A stretch of DNA of 53,289 nucleotides from a virus (taxonomy: Duplodnaviria; Caudoviricetes). Shown here in pieces: positions 1 through 53,289 of the stretch. Below the pieces are notes generated by a model. That model was not told the origin of the DNA, made no database searches, and saw nothing but the letters and a program-made list of their open reading frames with translations. The DNA lies in the IMG/VR virus record IMGVR_UViG_3300025652_000005, positions 1 to 53,289 of that record; one strand, given 5' to 3'. The stretch's first letter is position 1; each line of letters opens with the position of its first letter. A program made the position numbers and the translations under genes.

Positions 1-127
1 AGACAGCAACAGACAACGTGCTTTGGGCCACGAACGAGAACGCAAACTTCGCGATGTCTTACGTACAGGGTGTTCCTGGCGGCGCAGGCTCCGTGGTCAA
101 TTCAATCGCAGACTACCGCGTCACCAC
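1..127 (+). repeat. Terminal overlap identical to 53163-53289 (circular assembly overlap)
   Basis: Exact 127-bp direct repeat falling inside a coding region; 127 is a common assembler k-mer size. Confidence 0.95.
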
Positions 128-1301
128 AGCCACGTACAACACTGCCTTCACATGGGGCTTGGGCGCGATCAGCAAGATTGCTGGCCTCAAGACTGCGGAA
201 GAACGCTTCATCATTGGCACCACTACTGGCTTCAACTATATGTCTAACGACGCTACGCCAGAAACACAGGCTGAGTTCCAATCCAACACGATGTCCCCGC
301 CGTCAGGCATAACTGGGTTTATGATTGGTGCGGCAGCGATTGAAGGTTCAACCGTCAACGAGGGCAACATCTTCATCGCCTACTCCGGCAACAAGGTTGC
401 GTACGCTGCGTACACGGCAGCGGCTCCGTTCCCAACCACAGGCTACAGCACATTCGATTTCCCATCGGGAGTTGTTTACACTGACGTTGTTGATGTCAAG
501 TCAGAGGGTACGAGCTTAGTTATTGTTACTTCTACGGGCTACAAGTACAGCACGTTAGACCTTGGCATCACATGGACTGGCTCCAAGAACTACGCGGCAA
601 TGCCAATCGGCATTACGGTTGAGGCTGTCGCGGGCCAAAACAAATTCGTCAACGACGACCTCTCCACCAACGTGACTGAGCTTACTTTCGTACGCGGTCG
701 TACGTACCGCTTGCATCAGCAGGCGGTAGCGAACAACGGACACCCGCTACAGTTCTCCGAAGTCTCCGGCGGGCCACACTCTAACGGCACCCCTTACTCA
801 ACAGGCATGAAATTCATGTTGGGCGACCCAACTGCGACAGCGCCTTTCACTGTAGAGACGACGGTAAACGCGGATTGGGTGTCTGGTCACGTAACCCACA
901 ATGGCAAGACGCGGATCATCGAGTGGACTGTACCTGCCAGCGCTCCGAATACTCTTTACACCTACTGTCCTAACCACACGAACATGGGTTACGCAGTCTC
1001 AATCGTGGACGAAGATACCGTAGCGCCACACGACACTCAGACTGTTCTAGCCACCACCAGCATCTTCAACGCCTCTAACGGCGATGCTGATCGTCGATAC
1101 GACCTGACCTTCGACGGAAATGCCTTCATGCGCGAGAAGCGTTTCTACGCTCTTCCTTTGCTCGACAAGTACGAGAAGGCTGAGATTGAGGCTGGGGAAA
1201 TCTTGGAGCGTACAGCGATTATGGCGAGCGTTGGTGAGCAGATAATCGTCACCGCGTCCGAGGACAGCATCGTAGTTCGAGTTCACGGCATTGAGGAGTA
1301 A
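3..1301 (+). CDS. Tail fibre/virion structural protein, 3' part, with cupredoxin-like H...CxxHxxM motif
   Basis: Thr/Ser/Gly-rich beta protein; GHPLQFS...LYTYCPNHTNMG; stop at 1299-1301. Confidence 0.75.
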   Translation, partial: TATDNVLWATNENANFAMSYVQGVPGGAGSVVNSIADYRVTTATYNTAFTWGLGAISKIAGLKTAEERFIIGTTTGFNYMSNDATPETQAEFQSNTMSPPSGITGFMIGAAAIEGSTVNEGNIFIAYSGNKVAYAAYTAAAPFPTTGYSTFDFPSGVVYTDVVDVKSEGTSLVIVTSTGYKYSTLDLGITWTGSKNYAAMPIGITVEAVAGQNKFVNDDLSTNVTELTFVRGRTYRLHQQAVANNGHPLQFSEVSGGPHSNGTPYSTGMKFMLGDPTATAPFTVETTVNADWVSGHVTHNGKTRIIEWTVPASAPNTLYTYCPNHTNMGYAVSIVDEDTVAPHDTQTVLATTSIFNASNGDADRRYDLTFDGNAFMREKRFYALPLLDKYEKAEIEAGEILERTAIMASVGEQIIVTASEDSIVVRVHGIEE

Positions 1302-1307
1302 GCCCAC

Positions 1308-3401
1308 ATGGCACGCATTCGCAGAAAACTAAAGATCACGGGCGACGAATATAACTTCGGGGGAGGGGCTTCTGTCTCTTCCTCAACAGCATCCGGTGGC
1401 AGCTTTGTTAAGATCGCCAAGGGCAGCATTTCGACTACCAACGCAAGCCATGATGGCTTTCTTGCCAATGGTGCCACTGTCAAAATAACGCAAGATGTAA
1501 ACACTGCTATTCCGGCAAAAGATCAGTACATCTACTTTGACAATGCGTGGGAGACGGAAAACGGCGTTATTAGTTACGAGTTTTTAGACGGCGCTACCGC
1601 TCTCCCAGCGGGCATAACTTCTACGAACGACCTCGATAACACTGGCGGTACAGGTTACATTAGGTTCACGGGAACGCCTACGGCAGTGGGCAAGACCAGC
1701 TTTAAGGTGAAGGCATCTTACCCTTCTGGCACTACTGACGAGCAAGTGGAACTTACATACATCTTGAACGTCTTGACCGCTAACTACACACCAATTTGGA
1801 CGGGTGTACTCTCTAACGAGGTAATCTGGAAAACGACCGAACCGCAAACTATATTTGCAGGGCCGACCACATCTGCGCCGGGGGTGACTTATACTCTTTC
1901 AAACGTCAGCGGCTTCCCAGCGGGCATAACACCGCTTATCAACGCGGCCACGGGCGACGTTTACATCGGGCCAACAGGAGCGTCTATGATCGCCGCTGCT
2001 CCTCACGCATTCACGGTGACAGCAGACCTCGGCGAAGACGGCACAGTCGCCAAAGATGTAACTGGAGATATCTCCTACGGTGGGTTTTTCGGTGCTGCTT
2101 ACTTCGGCCCCGGCAACTCAAAGGCCGACCCTTCTTCGTATGATGTTGTGGTAGGCAATAACCCGACCCACTTGACTGCCGCCCAGTACAGCACACTTTG
2201 GAACACATCCATCAAGTCAGGCGCTCTACGCCGCAGATGGGCCGATGCAGCGAGCACCAGCCCCTACAAAATGGACGGTAACTACGGCCTCACGTACAAT
2301 GAGAACTGGAGTTTCAATCTTAACCAAGGTTCCGTAGGCCACCTTGGCCCGAAATGCAGCTCGCTTGGCAACACGGCCAACAACGGTTGGCACATTAAAT
2401 TTTTCTGGACGGTCCCAAATTTGGTCACTAGCTTCAGCGTTGTAGCCACTGGCGCTGGAGCCACTGGGGCTTACACTTGGGCCAACAAAGGCGGCGGCGG
2501 CGGCGGCACGGCTTGGGTCAACGACGTGACCTGTACACCCGGCGAAATCTTCGAAGTTGCAGTTGGCCTCGGCCAGCGTTCCGTAAGCACGAATACTACA
2601 AATTGGTCTGGAACCACTTGGATGCGGCGTGTCACAGCGGCAGATTACGGCGCGAACGAATGGATTGTAATCGGCTACGGCGGCGGTCGCCAAAGCAGCC
2701 ATGTTGCACCTATTGCAAATGGTAGAACCAACCCTGACGCGGCTAATCTTCTGCTTTCGGCTGATACATACCAACATAACGATAACTGTGACGGTGGTAT
2801 GGCCGCCGCGTCCATGAATTACGGAACGTACGCCGCTAATAGCGGCGGAAACGCGGTTGCTTACCCCGGAGCCGGGGCAGGAGGATATGCTGGCGAAGGA
2901 GCTAACAGCTCCACCGCCAGCCTAAGTGCCCCCAACGGTAGCGGTGCCGGAGGTTCGGGCGGATACCAATCGTCCACCTATGGCAACTCTGCGGGCGGCG
3001 GCGTTGGCCTTGACGGCCAAGGCGGCGGTGGCCCTGACGGCAACGGATCAGGCTGGGGAGGCGAGTTAAACAGCTCCGCCACCAACCGCGAAGTCGATGG
3101 TTCTCCATCTTACGCATACGGCGGCGGCGGCGGCTCTGGCGGCACGCGCGGGTGCTTCGGACAAAACCCAACCGTAAATCAATCAGGCATCCAAAACAGG
3201 TACATCAACGGCGGTATGCACGGCGGCGGTGGCGGCGGTTCGGGCACCTCTACGGGCGGCGGCGCTGGCGGCATGGGCGGCATTCGCATAATTTGGGGCC
3301 TGGGTGGAGCAGACTTCGATCAGGCCCGCGCTTTTCCGTCCACATACACGACGGAAGACCCTCTGATAGCTGATAGCAAAAACCCCGAAGGTTCACTGTA
3401 A
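1308..3401 (+). CDS. Glycine-rich tail fibre/adhesin-like protein with Ig-like repeats
   Basis: LPAGIT...GTPT Ig-like segments; C-terminal Gly-rich domain ending GGMGGIRIIWG; followed by a fibre chaperone. Confidence 0.7.
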   Translation: MARIRRKLKITGDEYNFGGGASVSSSTASGGSFVKIAKGSISTTNASHDGFLANGATVKITQDVNTAIPAKDQYIYFDNAWETENGVISYEFLDGATALPAGITSTNDLDNTGGTGYIRFTGTPTAVGKTSFKVKASYPSGTTDEQVELTYILNVLTANYTPIWTGVLSNEVIWKTTEPQTIFAGPTTSAPGVTYTLSNVSGFPAGITPLINAATGDVYIGPTGASMIAAAPHAFTVTADLGEDGTVAKDVTGDISYGGFFGAAYFGPGNSKADPSSYDVVVGNNPTHLTAAQYSTLWNTSIKSGALRRRWADAASTSPYKMDGNYGLTYNENWSFNLNQGSVGHLGPKCSSLGNTANNGWHIKFFWTVPNLVTSFSVVATGAGATGAYTWANKGGGGGGTAWVNDVTCTPGEIFEVAVGLGQRSVSTNTTNWSGTTWMRRVTAADYGANEWIVIGYGGGRQSSHVAPIANGRTNPDAANLLLSADTYQHNDNCDGGMAAASMNYGTYAANSGGNAVAYPGAGAGGYAGEGANSSTASLSAPNGSGAGGSGGYQSSTYGNSAGGGVGLDGQGGGGPDGNGSGWGGELNSSATNREVDGSPSYAYGGGGGSGGTRGCFGQNPTVNQSGIQNRYINGGMHGGGGGGSGTSTGGGAGGMGGIRIIWGLGGADFDQARAFPSTYTTEDPLIADSKNPEGSL

Positions 3402-3412
3402 GGAGATTTTAA

Positions 3413-3676
3413 ATGGCATATGAAGATAGAGAAAAGCTAGTCTCCCACGCACGCGAGACTAGGGATCATAAGCTGGAGTTAAGTGACATTGACATGCTGC
3501 GAAACATCGAGGACGCAGCAAGTTTCGCTGCGTTTGCGACAGCTCGCGCTGCGTGGGTTACTTATCGTCAAGCCCTGCGCGACTACCCCGCGCAATTCCC
3601 TGAGATAATTGAAGACGACTTATCCAACGCTCCTGAAATCCCACTCTCACCATCAGAAACAGTTCAAGAGGACTAA
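3413..3676 (+). CDS. Tail fibre assembly chaperone
   Basis: R..RD.KL..SD...W..YRQALRDYP motif typical of phage tail assembly chaperones; AGGAG SD. Confidence 0.8.
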   Translation: MAYEDREKLVSHARETRDHKLELSDIDMLRNIEDAASFAAFATARAAWVTYRQALRDYPAQFPEIIEDDLSNAPEIPLSPSETVQED

Positions 3677-3677
3677 A

Positions 3678-3902
3678 ATGAAGCTCATAACTTATACTGA
3701 CGAGTTCGGCCTGTCGCATGTATTCGATGCTAACCGGGTTATGTTTACAATGTCCCAACCCACCGGAGACGTAGACGAGGACGGCAAATTCAAAAAGATT
3801 TTAACCAAGGTCGCCCTTAACGAAAACATGGGCTTCATCCTCGCAGACGAAGACCCCGACGCGATGATTGCTCGGATCAAAGAGGCAAACGGAATTGGCT
3901 AA
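3678..3902 (+). CDS. Hypothetical protein (74 aa)
   Basis: GAGG SD, start MKLITYTDEFG; abuts neighbouring genes. Confidence 0.65.
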   Translation: MKLITYTDEFGLSHVFDANRVMFTMSQPTGDVDEDGKFKKILTKVALNENMGFILADEDPDAMIARIKEANGIG

Positions 3903-4167
3903 GAAGCCCGTCTCAAAAAAGGATATGCCGTGCAACAAGCCGAAACGCACGCCTTCTCACAAGACCAAATCGCACGTCGTAAAGGCGTGCGATAAAGGTC
4001 AGGAGAAAGTGATCCGCTTCGGTCAGCAGGGTGTCAAAGGCGCGGGTAAGAAGCCTACTACCGCTGCCGAAAAGGCACGCAAGAAATCTTTTAAAGCCCG
4101 CCACGCAGACAATATAAAAATAGGAAAGCTCTCCGCTGCGTACTGGGCAGATAAGGTGAAATGGTAA
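3895..4167 (+). CDS. Small basic protein (SFKARH...SAAYWADKVKW type)
   Basis: TTG start with GAGG SD; Lys-rich; motif recurrent in marine podophage head regions. Confidence 0.7.
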   Translation: MAKKPVSKKDMPCNKPKRTPSHKTKSHVVKACDKGQEKVIRFGQQGVKGAGKKPTTAAEKARKKSFKARHADNIKIGKLSAAYWADKVKW

Positions 4168-4307
4168 TGAGCCTCTATGACCACATAAACGCTCGTAAAA
4201 AGGCTAAGACCTCTCGGTCCAAAGCAAAGTCCACTGTCACCCCGAAGGCTTATTCAGAGATGAAAAAGAACTTTGGGAAGCCCAAACCAAAGAAAAGGAA
4301 AGCCTAA
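4167..4307 (+). CDS. Small Lys-rich protein (46 aa, MSLYDHINARKKAKTSRSK...)
   Basis: Read directly from the sequence; TAATG coupling on both sides; below the ORF-track cutoff. Confidence 0.7.
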   Translation: MSLYDHINARKKAKTSRSKAKSTVTPKAYSEMKKNFGKPKPKKRKA

Positions 4308-4417
4308 TGCCTACAGTTGGAAAAAAGAAGTTTCCGTACAGCAAGGCGGGGAAGATCGCAGCCAAAAAGGCCGCTGTTAAGACGGGTAAGCCTGTCAAGA
4401 AAAAGAAGGGATATTAA
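4307..4417 (+). CDS. Small Lys-rich protein (36 aa, MPTVGKKKFPYSKAGKIAAKKAA...)
   Basis: TAATG-coupled start, AAGGA SD. Confidence 0.7.
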   Translation: MPTVGKKKFPYSKAGKIAAKKAAVKTGKPVKKKKGY

Positions 4418-4419
4418 AG

Positions 4420-4503
4420 ATGGCCAAGAACGCACTCGTAAAAAAATCTTGTCAGCCAGTCACGGCTGGAAAGCCCATCATGAAGGGTGGCAAAAAGAAA
4501 TAA
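4420..4503 (+). CDS. Small Lys-rich peptide (27 aa, MAKNALVKKSCQPVTAGKPIMKGGKKK)
   Basis: AAGGG SD; fills the gap between neighbours exactly. Confidence 0.55.
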   Translation: MAKNALVKKSCQPVTAGKPIMKGGKKK

Positions 4504-4515
4504 GAAAGCCTCAAC

Positions 4516-4803
4516 ATGACTGTCAAAAGCAATATCAAAGACCTCATATCTCTATCCGAAAGCTCAGGCTGGGAAGTTCTCCATAAGACTATGGAGGCTG
4601 AAATTCTCCAGCTTGCTTTGAACATGGCCCGCAGCTCAGAAATGACGCAGCAGCACATGGACTTTCAGAGGGGTGCAATATTCGCAGCAGAGCAAATGCT
4701 CAGTATGCCAACTAAGCTCATCAACAAACTTGAAGGTGAACTTTCACTAGAAGACGCGACGAGCCGCCAAGGCCGCTCAGAAAGGACTAAAGATGGCTAT
4801 TAA
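4516..4803 (+). CDS. Hypothetical head-region protein upstream of scaffold
   Basis: 95 aa, helical (GWEVL...FQRGAI); position typical of the small pre-scaffold gene. Confidence 0.7.
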   Translation: MTVKSNIKDLISLSESSGWEVLHKTMEAEILQLALNMARSSEMTQQHMDFQRGAIFAAEQMLSMPTKLINKLEGELSLEDATSRQGRSERTKDGY

Positions 4804-5815
4804 TCCAGGGATGGACGCGGAGCAAATCGCCCGCATTTCAGCAAGCCGGATGGGTGACGCACCACAGGCTGCTGCACCACAGGCACCACCGCCACCAAAA
4901 GATGCACCGCCCACTGATATGGAGAAAGCAGTTGAGGCTGCATCGCCAGATACGGAAGGTGACAAGCAGGCTCAGGACGCTGTGATGTACAACGTCTCGA
5001 TTGGTGGCCAAGACCGCAATCTTTCGCCCCAGCAAATCGGGTCTACATTTGAGCGCTACCGTGATCTCAATCATAAGAACGCCACGAACAAGCCGATGTA
5101 TGACCTATCAGATCGTTTGATGCGCGACACAGGTGCCAGTCCAGAACAAGCAGCGAAACTTATGGACGCGGCCCTAAAGGCACTGAGCAAGAATGTTAAG
5201 ATGGGTAAAAACCGTCCTAAGCAGGACGGCGTTGCAGCTCCAGAGCAGCCGCAGTCAATGCCGCAAGGCGGCAACCAGCTCAACGAAGAGTGGTCAAAGT
5301 ACGAAGAAGAGAATGCCATCAGCCTGCCACCGGGGTATCGTGAGCAGTACGAACGCATGGGCCGCATGGAAGAGAGCATGGGCAAGCAGCTTCAGATGAT
5401 GCAGGGCGTCTTGCAAAGCGCTCAAAATGCTGGCCAAGGCGCGAACCAATCACGCGAAGACGCTCTTAGTAACCGCGACGAAGCTGTAATGCAGTCTATT
5501 CGTAACAACCTTGACCGCGCTCAACAGGAAGCTGGCCTTCCAGATGACGCTGTTGGAGATTTCCAGTCTTACGCGATGGAACGTGGTTACACCGCAGAAG
5601 ACTTTGCTGATGCCTCTCTTACTAAGAAGGTCATCGGTGACTTCAAGAACCAGATGAATACCCCTGAGTTCGAGCGGTTGCGCGAAATGTCCAAGCGCCG
5701 CGAAGCATACCTTACATCCCAATCGGGTGGCCCAACGAGCCAAATGGCTCCCTCTGGGGGGGATGATACCCTCGCACGACTTGCACAATCCGCCAACAAC
5801 AAGCGGATGGGTTAA
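4793..5815 (+). CDS. Capsid scaffolding protein
   Basis: Acidic, Pro/Gln-rich helical protein directly upstream of the major capsid gene. Confidence 0.7.
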   Translation: MAINPGMDAEQIARISASRMGDAPQAAAPQAPPPPKDAPPTDMEKAVEAASPDTEGDKQAQDAVMYNVSIGGQDRNLSPQQIGSTFERYRDLNHKNATNKPMYDLSDRLMRDTGASPEQAAKLMDAALKALSKNVKMGKNRPKQDGVAAPEQPQSMPQGGNQLNEEWSKYEEENAISLPPGYREQYERMGRMEESMGKQLQMMQGVLQSAQNAGQGANQSREDALSNRDEAVMQSIRNNLDRAQQEAGLPDDAVGDFQSYAMERGYTAEDFADASLTKKVIGDFKNQMNTPEFERLREMSKRREAYLTSQSGGPTSQMAPSGGDDTLARLAQSANNKRMG

Positions 5816-5816
5816 T

Positions 5817-5843
5817 AAAAAGGCGGCCTTCGGGTCGCCTTTT
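5817..5843 (+). terminator. Rho-independent terminator
   Basis: AAAAAGGCGGCC-TTCG-GGTCGCCTTTT hairpin with UUCG loop. Confidence 0.8.
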
Positions 5844-5852
5844 CCCTTTAAG

Positions 5853-5884
5853 GGACGACTACCCCCCCAGAAACAATCAATAGT
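5853..5884 (+). promoter_or_regulatory. Putative phage late promoter (GGACGAC-N19-AATAGT)
   Basis: One of 8 GGACGAC copies at late-gene boundaries. Confidence 0.6.
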
Positions 5885-6018
5885 ACCTCAACGTCGATAG
5901 CGCTACGGCCCTAAACGTCGGTGTTAAAAAGGTTACTCGGTAAGTTCGCGTGATTGTTCCGCTCACACTTTCTTGGTGCCACTGATGACTGAAACCTTTT
6001 TCCAAAGGAGATTACCAC

Positions 6019-7185
6019 ATGGCTGGTATCCAAGGACTACGGGGCTCAGGTCAGTTTGCTACTGACTATCGCCCGAAAAACTATCGCGAATTATTTACGC
6101 TCCTCGAGCCAAATGGCAACGCGCCACTGAACGCCTTGTTGGCAATGACTTCTTCTGAAGCCACTGACGACCCTGAGTTCAAAAATTTCCGTGACGAGCT
6201 TCCTGCTCGTACATTGACCGTAAACGGTGCTCTATCAAACTCTGCTACAACTATCACTGTAGACGCTGGCAATGACGTGTTGTTTGCAGTTGGTGGAACT
6301 ATCGTTGTCAACGCTACGACAAACGAAGTTATGCGTTGTACTGCTGATGCGACCGCAACAACATTGACTGTTGAGCGTGGCATCGGTGGCGGCGCTGGCG
6401 CTATTGCTGACGGCGCTGAGTTGTTCATCGCGGGTTCTGCTTTCTCTGAAGGTGCATCAACACCGACAGGCGTATCATTCGACGCAAGCGTTGCTTCGAA
6501 CTACACGCAGATTTTCCGTACGGCCTTCACAATCACCAACACTCTACGCGCGACTAACTTGCGTACTGGTGACAAAGAAGACGAGATGACGACAAAAGCT
6601 CTGAAGATGCACATGCAAGACATCGAGCGTGCTATGTTCTTCGGTAAGAAGTACGAAGCAAACGGTTCGTCTTCACAGCCTACTCGTTATACAGGCGGCT
6701 TGATCAACTCGATCACTAACGTCAACGACCGTTCAACATCTTCTAACGTAATGACAGAAGACCAGTTTGACCGCTCCTTGATCGAAGACGTGTTCGCGTT
6801 TGGTGGAAACCAAAAGATCATGTTCTGTGGTGCTAAAGTTGCTGGTCACTTGCAGAAGTTCGGCAAAGACCGTTGGTCTCCAACAGTTGTTGAAGGTGCG
6901 TACGGCGTTGGCCTTACTCGCTACTCAACATTTGCTGGTGATCTTATGGTTCACTTGCACCCACAGTTCCGCCAAGTACCTGGCATGGAAAATGCGGCAG
7001 TCATCATCGACTTCCCGCATCTGAAGTACCGTTACATGGAAGGCCGTGATACGTCCTTGCTTCGCGACCGTCAGGCCAATGGCGCTGACCAAGCGGCACA
7101 CGAGTACCTCACAGAGTGTGGTCTCGAAATGTTGCAAGACAAAACGCACCACTACATCAAAAACTGGACAGCTACGTCTGCATAA
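6019..7185 (+). CDS. Major capsid protein (SU10/DUF5309-like, HK97 fold)
   Basis: NYTQIFRTAFTIT, DIERAMFFG and EYLTECGLE motifs; strongly biased codon usage; AAGGAG SD. Confidence 0.9.
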   Translation: MAGIQGLRGSGQFATDYRPKNYRELFTLLEPNGNAPLNALLAMTSSEATDDPEFKNFRDELPARTLTVNGALSNSATTITVDAGNDVLFAVGGTIVVNATTNEVMRCTADATATTLTVERGIGGGAGAIADGAELFIAGSAFSEGASTPTGVSFDASVASNYTQIFRTAFTITNTLRATNLRTGDKEDEMTTKALKMHMQDIERAMFFGKKYEANGSSSQPTRYTGGLINSITNVNDRSTSSNVMTEDQFDRSLIEDVFAFGGNQKIMFCGAKVAGHLQKFGKDRWSPTVVEGAYGVGLTRYSTFAGDLMVHLHPQFRQVPGMENAAVIIDFPHLKYRYMEGRDTSLLRDRQANGADQAAHEYLTECGLEMLQDKTHHYIKNWTATSA

Positions 7186-7203
7186 GACAGCCGAAAGTTT
7201 TGG

Positions 7204-7230
7204 AAGGGGCCGCATTCGTGCGGCCCTTTT
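7204..7230 (+). terminator. Rho-independent terminator
   Basis: GGGCCGCA-TTCG-TGCGGCCC followed by TTTT after the capsid stop. Confidence 0.85.
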
Positions 7231-7238
7231 GCGTTGAG

Positions 7239-7272
7239 GGACGACTGGCCCCCAAATAACGGGGATAAAAGT
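7239..7272 (+). promoter_or_regulatory. Putative late promoter (GGACGAC ... TAAAAG)
   Basis: Motif immediately after the terminator and before 7296. Confidence 0.55.
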
Positions 7273-7295
7273 CAGGAAACTCATGGAGAATTTTA

Positions 7296-7703
7296 ATGGC
7301 ACGTAAGAGAGCACACAAAGCCGACGGCAGTTTTAAGGCTGACGATCCGTCAACACCTGAGAACGAGGCTTGGGAACCACAAGACATTCCAGAACCGCTT
7401 CGCGAGTTCTCAGTGGGAGAGCAGGAAGAAGCTCATGAGGAAGTCAAGGAAGACCCCTCTTTGAAAGCCAAACAAAAGCGGGCACCGAAGAATGAAGCGC
7501 CCAGCGATTTTGTTTTCTTCGTATCCGCTAACGAAGAGAACGCCGCCTTTGACATACGCATCGGAGAAACGCGCGTTCGCGGGAATTGGGATAAAAATCG
7601 CGCTTTCGTTCACTGGCGCATCCCGCGTGAATTAGCTAACTTAGCTAAGTTGCATCACCATATCTGGTCGGGCCGCGTAATCAGTTGCGAGGACGATAGC
7701 TAA
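7296..7703 (+). CDS. Hypothetical virion-region protein
   Basis: GGAG SD; N-terminal GSFKADDPSTPENEAWE motif that recurs in marine phage proteins. Confidence 0.7.
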   Translation: MARKRAHKADGSFKADDPSTPENEAWEPQDIPEPLREFSVGEQEEAHEEVKEDPSLKAKQKRAPKNEAPSDFVFFVSANEENAAFDIRIGETRVRGNWDKNRAFVHWRIPRELANLAKLHHHIWSGRVISCEDDS

Positions 7704-8149
7704 TGGCAGAGAAGAGCGTACAAAAGCCGTTTGCGGCTGCTAAAGAGAAGTTCACACCACTCGAAAGTTTAGTACGCTCTGCACTCGTCAGGGCGGGTAA
7801 CTTCTCACCTTCGCGTGTAGATGGTGAAGTTATGATGATGATGATCGAGCTTGCCAATCGGGTTGTCGAAGAAGTTCGCGCCCACCCGTACTGGACTGGT
7901 GGCGATATTGACTACTACGTAGATGTCCAAGAGCGCAGACCTATTCCCGATCTGATAATGATTGACGGGTTGTCTGCGCATTACTTTATCCAACAAGGTT
8001 CCGATAAGGCTATGGTACACTTGCAACTGTATCAGTCCGGCATGACCAACATTCTACATCAGAGGTCTAATGGGAACAAACCGTACGTTCGTACGATAAT
8101 GGACGGCGGTTCCAACCCTTCGTACAAGCCAAGGACGGTTAGTGAATGA
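7703..8149 (+). CDS. Head-tail adaptor (tail tubular A-like)
   Basis: 148 aa, position after capsid and before nozzle; coupled start. Confidence 0.55.
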   Translation: MAEKSVQKPFAAAKEKFTPLESLVRSALVRAGNFSPSRVDGEVMMMMIELANRVVEEVRAHPYWTGGDIDYYVDVQERRPIPDLIMIDGLSAHYFIQQGSDKAMVHLQLYQSGMTNILHQRSNGNKPYVRTIMDGGSNPSYKPRTVSE

Positions 8150-9663
8150 CCAGACTAGCGTACGCACCCTTATCCGTTAAGAGCGACTTTACTTCCTACT
8201 ATGGGTTTAGGGGCATTGACCGTTCGCGCGACATTACAGCTCTTGAGACGGAGAAAGACCAAAACTTCTGGAAGCTGGAAAACTGTTACGTTGACTATCG
8301 CGGTCAGTTGATACGCGATCCTGCGTTCTACCTTCACAAAGGCTCTAACCGATTTCCAGTAAAGTGCGTTAGATTTTACAGCCGTGAGGGAATTGTCTTC
8401 GCGGAAGAAGATGCTGCGAGTACGCACTTGGCTTCAGACAGGGGGCACCGTCTTGATGAGGCGATGCCCAAGGGCGCTATCGTTGGCATGACAAACTTTA
8501 AGGGTAAGGTTCACATCTTCTCAAGAGATAGTCGGATGTACCGCTACGACGGGTTCGAATTTTCCACATCCACTTCCTCGATCAAGCCGCAGTTCGGCGT
8601 ACCCATCCAACGACGACTAGCTGTTGCTGGGTTCAAAGACAGGCCGACCGTTGTGGAGTTCTCTCGCGTAGACAACCCAGACATCTTTTTGGATGAAGAA
8701 GCTCCGACAGAAGAAGTCACGAGAGCTGCCTTTATCGACATATCTAACCTCATCGGCACTGCTGACCAGATTGTCGGGATGGGTACATTCGAAGCCAACC
8801 GTCTAGCAATATTCACAAAAGACCAAACATTAGTTTACGTCATCGACCCTGATTTTGAGCAGTGGCAGCTAGACAGTCGTGCTAACCTTCGTATCGGGTG
8901 CGTATCCCACAACACGATTGCCAACTCTGGTTCTGACTTATTGTTCTGCTCACGCCGAGGCATCCACTCGATCATGCGCTCATCAAACGGTATTACGATT
9001 TCTGAAGCATCGTTGTCTGACGAAGTAGAGCCTCTTTATCAAGAACTCGTACGCACGACACCTGACCCCGAAACTATATCTGCGGTCTTCGACCCCGATA
9101 CGCTGACGTACCACGTCTTCTTTCCCCGCCCAGGCGGTTCGAACACTGTACGCTTGAGTATGAACTTCCGCGCAGGATACGAGAACGTGAACTTCCAATT
9201 AGGCGACACGCTGTTACCGCGTTGCGGAACCTTTTTAGGTGGCCGCTTAATGTTCGGAACTTCAGACGGAGTTTACGAGGCGACGGATCGTGTGCTTATT
9301 CAGACCACGGGGGCAGCAGAGCTGCGGCGATCCCCGATGGTCGCTGAGACGCCTGTGTTATGGTTGGGCGACTTCCTTGGTACAAAGAGGTCTCACACCT
9401 TCATCGTCCAAGCCACAGGTACAGGTCGCTTCTACGTAGACTTCACAGATGAAGTTGGCGGTGACATGGCCTCGATAGAAGTTAATCTCGACAGGATCGA
9501 GGGCGACGAAAAATGGGGAGATGCGCCTCTGCTCCATGACTACTCCTTCCCATTTAACCACATTTTCCGAGGCGTTCGAATGAGATTTCGCACCGATGAA
9601 AAAGACACGAAGAGCGAAGTGACGGTGATTAGCTTTGCATTCTTGAACCATAAGGACAAATAA
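8146..9663 (+). CDS. Tail nozzle/stabilisation protein (tail tubular B / P22 gp10-like)
   Basis: FRGIDRS N-terminus, beta-propeller-like content, IGCVSHNTIA motif. Confidence 0.7.
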   Translation: MTRLAYAPLSVKSDFTSYYGFRGIDRSRDITALETEKDQNFWKLENCYVDYRGQLIRDPAFYLHKGSNRFPVKCVRFYSREGIVFAEEDAASTHLASDRGHRLDEAMPKGAIVGMTNFKGKVHIFSRDSRMYRYDGFEFSTSTSSIKPQFGVPIQRRLAVAGFKDRPTVVEFSRVDNPDIFLDEEAPTEEVTRAAFIDISNLIGTADQIVGMGTFEANRLAIFTKDQTLVYVIDPDFEQWQLDSRANLRIGCVSHNTIANSGSDLLFCSRRGIHSIMRSSNGITISEASLSDEVEPLYQELVRTTPDPETISAVFDPDTLTYHVFFPRPGGSNTVRLSMNFRAGYENVNFQLGDTLLPRCGTFLGGRLMFGTSDGVYEATDRVLIQTTGAAELRRSPMVAETPVLWLGDFLGTKRSHTFIVQATGTGRFYVDFTDEVGGDMASIEVNLDRIEGDEKWGDAPLLHDYSFPFNHIFRGVRMRFRTDEKDTKSEVTVISFAFLNHKDK

Positions 9664-9665
9664 GA

Positions 9666-11234
9666 ATGGCTCGTTTAAAAGTATTATACCCTGGCAACCA
9701 CACCAGCTCATCTAACATTGGGGCCGACATTGAGAACATTGTCCGTTACCTAAACTCTGCGGAGGTTGGTGACTTTACTCTCTCGGAACTTTTAAAGGTA
9801 ATGTTCGATGCAAATGGAACTTTGGTTGCCCCGATTGATTTGCGAAATGACCCGATCCTTGGGCTGCAATATCGTGCAGGCGTTTACACTGAAATAGGCG
9901 ACGGCTGGAAAACCATCGCGTCCTCTGCTGATATACGCGGTACATCTGGGCTAGATGTCGCCACGATTGGTGCGCCACTTTTCTCCGCACGGGAGGACTT
10001 GGTAGTAAATAGTTCTGACGCAAACGGGACCATAGCTAATCCTACAGGGGCGACAATCTTCAGTTTCTCGCACGAAGTTGCCGACGCCATTGTTGTCTAT
10101 CTGAACGGCGCTCTGCAAGCGGTCTCCACTTACTCCTCAAGTGCTGCCGCAAACACGGTGACGCTGAGTGCTCCTACGGACGCTGACGACCTTGTTACGA
10201 TCTATAAGGTGCAATCAGCGAACGATACGGGGTTTACCAGAGAGGACGTACTGTCTGGTGAGGCTCAAGCTGTGTTCCCTTTTGTCCACACAGCAGACCA
10301 AAAGGTTCTTGTGTCACGAAACGGCGTTTTGCAGCGCGAGGGTGGTACGAATGACTACACTACCCAGCCAATAAACTCTACAATAACCTTCACTTCAGCA
10401 TTGCTGGCGGGTGACGCAATTACGTTTATGATCGTTGAGGATACCTCCCAAGTTCGGGTCAGTGGCCTTATGACTGAAGACAAGTTCACTGACGCAAACG
10501 GTTTTGTACCTTTCTCGAAGTTAGCTATTGCTGACGATCAAATACCGCAATCCAAAGTGTCAGGTGTCACAAGCCTTTTGGCAAACCGTGGCCGCGTATA
10601 TGTTAGCTCTTCGGTGCCTGAGACAGCAAATGCTGGTGACTTCTGGGTGGACACCGCGTCCTCGCCTAACGTCTTAAAATTCTACAATGGCACAGGATGG
10701 CTCCTTACCAGTCCCGACACAGGCATCCCCACGTTCACATCACCTAACGCTCTTCAATTCCTTCGGGTGAACTCGACAGGTGGTGGCCTTGAGTTTTCAG
10801 ATATTGATTTTACAGCGGTTATTCCAAAAACTTACATTGGCGCTGCTGACGGCGTAGCTGGCCTTGACGCAACGGGTCGCCTACCGATAGCCCAACTTCC
10901 TGACACGTTTGCGACCCGCAGCTACTTCTTCCAAAAAGACGGTGCTATCGCCAACGGTGCGTTTGTAGTTACACGGGCGTTCAAACAGAACGTGCGGTTA
11001 GACGCTGTAGCCGCCAAGACGACTTCTGGTACGGCCAACGTGCAGCTTAAAATAAACGGCGTTAATGCTGGTGATGTTATTCCAGTGACAAGCACGCTGA
11101 CAGAGCAAAACCTTTCAGCGTCCATTGCGGTTGATGCGACCACAACTTCCCGTGAGATTGGTTTCGAGGTCACTTCTGCGACTGGTGTAACTGACATCGA
11201 AGTCACCTTGGCAGCCGTCATCACCAATGTCTGA
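9666..11234 (+). CDS. Tail fibre/tail-associated structural protein
   Basis: Two V.V..NG.LQ...Y...T.T repeats; GVAGLDATGRLPIAQLP fibre motif. Confidence 0.7.
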   Translation: MARLKVLYPGNHTSSSNIGADIENIVRYLNSAEVGDFTLSELLKVMFDANGTLVAPIDLRNDPILGLQYRAGVYTEIGDGWKTIASSADIRGTSGLDVATIGAPLFSAREDLVVNSSDANGTIANPTGATIFSFSHEVADAIVVYLNGALQAVSTYSSSAAANTVTLSAPTDADDLVTIYKVQSANDTGFTREDVLSGEAQAVFPFVHTADQKVLVSRNGVLQREGGTNDYTTQPINSTITFTSALLAGDAITFMIVEDTSQVRVSGLMTEDKFTDANGFVPFSKLAIADDQIPQSKVSGVTSLLANRGRVYVSSSVPETANAGDFWVDTASSPNVLKFYNGTGWLLTSPDTGIPTFTSPNALQFLRVNSTGGGLEFSDIDFTAVIPKTYIGAADGVAGLDATGRLPIAQLPDTFATRSYFFQKDGAIANGAFVVTRAFKQNVRLDAVAAKTTSGTANVQLKINGVNAGDVIPVTSTLTEQNLSASIAVDATTTSREIGFEVTSATGVTDIEVTLAAVITNV

Positions 11235-12366
11235 CCTTAATCTCAGCCCACAAGAACAGAACATCGTCGATTACCACAACGGTTCGATGAGCTCTGGTCA
11301 TGTGGGCAGGGATGACCAAGGCAGACCTATGACAGTCTACTCTACAGGCATCAGGGTTGAGCGGGGTCCACACAAAGGTAAGTTTGTGTCGGTGCCAGGA
11401 TGGGTGCCAAGCGTAAACGCAGACAGACCTTTGACCGAAGGCGAGGCTTTCGAACACTGGGAAGCTGAAATCAATGAGGGCAAGTGGCCCTTCTATGAAA
11501 GTGGCCCAGCGCTCAACTCGCGATCACAGGAGATACACACCATTATGGACAACGATCTAATCCACATTAACGAAGAAGAGAGCAAGATACTGGCTCCTAG
11601 CCTAAACCCCTCGACGCAAAGAGGGATACCCACCATCAAGGGCGAAGAGGGCCACTTCAAGGCTTACGACCATCGGCAGTTGATGACCCACCTCCCAAAC
11701 AAGATGGGACCGGGCGCGGCGGCGGCTGGCCCTATGGGGACTTCGGGTATGCACTATGTTGACCGAGACGGCGAGTTGACGACCGGAATGCGCGGAGAAA
11801 AGACACCCGCTCATATCTCCAAAAACCAAGACACGCAGGAAAGTTTTCTTGCTTCTGAGATGTCTCGCAACTCTATGGAGCAATTACGCGCTTCGTTGCC
11901 TAGAAATGTCCAAGACAACTTGACGGGCGACATGCTCTTGGAGCTGGCAGACGACGGCAAGTACAGCTTGCTGGTGGGTGATAAGGACAGTGGTTACGTA
12001 GAACTTTCGTACGGACCAGATGATTACCAGGACGCTCTTTCTGATGTGAAGCGTGCGTACAACTACTCAGCTCAGACGGGTGACGCAAACATGGACGCTG
12101 GCTTCTTGGGCCGAGCTTCCTCTGCGTACAGGTACAACGGCTACACAGAAGCGTTGCTTCGCAAAACTGGAGAGGGTCGCCTCTCTGAGATAAAGTCCAA
12201 CCCGTTTGCTTCTGAGGAAGACGTGCTTTCCGCTCTGGAAGAGATCGACGCCATGAATGATGAGGTCAGTCGCCAGAAAGGTCACGAGAGCACGAAGCAA
12301 CTTTCCTACTCAAAACGTGCGCTGGACAGGGAGGCTAAAATGAGAGCCGCCAAGATGATGCAGTGA
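11227..12366 (+). CDS. Hypothetical virion-associated protein
   Basis: 379-aa ORF overlapping the upstream stop, in the late arm. Confidence 0.65.
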   Translation: MSDLNLSPQEQNIVDYHNGSMSSGHVGRDDQGRPMTVYSTGIRVERGPHKGKFVSVPGWVPSVNADRPLTEGEAFEHWEAEINEGKWPFYESGPALNSRSQEIHTIMDNDLIHINEEESKILAPSLNPSTQRGIPTIKGEEGHFKAYDHRQLMTHLPNKMGPGAAAAGPMGTSGMHYVDRDGELTTGMRGEKTPAHISKNQDTQESFLASEMSRNSMEQLRASLPRNVQDNLTGDMLLELADDGKYSLLVGDKDSGYVELSYGPDDYQDALSDVKRAYNYSAQTGDANMDAGFLGRASSAYRYNGYTEALLRKTGEGRLSEIKSNPFASEEDVLSALEEIDAMNDEVSRQKGHESTKQLSYSKRALDREAKMRAAKMMQ

Positions 12367-12398
12367 GGACGACAATGATGTTGTCTGAGACTTATAGT
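12367..12398 (+). promoter_or_regulatory. Putative late promoter (GGACGAC-N19-TATAGT)
   Basis: Motif directly abuts the TGA of the upstream gene; near-consensus -10. Confidence 0.65.
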
Positions 12399-12421
12399 CC
12401 TAGAAAATAAAGGAGCCTGTG

Positions 12422-12664
12422 ATGGCATTTAGTACAGAAATTTTTGGCCCGAACACCGGAACGTCTATTGCGGCACGTCGTGAAGCTGGATCAACGGAGC
12501 AGACAGCAGAAATGGGACGTGGTGGTGACAGCATGGTTGTTCGTGCGTCACCGTTCACAATCAAGTTGCTTCAAGACATCGGTGGCGCAGGCTCGTTTAA
12601 CCCTGAGACGGGTATGCTTGAGTTCTACAACGTAGATGAAGCTGTGAAGAAAATGATGGGGTAA
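12422..12664 (+). CDS. Small protein with GRGGD...GGAGSFNPETGMLEF motif (ejection-protein leader-like)
   Basis: AGGAG SD; motif recurrent in podovirus internal virion proteins. Confidence 0.65.
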   Translation: MAFSTEIFGPNTGTSIAARREAGSTEQTAEMGRGGDSMVVRASPFTIKLLQDIGGAGSFNPETGMLEFYNVDEAVKKMMG

Positions 12665-13122
12665 TGAAGGTTAGGGACGCAAAATTATCTGATGCTTCGG
12701 CTATCGTCGAGTTGCTATCAGAGTTTTTTAAAGAAAGCCGTTATGGGCGTTCTAATGTAAAATTTTGCGGTGATGTTATGTTAAGGACTGTTAATGGTTT
12801 CTTGGAAAATATGCCAAGAACTTTTTGCAGGGTAGTTGAGCGCGGCACTCAGTTGACGGGCCTTATCTTAGCTGACTATTCACATATGCCCTTCGCTGAA
12901 GGCATATGGTCTCGCGTTGCGTTTCTATACATTTCCCCGAAACACCGTGGAGGCATGTCGGCCTACCGAATGGTGAAGAGTTATATCTTGTGGGCAAAGA
13001 GCATTGGCGCATTAGAAATTCATGGAGGCACAGCCAGTGGCGTATCTCCACAACTAACAACTGGCTTATATAAGCGATTGGGCTTTGAAGAGGCTGGATA
13101 CACAATGAGGTTTGTACAATGA
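12664..13122 (+). CDS. GNAT-family acetyltransferase
   Basis: VRDAKLSD N-terminus, LYISPKHRGG motif A, LYKRLGF motif B. Confidence 0.85.
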   Translation: MKVRDAKLSDASAIVELLSEFFKESRYGRSNVKFCGDVMLRTVNGFLENMPRTFCRVVERGTQLTGLILADYSHMPFAEGIWSRVAFLYISPKHRGGMSAYRMVKSYILWAKSIGALEIHGGTASGVSPQLTTGLYKRLGFEEAGYTMRFVQ

Positions 13123-14186
13123 CAACTTTTAGAGACCTTGTTGGTCAAAATCCGATTAAGCCTATGATTGCTTACGGCTCATGCTTTAGCAGCTCCACCC
13201 CCAGCTCCAGCTCCGAGCCCAGCAACAACGATCCTGCACCCGCCGCACCCGCGAAAACATACGACAGTTTGGCCGACGCCGCCGCAGATGGCCAGCACGG
13301 TCAAGCTGTAAACATTACCGGCAAAGGTTCACAAATGGTGTCGTTCGCCGACAAAAGCTACGACGACAAAATGGCGAACGTGTCAGCAAATGTCAGCAAT
13401 CCCGGCAGCTCCACCCCCAGCAACAGCAACAGCGACAGTGGTAACACTGCTCGGATGAATTTAGCCAACGATCTCACACCGGGTAATGACACTGTATACG
13501 TTAATGGCCAGCTACAAAATACTGACGGCAGCGCTGTCACTGAGAATACAGGCTGGCAGAACGCTACTAACCTTGCCACACCGGGCGATGGCAAAACGTA
13601 CGTAGATGGTCAGTTGACTTCCACCAATGCCGCCGTTGTACCCGAACAATACACACACCAAACCGACAACGACAATACGGGCGGCACTTATCTTGCCAGT
13701 CAAAACCCTACAGTCGATACCGCCACCACCACCACCACGAATACCTCCACAACAGACGTGATCGAAGACGACGACGACGATATTGATGACTTAAAGGAGA
13801 TACTCGAAACTTTCACTACAGTTTATGTTGATAGCGGCAATGGCGGTGGTGGCGGTGGTGGTGGTGGTAACAACACATCTTTGCCAGATGATTACCTAAC
13901 AGAAGAAGACTTGGCGACTTATCTTGAGAACATTGATAGAAGCTCAAATGCTTATGATCCAGCGGCGTTTCTAAATGCGTACGGCTTCGCTCTTGAGGCC
14001 AATGAGGAACTTATTGGTAGCACCATATCTGAAGATGGCCTCTATATGCGCCGAGCAGTCAGAGACAAGATCACGGGTGAGATAAGATACGTAAATGTCC
14101 CCATTGGTGCAGGCGCTATCCACGGCAACAATGGAGCGTCCCAGTTTAGGATGGAACGCCGCAACGGCTTCGGCACTATGGTTTAG
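13119..14186 (+). CDS. Low-complexity virion/ejection-region protein
   Basis: Ser/Thr/Asn/Asp-rich; two TPG.D/G..YV.GQL repeats. Confidence 0.65.
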   Translation: MTTFRDLVGQNPIKPMIAYGSCFSSSTPSSSSEPSNNDPAPAAPAKTYDSLADAAADGQHGQAVNITGKGSQMVSFADKSYDDKMANVSANVSNPGSSTPSNSNSDSGNTARMNLANDLTPGNDTVYVNGQLQNTDGSAVTENTGWQNATNLATPGDGKTYVDGQLTSTNAAVVPEQYTHQTDNDNTGGTYLASQNPTVDTATTTTTNTSTTDVIEDDDDDIDDLKEILETFTTVYVDSGNGGGGGGGGGNNTSLPDDYLTEEDLATYLENIDRSSNAYDPAAFLNAYGFALEANEELIGSTISEDGLYMRRAVRDKITGEIRYVNVPIGAGAIHGNNGASQFRMERRNGFGTMV

Positions 14187-14197
14187 GAGACTATAAC

Positions 14198-15136
14198 ATG
14201 CTCGATCTGATAATGGCTGGCACGTCTCTTTATAATGCGCTCAAATCAAACGACAGAGCTGACGACGCAAGCGATCAGCAGTCGGCATTAACTGCCGCTG
14301 AAATTGCACGTAACGAAAAGATAATGGAGCTTTACGCCTCCGGCTCTGTCGAAATGCAAAAAGCGATGGAGACGGTTTTAGCAAACGCTGGTAGCTTTGC
14401 TGAAATTTCGCCAGAAAACTTTGTCAATCTCAGGAACTACTTCACCTCAGAGCGCAAGCAAGAAGACCTACAGAACGAAAACGATGTCTACTCAGCAGAC
14501 AATCTTGCCCGTGAGTTCGGCGCGAGCACCTTCGACTTTGCCCCAGACATTGATCGGGTAGCGCAAAAGTTTATTAATGCTCGCATGGCAAACGCAGGGC
14601 GTGCCGTAGATGAAACTATGTCGCGTGGCCAAGCAGACTTGTACGCAAAAGGAATGGACAACAGTACGCTTGAAGTCCAGCTCCGCAAGAGCGCTGCCGA
14701 TCTAAAGGCGCAGGCGTACAACCAAGCCTTGCTAGACGGCACGAACGACGCACTTACGTATGTTAAGGGCGTTCAGGGTGTCAGCGAGAGAGAGCAGTTC
14801 ATGGACGTAACTGAGCGTCGGTTCGGCCAACAGTTGATTAAGGACTACATGGGTATGCCGACTGACACTGCCCTTAAAGATTTCGAAACCGCGAACAATG
14901 TTATGAACAACCAGAGCAGCATGTACACTGACTATGCCGCAACTATGGGTGACATAGCGGCAGCACCGTACAAGTTCGCGGCTGATGGCCAGACCGCCGC
15001 CGGATTTGGCAACGCTCTTAGCAGCGCTAATAGTATGTCCAAACGCTTGAACGACAACGCCAATGACGCGGGTGGTACGTTCGGAACATGGTACGATAGG
15101 GTCACAGGCTACAACGACCGCACCCCGGTAGGTTAA
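14198..15136 (+). CDS. Internal virion (ejection) protein
   Basis: Ala/Gln-rich helical protein; AGGAG SD; position before the larger ejection proteins. Confidence 0.6.
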   Translation: MLDLIMAGTSLYNALKSNDRADDASDQQSALTAAEIARNEKIMELYASGSVEMQKAMETVLANAGSFAEISPENFVNLRNYFTSERKQEDLQNENDVYSADNLAREFGASTFDFAPDIDRVAQKFINARMANAGRAVDETMSRGQADLYAKGMDNSTLEVQLRKSAADLKAQAYNQALLDGTNDALTYVKGVQGVSEREQFMDVTERRFGQQLIKDYMGMPTDTALKDFETANNVMNNQSSMYTDYAATMGDIAAAPYKFAADGQTAAGFGNALSSANSMSKRLNDNANDAGGTFGTWYDRVTGYNDRTPVG

Positions 15137-15147
15137 GGAGGCACTAA

Positions 15148-17949
15148 GTGCTTAGATTAGGTAAATTTACTGAGGCTATAGAACGCGGTGATGAACGTAG
15201 AAGTTCGCTTCGTAAAGAGAACGCTGGTTTGTACGCTGACTTCGTACGAGATAACCCTGGTGCGTCCGTTGATGAGCGTACGGATTACGCTCAAACCCTC
15301 ATCAACGACACGGGTGTTGGAAGCAGGGGTCTACCTACGAAGTCGGCAATGATAAAGAAAGTCGATGCGTACAAAAAAGAGCAGGCGCAAAAAGCGGCGG
15401 CTACTGCTGCGGCGGCAGAAGCGAAAAAGCGCTCTCGGTTGATACAGAATTTAAAGTTACAAGGTGAACTCATTGATTTGGGGGCAGACCAAGGCTGGAC
15501 CGAAGAACAGATGAAGGCCCAGTATGAGAGCCTGGGCATAGACCCAACGGGTGTAAGCGGTGCAATGACTTCTGTTGGCCGTAAGCAGTTCCAGACTTGG
15601 CAGCAAGATCATCAAGCGAGCATCGCCAACTACCTCAAAAACCCCACCAAAGCAGCTTACGACCTTCTCGTAACTCAAGGCGGGGAAAAGTTTGAGAGAC
15701 AGATAAAGGGACTGTTCTCAACCCAGTACACTGCCGCCTACCAAACAAGTGCGAAAGACCTGCGAAGAAAACTGGAAGATGCTTCACTGGCAGGTGATAC
15801 TGCTGCGTTCGATAGAGAAATTCGTATTTTGAAAGATCAGTTCCCAGATGACGTGTGGAAGCTCGTTGGGGAAGACTTCCAACGCGCGGGTGAAATCTTC
15901 AAAAAGAATGAAGAGGGCCGCACGACCTCTGCTGTCGATGCACTTGGCAGAGAAATGGAAACGCTGTCCCAGAACATTGACCAGAGCCCAGAAGAGTTCA
16001 AGCGTGCTCGCGAGAGCTTGCGCTCCAAGTACACACCAGAGCAACTTGCCGCATTCGATGCAAAGGCGGGCGATACGTACCCTGATGCCTTCACTACAGG
16101 TGTGGCTAGTGCCCAAGCGGTGACGGATGCTGCGTTCAACCAAAATAATATGTTCGAATTGGAAGAGTTGGCAAATGCCGAGGACACAAACAGAGCACAG
16201 ATGCTTCGCGAAATACAATTTCGCAAAGACACAGCAGTACGAGATGGAGTTTCTTTGCCTGCTGACTTTGGCAAGTCGGAACTGGCTGTATTCGATGCGA
16301 ACCAGTTAAAGCGCGATAACGTAACAGACGCAAACAACCTCCGTACGGTCGATCAGCGGATCGTCACGCAAGAAGAAACAGTCTCTCAGGCGGTTCGTAT
16401 GGAGAGCGACTTCGATAGTTTGGTCGCAGAAATTGAGCGCAATGTAAGCGGTACTGAAGTTGGTGATGTAAAGCTCACCGAAGGCCAAAAAGAGAAACTC
16501 AAGGAGAGGTTCGACCAAGCCTCGGACCAGTTGACTAAAGACATGAAAGATCATGCTCTCAACATATCCGAGACATCTGCGGGCTATGACGACGCCGTAG
16601 CGAAGACAAAGGCGGAGTTTGTGGCGCGTTTCGTATCGAACTTGGAAAGCACTCAGGGGATTTCGAACGTAAACGACCGTTTTGGCAGCTATGCCGAGAA
16701 AGCGTACGACGATATTATAGCCAAAGTTCGCATGGAGAAAAACGATGGCGAGGCGCAGTCTGCCAGAGACGCCCTTACTGCTCTGGCCGAAGAGCGTAAG
16801 CCTATTGGGTTCGAGTTTGCAGGCGATGTGTTCGACGGCCTCTTGAAGTCAGAGAGCGTTTTGGGGGCAATAGACAAGGATGAGCAAGGTGCAGTCTTTG
16901 CTGACATCAAGAACAACCTTCTGCAAACTGCGGGCAGGTTTGCTCGACAGATGGACTTGCCCATCAGCCAAGACACGTACCGTGAAATGGCTTCAATCCT
17001 TGCTGACGGCGAACAACTTGCTGGCACGACCTTCCCGCCAGAACGGGTTAAAGCTGCATTGGTTAAAGCCTTCCAAAGCACACTGAACAGCAGCCCCCAC
17101 CCAGATATTGAGTACGCCGCCTACGTCGATGCTATGGACGCCGCAGGTATTGACGACCTAGCGACTGCTGATGACGAACAGATGTCAGTCTTCAGAAACG
17201 AATACGGTAAATTGCGTGTGCAGCTCGCAGAGGCTAAGTTCGACATTTACGGTGATAGCTTCGCTGACGATATTGCTCGCAGTGCTCCGTTGATCTCGCG
17301 AGCGTCCGGTATAAGCACTACAGCCGATCCGAAGCTACAACTGATCTCTAATTCACTGGCTTCCGTCGGGAACCTTTCGGGGCTTGATTTGCTCCGATAC
17401 GAAATGGGCGACATCAAAAGTGTTATGAAAGATACTTGGAAAATGAAGCCGGACCTTGAAGCGTCGATAGAGGAAGCCGAAGATGAGATCATTCGTCTCA
17501 CTAAGCTGACCAACACCCCCATCTACAAGACCAGCGAACACGCGCCTGCTGTCAAATCACGAATTGCTGAATTGTCGGGTATCGTCGATAGAAACAAAAA
17601 TTCACTATCCATGATGGTTCAGATACGGGCTATGATGGCTCAGTTTAAAAGTGACTACAACAGGACGGAAGAAGAGTTCAAACAGGAGAGAGAAGCGGCA
17701 GCATCCGAAACGGCTACGTCTGCGGCAGAAGTCGAAGCTGCAAATGCGGTTAGTGGGCCTAGAGGACAAGCGCCTTCTGGCTTGTCACCGGAAGCATTGG
17801 CTATATGGAAGAAGGCACAGCAGGATGCAAGCGCTGCCGCCGACAGCTCCTTCTTTGGTGCTATCGGAGACTTCCTTTTCACCGACGTGTACCCCGACGA
17901 TGATGGCGCTCCTCGCGGTATCGCGGCGAGCCGACCTCGCGGCCAGTAA
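15148..17949 (+). CDS. Internal virion (ejection) protein, 933 aa
   Basis: GTG start with AAGGAGG SD; coiled-coil, helical composition. Confidence 0.65.
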   Translation: MLRLGKFTEAIERGDERRSSLRKENAGLYADFVRDNPGASVDERTDYAQTLINDTGVGSRGLPTKSAMIKKVDAYKKEQAQKAAATAAAAEAKKRSRLIQNLKLQGELIDLGADQGWTEEQMKAQYESLGIDPTGVSGAMTSVGRKQFQTWQQDHQASIANYLKNPTKAAYDLLVTQGGEKFERQIKGLFSTQYTAAYQTSAKDLRRKLEDASLAGDTAAFDREIRILKDQFPDDVWKLVGEDFQRAGEIFKKNEEGRTTSAVDALGREMETLSQNIDQSPEEFKRARESLRSKYTPEQLAAFDAKAGDTYPDAFTTGVASAQAVTDAAFNQNNMFELEELANAEDTNRAQMLREIQFRKDTAVRDGVSLPADFGKSELAVFDANQLKRDNVTDANNLRTVDQRIVTQEETVSQAVRMESDFDSLVAEIERNVSGTEVGDVKLTEGQKEKLKERFDQASDQLTKDMKDHALNISETSAGYDDAVAKTKAEFVARFVSNLESTQGISNVNDRFGSYAEKAYDDIIAKVRMEKNDGEAQSARDALTALAEERKPIGFEFAGDVFDGLLKSESVLGAIDKDEQGAVFADIKNNLLQTAGRFARQMDLPISQDTYREMASILADGEQLAGTTFPPERVKAALVKAFQSTLNSSPHPDIEYAAYVDAMDAAGIDDLATADDEQMSVFRNEYGKLRVQLAEAKFDIYGDSFADDIARSAPLISRASGISTTADPKLQLISNSLASVGNLSGLDLLRYEMGDIKSVMKDTWKMKPDLEASIEEAEDEIIRLTKLTNTPIYKTSEHAPAVKSRIAELSGIVDRNKNSLSMMVQIRAMMAQFKSDYNRTEEEFKQEREAAASETATSAAEVEAANAVSGPRGQAPSGLSPEALAIWKKAQQDASAAADSSFFGAIGDFLFTDVYPDDDGAPRGIAASRPRGQ

Positions 17950-17981
17950 GGACGACTTATTAGGGTGCTCTAATTTAATCT
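17950..17981 (+). promoter_or_regulatory. Putative late promoter (GGACGAC-N19-TAATCT)
   Basis: Abuts the upstream TAA and precedes the giant gene. Confidence 0.6.
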
Positions 17982-18010
17982 GTAAAAAATCAGGTTAAAT
18001 GGAGTACCCG

Positions 18011-21000
18011 ATGGCTGAAGAATTTACAAACCCGTTCACCGACGACATTTTTGGTGAGAGCGCATCGGGTAGTACCAGTGACTACACGAACTTATCAGGG
18101 GCAGACCTTGTTAAAGACCGTGGGTTTCTGGACGATGTTCGGACTTACTACGAGACCAAGGGCCAGACGTTTTCAAGCACATCCGAAATGCTGGACGAAT
18201 GGTACACAGATCGGCGCTGGAAGGACAGCAACTTTGCATCAGCAGGTAAAGACCTAGCCGAATACGCAAACGCCGGAACAAATAAGCAGCTAATGACCAA
18301 GCTATCGAAGGCTTGGAGAAACGCCCCAGAGCGCGGTTCGTTTGCCAGCCAAGTTTGGGACTATGGCCTTGCTACCGTAGCCGATCCAATCAACTTCATT
18401 CCGTACGCGGGTGCCGCTTCCAAAGCCGCCAACGTAGCGAAGCTCGCGAGAGCCGCAGGCGCGACAAAGAACGCAGCCGTAAGTGCCGCCGTTAAGAGTG
18501 GCGCGAAGCGAGGCGCTGTCATCGAGGGCGGCGTAGGTGCTGGCATGGGCGCTGGTATGGACGCCATCCAGCAGACGCGCGAAATCCAACAGGGACTATC
18601 TACAGAATACGACTATGGCCGTACGGCGACATCTGCCGCAATCGAAGGCACCCTTTCAGCGGGTATCGGGTCCGTAATTGGCGCATTTGCTGCACGCAAC
18701 CCTGCGCGGGAAGGCTTGAAGTGGAGCAATTCAAACCTTGCGGGTGAGATTGCGGTCCAGAAAACCGACATCGAGCTTTCGGTAAAGGAAGCTGATGCAA
18801 TTCTAGCTGACCCTTTACGCGCACCAGACCACGCCGACGCGCAGGAGGCAAAGAAGAACGCCGAGCTTGAGGTCGCTAAGATAAACGCGCACGCTGCAAA
18901 GGTAGACAAGCTGGACGAAGAGGCCGAGGCTCTTGCTGCCCGCCTTGCCAGTGAGGGTGGAAACACGCCAGAAACAAAAGCAGCCTTCGATGAGAAGATT
19001 GCTGAGTTCAATGCGGCCACAAGCTCAAGCGACATTCCAGAAATTGAGCTTGCTGACCCAGCAGTTGCTGCCGCAACGCCGACAGCAGCGGAGGTAGTAA
19101 AAAAAGCCGAAGCAGAGGCCGAAGCAAAGACCACAGCCGCCAAACCAAAGCCAGAAACTACAGTGGAGGGTGATGAGGCTGAGGCTGAGGCTACATCCAC
19201 AACTGAGGAAACGCCTGCAACTGAGGCTGAGGCTGAGGCTGAGGTATCGCCAGCGGCTGAGGCAGCCACTGAAGCAGCTCCAACTACTGAGGCAGCTCCA
19301 ACTACTGAGGCATCGCCAACTACTGAGGCTGCACCAGAGGTACTGGAAGTACCTGCGGTCGAAGGCCGGAAGTTTAAGTTTGATAAGACTAAAGACGAAA
19401 GCCTACAAAAAGCTCTGGGCAAAAACTTGGCTACGCACAAGAATAAAGTTGAGAAAGCGAACGAGAAGAACGCGACTGCACTTGAGCCACTTACGCAAGA
19501 AGACCTTGAGAAGATTGTCGCTGGAACTCCGAAAGGTACGAAGGACGGATTTATTGCCCCTGCGGGCCGCAAGGCAATCCGCCGCTTTCTTGCCGCTCGT
19601 GAGGGGCGTGTTCCTAGCATCAAAGCTGCTAGTAAAAATGCGAATGCTGACGCTAAGGTTGATGACGCCAGCTTCGTAAACCCAGAGGTCGCTGAGGTAA
19701 AAACTGCGAAAGAAGACTTTGCTAAGTCCGAAGCAGCCGAGGCCGTAGCCGTAGAGGCTGAAGTCGAAGAGCTGGCAAACAAGGCCAACGAAGTATTCGC
19801 AAGAGTGATCAAGCTCTCTAAAAATTCTCTCAATGCTATACGCATCAACCAGTCGTTCGAGGGCATAGCGTCTGGGCTAGAAGAAAATGTTGCCGCAGCC
19901 GTACGACGCCGCATCGAAGATTACAAAACCAACGTGATCCCCGTAGTCGAGAAGTTGAAAAGAAATGAAAAAGTAGCAGCGCTTCGGGTCGCGGAGGCTG
20001 GGCAAGCCGAGCGTATGTACGGAGGCGACTTTAAATACACCAAAAGCCGCATTGCTGACAGCACCGCCAAGTCGATAAATGCACTAGAGACAGACCTCGA
20101 AGCGGGTGTCACTACATCCGTATCCACCAGCAAGAAGACTGGTGAGAAGGTAGTCACGAAGAAAGTAAACTCACTGCTCAAGCCTGGTACGGAAATCGGC
20201 CTTGAGGGTGGCGGCACCATTACTGAAGGCGCGGGCGCGTTTCGTCGTGAGAACGAGACCCTGTTGGCGGCCCAATCACAGGCTGAAATGGACGTTGCTC
20301 AAGGTAAGAACAAGGCCGTTTATAGCTTCCCAGCTCGCGCAGGTATGCCGCTTGTTGGCGTGCGGGGCGTTGGCCGTGGCAAACGTGGCGTCGCTACTGA
20401 AGGACAAGTTGTCTACGGTGCAATGACCCAGATCGGTAAAAACGACAGCAAGTTTAAGGTGTACGCAACCGAGAAAATGGCACTCGAAAGCCTTGGCTTG
20501 TCTAAGGGTCAGATCGGCATTGATACATCCAAAATCAAACCTATCGAGAGCACGGAGGAGCTTGAAGCTGCCAGAGAAAAGGCGTTCAAAAAGTTCTCCA
20601 AATCGAAGGGCGATGTTGATGCTCTTGAGGAAGACCTTGCAGTCGCTGACGCTCAAGGCCGCGAAGGTGGCTTGGATGTCGATCCTGCTCCCGAAGTAGT
20701 AGTTAAGGATGGCCGAGGTAATGTAGTTAAGACGGACATTCCAGAAGCACCTACGACACGCAACGGTAAGGTTTTGGTTCTACTGCCGCGCACTACAGAA
20801 GTAGCACCTCGGGTAGCAAGCAAATCCCAGATCGCGTCTGACGCGGGTGTTGCTGCCTTGCTGGGTGGTAAGCCTGCTTCGTTGTTCCGCATCGGTTACG
20901 TACCTGCTGAGATCAACGGCAAATCAGCGCAAAGCCAAGCAACCAAGCGCAACCTAATCCGAGACAACTTTGAGCCGCTTGATGAGGCTAACTCATTCGA

Positions 21001-24000
21001 GTTCACACCTAGTGCAGAGCCGGAAGCTGAAATGCCAGCGCGTCCTCTCACTCAAAAAGAAGCTGATAATACTGTCATCGACATCTCCGCTTTGGCTTCA
21101 ACACCAGAAGGTAAAACCGTCGCTCAGTTCCTGTTCCAAGGCGACAACATTGCAAACGCGAAGTCCCTTGATGGGTTGATCGCACCAACCTTCGATGAGT
21201 TCCTAAAATCCAAGCCTACTTTGAACCGCTTGCAAGAAAACTTAAACTTTCTTGAGAGAGACGACTTTAAGATTACTACTACTCTTGGGGATAAAGAAGT
21301 TGAAATCCCTCTGAGCTTCCGCATCAAAGCCCTAAACGCCCTTCACACAGTCATAAAGGCTGAGGCTCCGCACGGGGTCAAAAAGCCAACGGTAGACATC
21401 GAGGCGTCCATCTCTTCTCTGAAGAAGGTCATGTCTGGTGTGGGTGAAAAGGTCTCAAACCAGATCGAGTACCTTCTTCGCCAAGCAGTACCGATTGACA
21501 AGGCACCTATCTTTGGTTCGCCATCAGACGGCGGCAGTGCGGGTAGCGTTTTCGTCTACGGTGCTAAGTCCGAAGACTACAACAAGGTCATGCTGGACAT
21601 GTCCTCCTTTGACGCTGATGGACAGCGTACGGGGATCACTGGTTCGTACACTGTCATGCACGAATTGGGCCACTGGATGTACGAAAACGTCTTAGATGCA
21701 GAAACCAAGGGAGAGTTCTGGGGCAACCTGGATAAGTTCTACGACGAGAATGGCCGCTTCACTGAAGGCGCGAGCGAAGTAGAGGGTGGCTTGACTGCCC
21801 TAGAAAAGCTCACTCCATCTGTAGAAGTAGACGGCGTACGCGCGGGTGTTGCTAATGGCAAAACAAACCCACAAGAATACTTTGCAAACCAGTTCTCGCT
21901 CTACATGCACCACAAGTTCAATAGCCCACTAGCGACTGCTAATGCGAATGTTTTGAAGAAGGCAGCCAGAGTTCTACAGAAGCTATGGCTTAAAATGACC
22001 AATCGCGACATCATTGATCCAGAGATGGAAATGATGTTCGACAAGTTGATTGCTGACAAGGACGTTGCTCTGCAAAAGCAGTTCACATTCCCAGTGAAGG
22101 CAACCACATCGGTTGGCAAAACTCTTGAGAGCCGCTTCATCCAAATAAAGGATGCACTCCGAGACTTTGAAGCGGCCATCCAGAACTACCCAGACACCAG
22201 CGACCCAGAAAAGATGGCGACATCAGCGCGGGCGCTGTCAAATGTCTTCAACGGCATGTCTATGACTAAGAAGACCAAAGGTTACTTGGTGCGCAAGGCA
22301 GGCAACGTCGCCTCGGATCGCGCGGCGCTTGACCGATCCACAGGTGTTCTGAAGTTAATGAACGGCAAGCAGCTACGTGGTATGCGTGCAATCTCCAAGG
22401 CGATCAACGAGGCGACTATAAGAACCGACAGCCGCATCTCACAAGCTGGCGATGACATGGAAGTGTTCGGCGGAGCTTACCACTCTGAGATGGAAGCATC
22501 ACTTGTTGATCTGTACAACTCTTCAATGAAAGAGTTCACTGAGGAGCTAAAGACCTCCATGAACGACATGTTCATGGACATCGAGTACGGTGATATGGAA
22601 GCGTTCTTGCCTTCCGAAAACCTCTTGAGCCTCCGCGCCAGCTACAACATCAATGGACCGATCCTGGCGAAGAAAAAGAACTTCGAGCAGAAAATCAAGA
22701 GAGAGGTCAACCGTCAGCGCGGAACATTCTCAAGGTCTCTATCCAGAGCAATGAAAGCCACGGGCAAAGCAAACGCCAAAGCCTTCAAGGGAGACATCGT
22801 TGCGGGTACTAAAGGCAGTGAAGCTAATAGCTACAATCTGGAAGAAAGCGTACGTGAATACGGACGCCAGATCGGAGCAGATGGCGTGCCGACAGCGTTC
22901 GGAAAGAAGTTAGCGAACCGAGCTAAACATCTTATCAACACTCAAGTCGATGATGTGAACCTGACAGAAGAAGAGCAGGCTATCTACCACACATGGCAGT
23001 CCAAGACTGTTGGTAAGGGCGCTAAAGGTCTAGCCAACGGGGCCAAAATCGACGAGCTGACGATGGCCCTCTCGATAACTATTGATGGTGGAGAGATTAA
23101 GGGCATCGGTGGCACACCGGAGCAAATCCAAAACATCACACGCCACGTCATTAAAGAGCGTTATAAAGCTCGGAAATCCAAGGCTGCGCTCAAAGACAAG
23201 AACGTCACCGACGCCATCGAGATAGAACAGCTACAAGAAGCGGGCGTCGCCTTCGAGAACGGCATCCCGCAGAACGCAAACTTCACGATGCGTGGCTTCC
23301 TGAGAGGCATCACGCACCGCGCTCAGGATGTGGAGTACAACGCACGTACGCTGACAGCACGGCTTGCACGTCTTGATGCGATCTTGCCACAAAGCGTAGA
23401 CGACTTGACCTACAAGGGGTTCCGCAAAGCGATCCGTCTTGCTGGGGTCAACTTAACTCGTGACGGTGACATAACGCAGTCCGTAAGGTTGGTGTCCGAG
23501 AGCTTGTATGGCTCTAACGTAGTCTCTCAATCATCACGCAACGCTATCTCAAAGTACGCAAGCATCCTTGACCGCGAGCCAGCAGATGTGTTCTCTGAGA
23601 TTGTGACCGAGAGCGTGGATACGCTGTCTTCGAAGGATCAGATCAAGGCGATGCGTCGAAGCATGGTCGGAGAAGACCTCGATGGTGTTGATGAATTATT
23701 GGGTGAGATCGAAGATAATTTGGTTGATGCTCTCTCGTACGTGTTCAACGGCTTGGTATCATCAGCTCCTGCGCGTAACCGTTTCTACGGCATCGCCTTC
23801 CCAGAAGACTTGTTCTCTACAGGTGGTACGCAAAAAGCCAGCACGCGCTCACGTTACCAGAGTGACGTACCTACGGAGTACGCAAGCGACTATGCGTACG
23901 AGTTACTAGACAACTACAGCAAGGCCGCCCGCAGCTCCATCGAGGAGTTCACGGGTGGAAATGTTCGCGTGTTCTATAGAAACAACGACACGAACGGATC

Positions 24001-27000
24001 AGTGGGTCGGGGCGCTTACGTTACATCTCGTCCAACAAACACGCTTGAAAACATGGCGGGTGATATAATCTCATCCGCTCCAGAGGCGAACCAAGATGAT
24101 GTCGCTGATTACGTCGATGCTCTAATCGAACTTCGCGGGCAAGTTAATGCTGCTCGCCGCGACCCGATGTCCTCATCAGAATACTTTGAGCGCATGTACG
24201 CACTAGACGATGCCTTGTCCCAGGAGATTGGTGAACTGGGCGCTCGTATGGATACGAACGTGACGCCTGTATTCGTACGCGACACGACGCCAGCAATATT
24301 CAGCGGAAACATGAACTCCCTTTCTCCTATCGTGCAGGCCATGAAGGGACACTACGTTGAAAGAGTTGCTTCGGGTATGAGTGGCCGTGATCAAGCCAAT
24401 CAGATCAAAGCGATTAGAGGAAACTTCACGCCAGCACAAATGCTGGACACGCTGACCGACATTGCTGGTGGCGAACGTCAGTTGCGTGAAGCCATGACTG
24501 AAATGGGATACACCTCCTTGAACATAGGACCAGACAAACTGGTTCTGAAAAAGAGCAGCGTACGCGATGTTCGCTCGCAGTCCTTTGAGAGCTCAACACC
24601 TCTTCTGGGTGAGGGTGGCGTCGAGCCAGCACTGAATGGCGCGATAGCATCTCAAATCTTCGCAGGCTCTGACCCAATCAAGGTTTTCTCACAGGGCGCT
24701 AAAGCTCTTGAGGATGCTGGTGTAGCGCCGAAGGCCGTTGACGGCATGGTCTCAGTCGCTCGCGGCAGAGGAATGCCAAAAGACGCAGCAGCGGAAATAC
24801 GCAAGTCCAACATCTACAACCCGCTTCGTACGAACTCACGCATAATGAAGCGGTCTGGCATGTCTTTCCTTGCTAACTTCTGGGAGCCCGAAGCGGGCGG
24901 CGGGGGCCACTTCGAACGTACGAATGCTAAGATGGGCAAGTTCCTGATGCCTATGACACGTATGCTAAAAGAACTTCCTGATAGCGCGGGCATAGCGAAG
25001 CGTTACTTCCAAACAGGCCCAGTGATGATGGCGGAGAGTGCTATGGGCGCTATGGGTATGGCCCCGAAGCGACGCAACACGCAGCCGATCAGCCACATGC
25101 GTATCGTTACAGCTTTGAGAAACAGCGATACAGCATCACAACTTGTGGGCAAAGAGATGGAAACTTATCAGCATATCCGTTCTTATTTGGATAATGCCGT
25201 TGCTCGTTTGAGAGCGTCTGGCAACATGGTTGGTGAGATCAAAGACAACTACTTCCCACAAGTGTGGCGCAAGGATTTGATCGAGGCTGACCCTGACAGG
25301 TTCAAGCGAGGCGTATCTAAATACTTCATGGCTGAGAATGCGTCGATGCAAGGCTCAGAAGTCTTAACGCAAGCGGAGGCAATGAAGCGTGCTGGTCGCT
25401 TGGTAGAGAAACTACTTGATCAAGACGGCGTGCTTTCTAGCCCGTCAAAAAGTCTAAAAAGCACATCCGGCAAAGGCAACGAAGATAGCCTAGACTTCCA
25501 GCGGATGATGCGACTTCAAGAGTTCCCTGAGTTCACCGACTTTGACAGCCCAGATACACTTGCGCCGTTCTTGGAGAACGACTTGCTTGTGTCCATGACA
25601 AAGTATTCCGACAGTATCGAGCACCGTATTGATCTGACAGAAGAGTTCGGGCCTGCCAACCACGGCTTCCACGACTACATTGCGATCTTGGCTGACCCGA
25701 TGCACGGCAAGCAGACTATTGCGACACTGCTTTCATCAAACAAAATCCTCAAGGCGAACCACTCACGCATGGGTGGCTCTGGGGAGGGCGAGCTGGACAG
25801 GGTGTTCACGGACACTTTCTTCATGGCCCCGATCAAAGACAAGTACGTTGCCGAACAAGCTGCTAAAAGCCTTATCGAGAAGGCTTCTAACGGTGCATCA
25901 GTCGCTGAAATGCAGGCTGAGATCATGGGCATCCTTGACGCGAAGATCAGCAACACACCCGAAGCGGCTCAAATTCGTAACAACTTCTCGAAGCGTGCGG
26001 CTGCAATAGCAAACGCATTGGTTGATACGAAAGGTCTTACAAAGATAACTTCCCAGGATAACGTCAAGCACGCCCAGGGCTTTATGAACGCAGCCATGCG
26101 TAAGCCAGTAGACGGCCAACATGGTCTGTACTCCATGAAGAATGCGTCCAAATGGTTGCGCGGTGTGAACGCCGTAACGCTACTCAGCTTTACAACCCTG
26201 ACATCCTTGGCTGACTTGGCGCTGCCGCTCATTCGTACTGGCGATCTCAAGTCTTACTATACAGCTCTCAAGCAATACGCACGCGAACCTGCGTATCGTG
26301 ACATGATACGCAACGTGGGTGCAGCTACGGAGAATGCGGTTCATCAGCGTCTAACAGTTGCGCATGGTGTAGATAGCACTCAGTTTATGACTGGGTTCTT
26401 TAACTCCACACTTCTTACGCCTTGGACAGATAGTATGCGTAACGTGGCAGCCGCCGTAAGTTACGAGCACGTAAAGGCGCAGCACCGCATCCTTCGTGAA
26501 GCGCCTTCGACCCGACAGGGCCGCATCGCTCGAAAGATTTTGCAGCAGGAGGGCTTGCAGGAGCTTATCGAGGACAGCAGCATTGACCTTGATCTCATTC
26601 TGGAAAGCCGTGGGTCTGCAAACGAGCACCCTCTCAACGACAAACTGGCTACGTCTCTCATCAAGCTGACAAACCAGATGATCTTCACTCCGAACCCGAA
26701 TGACCTACCATTGTGGGGTGCAACGCCACTCGGCGCTATTGCAATGCAGTTGAAATCGTATCCTCTAATGATGCAGCGCATGGTAAATGGTGTGGTGGCC
26801 GAAGCGTTCGCTGGGAGTACGCCAGCGAATAGAGCATCTAACTTCGCCAAGGCTTTCGTTGGTCAGTCTGACAACAGACTTGGGCCACTCGGTGCTCTTC
26901 TTGTTGCGGGTCCAGCGTTCGGTGCCGCATCAGTTGCAGTAAAAGATGTTGTTCAAGGGCGTGGCGGGGAGGACAACCGTGATTTTGCCTTGCGTGAACG

Positions 27001-27445
27001 CAGCCTATCCAAAACTGTGACCACAGCTTTCGAGGATAATCCAGAGCTAGACCGCAATCTTGGCCTATACTTCGACGGCATGGTTGCGCTCGGCGGGATG
27101 GGCTTCGTAGGTGAGCTGATGTACGACGTTGCCTCGAACGCGGATAATGGTGCGTACGGTACGCAGCGTACGATGGAGGGCATCTTCGGCCCTACACTTG
27201 GCCTGTTCAACGACGCATCATCTGTCTTGCAGGGCGCACGTTCCGTCTATGATGGAGACGAGGCTAACGGTGAGAAGAGGTCAGCTATCCGCGAGATAGT
27301 CGGAAGAGTTCCGGTCCTCGGCGGCGTAAGTTGGGCAAAGGAAGGCATAATCGACGTTTTGGGTGGCGAACGTGGCCAAGCTGGGCGACCATCCTCCGGC
27401 GGTTACGGCAGCGGATATGGCAGCGGTTACGGCAGCGGTTACTAA
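18011..27445 (+). CDS. Giant internal virion/polyvalent protein (about 3144 aa) with zincin and ART-like domains
   Basis: GGAG SD before ATG 18011 (alternative start 17999); HELGH...PQEYFA zincin motif; G.VGRGAYVT...VTPVFV...GY ART-like pattern; helical C-terminal region; GSGY tail. Confidence 0.8.
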   Translation: MAEEFTNPFTDDIFGESASGSTSDYTNLSGADLVKDRGFLDDVRTYYETKGQTFSSTSEMLDEWYTDRRWKDSNFASAGKDLAEYANAGTNKQLMTKLSKAWRNAPERGSFASQVWDYGLATVADPINFIPYAGAASKAANVAKLARAAGATKNAAVSAAVKSGAKRGAVIEGGVGAGMGAGMDAIQQTREIQQGLSTEYDYGRTATSAAIEGTLSAGIGSVIGAFAARNPAREGLKWSNSNLAGEIAVQKTDIELSVKEADAILADPLRAPDHADAQEAKKNAELEVAKINAHAAKVDKLDEEAEALAARLASEGGNTPETKAAFDEKIAEFNAATSSSDIPEIELADPAVAAATPTAAEVVKKAEAEAEAKTTAAKPKPETTVEGDEAEAEATSTTEETPATEAEAEAEVSPAAEAATEAAPTTEAAPTTEASPTTEAAPEVLEVPAVEGRKFKFDKTKDESLQKALGKNLATHKNKVEKANEKNATALEPLTQEDLEKIVAGTPKGTKDGFIAPAGRKAIRRFLAAREGRVPSIKAASKNANADAKVDDASFVNPEVAEVKTAKEDFAKSEAAEAVAVEAEVEELANKANEVFARVIKLSKNSLNAIRINQSFEGIASGLEENVAAAVRRRIEDYKTNVIPVVEKLKRNEKVAALRVAEAGQAERMYGGDFKYTKSRIADSTAKSINALETDLEAGVTTSVSTSKKTGEKVVTKKVNSLLKPGTEIGLEGGGTITEGAGAFRRENETLLAAQSQAEMDVAQGKNKAVYSFPARAGMPLVGVRGVGRGKRGVATEGQVVYGAMTQIGKNDSKFKVYATEKMALESLGLSKGQIGIDTSKIKPIESTEELEAAREKAFKKFSKSKGDVDALEEDLAVADAQGREGGLDVDPAPEVVVKDGRGNVVKTDIPEAPTTRNGKVLVLLPRTTEVAPRVASKSQIASDAGVAALLGGKPASLFRIGYVPAEINGKSAQSQATKRNLIRDNFEPLDEANSFEFTPSAEPEAEMPARPLTQKEADNTVIDISALASTPEGKTVAQFLFQGDNIANAKSLDGLIAPTFDEFLKSKPTLNRLQENLNFLERDDFKITTTLGDKEVEIPLSFRIKALNALHTVIKAEAPHGVKKPTVDIEASISSLKKVMSGVGEKVSNQIEYLLRQAVPIDKAPIFGSPSDGGSAGSVFVYGAKSEDYNKVMLDMSSFDADGQRTGITGSYTVMHELGHWMYENVLDAETKGEFWGNLDKFYDENGRFTEGASEVEGGLTALEKLTPSVEVDGVRAGVANGKTNPQEYFANQFSLYMHHKFNSPLATANANVLKKAARVLQKLWLKMTNRDIIDPEMEMMFDKLIADKDVALQKQFTFPVKATTSVGKTLESRFIQIKDALRDFEAAIQNYPDTSDPEKMATSARALSNVFNGMSMTKKTKGYLVRKAGNVASDRAALDRSTGVLKLMNGKQLRGMRAISKAINEATIRTDSRISQAGDDMEVFGGAYHSEMEASLVDLYNSSMKEFTEELKTSMNDMFMDIEYGDMEAFLPSENLLSLRASYNINGPILAKKKNFEQKIKREVNRQRGTFSRSLSRAMKATGKANAKAFKGDIVAGTKGSEANSYNLEESVREYGRQIGADGVPTAFGKKLANRAKHLINTQVDDVNLTEEEQAIYHTWQSKTVGKGAKGLANGAKIDELTMALSITIDGGEIKGIGGTPEQIQNITRHVIKERYKARKSKAALKDKNVTDAIEIEQLQEAGVAFENGIPQNANFTMRGFLRGITHRAQDVEYNARTLTARLARLDAILPQSVDDLTYKGFRKAIRLAGVNLTRDGDITQSVRLVSESLYGSNVVSQSSRNAISKYASILDREPADVFSEIVTESVDTLSSKDQIKAMRRSMVGEDLDGVDELLGEIEDNLVDALSYVFNGLVSSAPARNRFYGIAFPEDLFSTGGTQKASTRSRYQSDVPTEYASDYAYELLDNYSKAARSSIEEFTGGNVRVFYRNNDTNGSVGRGAYVTSRPTNTLENMAGDIISSAPEANQDDVADYVDALIELRGQVNAARRDPMSSSEYFERMYALDDALSQEIGELGARMDTNVTPVFVRDTTPAIFSGNMNSLSPIVQAMKGHYVERVASGMSGRDQANQIKAIRGNFTPAQMLDTLTDIAGGERQLREAMTEMGYTSLNIGPDKLVLKKSSVRDVRSQSFESSTPLLGEGGVEPALNGAIASQIFAGSDPIKVFSQGAKALEDAGVAPKAVDGMVSVARGRGMPKDAAAEIRKSNIYNPLRTNSRIMKRSGMSFLANFWEPEAGGGGHFERTNAKMGKFLMPMTRMLKELPDSAGIAKRYFQTGPVMMAESAMGAMGMAPKRRNTQPISHMRIVTALRNSDTASQLVGKEMETYQHIRSYLDNAVARLRASGNMVGEIKDNYFPQVWRKDLIEADPDRFKRGVSKYFMAENASMQGSEVLTQAEAMKRAGRLVEKLLDQDGVLSSPSKSLKSTSGKGNEDSLDFQRMMRLQEFPEFTDFDSPDTLAPFLENDLLVSMTKYSDSIEHRIDLTEEFGPANHGFHDYIAILADPMHGKQTIATLLSSNKILKANHSRMGGSGEGELDRVFTDTFFMAPIKDKYVAEQAAKSLIEKASNGASVAEMQAEIMGILDAKISNTPEAAQIRNNFSKRAAAIANALVDTKGLTKITSQDNVKHAQGFMNAAMRKPVDGQHGLYSMKNASKWLRGVNAVTLLSFTTLTSLADLALPLIRTGDLKSYYTALKQYAREPAYRDMIRNVGAATENAVHQRLTVAHGVDSTQFMTGFFNSTLLTPWTDSMRNVAAAVSYEHVKAQHRILREAPSTRQGRIARKILQQEGLQELIEDSSIDLDLILESRGSANEHPLNDKLATSLIKLTNQMIFTPNPNDLPLWGATPLGAIAMQLKSYPLMMQRMVNGVVAEAFAGSTPANRASNFAKAFVGQSDNRLGPLGALLVAGPAFGAASVAVKDVVQGRGGEDNRDFALRERSLSKTVTTAFEDNPELDRNLGLYFDGMVALGGMGFVGELMYDVASNADNGAYGTQRTMEGIFGPTLGLFNDASSVLQGARSVYDGDEANGEKRSAIREIVGRVPVLGGVSWAKEGIIDVLGGERGQAGRPSSGGYGSGYGSGYGSGY
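19274..19327 (+). repeat. 18-bp tandem repeat x3 (AAPTTE) in a linker of the giant protein
   Basis: gcagctccaactactgag x2 plus a variant copy; GAGGCT repeats at 19175-19243. Confidence 0.85.
27398..27442 (+). repeat. 12-bp tandem repeats encoding a GSGY C-terminal tail
   Basis: ggcagcgg(t/a)ta(c/t) x3 before the stop. Confidence 0.85.
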
Positions 27446-27741
27446 ATATCTTGAGTGAGGTGGTCGTATTTACCCGCGATTATCTCACTCACCCTACCAC
27501 CGTCGATGCCGTACATCGCACCCAACTGATCACACGAAAGGTCTGGATAGTCCTTTAATCTACCCTTCACGCCGATTACCGTTTCGGGTGTCACGGGGTT
27601 GCGATAGTTGTACGCACGGCGAGGTTTCGTGTGCTCTCGCGTCATCAAGCGAAGCGCCTGACGTATCGCTTCTTGCTGGTCGTAGTTGCGATCAAGCAGG
27701 TCTTCTAAAATTTTACGAGCTTCTGGTACATTACTTGCCAT
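27442..27741 (-). CDS. HTH DNA-binding protein
   Basis: LSCDQLGAMYGIDGGRVSEIIAG HTH pattern. Confidence 0.65.
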   Translation of the reverse strand: MASNVPEARKILEDLLDRNYDQQEAIRQALRLMTREHTKPRRAYNYRNPVTPETVIGVKGRLKDYPDLSCDQLGAMYGIDGGRVSEIIAGKYDHLTQDI

Positions 27742-28033
27742 TTTGGTTCACCTCTACTGCTTCCCATCCCGCACCCACGTAACCCGCGATGTCGCACCAT
27801 GTGTCGAACTTGGTGGGTGATGTCGTCATTCGGCTTAACTTTACTGCGATCATTGTCATCGCCACGTCAGAGCAGCTAATAGCTACATCTTCTTTTAGGA
27901 CAGGCCTCAGAAGTATGGTCATCATATCCGCGATATCTTGGAAGTTCTCGGCGGGTTCGCCGTAATCTTGATTTCGATCAGCGTTGATGATCCGAAGAGC
28001 TTCGGTCAGCGGTAGGTCTCTTGCTTTAGACAT
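27731..28033 (-). CDS. DUF6378-like phage protein
   Basis: DRNQDYGEP.ENFQ.IA...KLSR...DIAGY motif. Confidence 0.8.
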   Translation of the reverse strand: MSKARDLPLTEALRIINADRNQDYGEPAENFQDIADMMTILLRPVLKEDVAISCSDVAMTMIAVKLSRMTTSPTKFDTWCDIAGYVGAGWEAVEVNQNGK

Positions 28034-28256
28034 GAGTGGTTTTCCCCATGCGTACGGCGTCGATCTCTAGCTGCGTAGCCAAGCACTTCAGTTCTACGAG
28101 CCGCTCCTTCTCGTGGCGCAGCTTCGTACGCGCGCGGTGCACATCGTCTGGGTCAACCGGATCAAGCGCCTCGATGCGGTCAAAGATGCTTTCGATCTCT
28201 GCTTCCTTGCGGATGATACCCTGACGCGCGATGCTCAGTTCGTTTAGTGTATCCAT
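28026..28256 (-). CDS. Hypothetical coiled-coil protein (76 aa)
   Basis: Start MDTLNELS is coupled to the upstream stop. Confidence 0.6.
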   Translation of the reverse strand: MDTLNELSIARQGIIRKEAEIESIFDRIEALDPVDPDDVHRARTKLRHEKERLVELKCLATQLEIDAVRMGKTTHV

Positions 28257-29083
28257 TAGTTTTTCTCCGTGGGTCTGAGCATTTCGTATTCGCCGCAAAC
28301 TTCTACGGCCTCTCGGTTCGTTAGTTTGCACGTCCAGCCGCCGTCCTTGTTGGCGAAGCTGTTCGTACAAAAGTGACAGGCGGGAGTAACGTCTGGGATT
28401 TCCCAGCAACTTTTCCTTTTAAAGCACGACTTGCAGTTCCAGCTTTCTGGTTCGGTTGCGCATCGTCCCGCCTGCCCATCAAGCGTAGCTTGTATCTTTA
28501 TGTACATCGTGTCCCATTCTTCTTGATCGAAGAGGACAACTTCAGCGTGATATTGAGAGTTATTTTTACAGTAAGATACAAACAAGCTACGCTCAATTCT
28601 CATCATCGCCATCATCATTTGCATCTGGCGATAATATTTTCTGTGCGAAACCTTCACACCGTACGACACGGTTTTCTTAAAGTTCGCATCGTTCATACTT
28701 TTGATCTCAAGGATCATTGGACCCGTGCCGTCTTCGAAGTCGGCCAGCCCATCCGTGTTACAGACGACATGCCCACCGAGCCATTCCGCTCGGTGTTGCC
28801 TGCCAGTAACTTCGTCTTTTTCGTACACCCGCAAGTTGGCTTTGTTCTTTAGATCGCGAACAACCCAGTCCTCGATCCTGTGCCCAGCAAAGAATATTCT
28901 TTTTAACTGGGGGTCAGGGTCAACGTCTGGAAACCCGCGAAGGCTGAGAGCCATCTGTGCGATGCACTCAGTCCCCGCCATCGACGCCCCGATATAGGCA
29001 CGGGCTACGCCTCGGTCTTCGTTGGCGTAGCCTTCGTCGATGGCATCAATTAGTGCCTGAGCTTGTGGGTGTACTGGGTGCAT
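28256..29083 (-). CDS. Cas4-like PD-(D/E)XK exonuclease with Fe-S/Zn cysteines
   Basis: YIGAS, DGL...LEIKS and Y.QMQ motifs; CKSCFKRKSC cluster. Confidence 0.85.
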   Translation of the reverse strand: MHPVHPQAQALIDAIDEGYANEDRGVARAYIGASMAGTECIAQMALSLRGFPDVDPDPQLKRIFFAGHRIEDWVVRDLKNKANLRVYEKDEVTGRQHRAEWLGGHVVCNTDGLADFEDGTGPMILEIKSMNDANFKKTVSYGVKVSHRKYYRQMQMMMAMMRIERSLFVSYCKNNSQYHAEVVLFDQEEWDTMYIKIQATLDGQAGRCATEPESWNCKSCFKRKSCWEIPDVTPACHFCTNSFANKDGGWTCKLTNREAVEVCGEYEMLRPTEKN

Positions 29084-29533
29084 TTAAAAGGGAATTTCAT
29101 CGTCTAAGGGCGCACTTGAGCCGCTGGTCTGAGCCTTACCACCTGTGGGCGCAAAGTGATAAGATACCTTACTGTTGGTCTTACCGTTGTACTCCTCGGA
29201 TTTGACCATGATACCGACCTTCTTACCCTTGAAGAAGGAAACGCTTGGGGCTTCGTTCCCGTCGCTTCCAAGGATCATAAGGAGCTCTTTCAGTTGCTTC
29301 TTGCCAATCTCTGTCGCAGCAGGCGAGTTGCCGTGAAAGACATAAATCCACTGACGAATACCGCCATCGTTGTTACTATATGATAGTACCAACCGCGCAG
29401 TGTTCTTAGCGTCGTCCCGCTCGACGGACGCATCGGTGATAGTCACCTCATGCTTGCCGATTGGCAGAACTTTATTGCGCGAAACATCGACACCGGACAA
29501 ATCCATGCCCTCTAATCCAAGAAAATCACTCAT
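29084..29533 (-). CDS. Single-stranded DNA-binding protein (DUF669-like)
   Basis: LP.G.H.V.I pattern; acidic DDEIPF C-terminus; next to Sak4. Confidence 0.8.
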   Translation of the reverse strand: MSDFLGLEGMDLSGVDVSRNKVLPIGKHEVTITDASVERDDAKNTARLVLSYSNNDGGIRQWIYVFHGNSPAATEIGKKQLKELLMILGSDGNEAPSVSFFKGKKVGIMVKSEEYNGKTNSKVSYHFAPTGGKAQTSGSSAPLDDEIPF

Positions 29534-30317
29534 TGTTTGTTGCTCCATTTCCATTGTATTTGGCGAACTCTTTGTCGCTCATGTAGATACGTTCGATTAA
29601 ATCAGTGACATCATCGCACTCCTCAAAGGGTGCGAGGCGGCGGTGAGGATCACGGGTCTTGCCGTGCCAGCCATTGACTTGATCTGTCACAAGATAACGA
29701 CGTACGGCCATCTTGCCGTTCTGCTCGGAGGTCTTACGCACCAAGCAAAATACGTTGTCATACAGGGCAGGGATTAGTTTCTGCACCTTCTTCTGAACCA
29801 TCATCGGCCAGTAGTTTGTCGTGCCGTTGTCGTCCGTCTCTTCAGCGGCCAGAGCGGTAATGAGTACGTGCATGTCCAGATCGCGCACCCACTTCAAAGC
29901 AGCGGTAATTTTGCGCTCGTAAAGGCTCCACTTCTCAAAACCGTTCTTCGCGTCAGCGCCAAGCTCGGCTTCGACATCTGCGAAGCACTTCTGAGAAAGC
30001 TCGGTCGCACTATCAATGGCAATCCATTTGTAACCCGCTTCCTTAAACTCTTTGGACATGACAAACTTAGTCAGGTCTCGAAAGCTGTACTCGCCTTCCT
30101 TCGTGGGTCGGTCGAAGGTGGTGAACGGAAGGTAATCGCAAGCGATGTCTGCGATGGACGACAGCCCACTTTCGCCCGATAGGATCAGACCTTTGCCAAA
30201 ACGCTTGGCGTAGTTAGCGCACTGTGTAGTCTTGCCCGAACCGTGCATTCCGTACACCAGCGTCTTGCTGGCTCCGACGACACTAATGTCGTTAGTTTTG
30301 AGTGGAGTAATCTTCAT
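29526..30317 (-). CDS. Sak4-like ssDNA-annealing ATPase (AAA_24)
   Basis: LVYGMHGSGKTT Walker A, IAIDS Walker B, GKTR arginine finger. Confidence 0.85.
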   Translation of the reverse strand: MKITPLKTNDISVVGASKTLVYGMHGSGKTTQCANYAKRFGKGLILSGESGLSSIADIACDYLPFTTFDRPTKEGEYSFRDLTKFVMSKEFKEAGYKWIAIDSATELSQKCFADVEAELGADAKNGFEKWSLYERKITAALKWVRDLDMHVLITALAAEETDDNGTTNYWPMMVQKKVQKLIPALYDNVFCLVRKTSEQNGKMAVRRYLVTDQVNGWHGKTRDPHRRLAPFEECDDVTDLIERIYMSDKEFAKYNGNGATNNE

Positions 30318-30736
30318 GATTGAACCTTTATAGTTGGTGCGCCACATCCGATTGTGAGCGCTTTTTTCAAAACTTCCTGCACGTCAAGCGGCGCAGCATC
30401 TAACTTCTTGCGATCAACTGTGAAGGACTGTGAGACGCAATCGGGCAGGCCGCTTGCTTCGTACGTATCTTTCAACAACTTTTTGTCCCAAACAAATTTC
30501 TCAGGAATACGGACGACAAGTGTACGACCATCCTCCATTTCAATAGCGAACTCGCCCACTTCTTCGGGTAAGTCTGCGACCAAAATTTCTTTGATATAAT
30601 CCAATGAGACCTTCGCGACATCAAGTTTCGCAAGGCAATCAGCGTATTGCTGTGCGGCTTGTTTTAATCTTGCTGATTTTGGGGGCTGCGGAGCCGGGAG
30701 CCAAATGTCTCCGAATATTAGGCCGTCTTCCTTCAT
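30314..30736 (-). CDS. Hypothetical protein of the recombination operon
   Basis: AAGGA SD; ATGA-coupled to Sak4. Confidence 0.7.
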   Translation of the reverse strand: MKEDGLIFGDIWLPAPQPPKSARLKQAAQQYADCLAKLDVAKVSLDYIKEILVADLPEEVGEFAIEMEDGRTLVVRIPEKFVWDKKLLKDTYEASGLPDCVSQSFTVDRKKLDAAPLDVQEVLKKALTIGCGAPTIKVQS

Positions 30737-30828
30737 GAGATTGTCCTTTGAGATTAAATTTTAAAACATAAGTTGTGCCTGAGTATCGTATATGTTACGC
30801 CGTTAGTTGTTGCAAGAGGAAAAAAACA
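30737..30828. promoter_or_regulatory. Divergent promoter region with operator-like AACATAAGTTGTGC
   Basis: AT-rich gap between divergent operons; the 14-mer is identical to 33276-33289. Confidence 0.55.
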
Positions 30829-31113
30829 ATGGGCTTCAAAATAAAAGAACTAATTGACGATCTCGGCGGCGCGCCATCTTTGGCTAAGAAGCTGAATGTG
30901 TGCCGTACAATTCCGTACGGTTGGATACGTCGCGACTTCATTTCCTCCACTTATCTTTCACAAATCAAAGAGGTCTGGCCGTTGGTCGATCTCAACTCAT
31001 ACTTCAAATCGGAGAAGATCAATGAAGACGACCTTAGAGGAAGCACTGGAATTACTAGATCGCGGTTGGGCAGTGATACCCATACTAGCGGAGACGAAGA
31101 GACCAGCAGTTAA
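30829..31113 (+). CDS. Cro/YdaS-like HTH regulator
   Basis: IDDLGGAPSLAKKLNVCRTIPYGW HTH; GAGGA SD. Confidence 0.75.
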   Translation: MGFKIKELIDDLGGAPSLAKKLNVCRTIPYGWIRRDFISSTYLSQIKEVWPLVDLNSYFKSEKINEDDLRGSTGITRSRLGSDTHTSGDEETSS

Positions 31114-32965
31114 GTGGGGCCACTACTGCGATGAGCTAAAGCTACCCACAGAAGATGAAGTAATAGAGTGGTTCGAGCGCTGGCCCGAAGCAAGCATTGC
31201 TGTAATCACTGGCCCTTTGTCTGGGCTGGTGATTGTAGACTGTGATAACGAGGACGCCTTGGATGAAGCCACACGGCTGGGCATGACCAAGACACCCATT
31301 AAAGTACGTACAAAAAAAGGCTGGCACTTTTACTTTAAGTTCCCGAAAGGTTCCGAGTGGATAAAAAACAGGGTAGGGGGCGACGGCAATGATGTAGACT
31401 GGCCGCGTTGCGACGGTCTGGATTTGCGTGGCTCCAAAGGATACGCCGTTGCTCCACCGTCAAAGAATTACCAGTGGGTAATAACCGAGGGAGCAGATTT
31501 AGATGATCTTCCGATCTACACGCCACCGAAAATAACCCCATTAGTACGTGCTAATAATGTCGTTAATCTGAACGAGTGGAAATTTGAGGGCATGTCGCTC
31601 GCAGATGTTAAGTTATCGCAGCCCATATGGGATCGTACGAAAGAACTTGTTGATCGCATTGGTAAGCTGCCAGAGGGCGGGGGCAACGGTAGAGATGATC
31701 GCTTGTACAAGTATATCTCTTCTCTTGCGGGTCAGGGGCTTGGCATCGAAGGTCTCACGTCAGGTGCCTTAGAGTTTATGGAAGCATTCTTTCAAAGCAA
31801 TGTGGAGCAAGGCAAGGTTGCTCAGATGTGTGAACGTGCTCTTGAGAATGAAATCCGCAAGGGTAATCTCCCTATGGACCTAGAGCCAGAAGAGGAAGAG
31901 AAGCCACGCAAGTACAAGCCAATCACGACCGCCGACCTTGATGACTTACGTGAGTACGTAGCGGGTATGGAGTTCTATATTGACCCTATAGTCCCCACCA
32001 AAGGTACTATACTTCAAGTTTTCGGGTACTCAGGCCACGGCAAGTCTATGTTCGTACGCCACCTGTTATATGCAGCAGCCGCAGGACAGCACAGGTTCGG
32101 CCCTTTCGATCTTGGTCAGAAGTCTCGCGTTCTCTACTTCGATTTCGAGAACAGCCGTGCAAACGTCGCGAACTTTCTTGATCGCAGCAAGCGCTCGTTC
32201 GGTGATGCGGGTGACAACTTCATGATTTGGGCACCGTTCAATGACGAGCACAGCATGAACCTGATGACGGAAGAGGGCGTACGAAACTTCCAAGCATGGA
32301 TTAAAGCAGTACGCCCGACCCATGTTGTGATCGATACGATCAGGTCAGCGTTTCCAGGTCTGCAAGAAAACAGCGCCGAGCAATGGAGCCACATCAACCA
32401 GCTTTGCTTAAAGATGCGTAACGCTGGGTTGGCGGTTTGGCTACTGCACCACAGCAACAAGCCGAGTGAGGGCACAGCTTCGGGTCGTGAGGCGGGTAGT
32501 TCAAACCAGCTTACCGTACTTGAGACCCAGATAAAAATAACGCAAGTGTTCTGGGATAAAGAGACAGCCGAGGTGAAGGCTGGTTTGTTTGAGGGCGACA
32601 TTCCCAACTCACCGTTCCACTCCCTGTCGTCCAAACCCGCGCTCGATGACAACGAACGGCTGGACGTGATGATGCAAGTGCGGTTCGGTAAGGTGAGGGA
32701 GTGGTCAGATGCACACGAACCATTTTATAATATGGCGTTCGCATCCAATATGGACGACGACACCGTTCGTATAGTAAGCGGCAAGACATCCAAGCAGCGA
32801 GCCATAACCTTCGCGCAGCAGTGGACAGACGCGCATGGTGTCACGCGCCCAGCGCTATCTGATGTTGAGATTTCGCAGCGGGTAGGGCGTCCGGTCAGTA
32901 CGGTTGCTGAGTGGACACACAAGTATCGCGAAGAAATGCCCAGCTACATAGCCAACGCTCAATAA
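31022..32965 (+). CDS. Bifunctional primase-polymerase (Prim-Pol) fused to RepA-like AAA_25 helicase
   Basis: GWAVIP, LVIVDCD, GWHFYF and DLRG..GY.VAPPS motifs; GYSGHGKS Walker A, VVIDT Walker B, HHSNK; GGAG SD. Confidence 0.9.
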   Translation: MKTTLEEALELLDRGWAVIPILAETKRPAVKWGHYCDELKLPTEDEVIEWFERWPEASIAVITGPLSGLVIVDCDNEDALDEATRLGMTKTPIKVRTKKGWHFYFKFPKGSEWIKNRVGGDGNDVDWPRCDGLDLRGSKGYAVAPPSKNYQWVITEGADLDDLPIYTPPKITPLVRANNVVNLNEWKFEGMSLADVKLSQPIWDRTKELVDRIGKLPEGGGNGRDDRLYKYISSLAGQGLGIEGLTSGALEFMEAFFQSNVEQGKVAQMCERALENEIRKGNLPMDLEPEEEEKPRKYKPITTADLDDLREYVAGMEFYIDPIVPTKGTILQVFGYSGHGKSMFVRHLLYAAAAGQHRFGPFDLGQKSRVLYFDFENSRANVANFLDRSKRSFGDAGDNFMIWAPFNDEHSMNLMTEEGVRNFQAWIKAVRPTHVVIDTIRSAFPGLQENSAEQWSHINQLCLKMRNAGLAVWLLHHSNKPSEGTASGREAGSSNQLTVLETQIKITQVFWDKETAEVKAGLFEGDIPNSPFHSLSSKPALDDNERLDVMMQVRFGKVREWSDAHEPFYNMAFASNMDDDTVRIVSGKTSKQRAITFAQQWTDAHGVTRPALSDVEISQRVGRPVSTVAEWTHKYREEMPSYIANAQ

Positions 32966-33003
32966 AAAAACCCGCGCGTGAGTTGATACCTCGACGCGCG
33001 GGA
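32964..33003 (-). terminator. Rho-independent terminator with its U-tract on the minus strand
   Basis: CCCGCGCGT...ACGCGCGGG stem with an A7 run on its left side. Confidence 0.65.
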
Positions 33004-33060
33004 GTTCGTTGTAACAGTGGTATGCAGTGAACAGCCAATGTCGGAAAGTACAACACCTTT

Positions 33061-33300
33061 AGTTTACAAAAGTTGTGCGTACAAAATCAAGAAGAATGTT
33101 AAAAAATATACCGTACCGGAACCGATAAAATCGTGCCTACAGTTTCACGTTTCCCTCGTTCACACCAATTCACGGAGTGAATAGGTGTTCACTTAGTCGC
33201 CTACAGTAAACTCGATTTTATCGTCTTCGTACGAAAAGTCAATACGTACAGCACAACTTTACGAAACTTTTTTACAACATAAGTTGTGCTATAGTTGTGA
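33061..33300. other. Nested palindromic non-coding region, putative replication origin
   Basis: Nested inverted repeats centred near 33174, directly downstream of PrimPol-helicase. Confidence 0.55.
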
Positions 33301-33336
33301 CCGTGTTAGATACGCTACATCAACGCACGGTGCAGC

Positions 33337-33687
33337 ATGTCTAGTAGGATAAAGATGACCGAGGACGACGTATCATGGCTTAATAATAACCATGAATTGT
33401 ACAGTCACCGAGAGATCGCGGAGCGCTTCGGAGTTTGCGTCGATACCGCGAAGAGAATTTTGATGCGATTAAATTTACAGTATTTCCCAGGCGCGAAATA
33501 CCAGACAAGGCCACTGCCAAAGATGTGGAACAGAGCGTGCATAACGTGTGGAGACACAAAGGATCGGGCAAGTGGACAGTATAAGTGCGACGGTTGCACC
33601 GAGCGCGAGCTAGAAGCGCAACGGTCTCGCGGCATGTTCGAAGAGATAGAACGAAGACAACCAGCAAAATTGGAGATACCGTTTTAA
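33337..33687 (+). CDS. HTH plus Zn-ribbon regulator (GcrA-like N-terminus); candidate late activator
   Basis: SHREIAERFGVCVDTAKRILMRLNL HTH; CxxC...CxxC. Confidence 0.6.
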   Translation: MSSRIKMTEDDVSWLNNNHELYSHREIAERFGVCVDTAKRILMRLNLQYFPGAKYQTRPLPKMWNRACITCGDTKDRASGQYKCDGCTERELEAQRSRGMFEEIERRQPAKLEIPF

Positions 33688-34085
33688 TGGGCAACCCTCA
33701 GAAGGCCAAAGGCGACAAGTACGAAGTTGACTTAGCACACTACTTTAATGACAACGTGTTCATGGAAGAGCGTTGCCAGCGAGCGCCGCTATCTGGCGGA
33801 GGCAAGATCGGTCTTCACGCGGGTGGCGCTGACCTTCTGGGTACGCCGCTCGTTTTCGTCGAAGCCAAGCGGGTTGAGCGTCTCAACGTACGCGACGCAA
33901 TGCGACAGGCCGAACGCAACATCCAACAAACCAGATCGCCGGAAGCGCCCGTAGTCATAACCAGACGTAACCTTGAAGCACTTCAAGATAGTCTCGTAGT
34001 TATGCGCCTCAAAGACTGGAAAGAAATGTACATCGCTTCGCTTGAGAAATCTGCGTTCTTAAAACCGGACGACACAACTGGGTAG
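33687..34085 (+). CDS. Holliday junction resolvase (PD-(D/E)XK type)
   Basis: K.KG..YE, GADL and VEAKR motifs; TAATG coupling. Confidence 0.8.
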   Translation: MGNPQKAKGDKYEVDLAHYFNDNVFMEERCQRAPLSGGGKIGLHAGGADLLGTPLVFVEAKRVERLNVRDAMRQAERNIQQTRSPEAPVVITRRNLEALQDSLVVMRLKDWKEMYIASLEKSAFLKPDDTTG

Positions 34086-34098
34086 AAATACTACAAGT
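34067..34098 (+). promoter_or_regulatory. Putative late promoter (GGACGAC-N18-TACAAG)
   Basis: Motif at the end of the resolvase gene, upstream of 34154. Confidence 0.45.
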
Positions 34099-34153
34099 AA
34101 TACTCAAACCTAAAATCAGCGTCACCACTTACTATCTTAAAGGAACTGGTGAG

Positions 34154-34330
34154 ATGCTCTGCGTTTTAGTGTTCGTAGGTTTCGGACATACCTTCATCAG
34201 CGGCGCGGGCAACGTGCTGTACAAAAACTGTTACTACGATTGCGGCGGCAAAAAGAACGGATCATTTTATGATCGGGCCTACACTGTCAGTCCCTCCTAT
34301 TCGTGCCCGAACAAGTTTGCGAAGACATGA
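34154..34330 (+). CDS. Small Cys-rich protein (58 aa, MLCVLVFVGFG...CYYDC...CP)
   Basis: Read from the sequence; AAGGA SD; ATGA-coupled to the next gene. Confidence 0.65.
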   Translation: MLCVLVFVGFGHTFISGAGNVLYKNCYYDCGGKKNGSFYDRAYTVSPSYSCPNKFAKT

Positions 34331-34788
34331 TAGAAGTTCTCGCACTGGCAAGCGCCGTCAGCACAATCTCGTCTTCCATTTCAAGTGCTGTCCAAGCGGG
34401 CAAAGACGTAGGCTCTATGCTGCCTGCATTTGGCAAGCTCGCCAAGTTGGAAGCTGACATAAATCTTGCAGAGAAGGGCCGACACAAAGGACCATTAGGT
34501 CGCCTGACTTCAACAGAAGAAGAAGGGTTCGCTATTGCCTCCGCGCGCATGAAGCACAAGGAGGCTATGGATAATCTAAGGTCTATTTGCCAGCTATATG
34601 GCCCACCAAATATGTGGGCAACCGTTGTACGCGAGCAGGCCGCAGCGCGCGTAAGGCGCAAAGATTTTCTCGAAGCTCAGGCCGCAAAGCGCGACAAGAT
34701 TTTCTGGGTATGCTCTGTTATCTTGGGTGTATTGTTCTTCGCCGCAGGCGCGGGCGCATTGCTTTATGGCGCAAGTTTACTCGCTTAA
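34327..34788 (+). CDS. Membrane-anchored hypothetical protein
   Basis: C-terminal transmembrane helix IFWVCSVILGVLFF. Confidence 0.7.
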   Translation: MIEVLALASAVSTISSSISSAVQAGKDVGSMLPAFGKLAKLEADINLAEKGRHKGPLGRLTSTEEEGFAIASARMKHKEAMDNLRSICQLYGPPNMWATVVREQAAARVRRKDFLEAQAAKRDKIFWVCSVILGVLFFAAGAGALLYGASLLA

Positions 34789-34859
34789 TTAATTTTGTAT
34801 CCTAAGTCGGGGCAGCTCCGCTGGGGCTGCGCTGCCGCGTCGAAATGTACGCATGTCAA

Positions 34860-34891
34860 GGACGACTGCCCCATGGGTGCTGTGTACATAT
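34860..34891 (+). promoter_or_regulatory. Putative late promoter for the lysis cassette (GGACGAC-N18-TACATA)
   Basis: Motif upstream of 34925. Confidence 0.55.
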
Positions 34892-34924
34892 GGTTGAAGT
34901 AATAATAAAATCGGCGGCCTTGCT

Positions 34925-35194
34925 ATGAACGAACATATTTACACGCTCATCATAGCTCTCGCTGGCTCCGCCGGGTTCTGGTCATTCATGGCTCTCCGAG
35001 AGAAGAACAAAGGAAATCCAGCAAGCGAGTACAGTACCACATTGAAAAGCCAGATTGACGGCCTCGCGAAACGTCTCGACGCGAAGGATTTAAAGATCGA
35101 ACAACTTCTCGGAGAGATCGCTAACCTACGTTCCGATCTCTCAGCCGCAAAGGTAAACATTTTGCACTTGGAAACTTTGCTGAGATCAAAGTGA
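34925..35194 (+). CDS. Putative holin/membrane protein
   Basis: N-terminal TM segment then coiled coil; first gene of the lysis cassette. Confidence 0.5.
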   Translation: MNEHIYTLIIALAGSAGFWSFMALREKNKGNPASEYSTTLKSQIDGLAKRLDAKDLKIEQLLGEIANLRSDLSAAKVNILHLETLLRSK

Positions 35195-35592
35195 ATGAGA
35201 CTTCAACTACATCTATCGGACGAGCGGGCGAGTTCTTCGCCTCATCCATCCTCCAAACTTACGGCATCCACACCGTTCATGTGGCAATCCCCGACGACGA
35301 TCTGTGGTGCCTCTCGCCGGACGGCAGGATGCTTCGCGTACAAGTAAAGGCCACAATGTCTACGCATGTAGATCGACCGGGATCAGGATCGGACCTCCCC
35401 ATCTATCGCTTCCGAACGGGACGACACAAGAACCGCTACCACGGTATATACATATTCGTAGCGCTCGACGTGAGGCTCTGCAAAGCAATGCGATGGTCTG
35501 AGCGTAGTCCACCCCTATCAATAAGATTTGTGGCCTCCGAGTTCACGCCGGAAGACGAAAGCGAAAGTATCAGGAGGGAATTTCTAAAATGA
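35191..35592 (+). CDS. PD-(D/E)XK endonuclease
   Basis: GRAGEF...DL...RVQVKAT motif. Confidence 0.7.
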   Translation: MNETSTTSIGRAGEFFASSILQTYGIHTVHVAIPDDDLWCLSPDGRMLRVQVKATMSTHVDRPGSGSDLPIYRFRTGRHKNRYHGIYIFVALDVRLCKAMRWSERSPPLSIRFVASEFTPEDESESIRREFLK

Positions 35593-36257
35593 GAAAAATA
35601 AAAAAGATCATTGTCCACTGCTCCGCCACACGTAAAGATTGGATGGCTAAAAACTCACCCTCCGAGCAGCTACAGGAAATTCGTAAGTGGCACGTAGATG
35701 TCAACGGATGGTCCGACATCGGCTACCATGCGTACATCTCTCGTACGGGCGACGTTCTCCAGGCTAGACCGATTGAAATCCAGGGCGCTCACACAAAAGG
35801 TCACAACGCTGACAGCATTGGCGTATGCCTAGCAGGCGGCTTCGGCTCCAGCTCAGAGGACCGCGCAGTAGACCACTACACACCCGAACAGCTCGCCGCC
35901 CTCTGGAAGTTCATCAAGGACGCACGCGATATGTACGGCGACGCCATCAGCGTACACGGCCACAACGAGTACGCCAACAAAGCGTGCCCTGGCTTCCCGG
36001 TCGCACGCTGGATGGCGGGCCAGTCAATCCAAGACGCCCGCCCAAAGTCAGCACCGCGCGTAAAGGCTACGCAATCCAAGACAGTCAAAGCCTCTGGCGT
36101 ATCTATAGCCGCCTCGATGGGTAGCGCTGGCGCTATGCTTTCCGGCCTTGGCGACATCGCTCAGTATATTGTTCTGGGTTTCGCAGGCGTATCGGTTTTG
36201 CTGGGCATCTTTATCATGCGCGAGCGCATCAAGTCTTGGACACAGGGCTGGCACTGA
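35589..36257 (+). CDS. Endolysin: N-acetylmuramoyl-L-alanine amidase (T7-lysozyme-like) with C-terminal TM region
   Basis: IIVHCSAT, GWSDIGYH, GAH..G.N..SIG and GH.E...KACPG motifs. Confidence 0.92.
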   Translation: MRKIKKIIVHCSATRKDWMAKNSPSEQLQEIRKWHVDVNGWSDIGYHAYISRTGDVLQARPIEIQGAHTKGHNADSIGVCLAGGFGSSSEDRAVDHYTPEQLAALWKFIKDARDMYGDAISVHGHNEYANKACPGFPVARWMAGQSIQDARPKSAPRVKATQSKTVKASGVSIAASMGSAGAMLSGLGDIAQYIVLGFAGVSVLLGIFIMRERIKSWTQGWH

Positions 36258-36499
36258 TGATCTTTTTACCAGCTAAACTAAAACTGTACGGCCTCATCGT
36301 CGCGGCATTCGCCCTCGGCCTGCTCGGCATCTACTCAGCAGGCATCGCGCGTGGTCAAGATAAAATCAAGCGTAAGCTCGACGCAAAACTAATCGACGGT
36401 CTGCGCACAAGACAGGACATATCAGATGAACTCAATCAAATGGACGACACTTCTCTTGCTGACCGCGCTTCTGAGTTCGTGCGCGACGATAAAGGGTGA
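36257..36499 (+). CDS. Inner-membrane spanin (Rz-like)
   Basis: N-terminal TM helix plus helical tail; TGATG coupling. Confidence 0.65.
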   Translation: MIFLPAKLKLYGLIVAAFALGLLGIYSAGIARGQDKIKRKLDAKLIDGLRTRQDISDELNQMDDTSLADRASEFVRDDKG

Positions 36500-36641
36500 C
36501 AGCTACTGTGACCTGACTTCAAGTATAATGTTTGATAAAAAAGATACGGTCGATCACCTACTCGCAAATGACCGCAACTTACTCAAAGATATTGTCGCTC
36601 ATAATGAGTTGCGCAAAGCTACATGCTCTGACAACCAATGA
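36426..36641 (+). CDS. Outer-membrane spanin lipoprotein (Rz1-like)
   Basis: Lipobox LSSC; overlaps the i-spanin in another frame. Confidence 0.7.
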   Translation: MNSIKWTTLLLLTALLSSCATIKGDSYCDLTSSIMFDKKDTVDHLLANDRNLLKDIVAHNELRKATCSDNQ

Positions 36642-36720
36642 ATGTATCCTTGACGATACAGTTATAAAGTATATGGTCGCTGTTATGGCGTTATTAAATA
36701 TCGTTTTTAGGATGAGACAC

Positions 36721-36751
36721 ATAAACTAAATTAAAACTAAATTAAACTAAA
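36721..36751 (+). repeat. AT-rich AAACTAAA(TT) tandem repeat x3
   Basis: ataaactaaattaaaactaaattaaactaaa. Confidence 0.75.
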
Positions 36752-36882
36752 GCATACTAATGGAGACAACTCCCTTGACACAAGTGTATCGTAACCACTA
36801 CAACAGTGAGATCGGCAATCCTGCCGCCCATCAGCCTGATGTTGGTGGAACTAACTATACTAATCAAATGGAGACATCCGTT

Positions 36883-37344
36883 ATGCACAACATGCGATAC
36901 GAATTGGCTCGTATTGAGGCTAAAATTGATATCCTTACGAACCTTGTCCTTAAAATGGACAGCCCAAACACAGCAACAACTTCAGCATCAGTAAGCGCTT
37001 CAGCTTCCGAGCAAGCATTGGTGCGATCACTGACGACAAAGCAGCACGTAACCGCCCAACTTCTTATTGCTGGGTGGCAAAACAAAGACATCGCGAAGTT
37101 AATCAACATCGGTGAGAACACCGTGAAGCTGCACGTACGAGCCGTGTGCAAAAAAGTTGGCACCAAAACGCGCGGTCAAGCTGCACTAATAATGAATGAC
37201 ATCTTAGAAAAACTAGACCCCGAAGATTACAAGCGAGCGTCCGGCGGCATCCCAATAGACTGGGCACGGACGCTGGTGTCGGATGCACAGGATCATTACG
37301 CTCCACTATACAGAAGCGCGGGGGGGACTGATGGCACTATTTAA
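36883..37344 (+). CDS. LuxR/GerE-family HTH transcriptional regulator
   Basis: LTTKQ...GWQNKDIAKLINIGENTVKLHV...KKVG..TR; GGAGA SD favours start 36883 over 36760. Confidence 0.85.
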   Translation: MHNMRYELARIEAKIDILTNLVLKMDSPNTATTSASVSASASEQALVRSLTTKQHVTAQLLIAGWQNKDIAKLINIGENTVKLHVRAVCKKVGTKTRGQAALIMNDILEKLDPEDYKRASGGIPIDWARTLVSDAQDHYAPLYRSAGGTDGTI

Positions 37345-38341
37345 ACCTAAGAAAAGGAGCGGTGGTCAGTTCTACCAAGCGGTCGGCGTCTACCAAGGCA
37401 TCCGCGTACGCCAGTCTCTTGGCACCGCTGACTACGCCTTGGCCCGTGAGGCTTGCGCTGAGTACGAACACAAAGTTCTTACAGGCCAAGTCAAGGTCGG
37501 TGCAAAATCGACGCTTGGTAATCAAACTAAGTTCAAAACCATCGCAACCCGCTACCTAAAGTCCCCAATGACAGGCACGTCCAAGTCAACGCGCGACTAC
37601 GTGATGATGCTTGCCGACCACTTTGGTGACTATCAGATCAAATCCATCGACCTCAACGACATCGAGGAGTACGTAGAAGAGCGCCACGTCAACCGTGGCA
37701 ACTCGAACTCAACGATCCGTCGAGACCTAACCCAACTCCAAAGCATTCTAAACTACGCTCACGGCCTTGGGTTACGCGATGCGATCAAACTAAAGAAGCC
37801 AGCCGAAGGCGAACACAAGACGGACACCTTCAGCAAGGACGAGATCAACAGCATCTTCCCTCTGTTGCCGCCCGACATCCGCCGCATCTGTACGTTCCTC
37901 TTGAACACAGGCGCGCGGCCCATCGAAGCGATGACATTGCAATACGATGCAGTCGATTGGTCAAACAACACTTGCGTCCTTGGTTGCTACAAAGGAAGGG
38001 GCGGCATCTTACGAACGCGCAGAATGCCGCTCAACGAATTGGCTTTGGATACTATCCCCAAGTCACAACCACCACCTTCGACGCATGTGTTTCTAAATCA
38101 GGGACGCCCGTTCGAAAGTAACAAGCAAGTCGGCTATCATTGGCGTAAGGTAACTGACAAACTGGGCATAAATAAAAGCCCATACACATTGCGCCATACA
38201 TTCGCTACGCGCCTCGCGCGTAACGGGACACCACCGAAAGTAATCGCTGATCTGCTGGGTCACTCCGACCTAAAGATGGTGATGCGCTACATGAATACTA
38301 CCTACGAAGACCACAAGTCAGCAGTCATGTCTCTCCAATAG
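37331..38341 (+). CDS. int: Tyrosine recombinase (phage integrase)
   Basis: TGARPIE (R), YTLRHTFAT (HxxR variant), LLGHSD.KMVMRY (H, Y). Confidence 0.95.
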   Translation: MALFKPKKRSGGQFYQAVGVYQGIRVRQSLGTADYALAREACAEYEHKVLTGQVKVGAKSTLGNQTKFKTIATRYLKSPMTGTSKSTRDYVMMLADHFGDYQIKSIDLNDIEEYVEERHVNRGNSNSTIRRDLTQLQSILNYAHGLGLRDAIKLKKPAEGEHKTDTFSKDEINSIFPLLPPDIRRICTFLLNTGARPIEAMTLQYDAVDWSNNTCVLGCYKGRGGILRTRRMPLNELALDTIPKSQPPPSTHVFLNQGRPFESNKQVGYHWRKVTDKLGINKSPYTLRHTFATRLARNGTPPKVIADLLGHSDLKMVMRYMNTTYEDHKSAVMSLQ

Positions 38342-38403
38342 CGTGCCTGCCACACAACTAAATAACACGACGAAAGTTAGTTAAGATAAAATGAAAAAAA
38401 GCA

Positions 38404-38432
38404 TTGCCAACCATTCGGTTCTAAACTACTCC
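38404..38432 (+). promoter_or_regulatory. Stable-RNA-like promoter for the tRNA half (TTGCCA-N17-TACTCC, upstream A-tract)
   Basis: -35/-10 pair ends 7 nt before the first G of the tRNA half; UP-like AAAATGAAAAAAA. Confidence 0.5.
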
Positions 38433-38439
38433 GACCAGC

Positions 38440-38481
38440 GGAGACGTGGCCGAGTGGACGAAGGCGCTCCCCTGCTAAGGG
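38440..38481 (+). tRNA. 5' half of tRNA-Ser(GCT); attP core, not a complete tRNA
   Basis: GGAGACGTGGCCGAGTGGACGAAGGCGCTCCCCTGCTAAGGG matches acceptor 5' strand, D arm and anticodon arm of bacterial tRNA-Ser(GCU); variable and T arms absent. Confidence 0.85.
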
Positions 38482-38598
38482 TCTCATACCTAACCTTTCC
38501 TAACTTTTGTTGTGTTATTCTTACCCCATTTGCATGCGCACTTGAGGAATTTAACGTCGTAAATCGACAGGTTTACACAGGAATAGGCACATAAAAAT

Positions 38599-39252
38599 AT
38601 GTCTTCTGAATTTAAAAAAGCATTAATAGAAATTGAGAGTGTGACATTACAAGGCAGCGCTTTCGCATCATCATCTGAAGGTAACGTGTTCGTTCCCGCT
38701 CGCATGATCGAAGTCTCTGATGTACGAGAGGGCGATATAATATTCGCAACTCTGCGAAAAAATTATCCAGACAAACAGGACATCGCGCCGTGGCTTTGCG
38801 CGCGTCTCCACACCGACCATCCCGAAACAATATTACTCGATGATCCAGATGAGGAAGCTCCTCAATCACCCCCACCACACGTCGCTTCTAATGTTGTGCC
38901 ACTTGTGCGGGGCACAGAACTAATCGACGCAGCGCGCGATCAAATGTTCTTAATATTGCTTGGCCTCACACAACCCGAACTAAACGACCTCGTTCTCGAC
39001 GTGGTACATCACGAAGCCTGCACAACCGAAGACATTCTCTTTTCAATCTTGTCAGTCAACTCAACTCGCAAAGAGGAGTTTAGTAAAGTCGAACGGTCTG
39101 CGCACGATCTAATTCAGAGGACCATTGAAACCTTGTACGACAGTGGAAAAATCCTAAAGGCAACATACACTTCCGTGACTGAAGGAAGCGTAAGCACAGA
39201 CCTTGTAACCTACTCGACTACACAACGTGCAGACGATGAAACTTTTTTCTAA
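38599..39252 (+). CDS. Hypothetical protein (OB-fold-like N-terminus, possible wHTH C-terminus)
   Basis: GSAFA...GNVFVP...GD.I.A pattern; isolated gene right of attP. Confidence 0.6.
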   Translation: MSSEFKKALIEIESVTLQGSAFASSSEGNVFVPARMIEVSDVREGDIIFATLRKNYPDKQDIAPWLCARLHTDHPETILLDDPDEEAPQSPPPHVASNVVPLVRGTELIDAARDQMFLILLGLTQPELNDLVLDVVHHEACTTEDILFSILSVNSTRKEEFSKVERSAHDLIQRTIETLYDSGKILKATYTSVTEGSVSTDLVTYSTTQRADDETFF

Positions 39253-39268
39253 ACGATAGATTAAATAT

Positions 39269-39308
39269 GTTGAGCGAAAACCAACTTCCGTTTTCGCTCA
39301 ACTTTTTA
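39269..39308. terminator. Terminator between convergent genes
   Basis: Perfect 13-bp stem GTTGAGCGAAAAC/GTTTTCGCTCAAC followed by a T-tract. Confidence 0.85.
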
Positions 39309-39587
39309 TTTGTCTGTCAGCATTTCGAAGGCGCGCTTCACTCTACTCAGTGGCGTACTCGCCCCTTCCATCTTCTCTTTGACGCGATCAATCAGCTTAG
39401 ATTTCCACTCATCATTCTTCATCGACATCACTAGACCGAGCACGAGCATGTCTCTCTCAGTCATATCGTTCGACAAGCCACACCTCACATAACCATCTGC
39501 GTCAACGGACAAAGCGGGTGCCTTGTCCGTCACGTACAATCTCTTACGTACGTATTTGATCTGTGCTTGAGTATCAGCGCTCATCAT
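39306..39587 (-). CDS. Hypothetical protein
   Basis: 93 aa, ATGA-coupled. Confidence 0.65.
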   Translation of the reverse strand: MMSADTQAQIKYVRKRLYVTDKAPALSVDADGYVRCGLSNDMTERDMLVLGLVMSMKNDEWKSKLIDRVKEKMEGASTPLSRVKRAFEMLTDK

Positions 39588-39772
39588 TCGCCCTCTTCAA
39601 AGATTGAATTTGCTAAGTCGATGGGCAACTCCACGGTCACTGACCTAAAGTTACACACCACACATTTTCGTTTGCGCTTAATAGTTTGGAAGCCGTACCC
39701 AATGTGCGGTCGGCTATCCCAAGTTGCCAATTTGTGCAGGCAATCGGGACAGTGAGATATGCTCTCGCCCAT
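39584..39772 (-). CDS. NrdR-like Zn-ribbon protein
   Basis: CPDC...DSR...RKRKC..C.FRSVTVE; GGAGG SD. Confidence 0.75.
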   Translation of the reverse strand: MGESISHCPDCLHKLATWDSRPHIGYGFQTIKRKRKCVVCNFRSVTVELPIDLANSIFEEGE

Positions 39773-40224
39773 CAGACCTCCACCAGTTGTACAACTTCTG
39801 GTACATAATCCTTTGCCAGTCGGACGTACTGCGTCGGCAGGCCCATTCCCTTGCGTGGCAGCGCAGCCAGGTATCCTTCCGAAGCCATCTGTGAAAGGTA
39901 CGAAGCGGCGGCTTCTCTCGTGATCCATCCTGTTTTATTCGCGCCCGTTGCTAACTCTTCCATCACCGTGCGTATCGTTACAAGTTCCCCGTCGCGTATG
40001 ACTGCAAGGATTTCCTGCCAAGCCTCGATCCTTCTCAACTTCGTACCCATCCTCTCGTAGTCTGCCTTCAACCGCGCCGCGTGACGGCTGGCAGCAGTCG
40101 GCTCGTCGCATGGCATTCTCGGACGCAAACCTTTCTTCACCATCTCCCGTTCAAACTTCATCATACGTTTAGCTAGACGCTCTTCTCCATCTGCGTGGCT
40201 GTCGCCAATCATAATATTAACCAT
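39772..40224 (-). CDS. Putative winged-helix DNA-binding protein
   Basis: 150 aa; helix-turn-helix followed by a wing-like GYL...Y pattern. Confidence 0.55.
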   Translation of the reverse strand: MVNIMIGDSHADGEERLAKRMMKFEREMVKKGLRPRMPCDEPTAASRHAARLKADYERMGTKLRRIEAWQEILAVIRDGELVTIRTVMEELATGANKTGWITREAAASYLSQMASEGYLAALPRKGMGLPTQYVRLAKDYVPEVVQLVEV

Positions 40225-40393
40225 CGATCTTACCCCGCATGTTTACCTTCACGATGTCTACAATCGAAAGAAGCTCATCCATCGTGTGCTTTCTTGGGTT
40301 GCCCGTAGCCTTAAACTCCATCTTCAAATTCTCCAGCTTGTACTCGATGCGCTTCAACGCATTCATTGTCTGCTCGTGTTGCTCAATATTCAT
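40217..40393 (-). CDS. Hypothetical protein (58 aa, MNIEQHEQTMNALKRIEYK...)
   Basis: Read from the sequence; AAGGA SD; ATGA overlap with the hydrolase stop. Confidence 0.6.
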   Translation of the reverse strand: MNIEQHEQTMNALKRIEYKLENLKMEFKATGNPRKHTMDELLSIVDIVKVNMRGKIDG

Positions 40394-40782
40394 CCGTTAG
40401 TTTCCTTATAAAAAATGTGTTGTCCGTATTGTGCAGTCTTCGTAAACGCCTTGGCCCAGTACGGGCTGGCGTAGATGGAGTGGTAAAACAGGACACCCTC
40501 TCCAACTTTTCTGGGTGTCCCCTCTTCCATCGCAAGTCGCGCAACATTGGCTGCGATTGCCCATGCCACTGGATCGCGCGGCGTGTCGCTCTTGCCATCG
40601 TGCGTCCAAGAGAATTGCTTGTGCTGCCAGACAACATCGCACACGTTGTCTGGATACTTCTCGCTTGCGACCCTGTTCAAAGTCACTTGCGCCACAGCCA
40701 TCTGACCATCGAAGCTCTCTGATCTGGCCTCGAAGTAGACGTTAATAGCGAGGCAAAGTGCCGCTTGTGTAATTAGAACCAC
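40390..40782 (-). CDS. SleB/Hydrolase_2 cell-wall hydrolase
   Basis: CLA.NVYFEARSE...VAQVTLNRV...QFSW...P.W...GQHIFY; GTG start with AGGA SD. Confidence 0.9.
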   Translation of the reverse strand: MVLITQAALCLAINVYFEARSESFDGQMAVAQVTLNRVASEKYPDNVCDVVWQHKQFSWTHDGKSDTPRDPVAWAIAANVARLAMEEGTPRKVGEGVLFYHSIYASPYWAKAFTKTAQYGQHIFYKETNG

Positions 40783-41005
40783 GTACGTATTCCTTTCTAA
40801 GATGCGGAAGTTTTTCATCGACCAGGCGCATGATGCGCTTGATCTTTTCTTCATCGGCGTGGCGTACGCGCTTTGATCGGATGACGTACGCTACGTGCCA
40901 CCACCAACCGTGCGGTCTCCATCCATCACAAAACGCATACCAACTGCGCTTCATCGTGGGCGAAGACCTATAGTCGAATGAGGTGGGCATTTTCAGTTCA
41001 CGCAT
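40742..41005 (-). CDS. Hypothetical Trp/Arg-rich protein
   Basis: 87-aa ORF overlapping the vWA gene stop. Confidence 0.5.
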   Translation of the reverse strand: MRELKMPTSFDYRSSPTMKRSWYAFCDGWRPHGWWWHVAYVIRSKRVRHADEEKIKRIMRLVDEKLPHLRKEYVRGSNYTSGTLPRY

Positions 41006-42845
41006 GAGCGTGACCCTGACTAATCAGCAGCTTTTCTAGGCTGCCGAGTAATGTTTCTCCAAGTTTATTGAAGTCCGTGAGCACAGATTTGCTAAACATT
41101 TTGCTCACATCAATACCGATACCGATGCCGATGACCTCGATACCTATGGCCTCCATTTCCTTGACCAGCGTGCTACACATATCCACCTCACGGTGTCTGC
41201 CGTTCGGTTCGCCATCCGTCAGCATGAGCAAAATCTTACGCGGCTCATGCCAACTCGACATCATATTCGCATACGTCATCAGCGCTGCGTAGCTTGGCGT
41301 ATCGCCCCCGACGGGTTGGAAGTTCAGCGTCGTCTGTAGCTTTAGATAGTTCTCGTGAGAATGTTTGTGTGTCACGATCCAAGGAAGATCACCCATCACA
41401 TCTCGACCGCCGTAAAGGCTTAGGCCACCCCATTCGGTCACATCGTACTTGACACCAGCACGACCGAGCGCATCATTCACAACGTGTACAGCCGACATTG
41501 TGTTGATTGAGCTCATGCTGGTCGAACCATCGACCGCAAGCATCAGCCGCGTCTCCGATGTTCGAACGTCTTCCGTACGTGCAAAGATGTTCTGATTACC
41601 CGCAACCAATTGCGACAACCTACGGCGATCAATACGCCCCGAACTGTACCCGCCCTCGTTGCGCTTACTCTCTTGGCTCATCAACAACCGCGCGAGCCTC
41701 GCACCGTACGCGCTGACATCCTTTCCGATTAGTGCCCGAGCACCCAAATTTTCTTGGGCCAGTAAGTCCTTGTGTTTGTCTGCGTTTCGCCATTGTCCAA
41801 CAACTATATCCTTCACACGGGCCTTTACGTTTGCAATCTGAACCTTTTGTCCCAGCGATTTCCACAGGTCTAGGTGCGTATCGTGTACCGCACTAAACTG
41901 CGTGCAAACCCTGCGCGTATTAGGCTTAGGGCCGTACTTACCAAACACGTCTTGCATGTTATCGGCTTTGCGATCCTCGGCATCTTCCATGCTGAAGCCC
42001 TTTGGCTTCGGCTTGTCAGCATCAGGCTTGTCAGCATCAGGCTTGCCATCACCATCACCCTCGCCGTCAACTTCCTCGCCTTCATCTTGGTCTGGCTTAT
42101 CCTGCCCCTTGCCCTTGCCCTCGCCATCACCATCCTCGCCCTCTGGGTTTGGCTTTGGATGGGTTGGCTTTGGCTGTGGTTCATCTTCCTCACCAAGCTC
42201 TTTGCCCAGCGCCTTGACCCGCTTGCTTATCTTCTTCGCAAGCTCGTAGCTTTCACCAGTATCCTCTGTCGCGTACATCTCCTTCGCAAACTTTCGAGCC
42301 TCTTTGGCTAGATCGTCAGGCATGTCCTCGATGTACTGATCGAGCGCATCGCTTTCGTACCCTGCATTGTGCCGTGCCTGTTGCAGCGCAGCGTACGGTA
42401 TCTCAGTCCACCACGTTTCGCGCCGTGCGGCGTTCTCTTCTGGGTTGTCCTCCCAGTGCTGGTTCTCGTTGCCCAACACGCTATCAACAGTCGCTTGCAA
42501 GCTACGCTTGGCACCTGAGTATTTCTCACATGCCTTGCGCTCCACCAGAACATCCTCGCAAGCGTTCCATATTCCATGCAGATGCTTGGGTGGCTTTTTC
42601 GCCTTTGCCAAACCGAAGTCGGTATCCGTTACATGCCCGACCTCATGGATGTGATAGCCTCTAGCTATCGCCTGATCCTTGGGTGTCATGGTTGCTGCCA
42701 TGTCCATTTCGGGAAGGTTGATTGTCTTGCCGTCGGTATGGGCACCTTGACCTATGAACGTGGTGCGTATGCCTTTCGTACCCATGATCTCCGACAACTT
42801 ATCGAACTCCGTTTTGAGTGCGGCCACTGAATTTTGGTTAAACAT
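40998..42845 (-). CDS. cobT: CobT-like protein (N-terminal HExxH domain, acidic linker, vWA domain)
   Basis: HEVGH...NACED; GRIDRRRL; MIDAS DGSTS and LTDGEP. Confidence 0.8.
   Translation of the reverse strand: MFNQNSVAALKTEFDKLSEIMGTKGIRTTFIGQGAHTDGKTINLPEMDMAATMTPKDQAIARGYHIHEVGHVTDTDFGLAKAKKPPKHLHGIWNACEDVLVERKACEKYSGAKRSLQATVDSVLGNENQHWEDNPEENAARRETWWTEIPYAALQQARHNAGYESDALDQYIEDMPDDLAKEARKFAKEMYATEDTGESYELAKKISKRVKALGKELGEEDEPQPKPTHPKPNPEGEDGDGEGKGKGQDKPDQDEGEEVDGEGDGDGKPDADKPDADKPKPKGFSMEDAEDRKADNMQDVFGKYGPKPNTRRVCTQFSAVHDTHLDLWKSLGQKVQIANVKARVKDIVVGQWRNADKHKDLLAQENLGARALIGKDVSAYGARLARLLMSQESKRNEGGYSSGRIDRRRLSQLVAGNQNIFARTEDVRTSETRLMLAVDGSTSMSSINTMSAVHVVNDALGRAGVKYDVTEWGGLSLYGGRDVMGDLPWIVTHKHSHENYLKLQTTLNFQPVGGDTPSYAALMTYANMMSSWHEPRKILLMLTDGEPNGRHREVDMCSTLVKEMEAIGIEVIGIGIGIDVSKMFSKSVLTDFNKLGETLLGSLEKLLISQGHAHA
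42010..42045 (-). repeat. 15-bp tandem repeat (KPDAD) in the CobT-like linker
   Basis: ggcttgtcagcatca x2 plus a partial copy. Confidence 0.8.
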
Positions 42846-42868
42846 TTGTGTGATCCTTGATTGATTGA

Positions 42869-44398
42869 TTAGTTGCTGATGCGATCCATGATGCCTGTCA
42901 CAGCAATGCTGTCGCCTTCATCAATGGTATTCATCACGTTCATTTCGAGCGCTCGCTTCACCGCCACCGTGGTGCCCAAGCGTCCCTCGAAGTCGGCAAC
43001 GTACTTGCCTATCGTGATCGTGTTGCGTGGTGAGATCGGCGTTGCTATCGTGCCATCCGCAAACGCTTCGCGGTACGTCTCCAAGAAACTACAGATCAGT
43101 TGCTCGGCTTGCTTCGACAGGGCGGGTGCAAACTTCTTGACCAGCATCATCTCGTCATCCACGTTCAAGTAGTCTACCTTGATGAACACGGGGAACCTGT
43201 TGATCGACGCTCTCGATTGTACCTTCACCGCACTTGCGTACAGTCCAGAACTATCTCCCGTACCCACCGTGTTGGCTGTCGCCATGATGTGAAAGTCAGG
43301 GTGCGGGTGAACCATGCGACCGCCATCTTCCATAAGACGCAGCGCACCACCTTCCAGCACGGGTTGCATCACATAGCTGATATCAGCACGTATCGCATCG
43401 TACTCGTCGAGCAACATAACGACGGGCAGTTGCATCGCCTTGGGCAAGAAGCCATCCACGAACTTGGTGATCTGGTTGCCATCATCGTCGGTGGTCACGC
43501 TCATGGCACCTACGAAGTCAGGCCGCTCGATGGCGCTGTCCATGTTGGCACGCATCATCATGCGTCCGGTGTGCGCACACACCTGAGCAATGAACGTCGT
43601 CTTTCCCGTACCCGTGTGACCAGTCAACCAAGCATTGTTCTTGGTCTCTATGGCCCACAACGCATCCGCTAGGTTGCTTCTGTTGAAGATGTAATTGTGA
43701 TCCTTGGCAGGCACCAACGGGTTGTCGTACTCCCAATCGTACACGGTGATCTCCATGTCCAAGAGGCGGTCTTGGATACCGAACACTACCTGTGCATTGA
43801 CCCTGCGCGGCGTACCTTCTGGGATGTCACCGCTTGCGGGTACAATAGCCGCCACCGCAACGGGCGCTGGCTTGTTCCGCAAGGCCACCACCTCATTGAG
43901 CAGCCCTTGCAGATCGTTCATCTCGCCATTGGTAGCAACACGCAGCAACACGTTCGCCGCTGTCGCAATGTCATCTGCCACATCGTACGTAGGCGACGTA
44001 GGCGACGTGCCGAGATCGTCAGGGATGTAATCGGAGATGCTTGCACTGTTGAGGTCTAATTCATTGCTCCAAGGCCACATCTCGCACATGCTTCCGTCAG
44101 TGGGGACGCACTTGAAGGCATCAAGGATACTATGAAGGCCTTCGTCGCACATCAGCTCCTCCAGAAGATAACCCAACGCCTTGGCGCTCATGCGGTCGAA
44201 AATCTGTGACACACTAACGCTGCGCATCTTCTTGCTTGCTATGTGGGTGCTGTTCACGAGAGCAGAACCATTTGCTTCGGTGGCAATCGCGGTGAGGTCT
44301 ATGCCCTTGAATTCTGCGGCTGAGTAGATCGCTCCGCGCAGAATTGTCTGAGCCTTGCGTGCATCGTGGGTATCTATAATGTTTTGAACAGTTGTCAT
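42869..44398 (-). CDS. cobS: CobS-like MoxR AAA+ ATPase
   Basis: GHTGTGKT Walker A, LLDEYD Walker B, ATANT.G.G, NRF and ISPR motifs. Confidence 0.85.
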   Translation of the reverse strand: MTTVQNIIDTHDARKAQTILRGAIYSAAEFKGIDLTAIATEANGSALVNSTHIASKKMRSVSVSQIFDRMSAKALGYLLEELMCDEGLHSILDAFKCVPTDGSMCEMWPWSNELDLNSASISDYIPDDLGTSPTSPTYDVADDIATAANVLLRVATNGEMNDLQGLLNEVVALRNKPAPVAVAAIVPASGDIPEGTPRRVNAQVVFGIQDRLLDMEITVYDWEYDNPLVPAKDHNYIFNRSNLADALWAIETKNNAWLTGHTGTGKTTFIAQVCAHTGRMMMRANMDSAIERPDFVGAMSVTTDDDGNQITKFVDGFLPKAMQLPVVMLLDEYDAIRADISYVMQPVLEGGALRLMEDGGRMVHPHPDFHIMATANTVGTGDSSGLYASAVKVQSRASINRFPVFIKVDYLNVDDEMMLVKKFAPALSKQAEQLICSFLETYREAFADGTIATPISPRNTITIGKYVADFEGRLGTTVAVKRALEMNVMNTIDEGDSIAVTGIMDRISN

Positions 44399-44425
44399 GT
44401 GATGTTCTTTCTTGATTATGGTTGT

Positions 44426-44456
44426 AGTGTAAACAACACAACGGAAGTTGTGTCAA
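44426..44456 (-). promoter_or_regulatory. sigma70-like promoter overlapped by palindrome ACACAAC-GGAA-GTTGTGT
   Basis: TTGACA at 44456-44451 (minus strand), TACACT downstream; palindrome at 44436-44453. Confidence 0.6.
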
Positions 44457-44577
44457 GTTAGTTGTGCAGACGGCACAAAAGAGACCGCAGACTAATCAAA
44501 GTCAGCGGCCTAATCTCTTTAGTTCCTCTTCTATCTTTGATAGAAGGTCGCCCCTGCGCGGGGCAGTATTTTATTGG

Positions 44578-44835
44578 TTAATGATCTGGTTGTACGTTGG
44601 GCGAAGCATCAGGGAACAGTCCCTCCATCAGCGCGAACTGATCGTCAGCAGCCCCTTGAGAATTGAACTCACGCTCGAACAGGATTTCGACCTGTCCTGT
44701 CTGTTCAAGCCGCAGATGCAACGCTACTTCCCAACTGTCTGCTTCCTCCATCGTGGGTGAAAGCGTCTCTCCGCCCATACCGAACATGCAAAGCTCAAGC
44801 TCCCATTCGATTGCCTTGGGTACATTCATTCTCAT
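44578..44835 (-). CDS. Hypothetical early protein
   Basis: AAGGAGG SD; ATGA overlap. Confidence 0.6.
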   Translation of the reverse strand: MRMNVPKAIEWELELCMFGMGGETLSPTMEEADSWEVALHLRLEQTGQVEILFEREFNSQGAADDQFALMEGLFPDASPNVQPDH

Positions 44836-45014
44836 GCTGCGTCCTCCTTGTATTTCGGGTCTACGAAGTGCCATGTGTCGGGCGTCAACGTCTGCGAAAG
44901 CATACCAAACCCCGCCCATCCTTTGACCTCACCACACGCCTCCATGATGCGCGCAGAGTGCATTAGGTCTTCGGTTTCGATGTCGCTTAGTTGGCGACTA
45001 CATGTGATTTTCAT
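44832..45014 (-). CDS. Hypothetical early protein
   Basis: 60 aa; GGAGGAG SD; ends EDAA. Confidence 0.6.
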   Translation of the reverse strand: MKITCSRQLSDIETEDLMHSARIMEACGEVKGWAGFGMLSQTLTPDTWHFVDPKYKEDAA

Positions 45015-45172
45015 TCTTCGTTCTCCTCCATTGTGTAGGTGACTTTGAGAGGGGCGTCGTCGAGCAACTCCAACGGGTGAATATCTTGCAACGCCTTTCT
45101 CGCATCATCGGGCGTATCCGCTCGAAAGTGAAAGGCGTCGTGGATTGTCATGCCTACGATGTAAGTCTTCAT
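45011..45172 (-). CDS. Hypothetical early protein
   Basis: GAGGAG SD; start MKTYIVG. Confidence 0.6.
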   Translation of the reverse strand: MKTYIVGMTIHDAFHFRADTPDDARKALQDIHPLELLDDAPLKVTYTMEENEE

Positions 45173-45375
45173 GCCGCGTTCTCCTCGTGGTTCATTATGC
45201 AACGGTCGCACCATATCTGGGTTAGCCAAACATCCTCTTCATCCCATTCGGGTGTGGGCAACTCATTGCCTTTAGCCTCACCGCCGCATACCTCGCACAC
45301 GGCGGTGAGGTTTGTCGTACATTCGATTAGCCAATGGCTGATCGCGTACATCAATTTGTAAATTAGGTTCCTCAT
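45169..45375 (-). CDS. Small Zn-finger early protein
   Basis: CEVC...CDRC; ends ENAA. Confidence 0.6.
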   Translation of the reverse strand: MRNLIYKLMYAISHWLIECTTNLTAVCEVCGGEAKGNELPTPEWDEEDVWLTQIWCDRCIMNHEENAA

Positions 45376-45797
45376 GCTGCGTCCACCTTGTCTGCGTACG
45401 CCTCTGCCACGCGGGTGTGATAGCCCGTCCAGCGCATCTCGAACTTGATGCGATCCAGCTCGTCCTGTCCTGTGGAGTGGCCGACTGTCACGATCAGCTT
45501 GTCGCTGCCCTCCATGTGTCGAATGACGTAGACAAAATCGAACCATGTGTTGCTCGCGGCATCGGGGTTGACCAAGCGAACGTCACCGCTGCCTGTCTTG
45601 TTGGCTGCCACGAACGACGCGGCAAACTCGTCTGCCTCGAAGCGTGGCAGTGTCCAAGCAATCTTCAAGGCGTCCTCGATCATGGACTGCACACCTGACG
45701 GGTGCCCGTCCCAATGCTTGTAGATGGCGTAAACAGTATCGGTTTCGCCAATGCTTTCGTTCGCCTCCGTAATGTAGATTAATGCGTTCGTAGACAT
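45372..45797 (-). CDS. Early protein of the MST...YxHxDGxP family
   Basis: MSTNALI...IYKHWDGHP; AAGGAG SD; ends VDAA. Confidence 0.7.
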   Translation of the reverse strand: MSTNALIYITEANESIGETDTVYAIYKHWDGHPSGVQSMIEDALKIAWTLPRFEADEFAASFVAANKTGSGDVRLVNPDAASNTWFDFVYVIRHMEGSDKLIVTVGHSTGQDELDRIKFEMRWTGYHTRVAEAYADKVDAA

Positions 45798-45873
45798 ATG
45801 TGTCTCCTTAATGTCTGGGTTGTCATGCGATGGTGCATGGGATCGGGCGACGCTACTCGCCCTCACCGATGCG

Positions 45874-46077
45874 TCATGCTGCGGCTTCAGCCTCGTACAT
45901 GGCGTGCTGGATGCGGTCGTAAACGTCCCAGCGGTCTTCGCCTGTGAAGTCTCCAACCACGCGGCAGTTTGCCAATGCCGCTGGGTAGTTGCGGTCGTGG
46001 TCATCCTTCGCGCGGTCAATGTAAAAGCGAGCACGGCTTTCGAGTACGCGAATGTAGGCGTCGATTGAGGTTTTCAT
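45874..46077 (-). CDS. Hypothetical early protein
   Basis: AAGGAG SD; ends EAAA. Confidence 0.6.
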   Translation of the reverse strand: MKTSIDAYIRVLESRARFYIDRAKDDHDRNYPAALANCRVVGDFTGEDRWDVYDRIQHAMYEAEAAA

Positions 46078-46101
46078 GTGTAGTTCTCCTTCATGTGTGG
46101 G

Positions 46102-46326
46102 TTATTCGACGTGGTGATCGTAGATGTTTGGGTTGATCCAAGGCACGAGAACGCACTCGCCCTTGATGTACGTACCGTCCACTGTGCGTGTGACTTGGCC
46201 GCAGCCTGTGATGGCGTTGATGCCAAGCCATGCGAACAGAAGGCCAGCGAAAATGCTGAGTACGAAGCCCCTCACGCTGGGGGCTAAGTTCTCTTCGTAT
46301 GCGGTACGGGATTGGTACGAGTTCAT
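46102..46326 (-). CDS. Small membrane protein
   Basis: GGAGG SD; TM helix then GCGQ...ECVLVPW. Confidence 0.6.
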   Translation of the reverse strand: MNSYQSRTAYEENLAPSVRGFVLSIFAGLLFAWLGINAITGCGQVTRTVDGTYIKGECVLVPWINPNIYDHHVE

Positions 46327-46330
46327 GCGA

Positions 46331-46534
46331 TCAACCTCCAAAGCGGGTGAAGGTGGACAGGAATACGAAGTTGTCGTCGGCTGCGATCTCTTCGCACATC
46401 GCGTCGTACTCGACGGCCTTGCGTACACGCTCGGCATCGAGCCGGATGAACGAACCGACGGCCTGCCAGTTGTCGCACGGGTCGTCGTTGGTGTGCGCTG
46501 GGGTGAGTGTCGGGTGTGATTGACGTGTGTGCAT
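46331..46534 (-). CDS. Hypothetical early protein
   Basis: AAGGAG SD before MHTRQSH. Confidence 0.5.
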   Translation of the reverse strand: MHTRQSHPTLTPAHTNDDPCDNWQAVGSFIRLDAERVRKAVEYDAMCEEIAADDNFVFLSTFTRFGG

Positions 46535-46577
46535 GGGGGTCTCCTTTTCATGCGGGTGAACCGTGCCGGACAGCACG

Positions 46578-46607
46578 AAAAAACCCCAACGCTTGCGCGA
46601 AGGGGCT
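46578..46607 (-). terminator. Rho-independent terminator
   Basis: CCCCTTCGC-GCAA-GCGTTGGGG-TTTTTT on the minus strand. Confidence 0.75.
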
Positions 46608-46635
46608 AATTGCTGTTGTCCGTTTGTGGGTGTGA

Positions 46636-47097
46636 TTAACCGCGCAGGAAGGAAGCGATCAGGCCTGCTTCGGGTGAGTTGCCCAAGCCAGAGGAGATCA
46701 ACACTGCGTACGCCTTGGCGGCTGCAACCGCGTCAACGCCATCGGCGATCTCGGGTGCTTTGGCCTTGGGCGCGGCTTTCTTCGCGCGGGTCTTCGCGAC
46801 AGCTTTGACGGCCTTCACGGCTGCGCCTGCGTCTTTCTTCGCCTTGGCGTCTGCGTTGATCGCGGCCCAGTCTTCGCGTGTGCCCGAGACGACCAGCTTG
46901 ATGCGAACGAGGTCGCCTGTCTCGATGTAACGCACGAGCGTCTTCCAAGCGCGTTTGGCGTTCTTCGCGGCTTGCGCCTTGATGCGAGCGGCTACCTCGG
47001 CGCGACCCTTGACGGGTGCTGCGAGGTACATTTCGGCTGCTGCCTTGCGTGTGAAGCAAGCTACTACGGGTGCGACGGCTGTGTTTGTTTTTGTCAT
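46636..47097 (-). CDS. Ala/Lys-rich first early protein
   Basis: AAGGA SD; histone-like AK-rich segment. Confidence 0.7.
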   Translation of the reverse strand: MTKTNTAVAPVVACFTRKAAAEMYLAAPVKGRAEVAARIKAQAAKNAKRAWKTLVRYIETGDLVRIKLVVSGTREDWAAINADAKAKKDAGAAVKAVKAVAKTRAKKAAPKAKAPEIADGVDAVAAAKAYAVLISSGLGNSPEAGLIASFLRG

Positions 47098-47222
47098 GGT
47101 GAAGTTCCTTATGTGTTACGCATAACCGCGCCCCGCAGAACGCAGGACGTGGGCCAGTCTCCAATCAGAGCTGGCACCCCCTTCAGTTCCTCAAGGAAGT
47201 ATTCCTTGGTCGCGCTCACGCA

Positions 47223-47253
47223 GGACGACAGGCGTAACGCATTTGCGTAACGT
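47223..47253 (+). promoter_or_regulatory. Putative late promoter (GGACGAC-N18-TAACGT) upstream of terminase
   Basis: Motif in the early/late divergence region. Confidence 0.5.
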
Positions 47254-47507
47254 GCCCGTATGGTTAATTTTCATACGCGAGGGGAGCTAAACTGGAAACT
47301 TTTTACGCGCGCGTTACCCGCCAGCCTCCCTTCATAGGGGAGAAAAAACACTGAAAAACCAACACTTTCCATCTACCGTGTGCCATTCATGCGCCAATTC
47401 TGGCCGACAGGGGGGGTCCACCCCACCCCGCGAAGTGAAATTTCGGTAATTACCATCTCGGACCCCACGACAAATCTGAGCAAAAATCAAAACGTCTGGA
47501 AAATTCA

Positions 47508-47825
47508 ATGTCAAACAAGCTAACACCACAAACACCTGATCGTTTAACGCCCTTACAAGTAGCCAACATGCGCTCCGGCCTGTTCCGCCGCGTAGAGCGC
47601 CAGATAGGCGAGGCCCACGCCGTAGTAATGGGCAAGCAGGAGTGGTCTCCCACCCAAGCACGGGTGTTCGCCACCATGCTCAACAAGGTAGTCCCTGATC
47701 TGACCGCCGCTTTCGTACAGCATGAGCACAACATCCAAGACGCCCCAGAGAAGATGACACGCGAGCAGCTTGAGACCATCGCCGCAGGCGTCAGCACGAT
47801 AATAGACGCCGAGGTCGCCGAATGA
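47508..47825 (+). CDS. terS: Terminase small subunit
   Basis: About 105 aa immediately upstream of terL; SPTQ...LNKVVPDL and MTREQL motifs. Confidence 0.7.
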   Translation: MSNKLTPQTPDRLTPLQVANMRSGLFRRVERQIGEAHAVVMGKQEWSPTQARVFATMLNKVVPDLTAAFVQHEHNIQDAPEKMTREQLETIAAGVSTIIDAEVAE

Positions 47826-49486
47826 GCCTCACCCCACAGGACGCAGCCCGCCATCTCCTAAAGCTGAAGGCCGCAGAAGATGGCTTTCTGGGCTTCGTTC
47901 GCCTCCATTACCCCCAGTGGAAGCTACCTGACTTCCATCTCAAGATGATTGACGCCCTAGATCACCTAGAAAAGAACACTCTCGACAGTCATCACGGCCT
48001 ATCAGCCGCAGAAAAAGCCACCACAGAGCTCGTTCCTGTGCGAAATTTGCTCATAACCATGCCCCCACGGCACGGAAAGTCTACGTACGGCAGCGTAATT
48101 TTCCCGTCTTACTTCATGTCAAAAAAACCAACGCGCTTTATGATGTCCACATCCTACAATTCTCAACTCGCGACCGACTTCGGACGCCAAGTTCGAGACT
48201 TATCCAACGAACCCACCACCGCACAGATATTTCCTGACTTCGAGATGTCTGCCGACAGCCGTGCAGTAGACCAGTGGCGCACAACCCAAGGCGGGGCCGC
48301 TTACTTCATCGGGGTAGGGGGCACGACCTCCGGTCGCGCTGCCAACCTCCTGCTATTCGATGACCCGCTCAAGTCCCGCGAGGAAGCTGAGAGCGCGACG
48401 CAGCGCAACAAGGTTTGGAACTACTACGTCTCGGCCCTATCAACTCGCCTACAGCCTGACGTAGACAATGTGCCTCCGGCGCAGATCATCATCCTGACCC
48501 GCTGGCATCCTGACGACTTGGCTGGTCGCCTCATGCAGACTGACGATTGGAAGGAGGGGCGTTGGAACCACATCAACTTCCCTGCAATCGACGAGCGCGC
48601 CATACAGGGCGATACAGGCAAGATTAGCCGCAGTGAGCTTCCGTCTGACCACCCTCAACACCTCGCACCTAACGAGGCTTCCAAGCTCTCCAAGGCCAAG
48701 CGCTACATTCGCAAGACAGAAGCCACCGCTCTCTGGCCCGAACGCTTCTCCATAGAAGACCTGGAGCGCCGTCGCCGCTTAAACCCGCGCGAGTTCGCCA
48801 GCCTCTACCAGCAGTCACCCTACATACAGGGCGGCAACATGATCCGCTCCCACTGGTGGCGTACATACCCTGCCGATATGAAGCCCGAGCGCTTTTCCAC
48901 TCTCATCATCGCAGCCGACACGGCCTTCAAGGCCAGACAAGACAACGATTACTCCGTCATGATGACGATGGGCCTCGACACCACGGGTGACATCTACATT
49001 GTGGACGTGATCCGCGACCGTTTTGAGTTCCCCGAACTAAAGAGACGCATGATCCAAGCCAATAACCAGTGGCGTGGACGCGGCCTACGGGGCATTTACA
49101 TCGAGGATAAGGCATCTGGTCAGTCTCTCATCCAAGAATTACAGCGAGAGAGCGGCGTATCCGTAGTTCCGTACAAGGTTTCGTCGGATAAAGTCTCCCG
49201 CGTGACCTCGATACTCCCACTCATAGAGGGCGGGCGCGTGTTTTTACCTGACAACGCCCCCTGGATGGACGCCTTCCACGAGGAATGTCAGTCTTTCCCT
49301 TCGGGAAAGCACGACGACATGATTGACGCCCTATCAATCGGCCTCGATGTCTTAGCGCGCACCCCCACAACGGGTGAATATTACACTCCGTCTGCGTTTT
49401 CCCTGCCAAACTCAGGCGATAGCTTGTGGGACATGAAGTCTGATCTCAATAAAATGAGCGGCTCATGGCGCGGCTGGGGTGAATAA
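47822..49486 (+). CDS. terL: Terminase large subunit
   Basis: MPPRHGKS Walker A, LLFDDP Walker B, TRWH.DDL, ADTA and HDD.ID nuclease motifs. Confidence 0.95.
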   Translation: MSLTPQDAARHLLKLKAAEDGFLGFVRLHYPQWKLPDFHLKMIDALDHLEKNTLDSHHGLSAAEKATTELVPVRNLLITMPPRHGKSTYGSVIFPSYFMSKKPTRFMMSTSYNSQLATDFGRQVRDLSNEPTTAQIFPDFEMSADSRAVDQWRTTQGGAAYFIGVGGTTSGRAANLLLFDDPLKSREEAESATQRNKVWNYYVSALSTRLQPDVDNVPPAQIIILTRWHPDDLAGRLMQTDDWKEGRWNHINFPAIDERAIQGDTGKISRSELPSDHPQHLAPNEASKLSKAKRYIRKTEATALWPERFSIEDLERRRRLNPREFASLYQQSPYIQGGNMIRSHWWRTYPADMKPERFSTLIIAADTAFKARQDNDYSVMMTMGLDTTGDIYIVDVIRDRFEFPELKRRMIQANNQWRGRGLRGIYIEDKASGQSLIQELQRESGVSVVPYKVSSDKVSRVTSILPLIEGGRVFLPDNAPWMDAFHEECQSFPSGKHDDMIDALSIGLDVLARTPTTGEYYTPSAFSLPNSGDSLWDMKSDLNKMSGSWRGWGE

Positions 49487-49519
49487 GGACGACCAACCCA
49501 ATCACGAGGAGGTAAAACT
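49487..49519 (+). promoter_or_regulatory. Putative late promoter (GGACGAC-N19-TAAAAC) upstream of portal
   Basis: Abuts the terL TAA. Confidence 0.55.
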
Positions 49520-49525
49520 CGTCTC

Positions 49526-51442
49526 ATGACATTAACAACGACAAATTACCGTGCGGATTACGTTCCTGACAACGATGGTATCGTTGTTGATCTTTCCGAT
49601 CACGCTGACGCCCTCATGAACTATGAGGACATATCCTCACGTCTCAGCGTCGAGCAAGAACAGAAGCTCGTAGACTACGTGCGCTCTGCGATGCAGATGT
49701 CATACGACCGCATCTCCAAACGCTACGAGCATTGGAAGCAAGCTGACCGAGCGCATGACGTTTACGTACGTCCCGACGCCACGCAGTTCCGCGAGAAGGC
49801 GGTCATTGCAGATACTCGTGCGATCTCCGACACGGTTCACACCTACCTGATGGCTGCCCTTACGGGCCGCAATCCAATGTTCCAGTTGGAGGGTCTCAAC
49901 AGGAAATCGCGCAAGTCATCACAGATCATTGAACGCCTACTACACCAACAGATGCGCCGCACAGCAGGGGAGGCTCGAATTGCCCAACACCTTCTGGACA
50001 GTATTCGGTACGGATACGCCCCCACAAAAGTTACGTGGGATGCTTCAAGCAAGACGAACAAGATCACCAACTTCGACCCGCGCCGCGTATTCCACGACCC
50101 CCGCGTCCAGTGGGGAGATTGGGAGAGGATGCAGTACATCATCTTTTCTGATTTCTCATCTTATGACGCTCTCCTCCAGACGGGCATGTACCCTAAACTC
50201 AAAGAGTACCCCGCCCTCCGAAACAAGTTCGCCGCTCCGACTGGTGGGTGGGACGGACATAAGTGGCATAAAGAAGCCGGACGAGGACTAAGTATTGACC
50301 CCGCAGAGCGCAACGCTCGCGGTGGCGGCACCTTCTTTGCATTGGGTGACAGCCGTATCATCGACGAGAGCTGGATACGTCTAGCTGGGTACGAGATTGG
50401 TGTCCCGCAAATAGAACAGTTGTGGATGTGCATCACCGTTCTCGACGAGAACGTCATCATCCGTTGCCAACTAAACCCTTACGGCAGGCAGTTTCCTGTT
50501 GTAATCGGCGGCCTGTACCACGACGCGCATAAGACCTACTCCCAGTCGCTTTATGACATCCTCCTCCCACTACATGATGTCGCGACATGGCTGTTGCGCA
50601 GCCGCATCGACAACGTACAGGCCGCTTTGACCAATCTTATGTTCGTTGACCCCACTCAAGTCGCTATCGGAGACCTCATAGACCGCAATGCGCACGGCAT
50701 TGTACGCACTATGCCTGGTGTTAAGCCTGGTGATGGCGTGTTTATCGCCAACGTCCCCGACGTTACGCGAGGTCATTGGAACGATATCGAGGCAATGTCG
50801 GGCCTAAAGCAGCGTTTATCCGCCGCTTCCGACGCTCAACAGGGTATGCCAACCGCAGAAGGCGGCGTACGCACAGCAACAGAGATACAGCGCCTTACCC
50901 AACTGGGCTCTCAGCGCCTTGGCGTACTCGCGCGTACTATCAGTGCCACTTCCGTACGGCCAATGGCCCGCATGATGGTAGCCAACGTGCAGGATTTCTT
51001 TGCTGCTGAAAGCTCTATCCGCATTGGCGAGCAAGACAATGCCCCATCACTGCGTGGCATGGTCAGCGACGGATACCTCGACTTCAAGCTGTCAGACATC
51101 CAAGGCGAAATCGACTACCTCGTCGTAGACGGCACCTTACCACTTGAGCCAACCCGCAATGCTGAGACTTGGATCACCATGCTCAAGACCCTCAACGAGA
51201 CGGGTCTCGCGATGGAGTACAACTCAGGCAAGATCGTCGAGGAGGCCATCCGCTCTATGGGTGTCTCAGACTTGGATCAGTTCAAAATATCCAAAGAGCA
51301 GCAGGCCGAGGGGCCAACCAAGTCGCAAGAAATGATGATTGCGGAAAAAGCCCGTGGCGCATCCGTACAGCCGCAGCAACAGATCGAGAGTGAAGTTCAA
51401 AGGGGCAATCTCATACCAATGCAGGAGGCGCAGCGCCGATGA
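49526..51442 (+). CDS. Portal protein (P22/SU10-like)
   Basis: 638 aa after terL; RTATE motif; NPY...P.V pattern. Confidence 0.9.
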   Translation: MTLTTTNYRADYVPDNDGIVVDLSDHADALMNYEDISSRLSVEQEQKLVDYVRSAMQMSYDRISKRYEHWKQADRAHDVYVRPDATQFREKAVIADTRAISDTVHTYLMAALTGRNPMFQLEGLNRKSRKSSQIIERLLHQQMRRTAGEARIAQHLLDSIRYGYAPTKVTWDASSKTNKITNFDPRRVFHDPRVQWGDWERMQYIIFSDFSSYDALLQTGMYPKLKEYPALRNKFAAPTGGWDGHKWHKEAGRGLSIDPAERNARGGGTFFALGDSRIIDESWIRLAGYEIGVPQIEQLWMCITVLDENVIIRCQLNPYGRQFPVVIGGLYHDAHKTYSQSLYDILLPLHDVATWLLRSRIDNVQAALTNLMFVDPTQVAIGDLIDRNAHGIVRTMPGVKPGDGVFIANVPDVTRGHWNDIEAMSGLKQRLSAASDAQQGMPTAEGGVRTATEIQRLTQLGSQRLGVLARTISATSVRPMARMMVANVQDFFAAESSIRIGEQDNAPSLRGMVSDGYLDFKLSDIQGEIDYLVVDGTLPLEPTRNAETWITMLKTLNETGLAMEYNSGKIVEEAIRSMGVSDLDQFKISKEQQAEGPTKSQEMMIAEKARGASVQPQQQIESEVQRGNLIPMQEAQRR

Positions 51443-51702
51443 GCAACCCCATAAATAGCAGTGTTTGGGCAACCCAGGTTGACGCAGTGATACGCGACTT
51501 CGTGAATGCTCGCATCCATGAAGAATTAAAGCCAGTACGGGACGACACCGAGGCGCTTCGCGGTGCATTGTTGCGAATAAGAGAAGCGTCCCAGTCTGAC
51601 ATGGGCACGCTGACCGCAAGAGTAAATGACGCAGAAGAGCTCATAAAAATGTCGTCATGGCGGGTGGCAAAGCTCCGCTCCCTAGCGACTGAAGAGGAAT
51701 AA
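51439..51702 (+). CDS. Hypothetical coiled-coil protein
   Basis: GGAGG SD; ATGA overlap. Confidence 0.7.
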   Translation: MSNPINSSVWATQVDAVIRDFVNARIHEELKPVRDDTEALRGALLRIREASQSDMGTLTARVNDAEELIKMSSWRVAKLRSLATEEE

Positions 51703-51704
51703 GG

Positions 51705-52244
51705 ATGGCACGCACCCGCGTCCCCAGTGAACAGTTAAACTTCCGCTCCGCGAATACCGGAGTTCATCTTCTTGATACGTATCTTGAAGATGCGGAGATG
51801 GGCAGCCTCACTCTTGCTCAACTCATGGGTAAGTTGTTCGATGAAACTACGGGCGACATAGACGCATTCTCCTTTCAGTACAGCAACGAGGACAACCTAC
51901 AGACGCTAAAGCTACGCATCGGTGGTTCAGAAGCTCCGTACCTAGAGGTTGCCAGCTTCACTGATCTCTTTACTGATCTAGCCGCCTTCAAGTCTACGGC
52001 TCTTTCAGACATGGAAGTAAAGCGCGCTAACGCCCAGACCAGTGCAGAGAATGCTCTGGCTTCTGAGTTAGACGCGGAAGCAGCCAACACCTCATCTATT
52101 GCGGCGAAGCAAGCATCTGAGGCTGCGCGGGACTTGTCCCAAACTTATGCCAACCAAGCATTCCAAACCACACCTACCGTGATCCAGCAGGGCATATTGC
52201 TGGCGCAGCTTCACGGTGAATTGTTCAACGGGAGTTCTCTCTAA
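51705..52244 (+). CDS. Fibre-anchor-like structural protein
   Basis: N-terminus paralogous to that of 9666..11234; Ala-rich coiled coil. Confidence 0.65.
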   Translation: MARTRVPSEQLNFRSANTGVHLLDTYLEDAEMGSLTLAQLMGKLFDETTGDIDAFSFQYSNEDNLQTLKLRIGGSEAPYLEVASFTDLFTDLAAFKSTALSDMEVKRANAQTSAENALASELDAEAANTSSIAAKQASEAARDLSQTYANQAFQTTPTVIQQGILLAQLHGELFNGSSL

Positions 52245-52612
52245 TGCCAAATATTTCGGTATCAAACCAGCAGGCTCTCGCAGACGAACTTGCCCAGCGA
52301 CTAACAACACTAACTGCATCCACGCCGAACGCCGACTTGGTTTATCTGGCGAGGATGATCGAAATCTTCAACGGCAACGCAAACCTATCTGCTGTTTCCG
52401 CTGAAGGCGACACTCAGATTGCCAACATTACGAACGTGAGTTCGCAAAAGGTTACGAGCGTAACGCAAGAGGGTAACACCCAAATCACCGCCGTGCAGCA
52501 AGCATCCCTCACGGAGCAAGCGGCTCTCAATGGTCTTCAGACAAGCATCCAGTCAGCGTTAAACGCTTACCAGATGTCTCCGTCGAAGGTCTTTTTTCTG
52601 TCACAAAGCTAA
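52244..52612 (+). CDS. Fibre-associated coiled-coil protein
   Basis: EG.TQI repeats; TAATG coupling. Confidence 0.65.
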   Translation: MPNISVSNQQALADELAQRLTTLTASTPNADLVYLARMIEIFNGNANLSAVSAEGDTQIANITNVSSQKVTSVTQEGNTQITAVQQASLTEQAALNGLQTSIQSALNAYQMSPSKVFFLSQS

Positions 52613-52624
52613 ACGAGGAATACC

Positions 52625-53289
52625 ATGCCAAACGGATTATTAGGAAAGAAGGTTGTAAACGCTCGCGACACGGAAGTTGTGTATACAGTTCCGTCAGCTC
52701 GCACGTCTACATTCAACCTCAACGTACTAAACAACGGAACCAGCACGGCGACCGTAAATGTTTACGTATCAGACAAGGTGTACCAAACACGCGACTTTGA
52801 GGACTACCTCGCCCCTCTGAACTATAACAAGACTTGGGTTGCCGCTGACACGGCCAACACACTCGGCCTTGTCGGACAGAGCACATCTAAGATGATGACC
52901 GCAATGAAGACCACTCCTGTGGAGCCTGCCTCAGCTAACACGGCCTCTTCACCCATCACGGGCAAGAAGATCGAGACACTGCAAGAGGCGAACGCTGACG
53001 GCAACTTCTTCTTGGTAAGTTCTCCTGCGGCAGTCGGAAACCCGCTGCCATTCTATACGGCAGGCGCATTGTACGTACGTTCCGCCCCCGATGGCGGCGT
53101 TTACACGTTCGATAACTTCTTCTCTGGCGGCGCTGCAACCACAGCTTCCACAAACTACGGTCAGACAGCAACAGACAACGTGCTTTGGGCCACGAACGAG
53201 AACGCAAACTTCGCGATGTCTTACGTACAGGGTGTTCCTGGCGGCGCAGGCTCCGTGGTCAATTCAATCGCAGACTACCGCGTCACCAC
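52625..53289 (+). CDS. Tail fibre/virion structural protein, 5' part (continues across the join to 1301; about 612 aa in total)
   Basis: ATG at 52625 after GAGGA SD; MPNGLLGKKVVNARDTEVVYTVP... is open to the end and in frame with ORF 18..1301. Confidence 0.85.
   Translation, partial: MPNGLLGKKVVNARDTEVVYTVPSARTSTFNLNVLNNGTSTATVNVYVSDKVYQTRDFEDYLAPLNYNKTWVAADTANTLGLVGQSTSKMMTAMKTTPVEPASANTASSPITGKKIETLQEANADGNFFLVSSPAAVGNPLPFYTAGALYVRSAPDGGVYTFDNFFSGGAATTASTNYGQTATDNVLWATNENANFAMSYVQGVPGGAGSVVNSIADYRVT
53163..53289 (+). repeat. Terminal overlap identical to 1-127
   Basis: Exact match to the first 127 bases. Confidence 0.95.

Follow-up and report, generated by a model that had tools for sequence, protein, structure and literature searches.

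Replacement of the 5′ end of a tRNA gene is a rare but already described mode of integration. Zhao and Williams reportedly described, in 2002 (J Bacteriol 184:859), an integrative element with reversed orientation of the target gene that carries the 5′ part of a tRNA, and further elements are said to recombine with the 5′-distal portion of tRNA genes. Williams is said to have delineated, also in 2002, an anticodon-loop crossover class, in which strands are exchanged within the 7-nt loop and a symmetric stem flanks it. HTVC019P-type pelagiphages, which infect marine alphaproteobacteria, are small T7-like podoviruses of SAR11 whose attP lies just downstream of the integrase gene and whose targets are the tRNAs Cys, Leu and Arg. 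Their junctions were demonstrated by sequencing, PCR and metagenome reads, and the rebuilt tRNAs often have base changes; the word 'promoter' occurs 0 times in the text (bioRxiv 10.1101/410191). Elements with dusA-specific integrases replace the 5′ end of their target and place a putative −35/−10 pair upstream of it after integration (PMC4482086), and in the tRNA-dependent lysogeny of mycobacteriophages a complete tRNA gene is carried elsewhere and the target tRNA is not rebuilt (PMC10865867).

The window analysed here is a complete virus record of 53,289 bp with terminal repeats, so the tRNA fragment that it contains sits in a free phage genome. The lineage consists of tailed-phage genomes of about 50–57 kb. 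We found no DNA match among GenBank phages, and the best identity of the integrase to any GenBank phage record was 28%; by these comparisons, this uncultured phage lineage has no close relative among GenBank phage records. ARAGORN identified 0 tRNA genes in the 53,289-bp window, and the only Rfam match, a sub-threshold one to suhB (16.5 bits, gathering score 41), was dismissed as chance. The integrase gene (int) occupies positions 37331–38341 on the plus strand, the strand also of the regulator gene, A7 tract, hexamers, tRNA piece, arms and gene X described below. Its ORF opens at 37283, and relatives align from the Met at 37331, that is, from residue 16–17 of the 352-aa ORF. The product matches PF00589 (77.3 bits, cut-off 27.1, residues 198–341) and phrog_1 (E 1.6e-52). 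The catalytic motif of tyrosine recombinases runs Arg...His-x-x-Arg...His/Trp...Tyr, and in the translation, read by eye rather than from a reference alignment, GARP...LRHTFATR...GHS...RY (within TGARP, LRHTFATR, LLGHS and MRYM) follow each other in the expected order. By profile and motif order, int is a tyrosine recombinase or phage integrase. Directly upstream of it lies a LuxR/GerE-type HTH regulator gene (36760–37344; PF00196 GerE, E 9.6e-10), a homologue of which occupies the same place in the prophage contig L056.

Beginning 99 bases 3′ of int, a block of 42 nt (38440–38481) is identical to the 5′ part of tRNA-Ser(GCU). It contains the acceptor strand, the D arm, the 5′ strand of the anticodon stem (38467–38471), the loop CTGCTAA (38472–38478) with the anticodon GCT at 38474–38476, and GGG (38479–38481). 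The 42-mer occurs exactly in all seven genome contigs matched; six of these contain an intact 90-nt tRNA-Ser(gct) gene according to ARAGORN, each identical over 42/42 nt, and the seventh gene is cut by the contig end. The intact genes that start with the 42-mer are from Planktomarina MAGs, IMCC1909 and Yoonia (Rhodobacteraceae). As the hosts read GGGAG where the phage reads GGGTC, identity ends at 38481, 3 nt past the anticodon loop; 3′ of GGG, the phage sequence is GGGTCTCATACC and that of the hosts is GGGAGTAGGCCC, with zero match. The block in attP therefore represents the 5′ part of the tRNA, as in 5′-end replacement, and does not cover the 3′ part that conventional 3′-end replacement would carry. 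The same layout was found in 24 distinct related attP sequences with a Ser(GCT) 5′ half, whose acceptor strands differ (GGAGACG, GGAAACG, GGAGATG, GGAGCTG). Identity ends 1–4 nt past the loop in 23 of the 24, and in the remaining sequence (L060) the contig breaks off 2 nt past the loop. A natural T-to-G variant occurs in L042 and L045. In a sister clade of integrases, attP contains the 5′ half of Arg(CCT), which ends 3 nt past the loop. For tRNA-Thr-type relatives, the best host candidate among 151 genomes was 92% identical over 75 nt. All five host genomes searched for it contain a single full-length match to tRNA-Ser(GCU). Together, the sequence matches support a Planktomarina-like host within the Rhodobacteraceae and the single-copy tRNA-Ser(GCU) gene as the integration site; Planktomarina is an abundant marine roseobacter group. 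Since this tRNA gene is single-copy, a rebuilt copy must be expressed, and since the identity block covers its 5′ part, a promoter must be supplied.

Upstream of the tRNA piece lies an A7 tract (38394–38400) in an A/T-rich stretch that resembles an UP element, followed by a −35-like hexamer TTGCCA (38404–38409; −36 to −31 from the tRNA start), a spacer of 17 nt and a −10-like hexamer TACTCC (38427–38432; −13 to −8), which is 7 nt from the tRNA start. A/T runs are also found at the corresponding place upstream of the host tRNA-Ser, where the hosts have TTGTCC or TTGTGA at the −35 offset and TAGACG, TAAACG or TAGACC at the −10 offset. All seven host tRNA-Ser loci have the hexamer spacing of the phage. 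Among the 24 distinct phage sequences, TTG at −36 to −34, A at −12 and C at −8 are invariant, and C at −33 and T at −13 are each present in 23, whereas the spacer columns −18 to −14 are variable (0.03–0.42 bits). A generic sigma-70 scan did not flag the TTGCCA/TACTCC site because the second hexamer, which is weak by E. coli rules, has no final T. This conservation and the host-like spacing support the view that the phage brings a putative promoter with the spacing of the host tRNA-Ser promoter. An ORF that spans the core (38391–38594) was judged to be spurious.

The tRNA piece is flanked by a left (P) arm (38352–38385) and a right (P′) arm (38495–38519). Positions 38361–38385 and 38495–38519 form an inverted repeat of 25 nt that is 84% complementary, with just two G-T mismatches in the inner 20 nt. 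Related phages have an inverted repeat at equivalent offsets in each of their 20 distinct arm pairs, with both sides changing together. The arms are probably arm-type Int binding sites. Over these 20 arm pairs, G-U mismatches outnumber A-C mismatches by 15 to 6, and possibly the repeat, which straddles the core, pairs solely in unintegrated int transcripts, as a switch similar to lambda sib. A 16-nt direct repeat at 38390 and 38609 was not seen in the sequences of the relatives compared and is thus read as chance. The preliminary description of this DNA had reported a 42-nt 5′ half of tRNA-Ser(GCT) downstream of int that stops 3 nt past the loop, an A-tract with TTGCCA-N17-TACTCC in front of it and 20-bp inverted repeats around it. 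All of these elements lie where it had placed them, and the comparison with host tRNAs that it had proposed led, as described above, to Planktomarina and related Rhodobacteraceae.

Next, we focused on the integrated state. With int as the query, 58 metagenome loci were retrieved; in five of them (L055–L058 and L066), an intact tRNA-Ser(GCT) lies some 100 nt downstream of int. In these contigs, int and the left arm of the phage are followed by the putative phage promoter and the 5′ half, to which a host 3′ half and a flank resembling Planktomarina are joined. In all five, homology to the window breaks off exactly at 38481, and it continues past the site in 4/4 free-form contigs. A Planktomarina locus (L002) shares 98.6% identity with the tRNA 3′ half and the 48 nt that follow it, and the same genome also matches the far flank at 98%, 3.8 kb from its tRNA-Ser. 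The phage sides differ, with ~74% identity to the window for L055–L058 and ~95% for L066, and the host flanks are 99.4% identical. At the level of metagenome contigs, these five loci thus contain an intact tRNA at the end of the element, composed of an element-derived 5′ part and a host 3′ part. The rebuilding of the host tRNA-Ser from a phage 5′ half, which had been proposed from the window alone, is supported by this int-proximal junction. L066 is a decayed remnant that retains only a partial int, the promoter and the rebuilt tRNA. In both L066 and L077, which come from two assemblies and are 94–96% identical, a truncated int (residues 210–352) borders directly on an amine-oxidase gene that is itself truncated. 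The genome that is 98% identical to the right flank of L066 contains no close counterpart of the left flank of this contig (best 67%; none at E 1e-60). As int is frameshifted in L055–L058 and truncated in L066, all observed integrated forms are decaying. The remnants suggest that an essential single-copy tRNA gene can permanently acquire its promoter and 5′ half from a phage.

The junction search proposed in the preliminary description was successful only on the int side. An attL consisting of the host promoter, the 5′ half and the phage right arm was not found in viral contigs, in the read runs searched or in genomes. No viral contig matched a 41-nt piece of the tRNA-Ser promoter of Planktomarina. 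The protein of the first gene after attP (gene X, see below) had zero relatives among viral contigs, and an alignment search of viral contigs with the gene returned only known contigs, every one with int upstream. Four sequencing runs yielded no junction: the Logan contigs in those runs break inside the tRNA piece, and the pieces that match 38440–38481 are mostly tRNA-Ser genes of other bacteria. One 795-nt contig (run X8) covers 37985–38779 in the attP form and is from a sample shared with a possible source run, and one loose end (run X9) is an uninfected Planktomarina promoter. Relatives of int were absent at E 1e-10 from the five exact-match hosts, except for one unrelated integrase of 26% identity, and they were found neither in 401 Rhodobacteraceae genomes nor in 23 Planktomarina genomes, so a lysogen in the form of a finished genome is lacking.

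We consider it very probable that 38352–38519 is the attP of a temperate phage and that its integration rebuilds tRNA-Ser(GCU) from the phage 5′ half behind a phage promoter. Recombination would occur within the shared 42 nt, and most probably at the anticodon loop or close beside it; identity extends past the loop by 1–4 nt in Ser-type and by 3 nt in Arg-type phages. At the int-proximal junction, the phage 5′ half would be joined to the host 3′ half, which would place the rebuilt tRNA gene downstream of phage DNA. The promoter and 5′ half native to the host would be displaced to the far end of the prophage, which means that the phage would supply the promoter, with TTGCCA-N17-TACTCC, 7 nt before the tRNA start, driving the rebuilt tRNA. 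That the element supplies a working promoter has comparative support, in the conserved −35/−10 columns of the 24 sequences and the host-like spacing.

The preliminary description had gone further, and proposed that the prophage could control the tRNA and that the host tRNA promoter would read into the gene at 38599. This gene X (38599–39252), identified as conserved by tblastn, directly follows attP in the Ser, Arg and no-tRNA clades. It belongs to no Pfam or PHROG family and has no match to PDB sequences (best E 0.84). Its AF2 model (mean pLDDT 75.8) has weak Foldseek matches to the Rho RNA-binding domain, IF1, CspA and STN1 (E 4e-3 to 3e-2), and an N-terminal OB-fold domain and a helical, winged-helix-like C-terminal domain are predicted. 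In the MFE structure, the tRNA acceptor strand pairs with the start codon of gene X; this pairing was dismissed, as it is not seen in the sequences of the relatives compared. That integration swaps two look-alike promoters, giving host tRNA-Ser(GCU) to the phage promoter and gene X to the host tRNA promoter, is a tentative idea that we regard as doubtful. If true, the tRNA-type promoter of the phage would transcribe the 42-nt piece and gene X in the free genome, and in a lysogen gene X would come under the growth-rate control of the host. After decay, the phage promoter and 5′ half would remain for good at the start of an essential host gene (compare L066 and L077), so that this lineage would bring about a turnover of tRNA promoters in its hosts.

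Other explanations of these data were considered. The junction contigs could be assembly chimeras across the 42-nt repeat that phage and host have in common, from a phage that does not, or no longer, integrate here. One Planktomarina-like right flank is indeed joined to two different phage-derived left sides, the L066 left flank is missing from the genome that matches its right flank, and a number of contigs and Logan unitigs are interrupted within the tRNA piece. However, the L055–L058 junction is identical in four assemblies, its phage side is 4–10% diverged from the nearest free-form contigs (96.2% identity to L045, 91.7% to L042 and 89.4% to L041) and it carries an int frameshift of its own, and the int fragment of L066 and L077 adjoins chromosomal-type genes in two diverged assemblies. 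The int-attP layout with its arms, and selection on the 5′ half and promoter, would also be hard to explain without integration, which makes chimerism improbable.

It is very unlikely that the rebuilt tRNA instead depends on read-through transcription that starts in int or in phage genes farther upstream and that TTGCCA/TACTCC is not a working promoter. The −10 hexamer is far from TATAAT and there is no terminator-like site between int and the tRNA piece, but the hexamer positions are the most conserved upstream columns while the spacer varies freely, the spacing copies that of the host promoter, and the hexamers of the L066 remnant are unchanged despite an altered spacer. Moreover, constitutive transcription is unusual for the int operons of prophages, yet the tRNA is single-copy. 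Finally, the promoter-driven 5′ half could mainly serve as a small RNA or as a gene X leader, for example as a decoy against tRNA-targeting defences, with integration being secondary. Such a role would agree with gene X always adjoining attP and with the transcription of the 42-nt piece into gene X that would be expected in the free genome, where no terminator is predicted between the two. We find it scarcely credible, as the leader has no structure signal (z −1.15), the acceptor strand differs from one tRNA variant to the next, the identity ends at the anticodon loop in every case, as it would in an att block, and junction contigs exist.

Integration by rebuilding of the tRNA thus assigns the uncultured phage lineage to Planktomarina as its host, pinpoints where it integrates, and adds a well-documented bacterial example to the rare 5′-end replacement mode. 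Prophage-mapping tools that seek displaced 3′ fragments alone would miss this lineage; Islander permits 5′ fragments upstream. Like conventional 3′-end integrases, the phage has a tyrosine integrase beside attP, a block that ends at the anticodon loop and arm repeats, but from the loop its block extends to the 5′ rather than the 3′ end. The reversed-orientation elements of Zhao and Williams reportedly also carry a 5′ tRNA part instead of a 3′ one; the present case is a whole lineage of tailed phages with comparative support for the promoter. To our knowledge, based on a limited literature search, the comparative evidence for an element-borne promoter at the host spacing is unusually clear here. 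5′-end replacement and an attP next to int are common to this lineage and the HTVC019P-type pelagiphages, and the tRNA, the host and the type of phage differ (bioRxiv 10.1101/410191). As in tRNA-dependent lysogeny (PMC10865867), inactivation of an essential host tRNA gene would be compensated, but the phage studied here has no tRNA gene and would rebuild the target instead. With the dusA-specific integrases (PMC4482086), it shares 5′-end replacement and a putative promoter, whereas their target is protein-coding and their integrases belong to a different family.

The 5' half of tRNA-Ser(GCT) begins 99 nt past the stop codon of the tyrosine integrase gene (int, 37331–38341, plus strand) and reads GGAGACG TG GCC GAGTGGACGAA GGC G CTCCC CTGCTAA GGG (38440–38481). 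It is preceded by an A7 tract (38394–38400), TTGCCA (38404–38409), 17 nt, TACTCC (38427–38432) and 7 nt. The repeat search returned an inverted repeat of 25 nt and 84% complementarity (38361–38385 with 38495–38519) and a shorter one (38352–38362 with 38505–38515). Every detail of the half, the promoter-like hexamers and the repeats in the preliminary description proved correct against the sequence, the repeat search and ARAGORN, which found 0 tRNA genes in the window; Rfam gave no match above threshold there. Comparison of the 42-mer with tRNAs, which that description had proposed, found it unaltered in 7 genome contigs: four Planktomarina MAGs, Rhodobacteraceae IMCC1909, Yoonia tamlensis and one uncultured Rhodobacteraceae MAG. 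It opens an intact 90-nt tRNA-Ser(gct) in six of these, the seventh ending at the contig edge, and past GGG the hosts read AGTAGG whereas the phage reads TCTCAT.

The 53,289 bases of the window make up a whole virus record, bounded by direct terminal repeats (estimated completeness 100%). A PHROG scan of 38 ORFs of the window located terminase (47822), portal (49526), major head protein (6019), a recombination and replication block (28256–32965), RusA (33585), amidase (35589) and spanin (36236). A LuxR-type regulator (36760–37344) lies just upstream of int (PF00589, 77.3 bits; phrog_1), which is followed by the intergenic attP region, a conserved plus-strand gene (38599–39252, gene X) and a minus-strand block. 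One ORF of 3148 aa within the structural region (17999–27445, plus strand) had no PHROG match at E 1e-5. Minus-strand genes include a second endolysin-like gene (40390–40854), separate from the amidase, and two adjoining genes (40998–44398) with PHROG matches named cobaltochelatase CobT subunit (phrog_17276; the best match of the same gene is phrog_1576, function unknown) and porphyrin biosynthesis / ATPase (phrog_249, phrog_16448). GenBank phage records contained no DNA-level match to the window, and the top identity of its integrase to them was 28%.

The DNA 3' of int was read in 27 viral and 58 metagenome loci with int relatives, which yielded 24 distinct attP sequences with a tRNA-Ser(GCT) 5' half. 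The acceptor strand varies by attP group (GGAGACG, GGAAACG, GGAGATG, GGAGCTG), as does the D loop, and tRNA identity stops 1 nt (AAG|AGAA), 2 nt (AAGG|TA, AAGG|AA), 3 nt (AAGGG|T) or 4 nt (AAGGGA|T) past the loop. A distant integrase clade (~45% identity) carries a tRNA-Arg(CCT) 5' half that ends again at GGG|T, and the unrooted integrase tree of 37 rows, whose long-branched L032 row is unreliable, has one group per attP type. As the 5' half is kept and always stops at the anticodon loop, it behaves as expected of an att identity block; this conservation argues against a chance relic as its origin.

Other attP types occur among the relatives. In L086 and L088–L091, a whole-looking tRNA-Thr(GGT) lies ~90 nt past int between both arms; by reading, its acceptor stem has 2–3 mismatches, and the clade is sister to the Arg-type integrases (~45% identity to the window Int). 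The 5' part has degenerated in L081 and L087, where the remainder, from the anticodon arm to the 3' end, resembles a tRNA. attP sites of the 5' type, the whole type and the 3' type may thus occur within one integrase family, the int-to-tRNA orientation being unchanged. A clade at 55–61% identity (L030, L067–L075, L092, L094) has no tRNA-like piece past int, which is followed by a palindrome (GCTGGC...CTCCCC-ATATA-GGGGA...GCCAGC) and a gene X homologue.

A gap-free alignment of the 24 distinct phage sequences and 7 host loci placed TTG at -36 to -34 and A at -12 and C at -8 in 24/24 phage sequences, and C at -33 and T at -13 in 23/24. Spacer columns -18 to -14 hold only 0.03–0.42 bits among the phage sequences. 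Host loci read TTGTCC (or TTGTGA), 17 nt, TAGACG/TAAACG/TAGACC and 7 nt before the tRNA. Since the spacing is common to phage and host and the spacer sequence differs, the phage element is no mere copy of host DNA. The generic sigma-70 scan left the TTGCCA/TACTCC site unflagged; evidence for a putative host-mimicking promoter on the phage runs family-wide. As the -10 element ends at -8, general promoter geometry would put the transcription start on the mature 5' end or a few bases from it. Two free-form contigs, L042 and L045, have CACTTC in place of TACTTC at the -10 element; the related integrated L055–L058 have the host-like base.

Being identical in both partners, the 42 nt conceal the position of the crossover. 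That identity ends at a constant right boundary in the Ser and Arg types makes the anticodon loop and stem the probable core. The free-form loop of L042 and L045 is CTGCGAA, with which the anticodon would become GCG, and that of the integrated L055–L058 is host-like CTGCTAA; this fits an exchange at or 5' of that base, the strains not being identical. A core-flanking inverted repeat occurs at similar offsets in 20/20 distinct arm pairs, with both sides changing together, and arm-type Int sites are the simplest reading of these putative arms. The int 3' region, in its minimum-energy fold, contains a 20-bp stem, and on the plus strand arm mismatches comprise 15 G-U versus 6 A-C, a hint only, as the rows are related. 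In lambda sib, pairing exists only before integration; by analogy, the arms might conceivably pair only in the unintegrated state. Short tandem repeats lie 20–100 nt past the tRNA-Ser 3' end at host loci (L002–L007; e.g., AACCACACACGTT three times in L006 and TTGTACCCAG twice in L003 and L004), and resemble arm sites belonging to other elements, integrated into this tRNA at the usual 3' end.

ARAGORN found an intact tRNA-Ser(gct) ~100 nt past int in 5 of the 58 metagenome loci (L055–L058, L066) and tRNA-Thr(ggt) in five (L086, L088–L091); the remaining 48 and all 27 viral loci had no tRNA. Among the 11 metagenome loci compared with the window by blastn, alignment stops exactly at 38481 in 5/5 Ser loci and continues to 38649–42333 in 4/4 free-form contigs reaching the site (L037–L040), while L076 and L077 stop short of it. 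In the five junction loci, the tRNA 3' half and next 48 nt show 98.6% identity to the Planktomarina locus L002, and the outer flank shows 98% identity to the genome of L002, 3.8 kb from its tRNA-Ser. The int-proximal junction that had been predicted is thus present in five metagenome contigs, where window homology gives way to Planktomarina-like flank; its counterpart attL (host promoter, 5' half, phage right arm) was not found in the viral contigs, sequencing runs or genomes searched. No int relatives occurred in 23 Planktomarina or 401 Rhodobacteraceae genomes. L055–L058 come from four assemblies, with 99–99.97% identity among themselves and 96.2% (L045), 91.7% (L042) and 89.4% (L041) to the closest free-form contigs compared; their int is frameshifted near residue 300–310. 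Several contigs (L014, L060, L041, L033, L008) break off within the tRNA piece or at its edge, which suggests that assemblies branch there, via the shared repeat or a free/integrated mixture.

As the junction contigs are metagenome assemblies, the shared 42-mer could in principle have led to a false junction, and L066 has a left flank for which the genome matching its right flank offers nothing closer than 67%; we nevertheless regard such chimeras as highly improbable. The left join of L066 recurs in a second assembly, L077 (94–96% identity), and the host flanks of L066 and L055–L058 share 99.4% identity over up to 2 kb, one host flank adjoining two distinct phage-derived left sides. We are confident that integration with 5'-end replacement, the mechanism proposed initially, is the best explanation, and the analysis adds Planktomarina as the assigned host of this phage lineage.

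L066 retains only the equivalent of 37910–38481 (94.8% identity): the last 143 Int residues, left arm, putative promoter and 5' half, with unchanged -35 and -10 hexamers and a spacer different from that of the window. To the left, the fragment runs into a truncated amine-oxidase gene and a malic-enzyme gene. At E 1e-60 this left flank had no match in the genome matched by the right flank, the top of 391 scored genomes reaching 75%. Its G+C of 48.7% is like that of Planktomarina loci. In the right flank (query L066:4621-6626), L066:4924-5128 (offsets 304–508) is a dispersed repeat of ~200 nt that matches many places, at 75–89% identity, in several Planktomarina genomes. In each of five host genomes tRNA-Ser(GCU) has a single full-length match; the second match in each (78–81% identity over 77 nt only) is taken to be another isoacceptor. 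With a single full-length copy, a remnant-only cell would therefore need the phage-derived promoter for expression. Such remnants indicate that the phage-derived tRNA front can outlive the prophage.

Gene X lies directly past attP in the Ser, Arg and no-tRNA clades and belongs to no Pfam or PHROG family. Its model (18-row alignment, mean pLDDT 75.8) has an N-terminal beta barrel with weak OB-fold matches in Foldseek (Rho RNA-binding domain, IF1, CspA; E about 1e-2); the top match of gene X is STN1, which combines an OB fold with a winged helix (E 4e-3). Between the 42-mer and gene X there is no terminator-like site, and its leader has no unusual fold (z -1.15). Since phage and host agree over the 42 nt, RNA from tRNA +1 into gene X would be identical in free phage and attL; the promoter alone would differ, and that of the host may drive gene X in lysogens.

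Replacement of the 5' end of target genes is a kind of integration that has been described before. Zhao and Williams (in 2002) and archaeal cases are cited for elements carrying the 5' part of a tRNA gene. Phage_Finder gives the 3' end as the usual rule (PMC1635311), and Islander accepts 5' fragments upstream of the tDNA (PMC4383910). tRNA-dependent lysogeny (PMC10865867) is a different solution, inapplicable here because the window phage has no tRNA gene. In dusA-specific islands the 5' end that is replaced belongs to a protein gene, with putative promoters seen post-integration (PMC4482086). In several HTVC019P-type pelagiphages, a partial 5' end carried by the phage makes up for the splitting of the host tRNA, as shown by sequencing, PCR and metagenome reads in a preprint (10.1101/410191) that makes no mention of a promoter.
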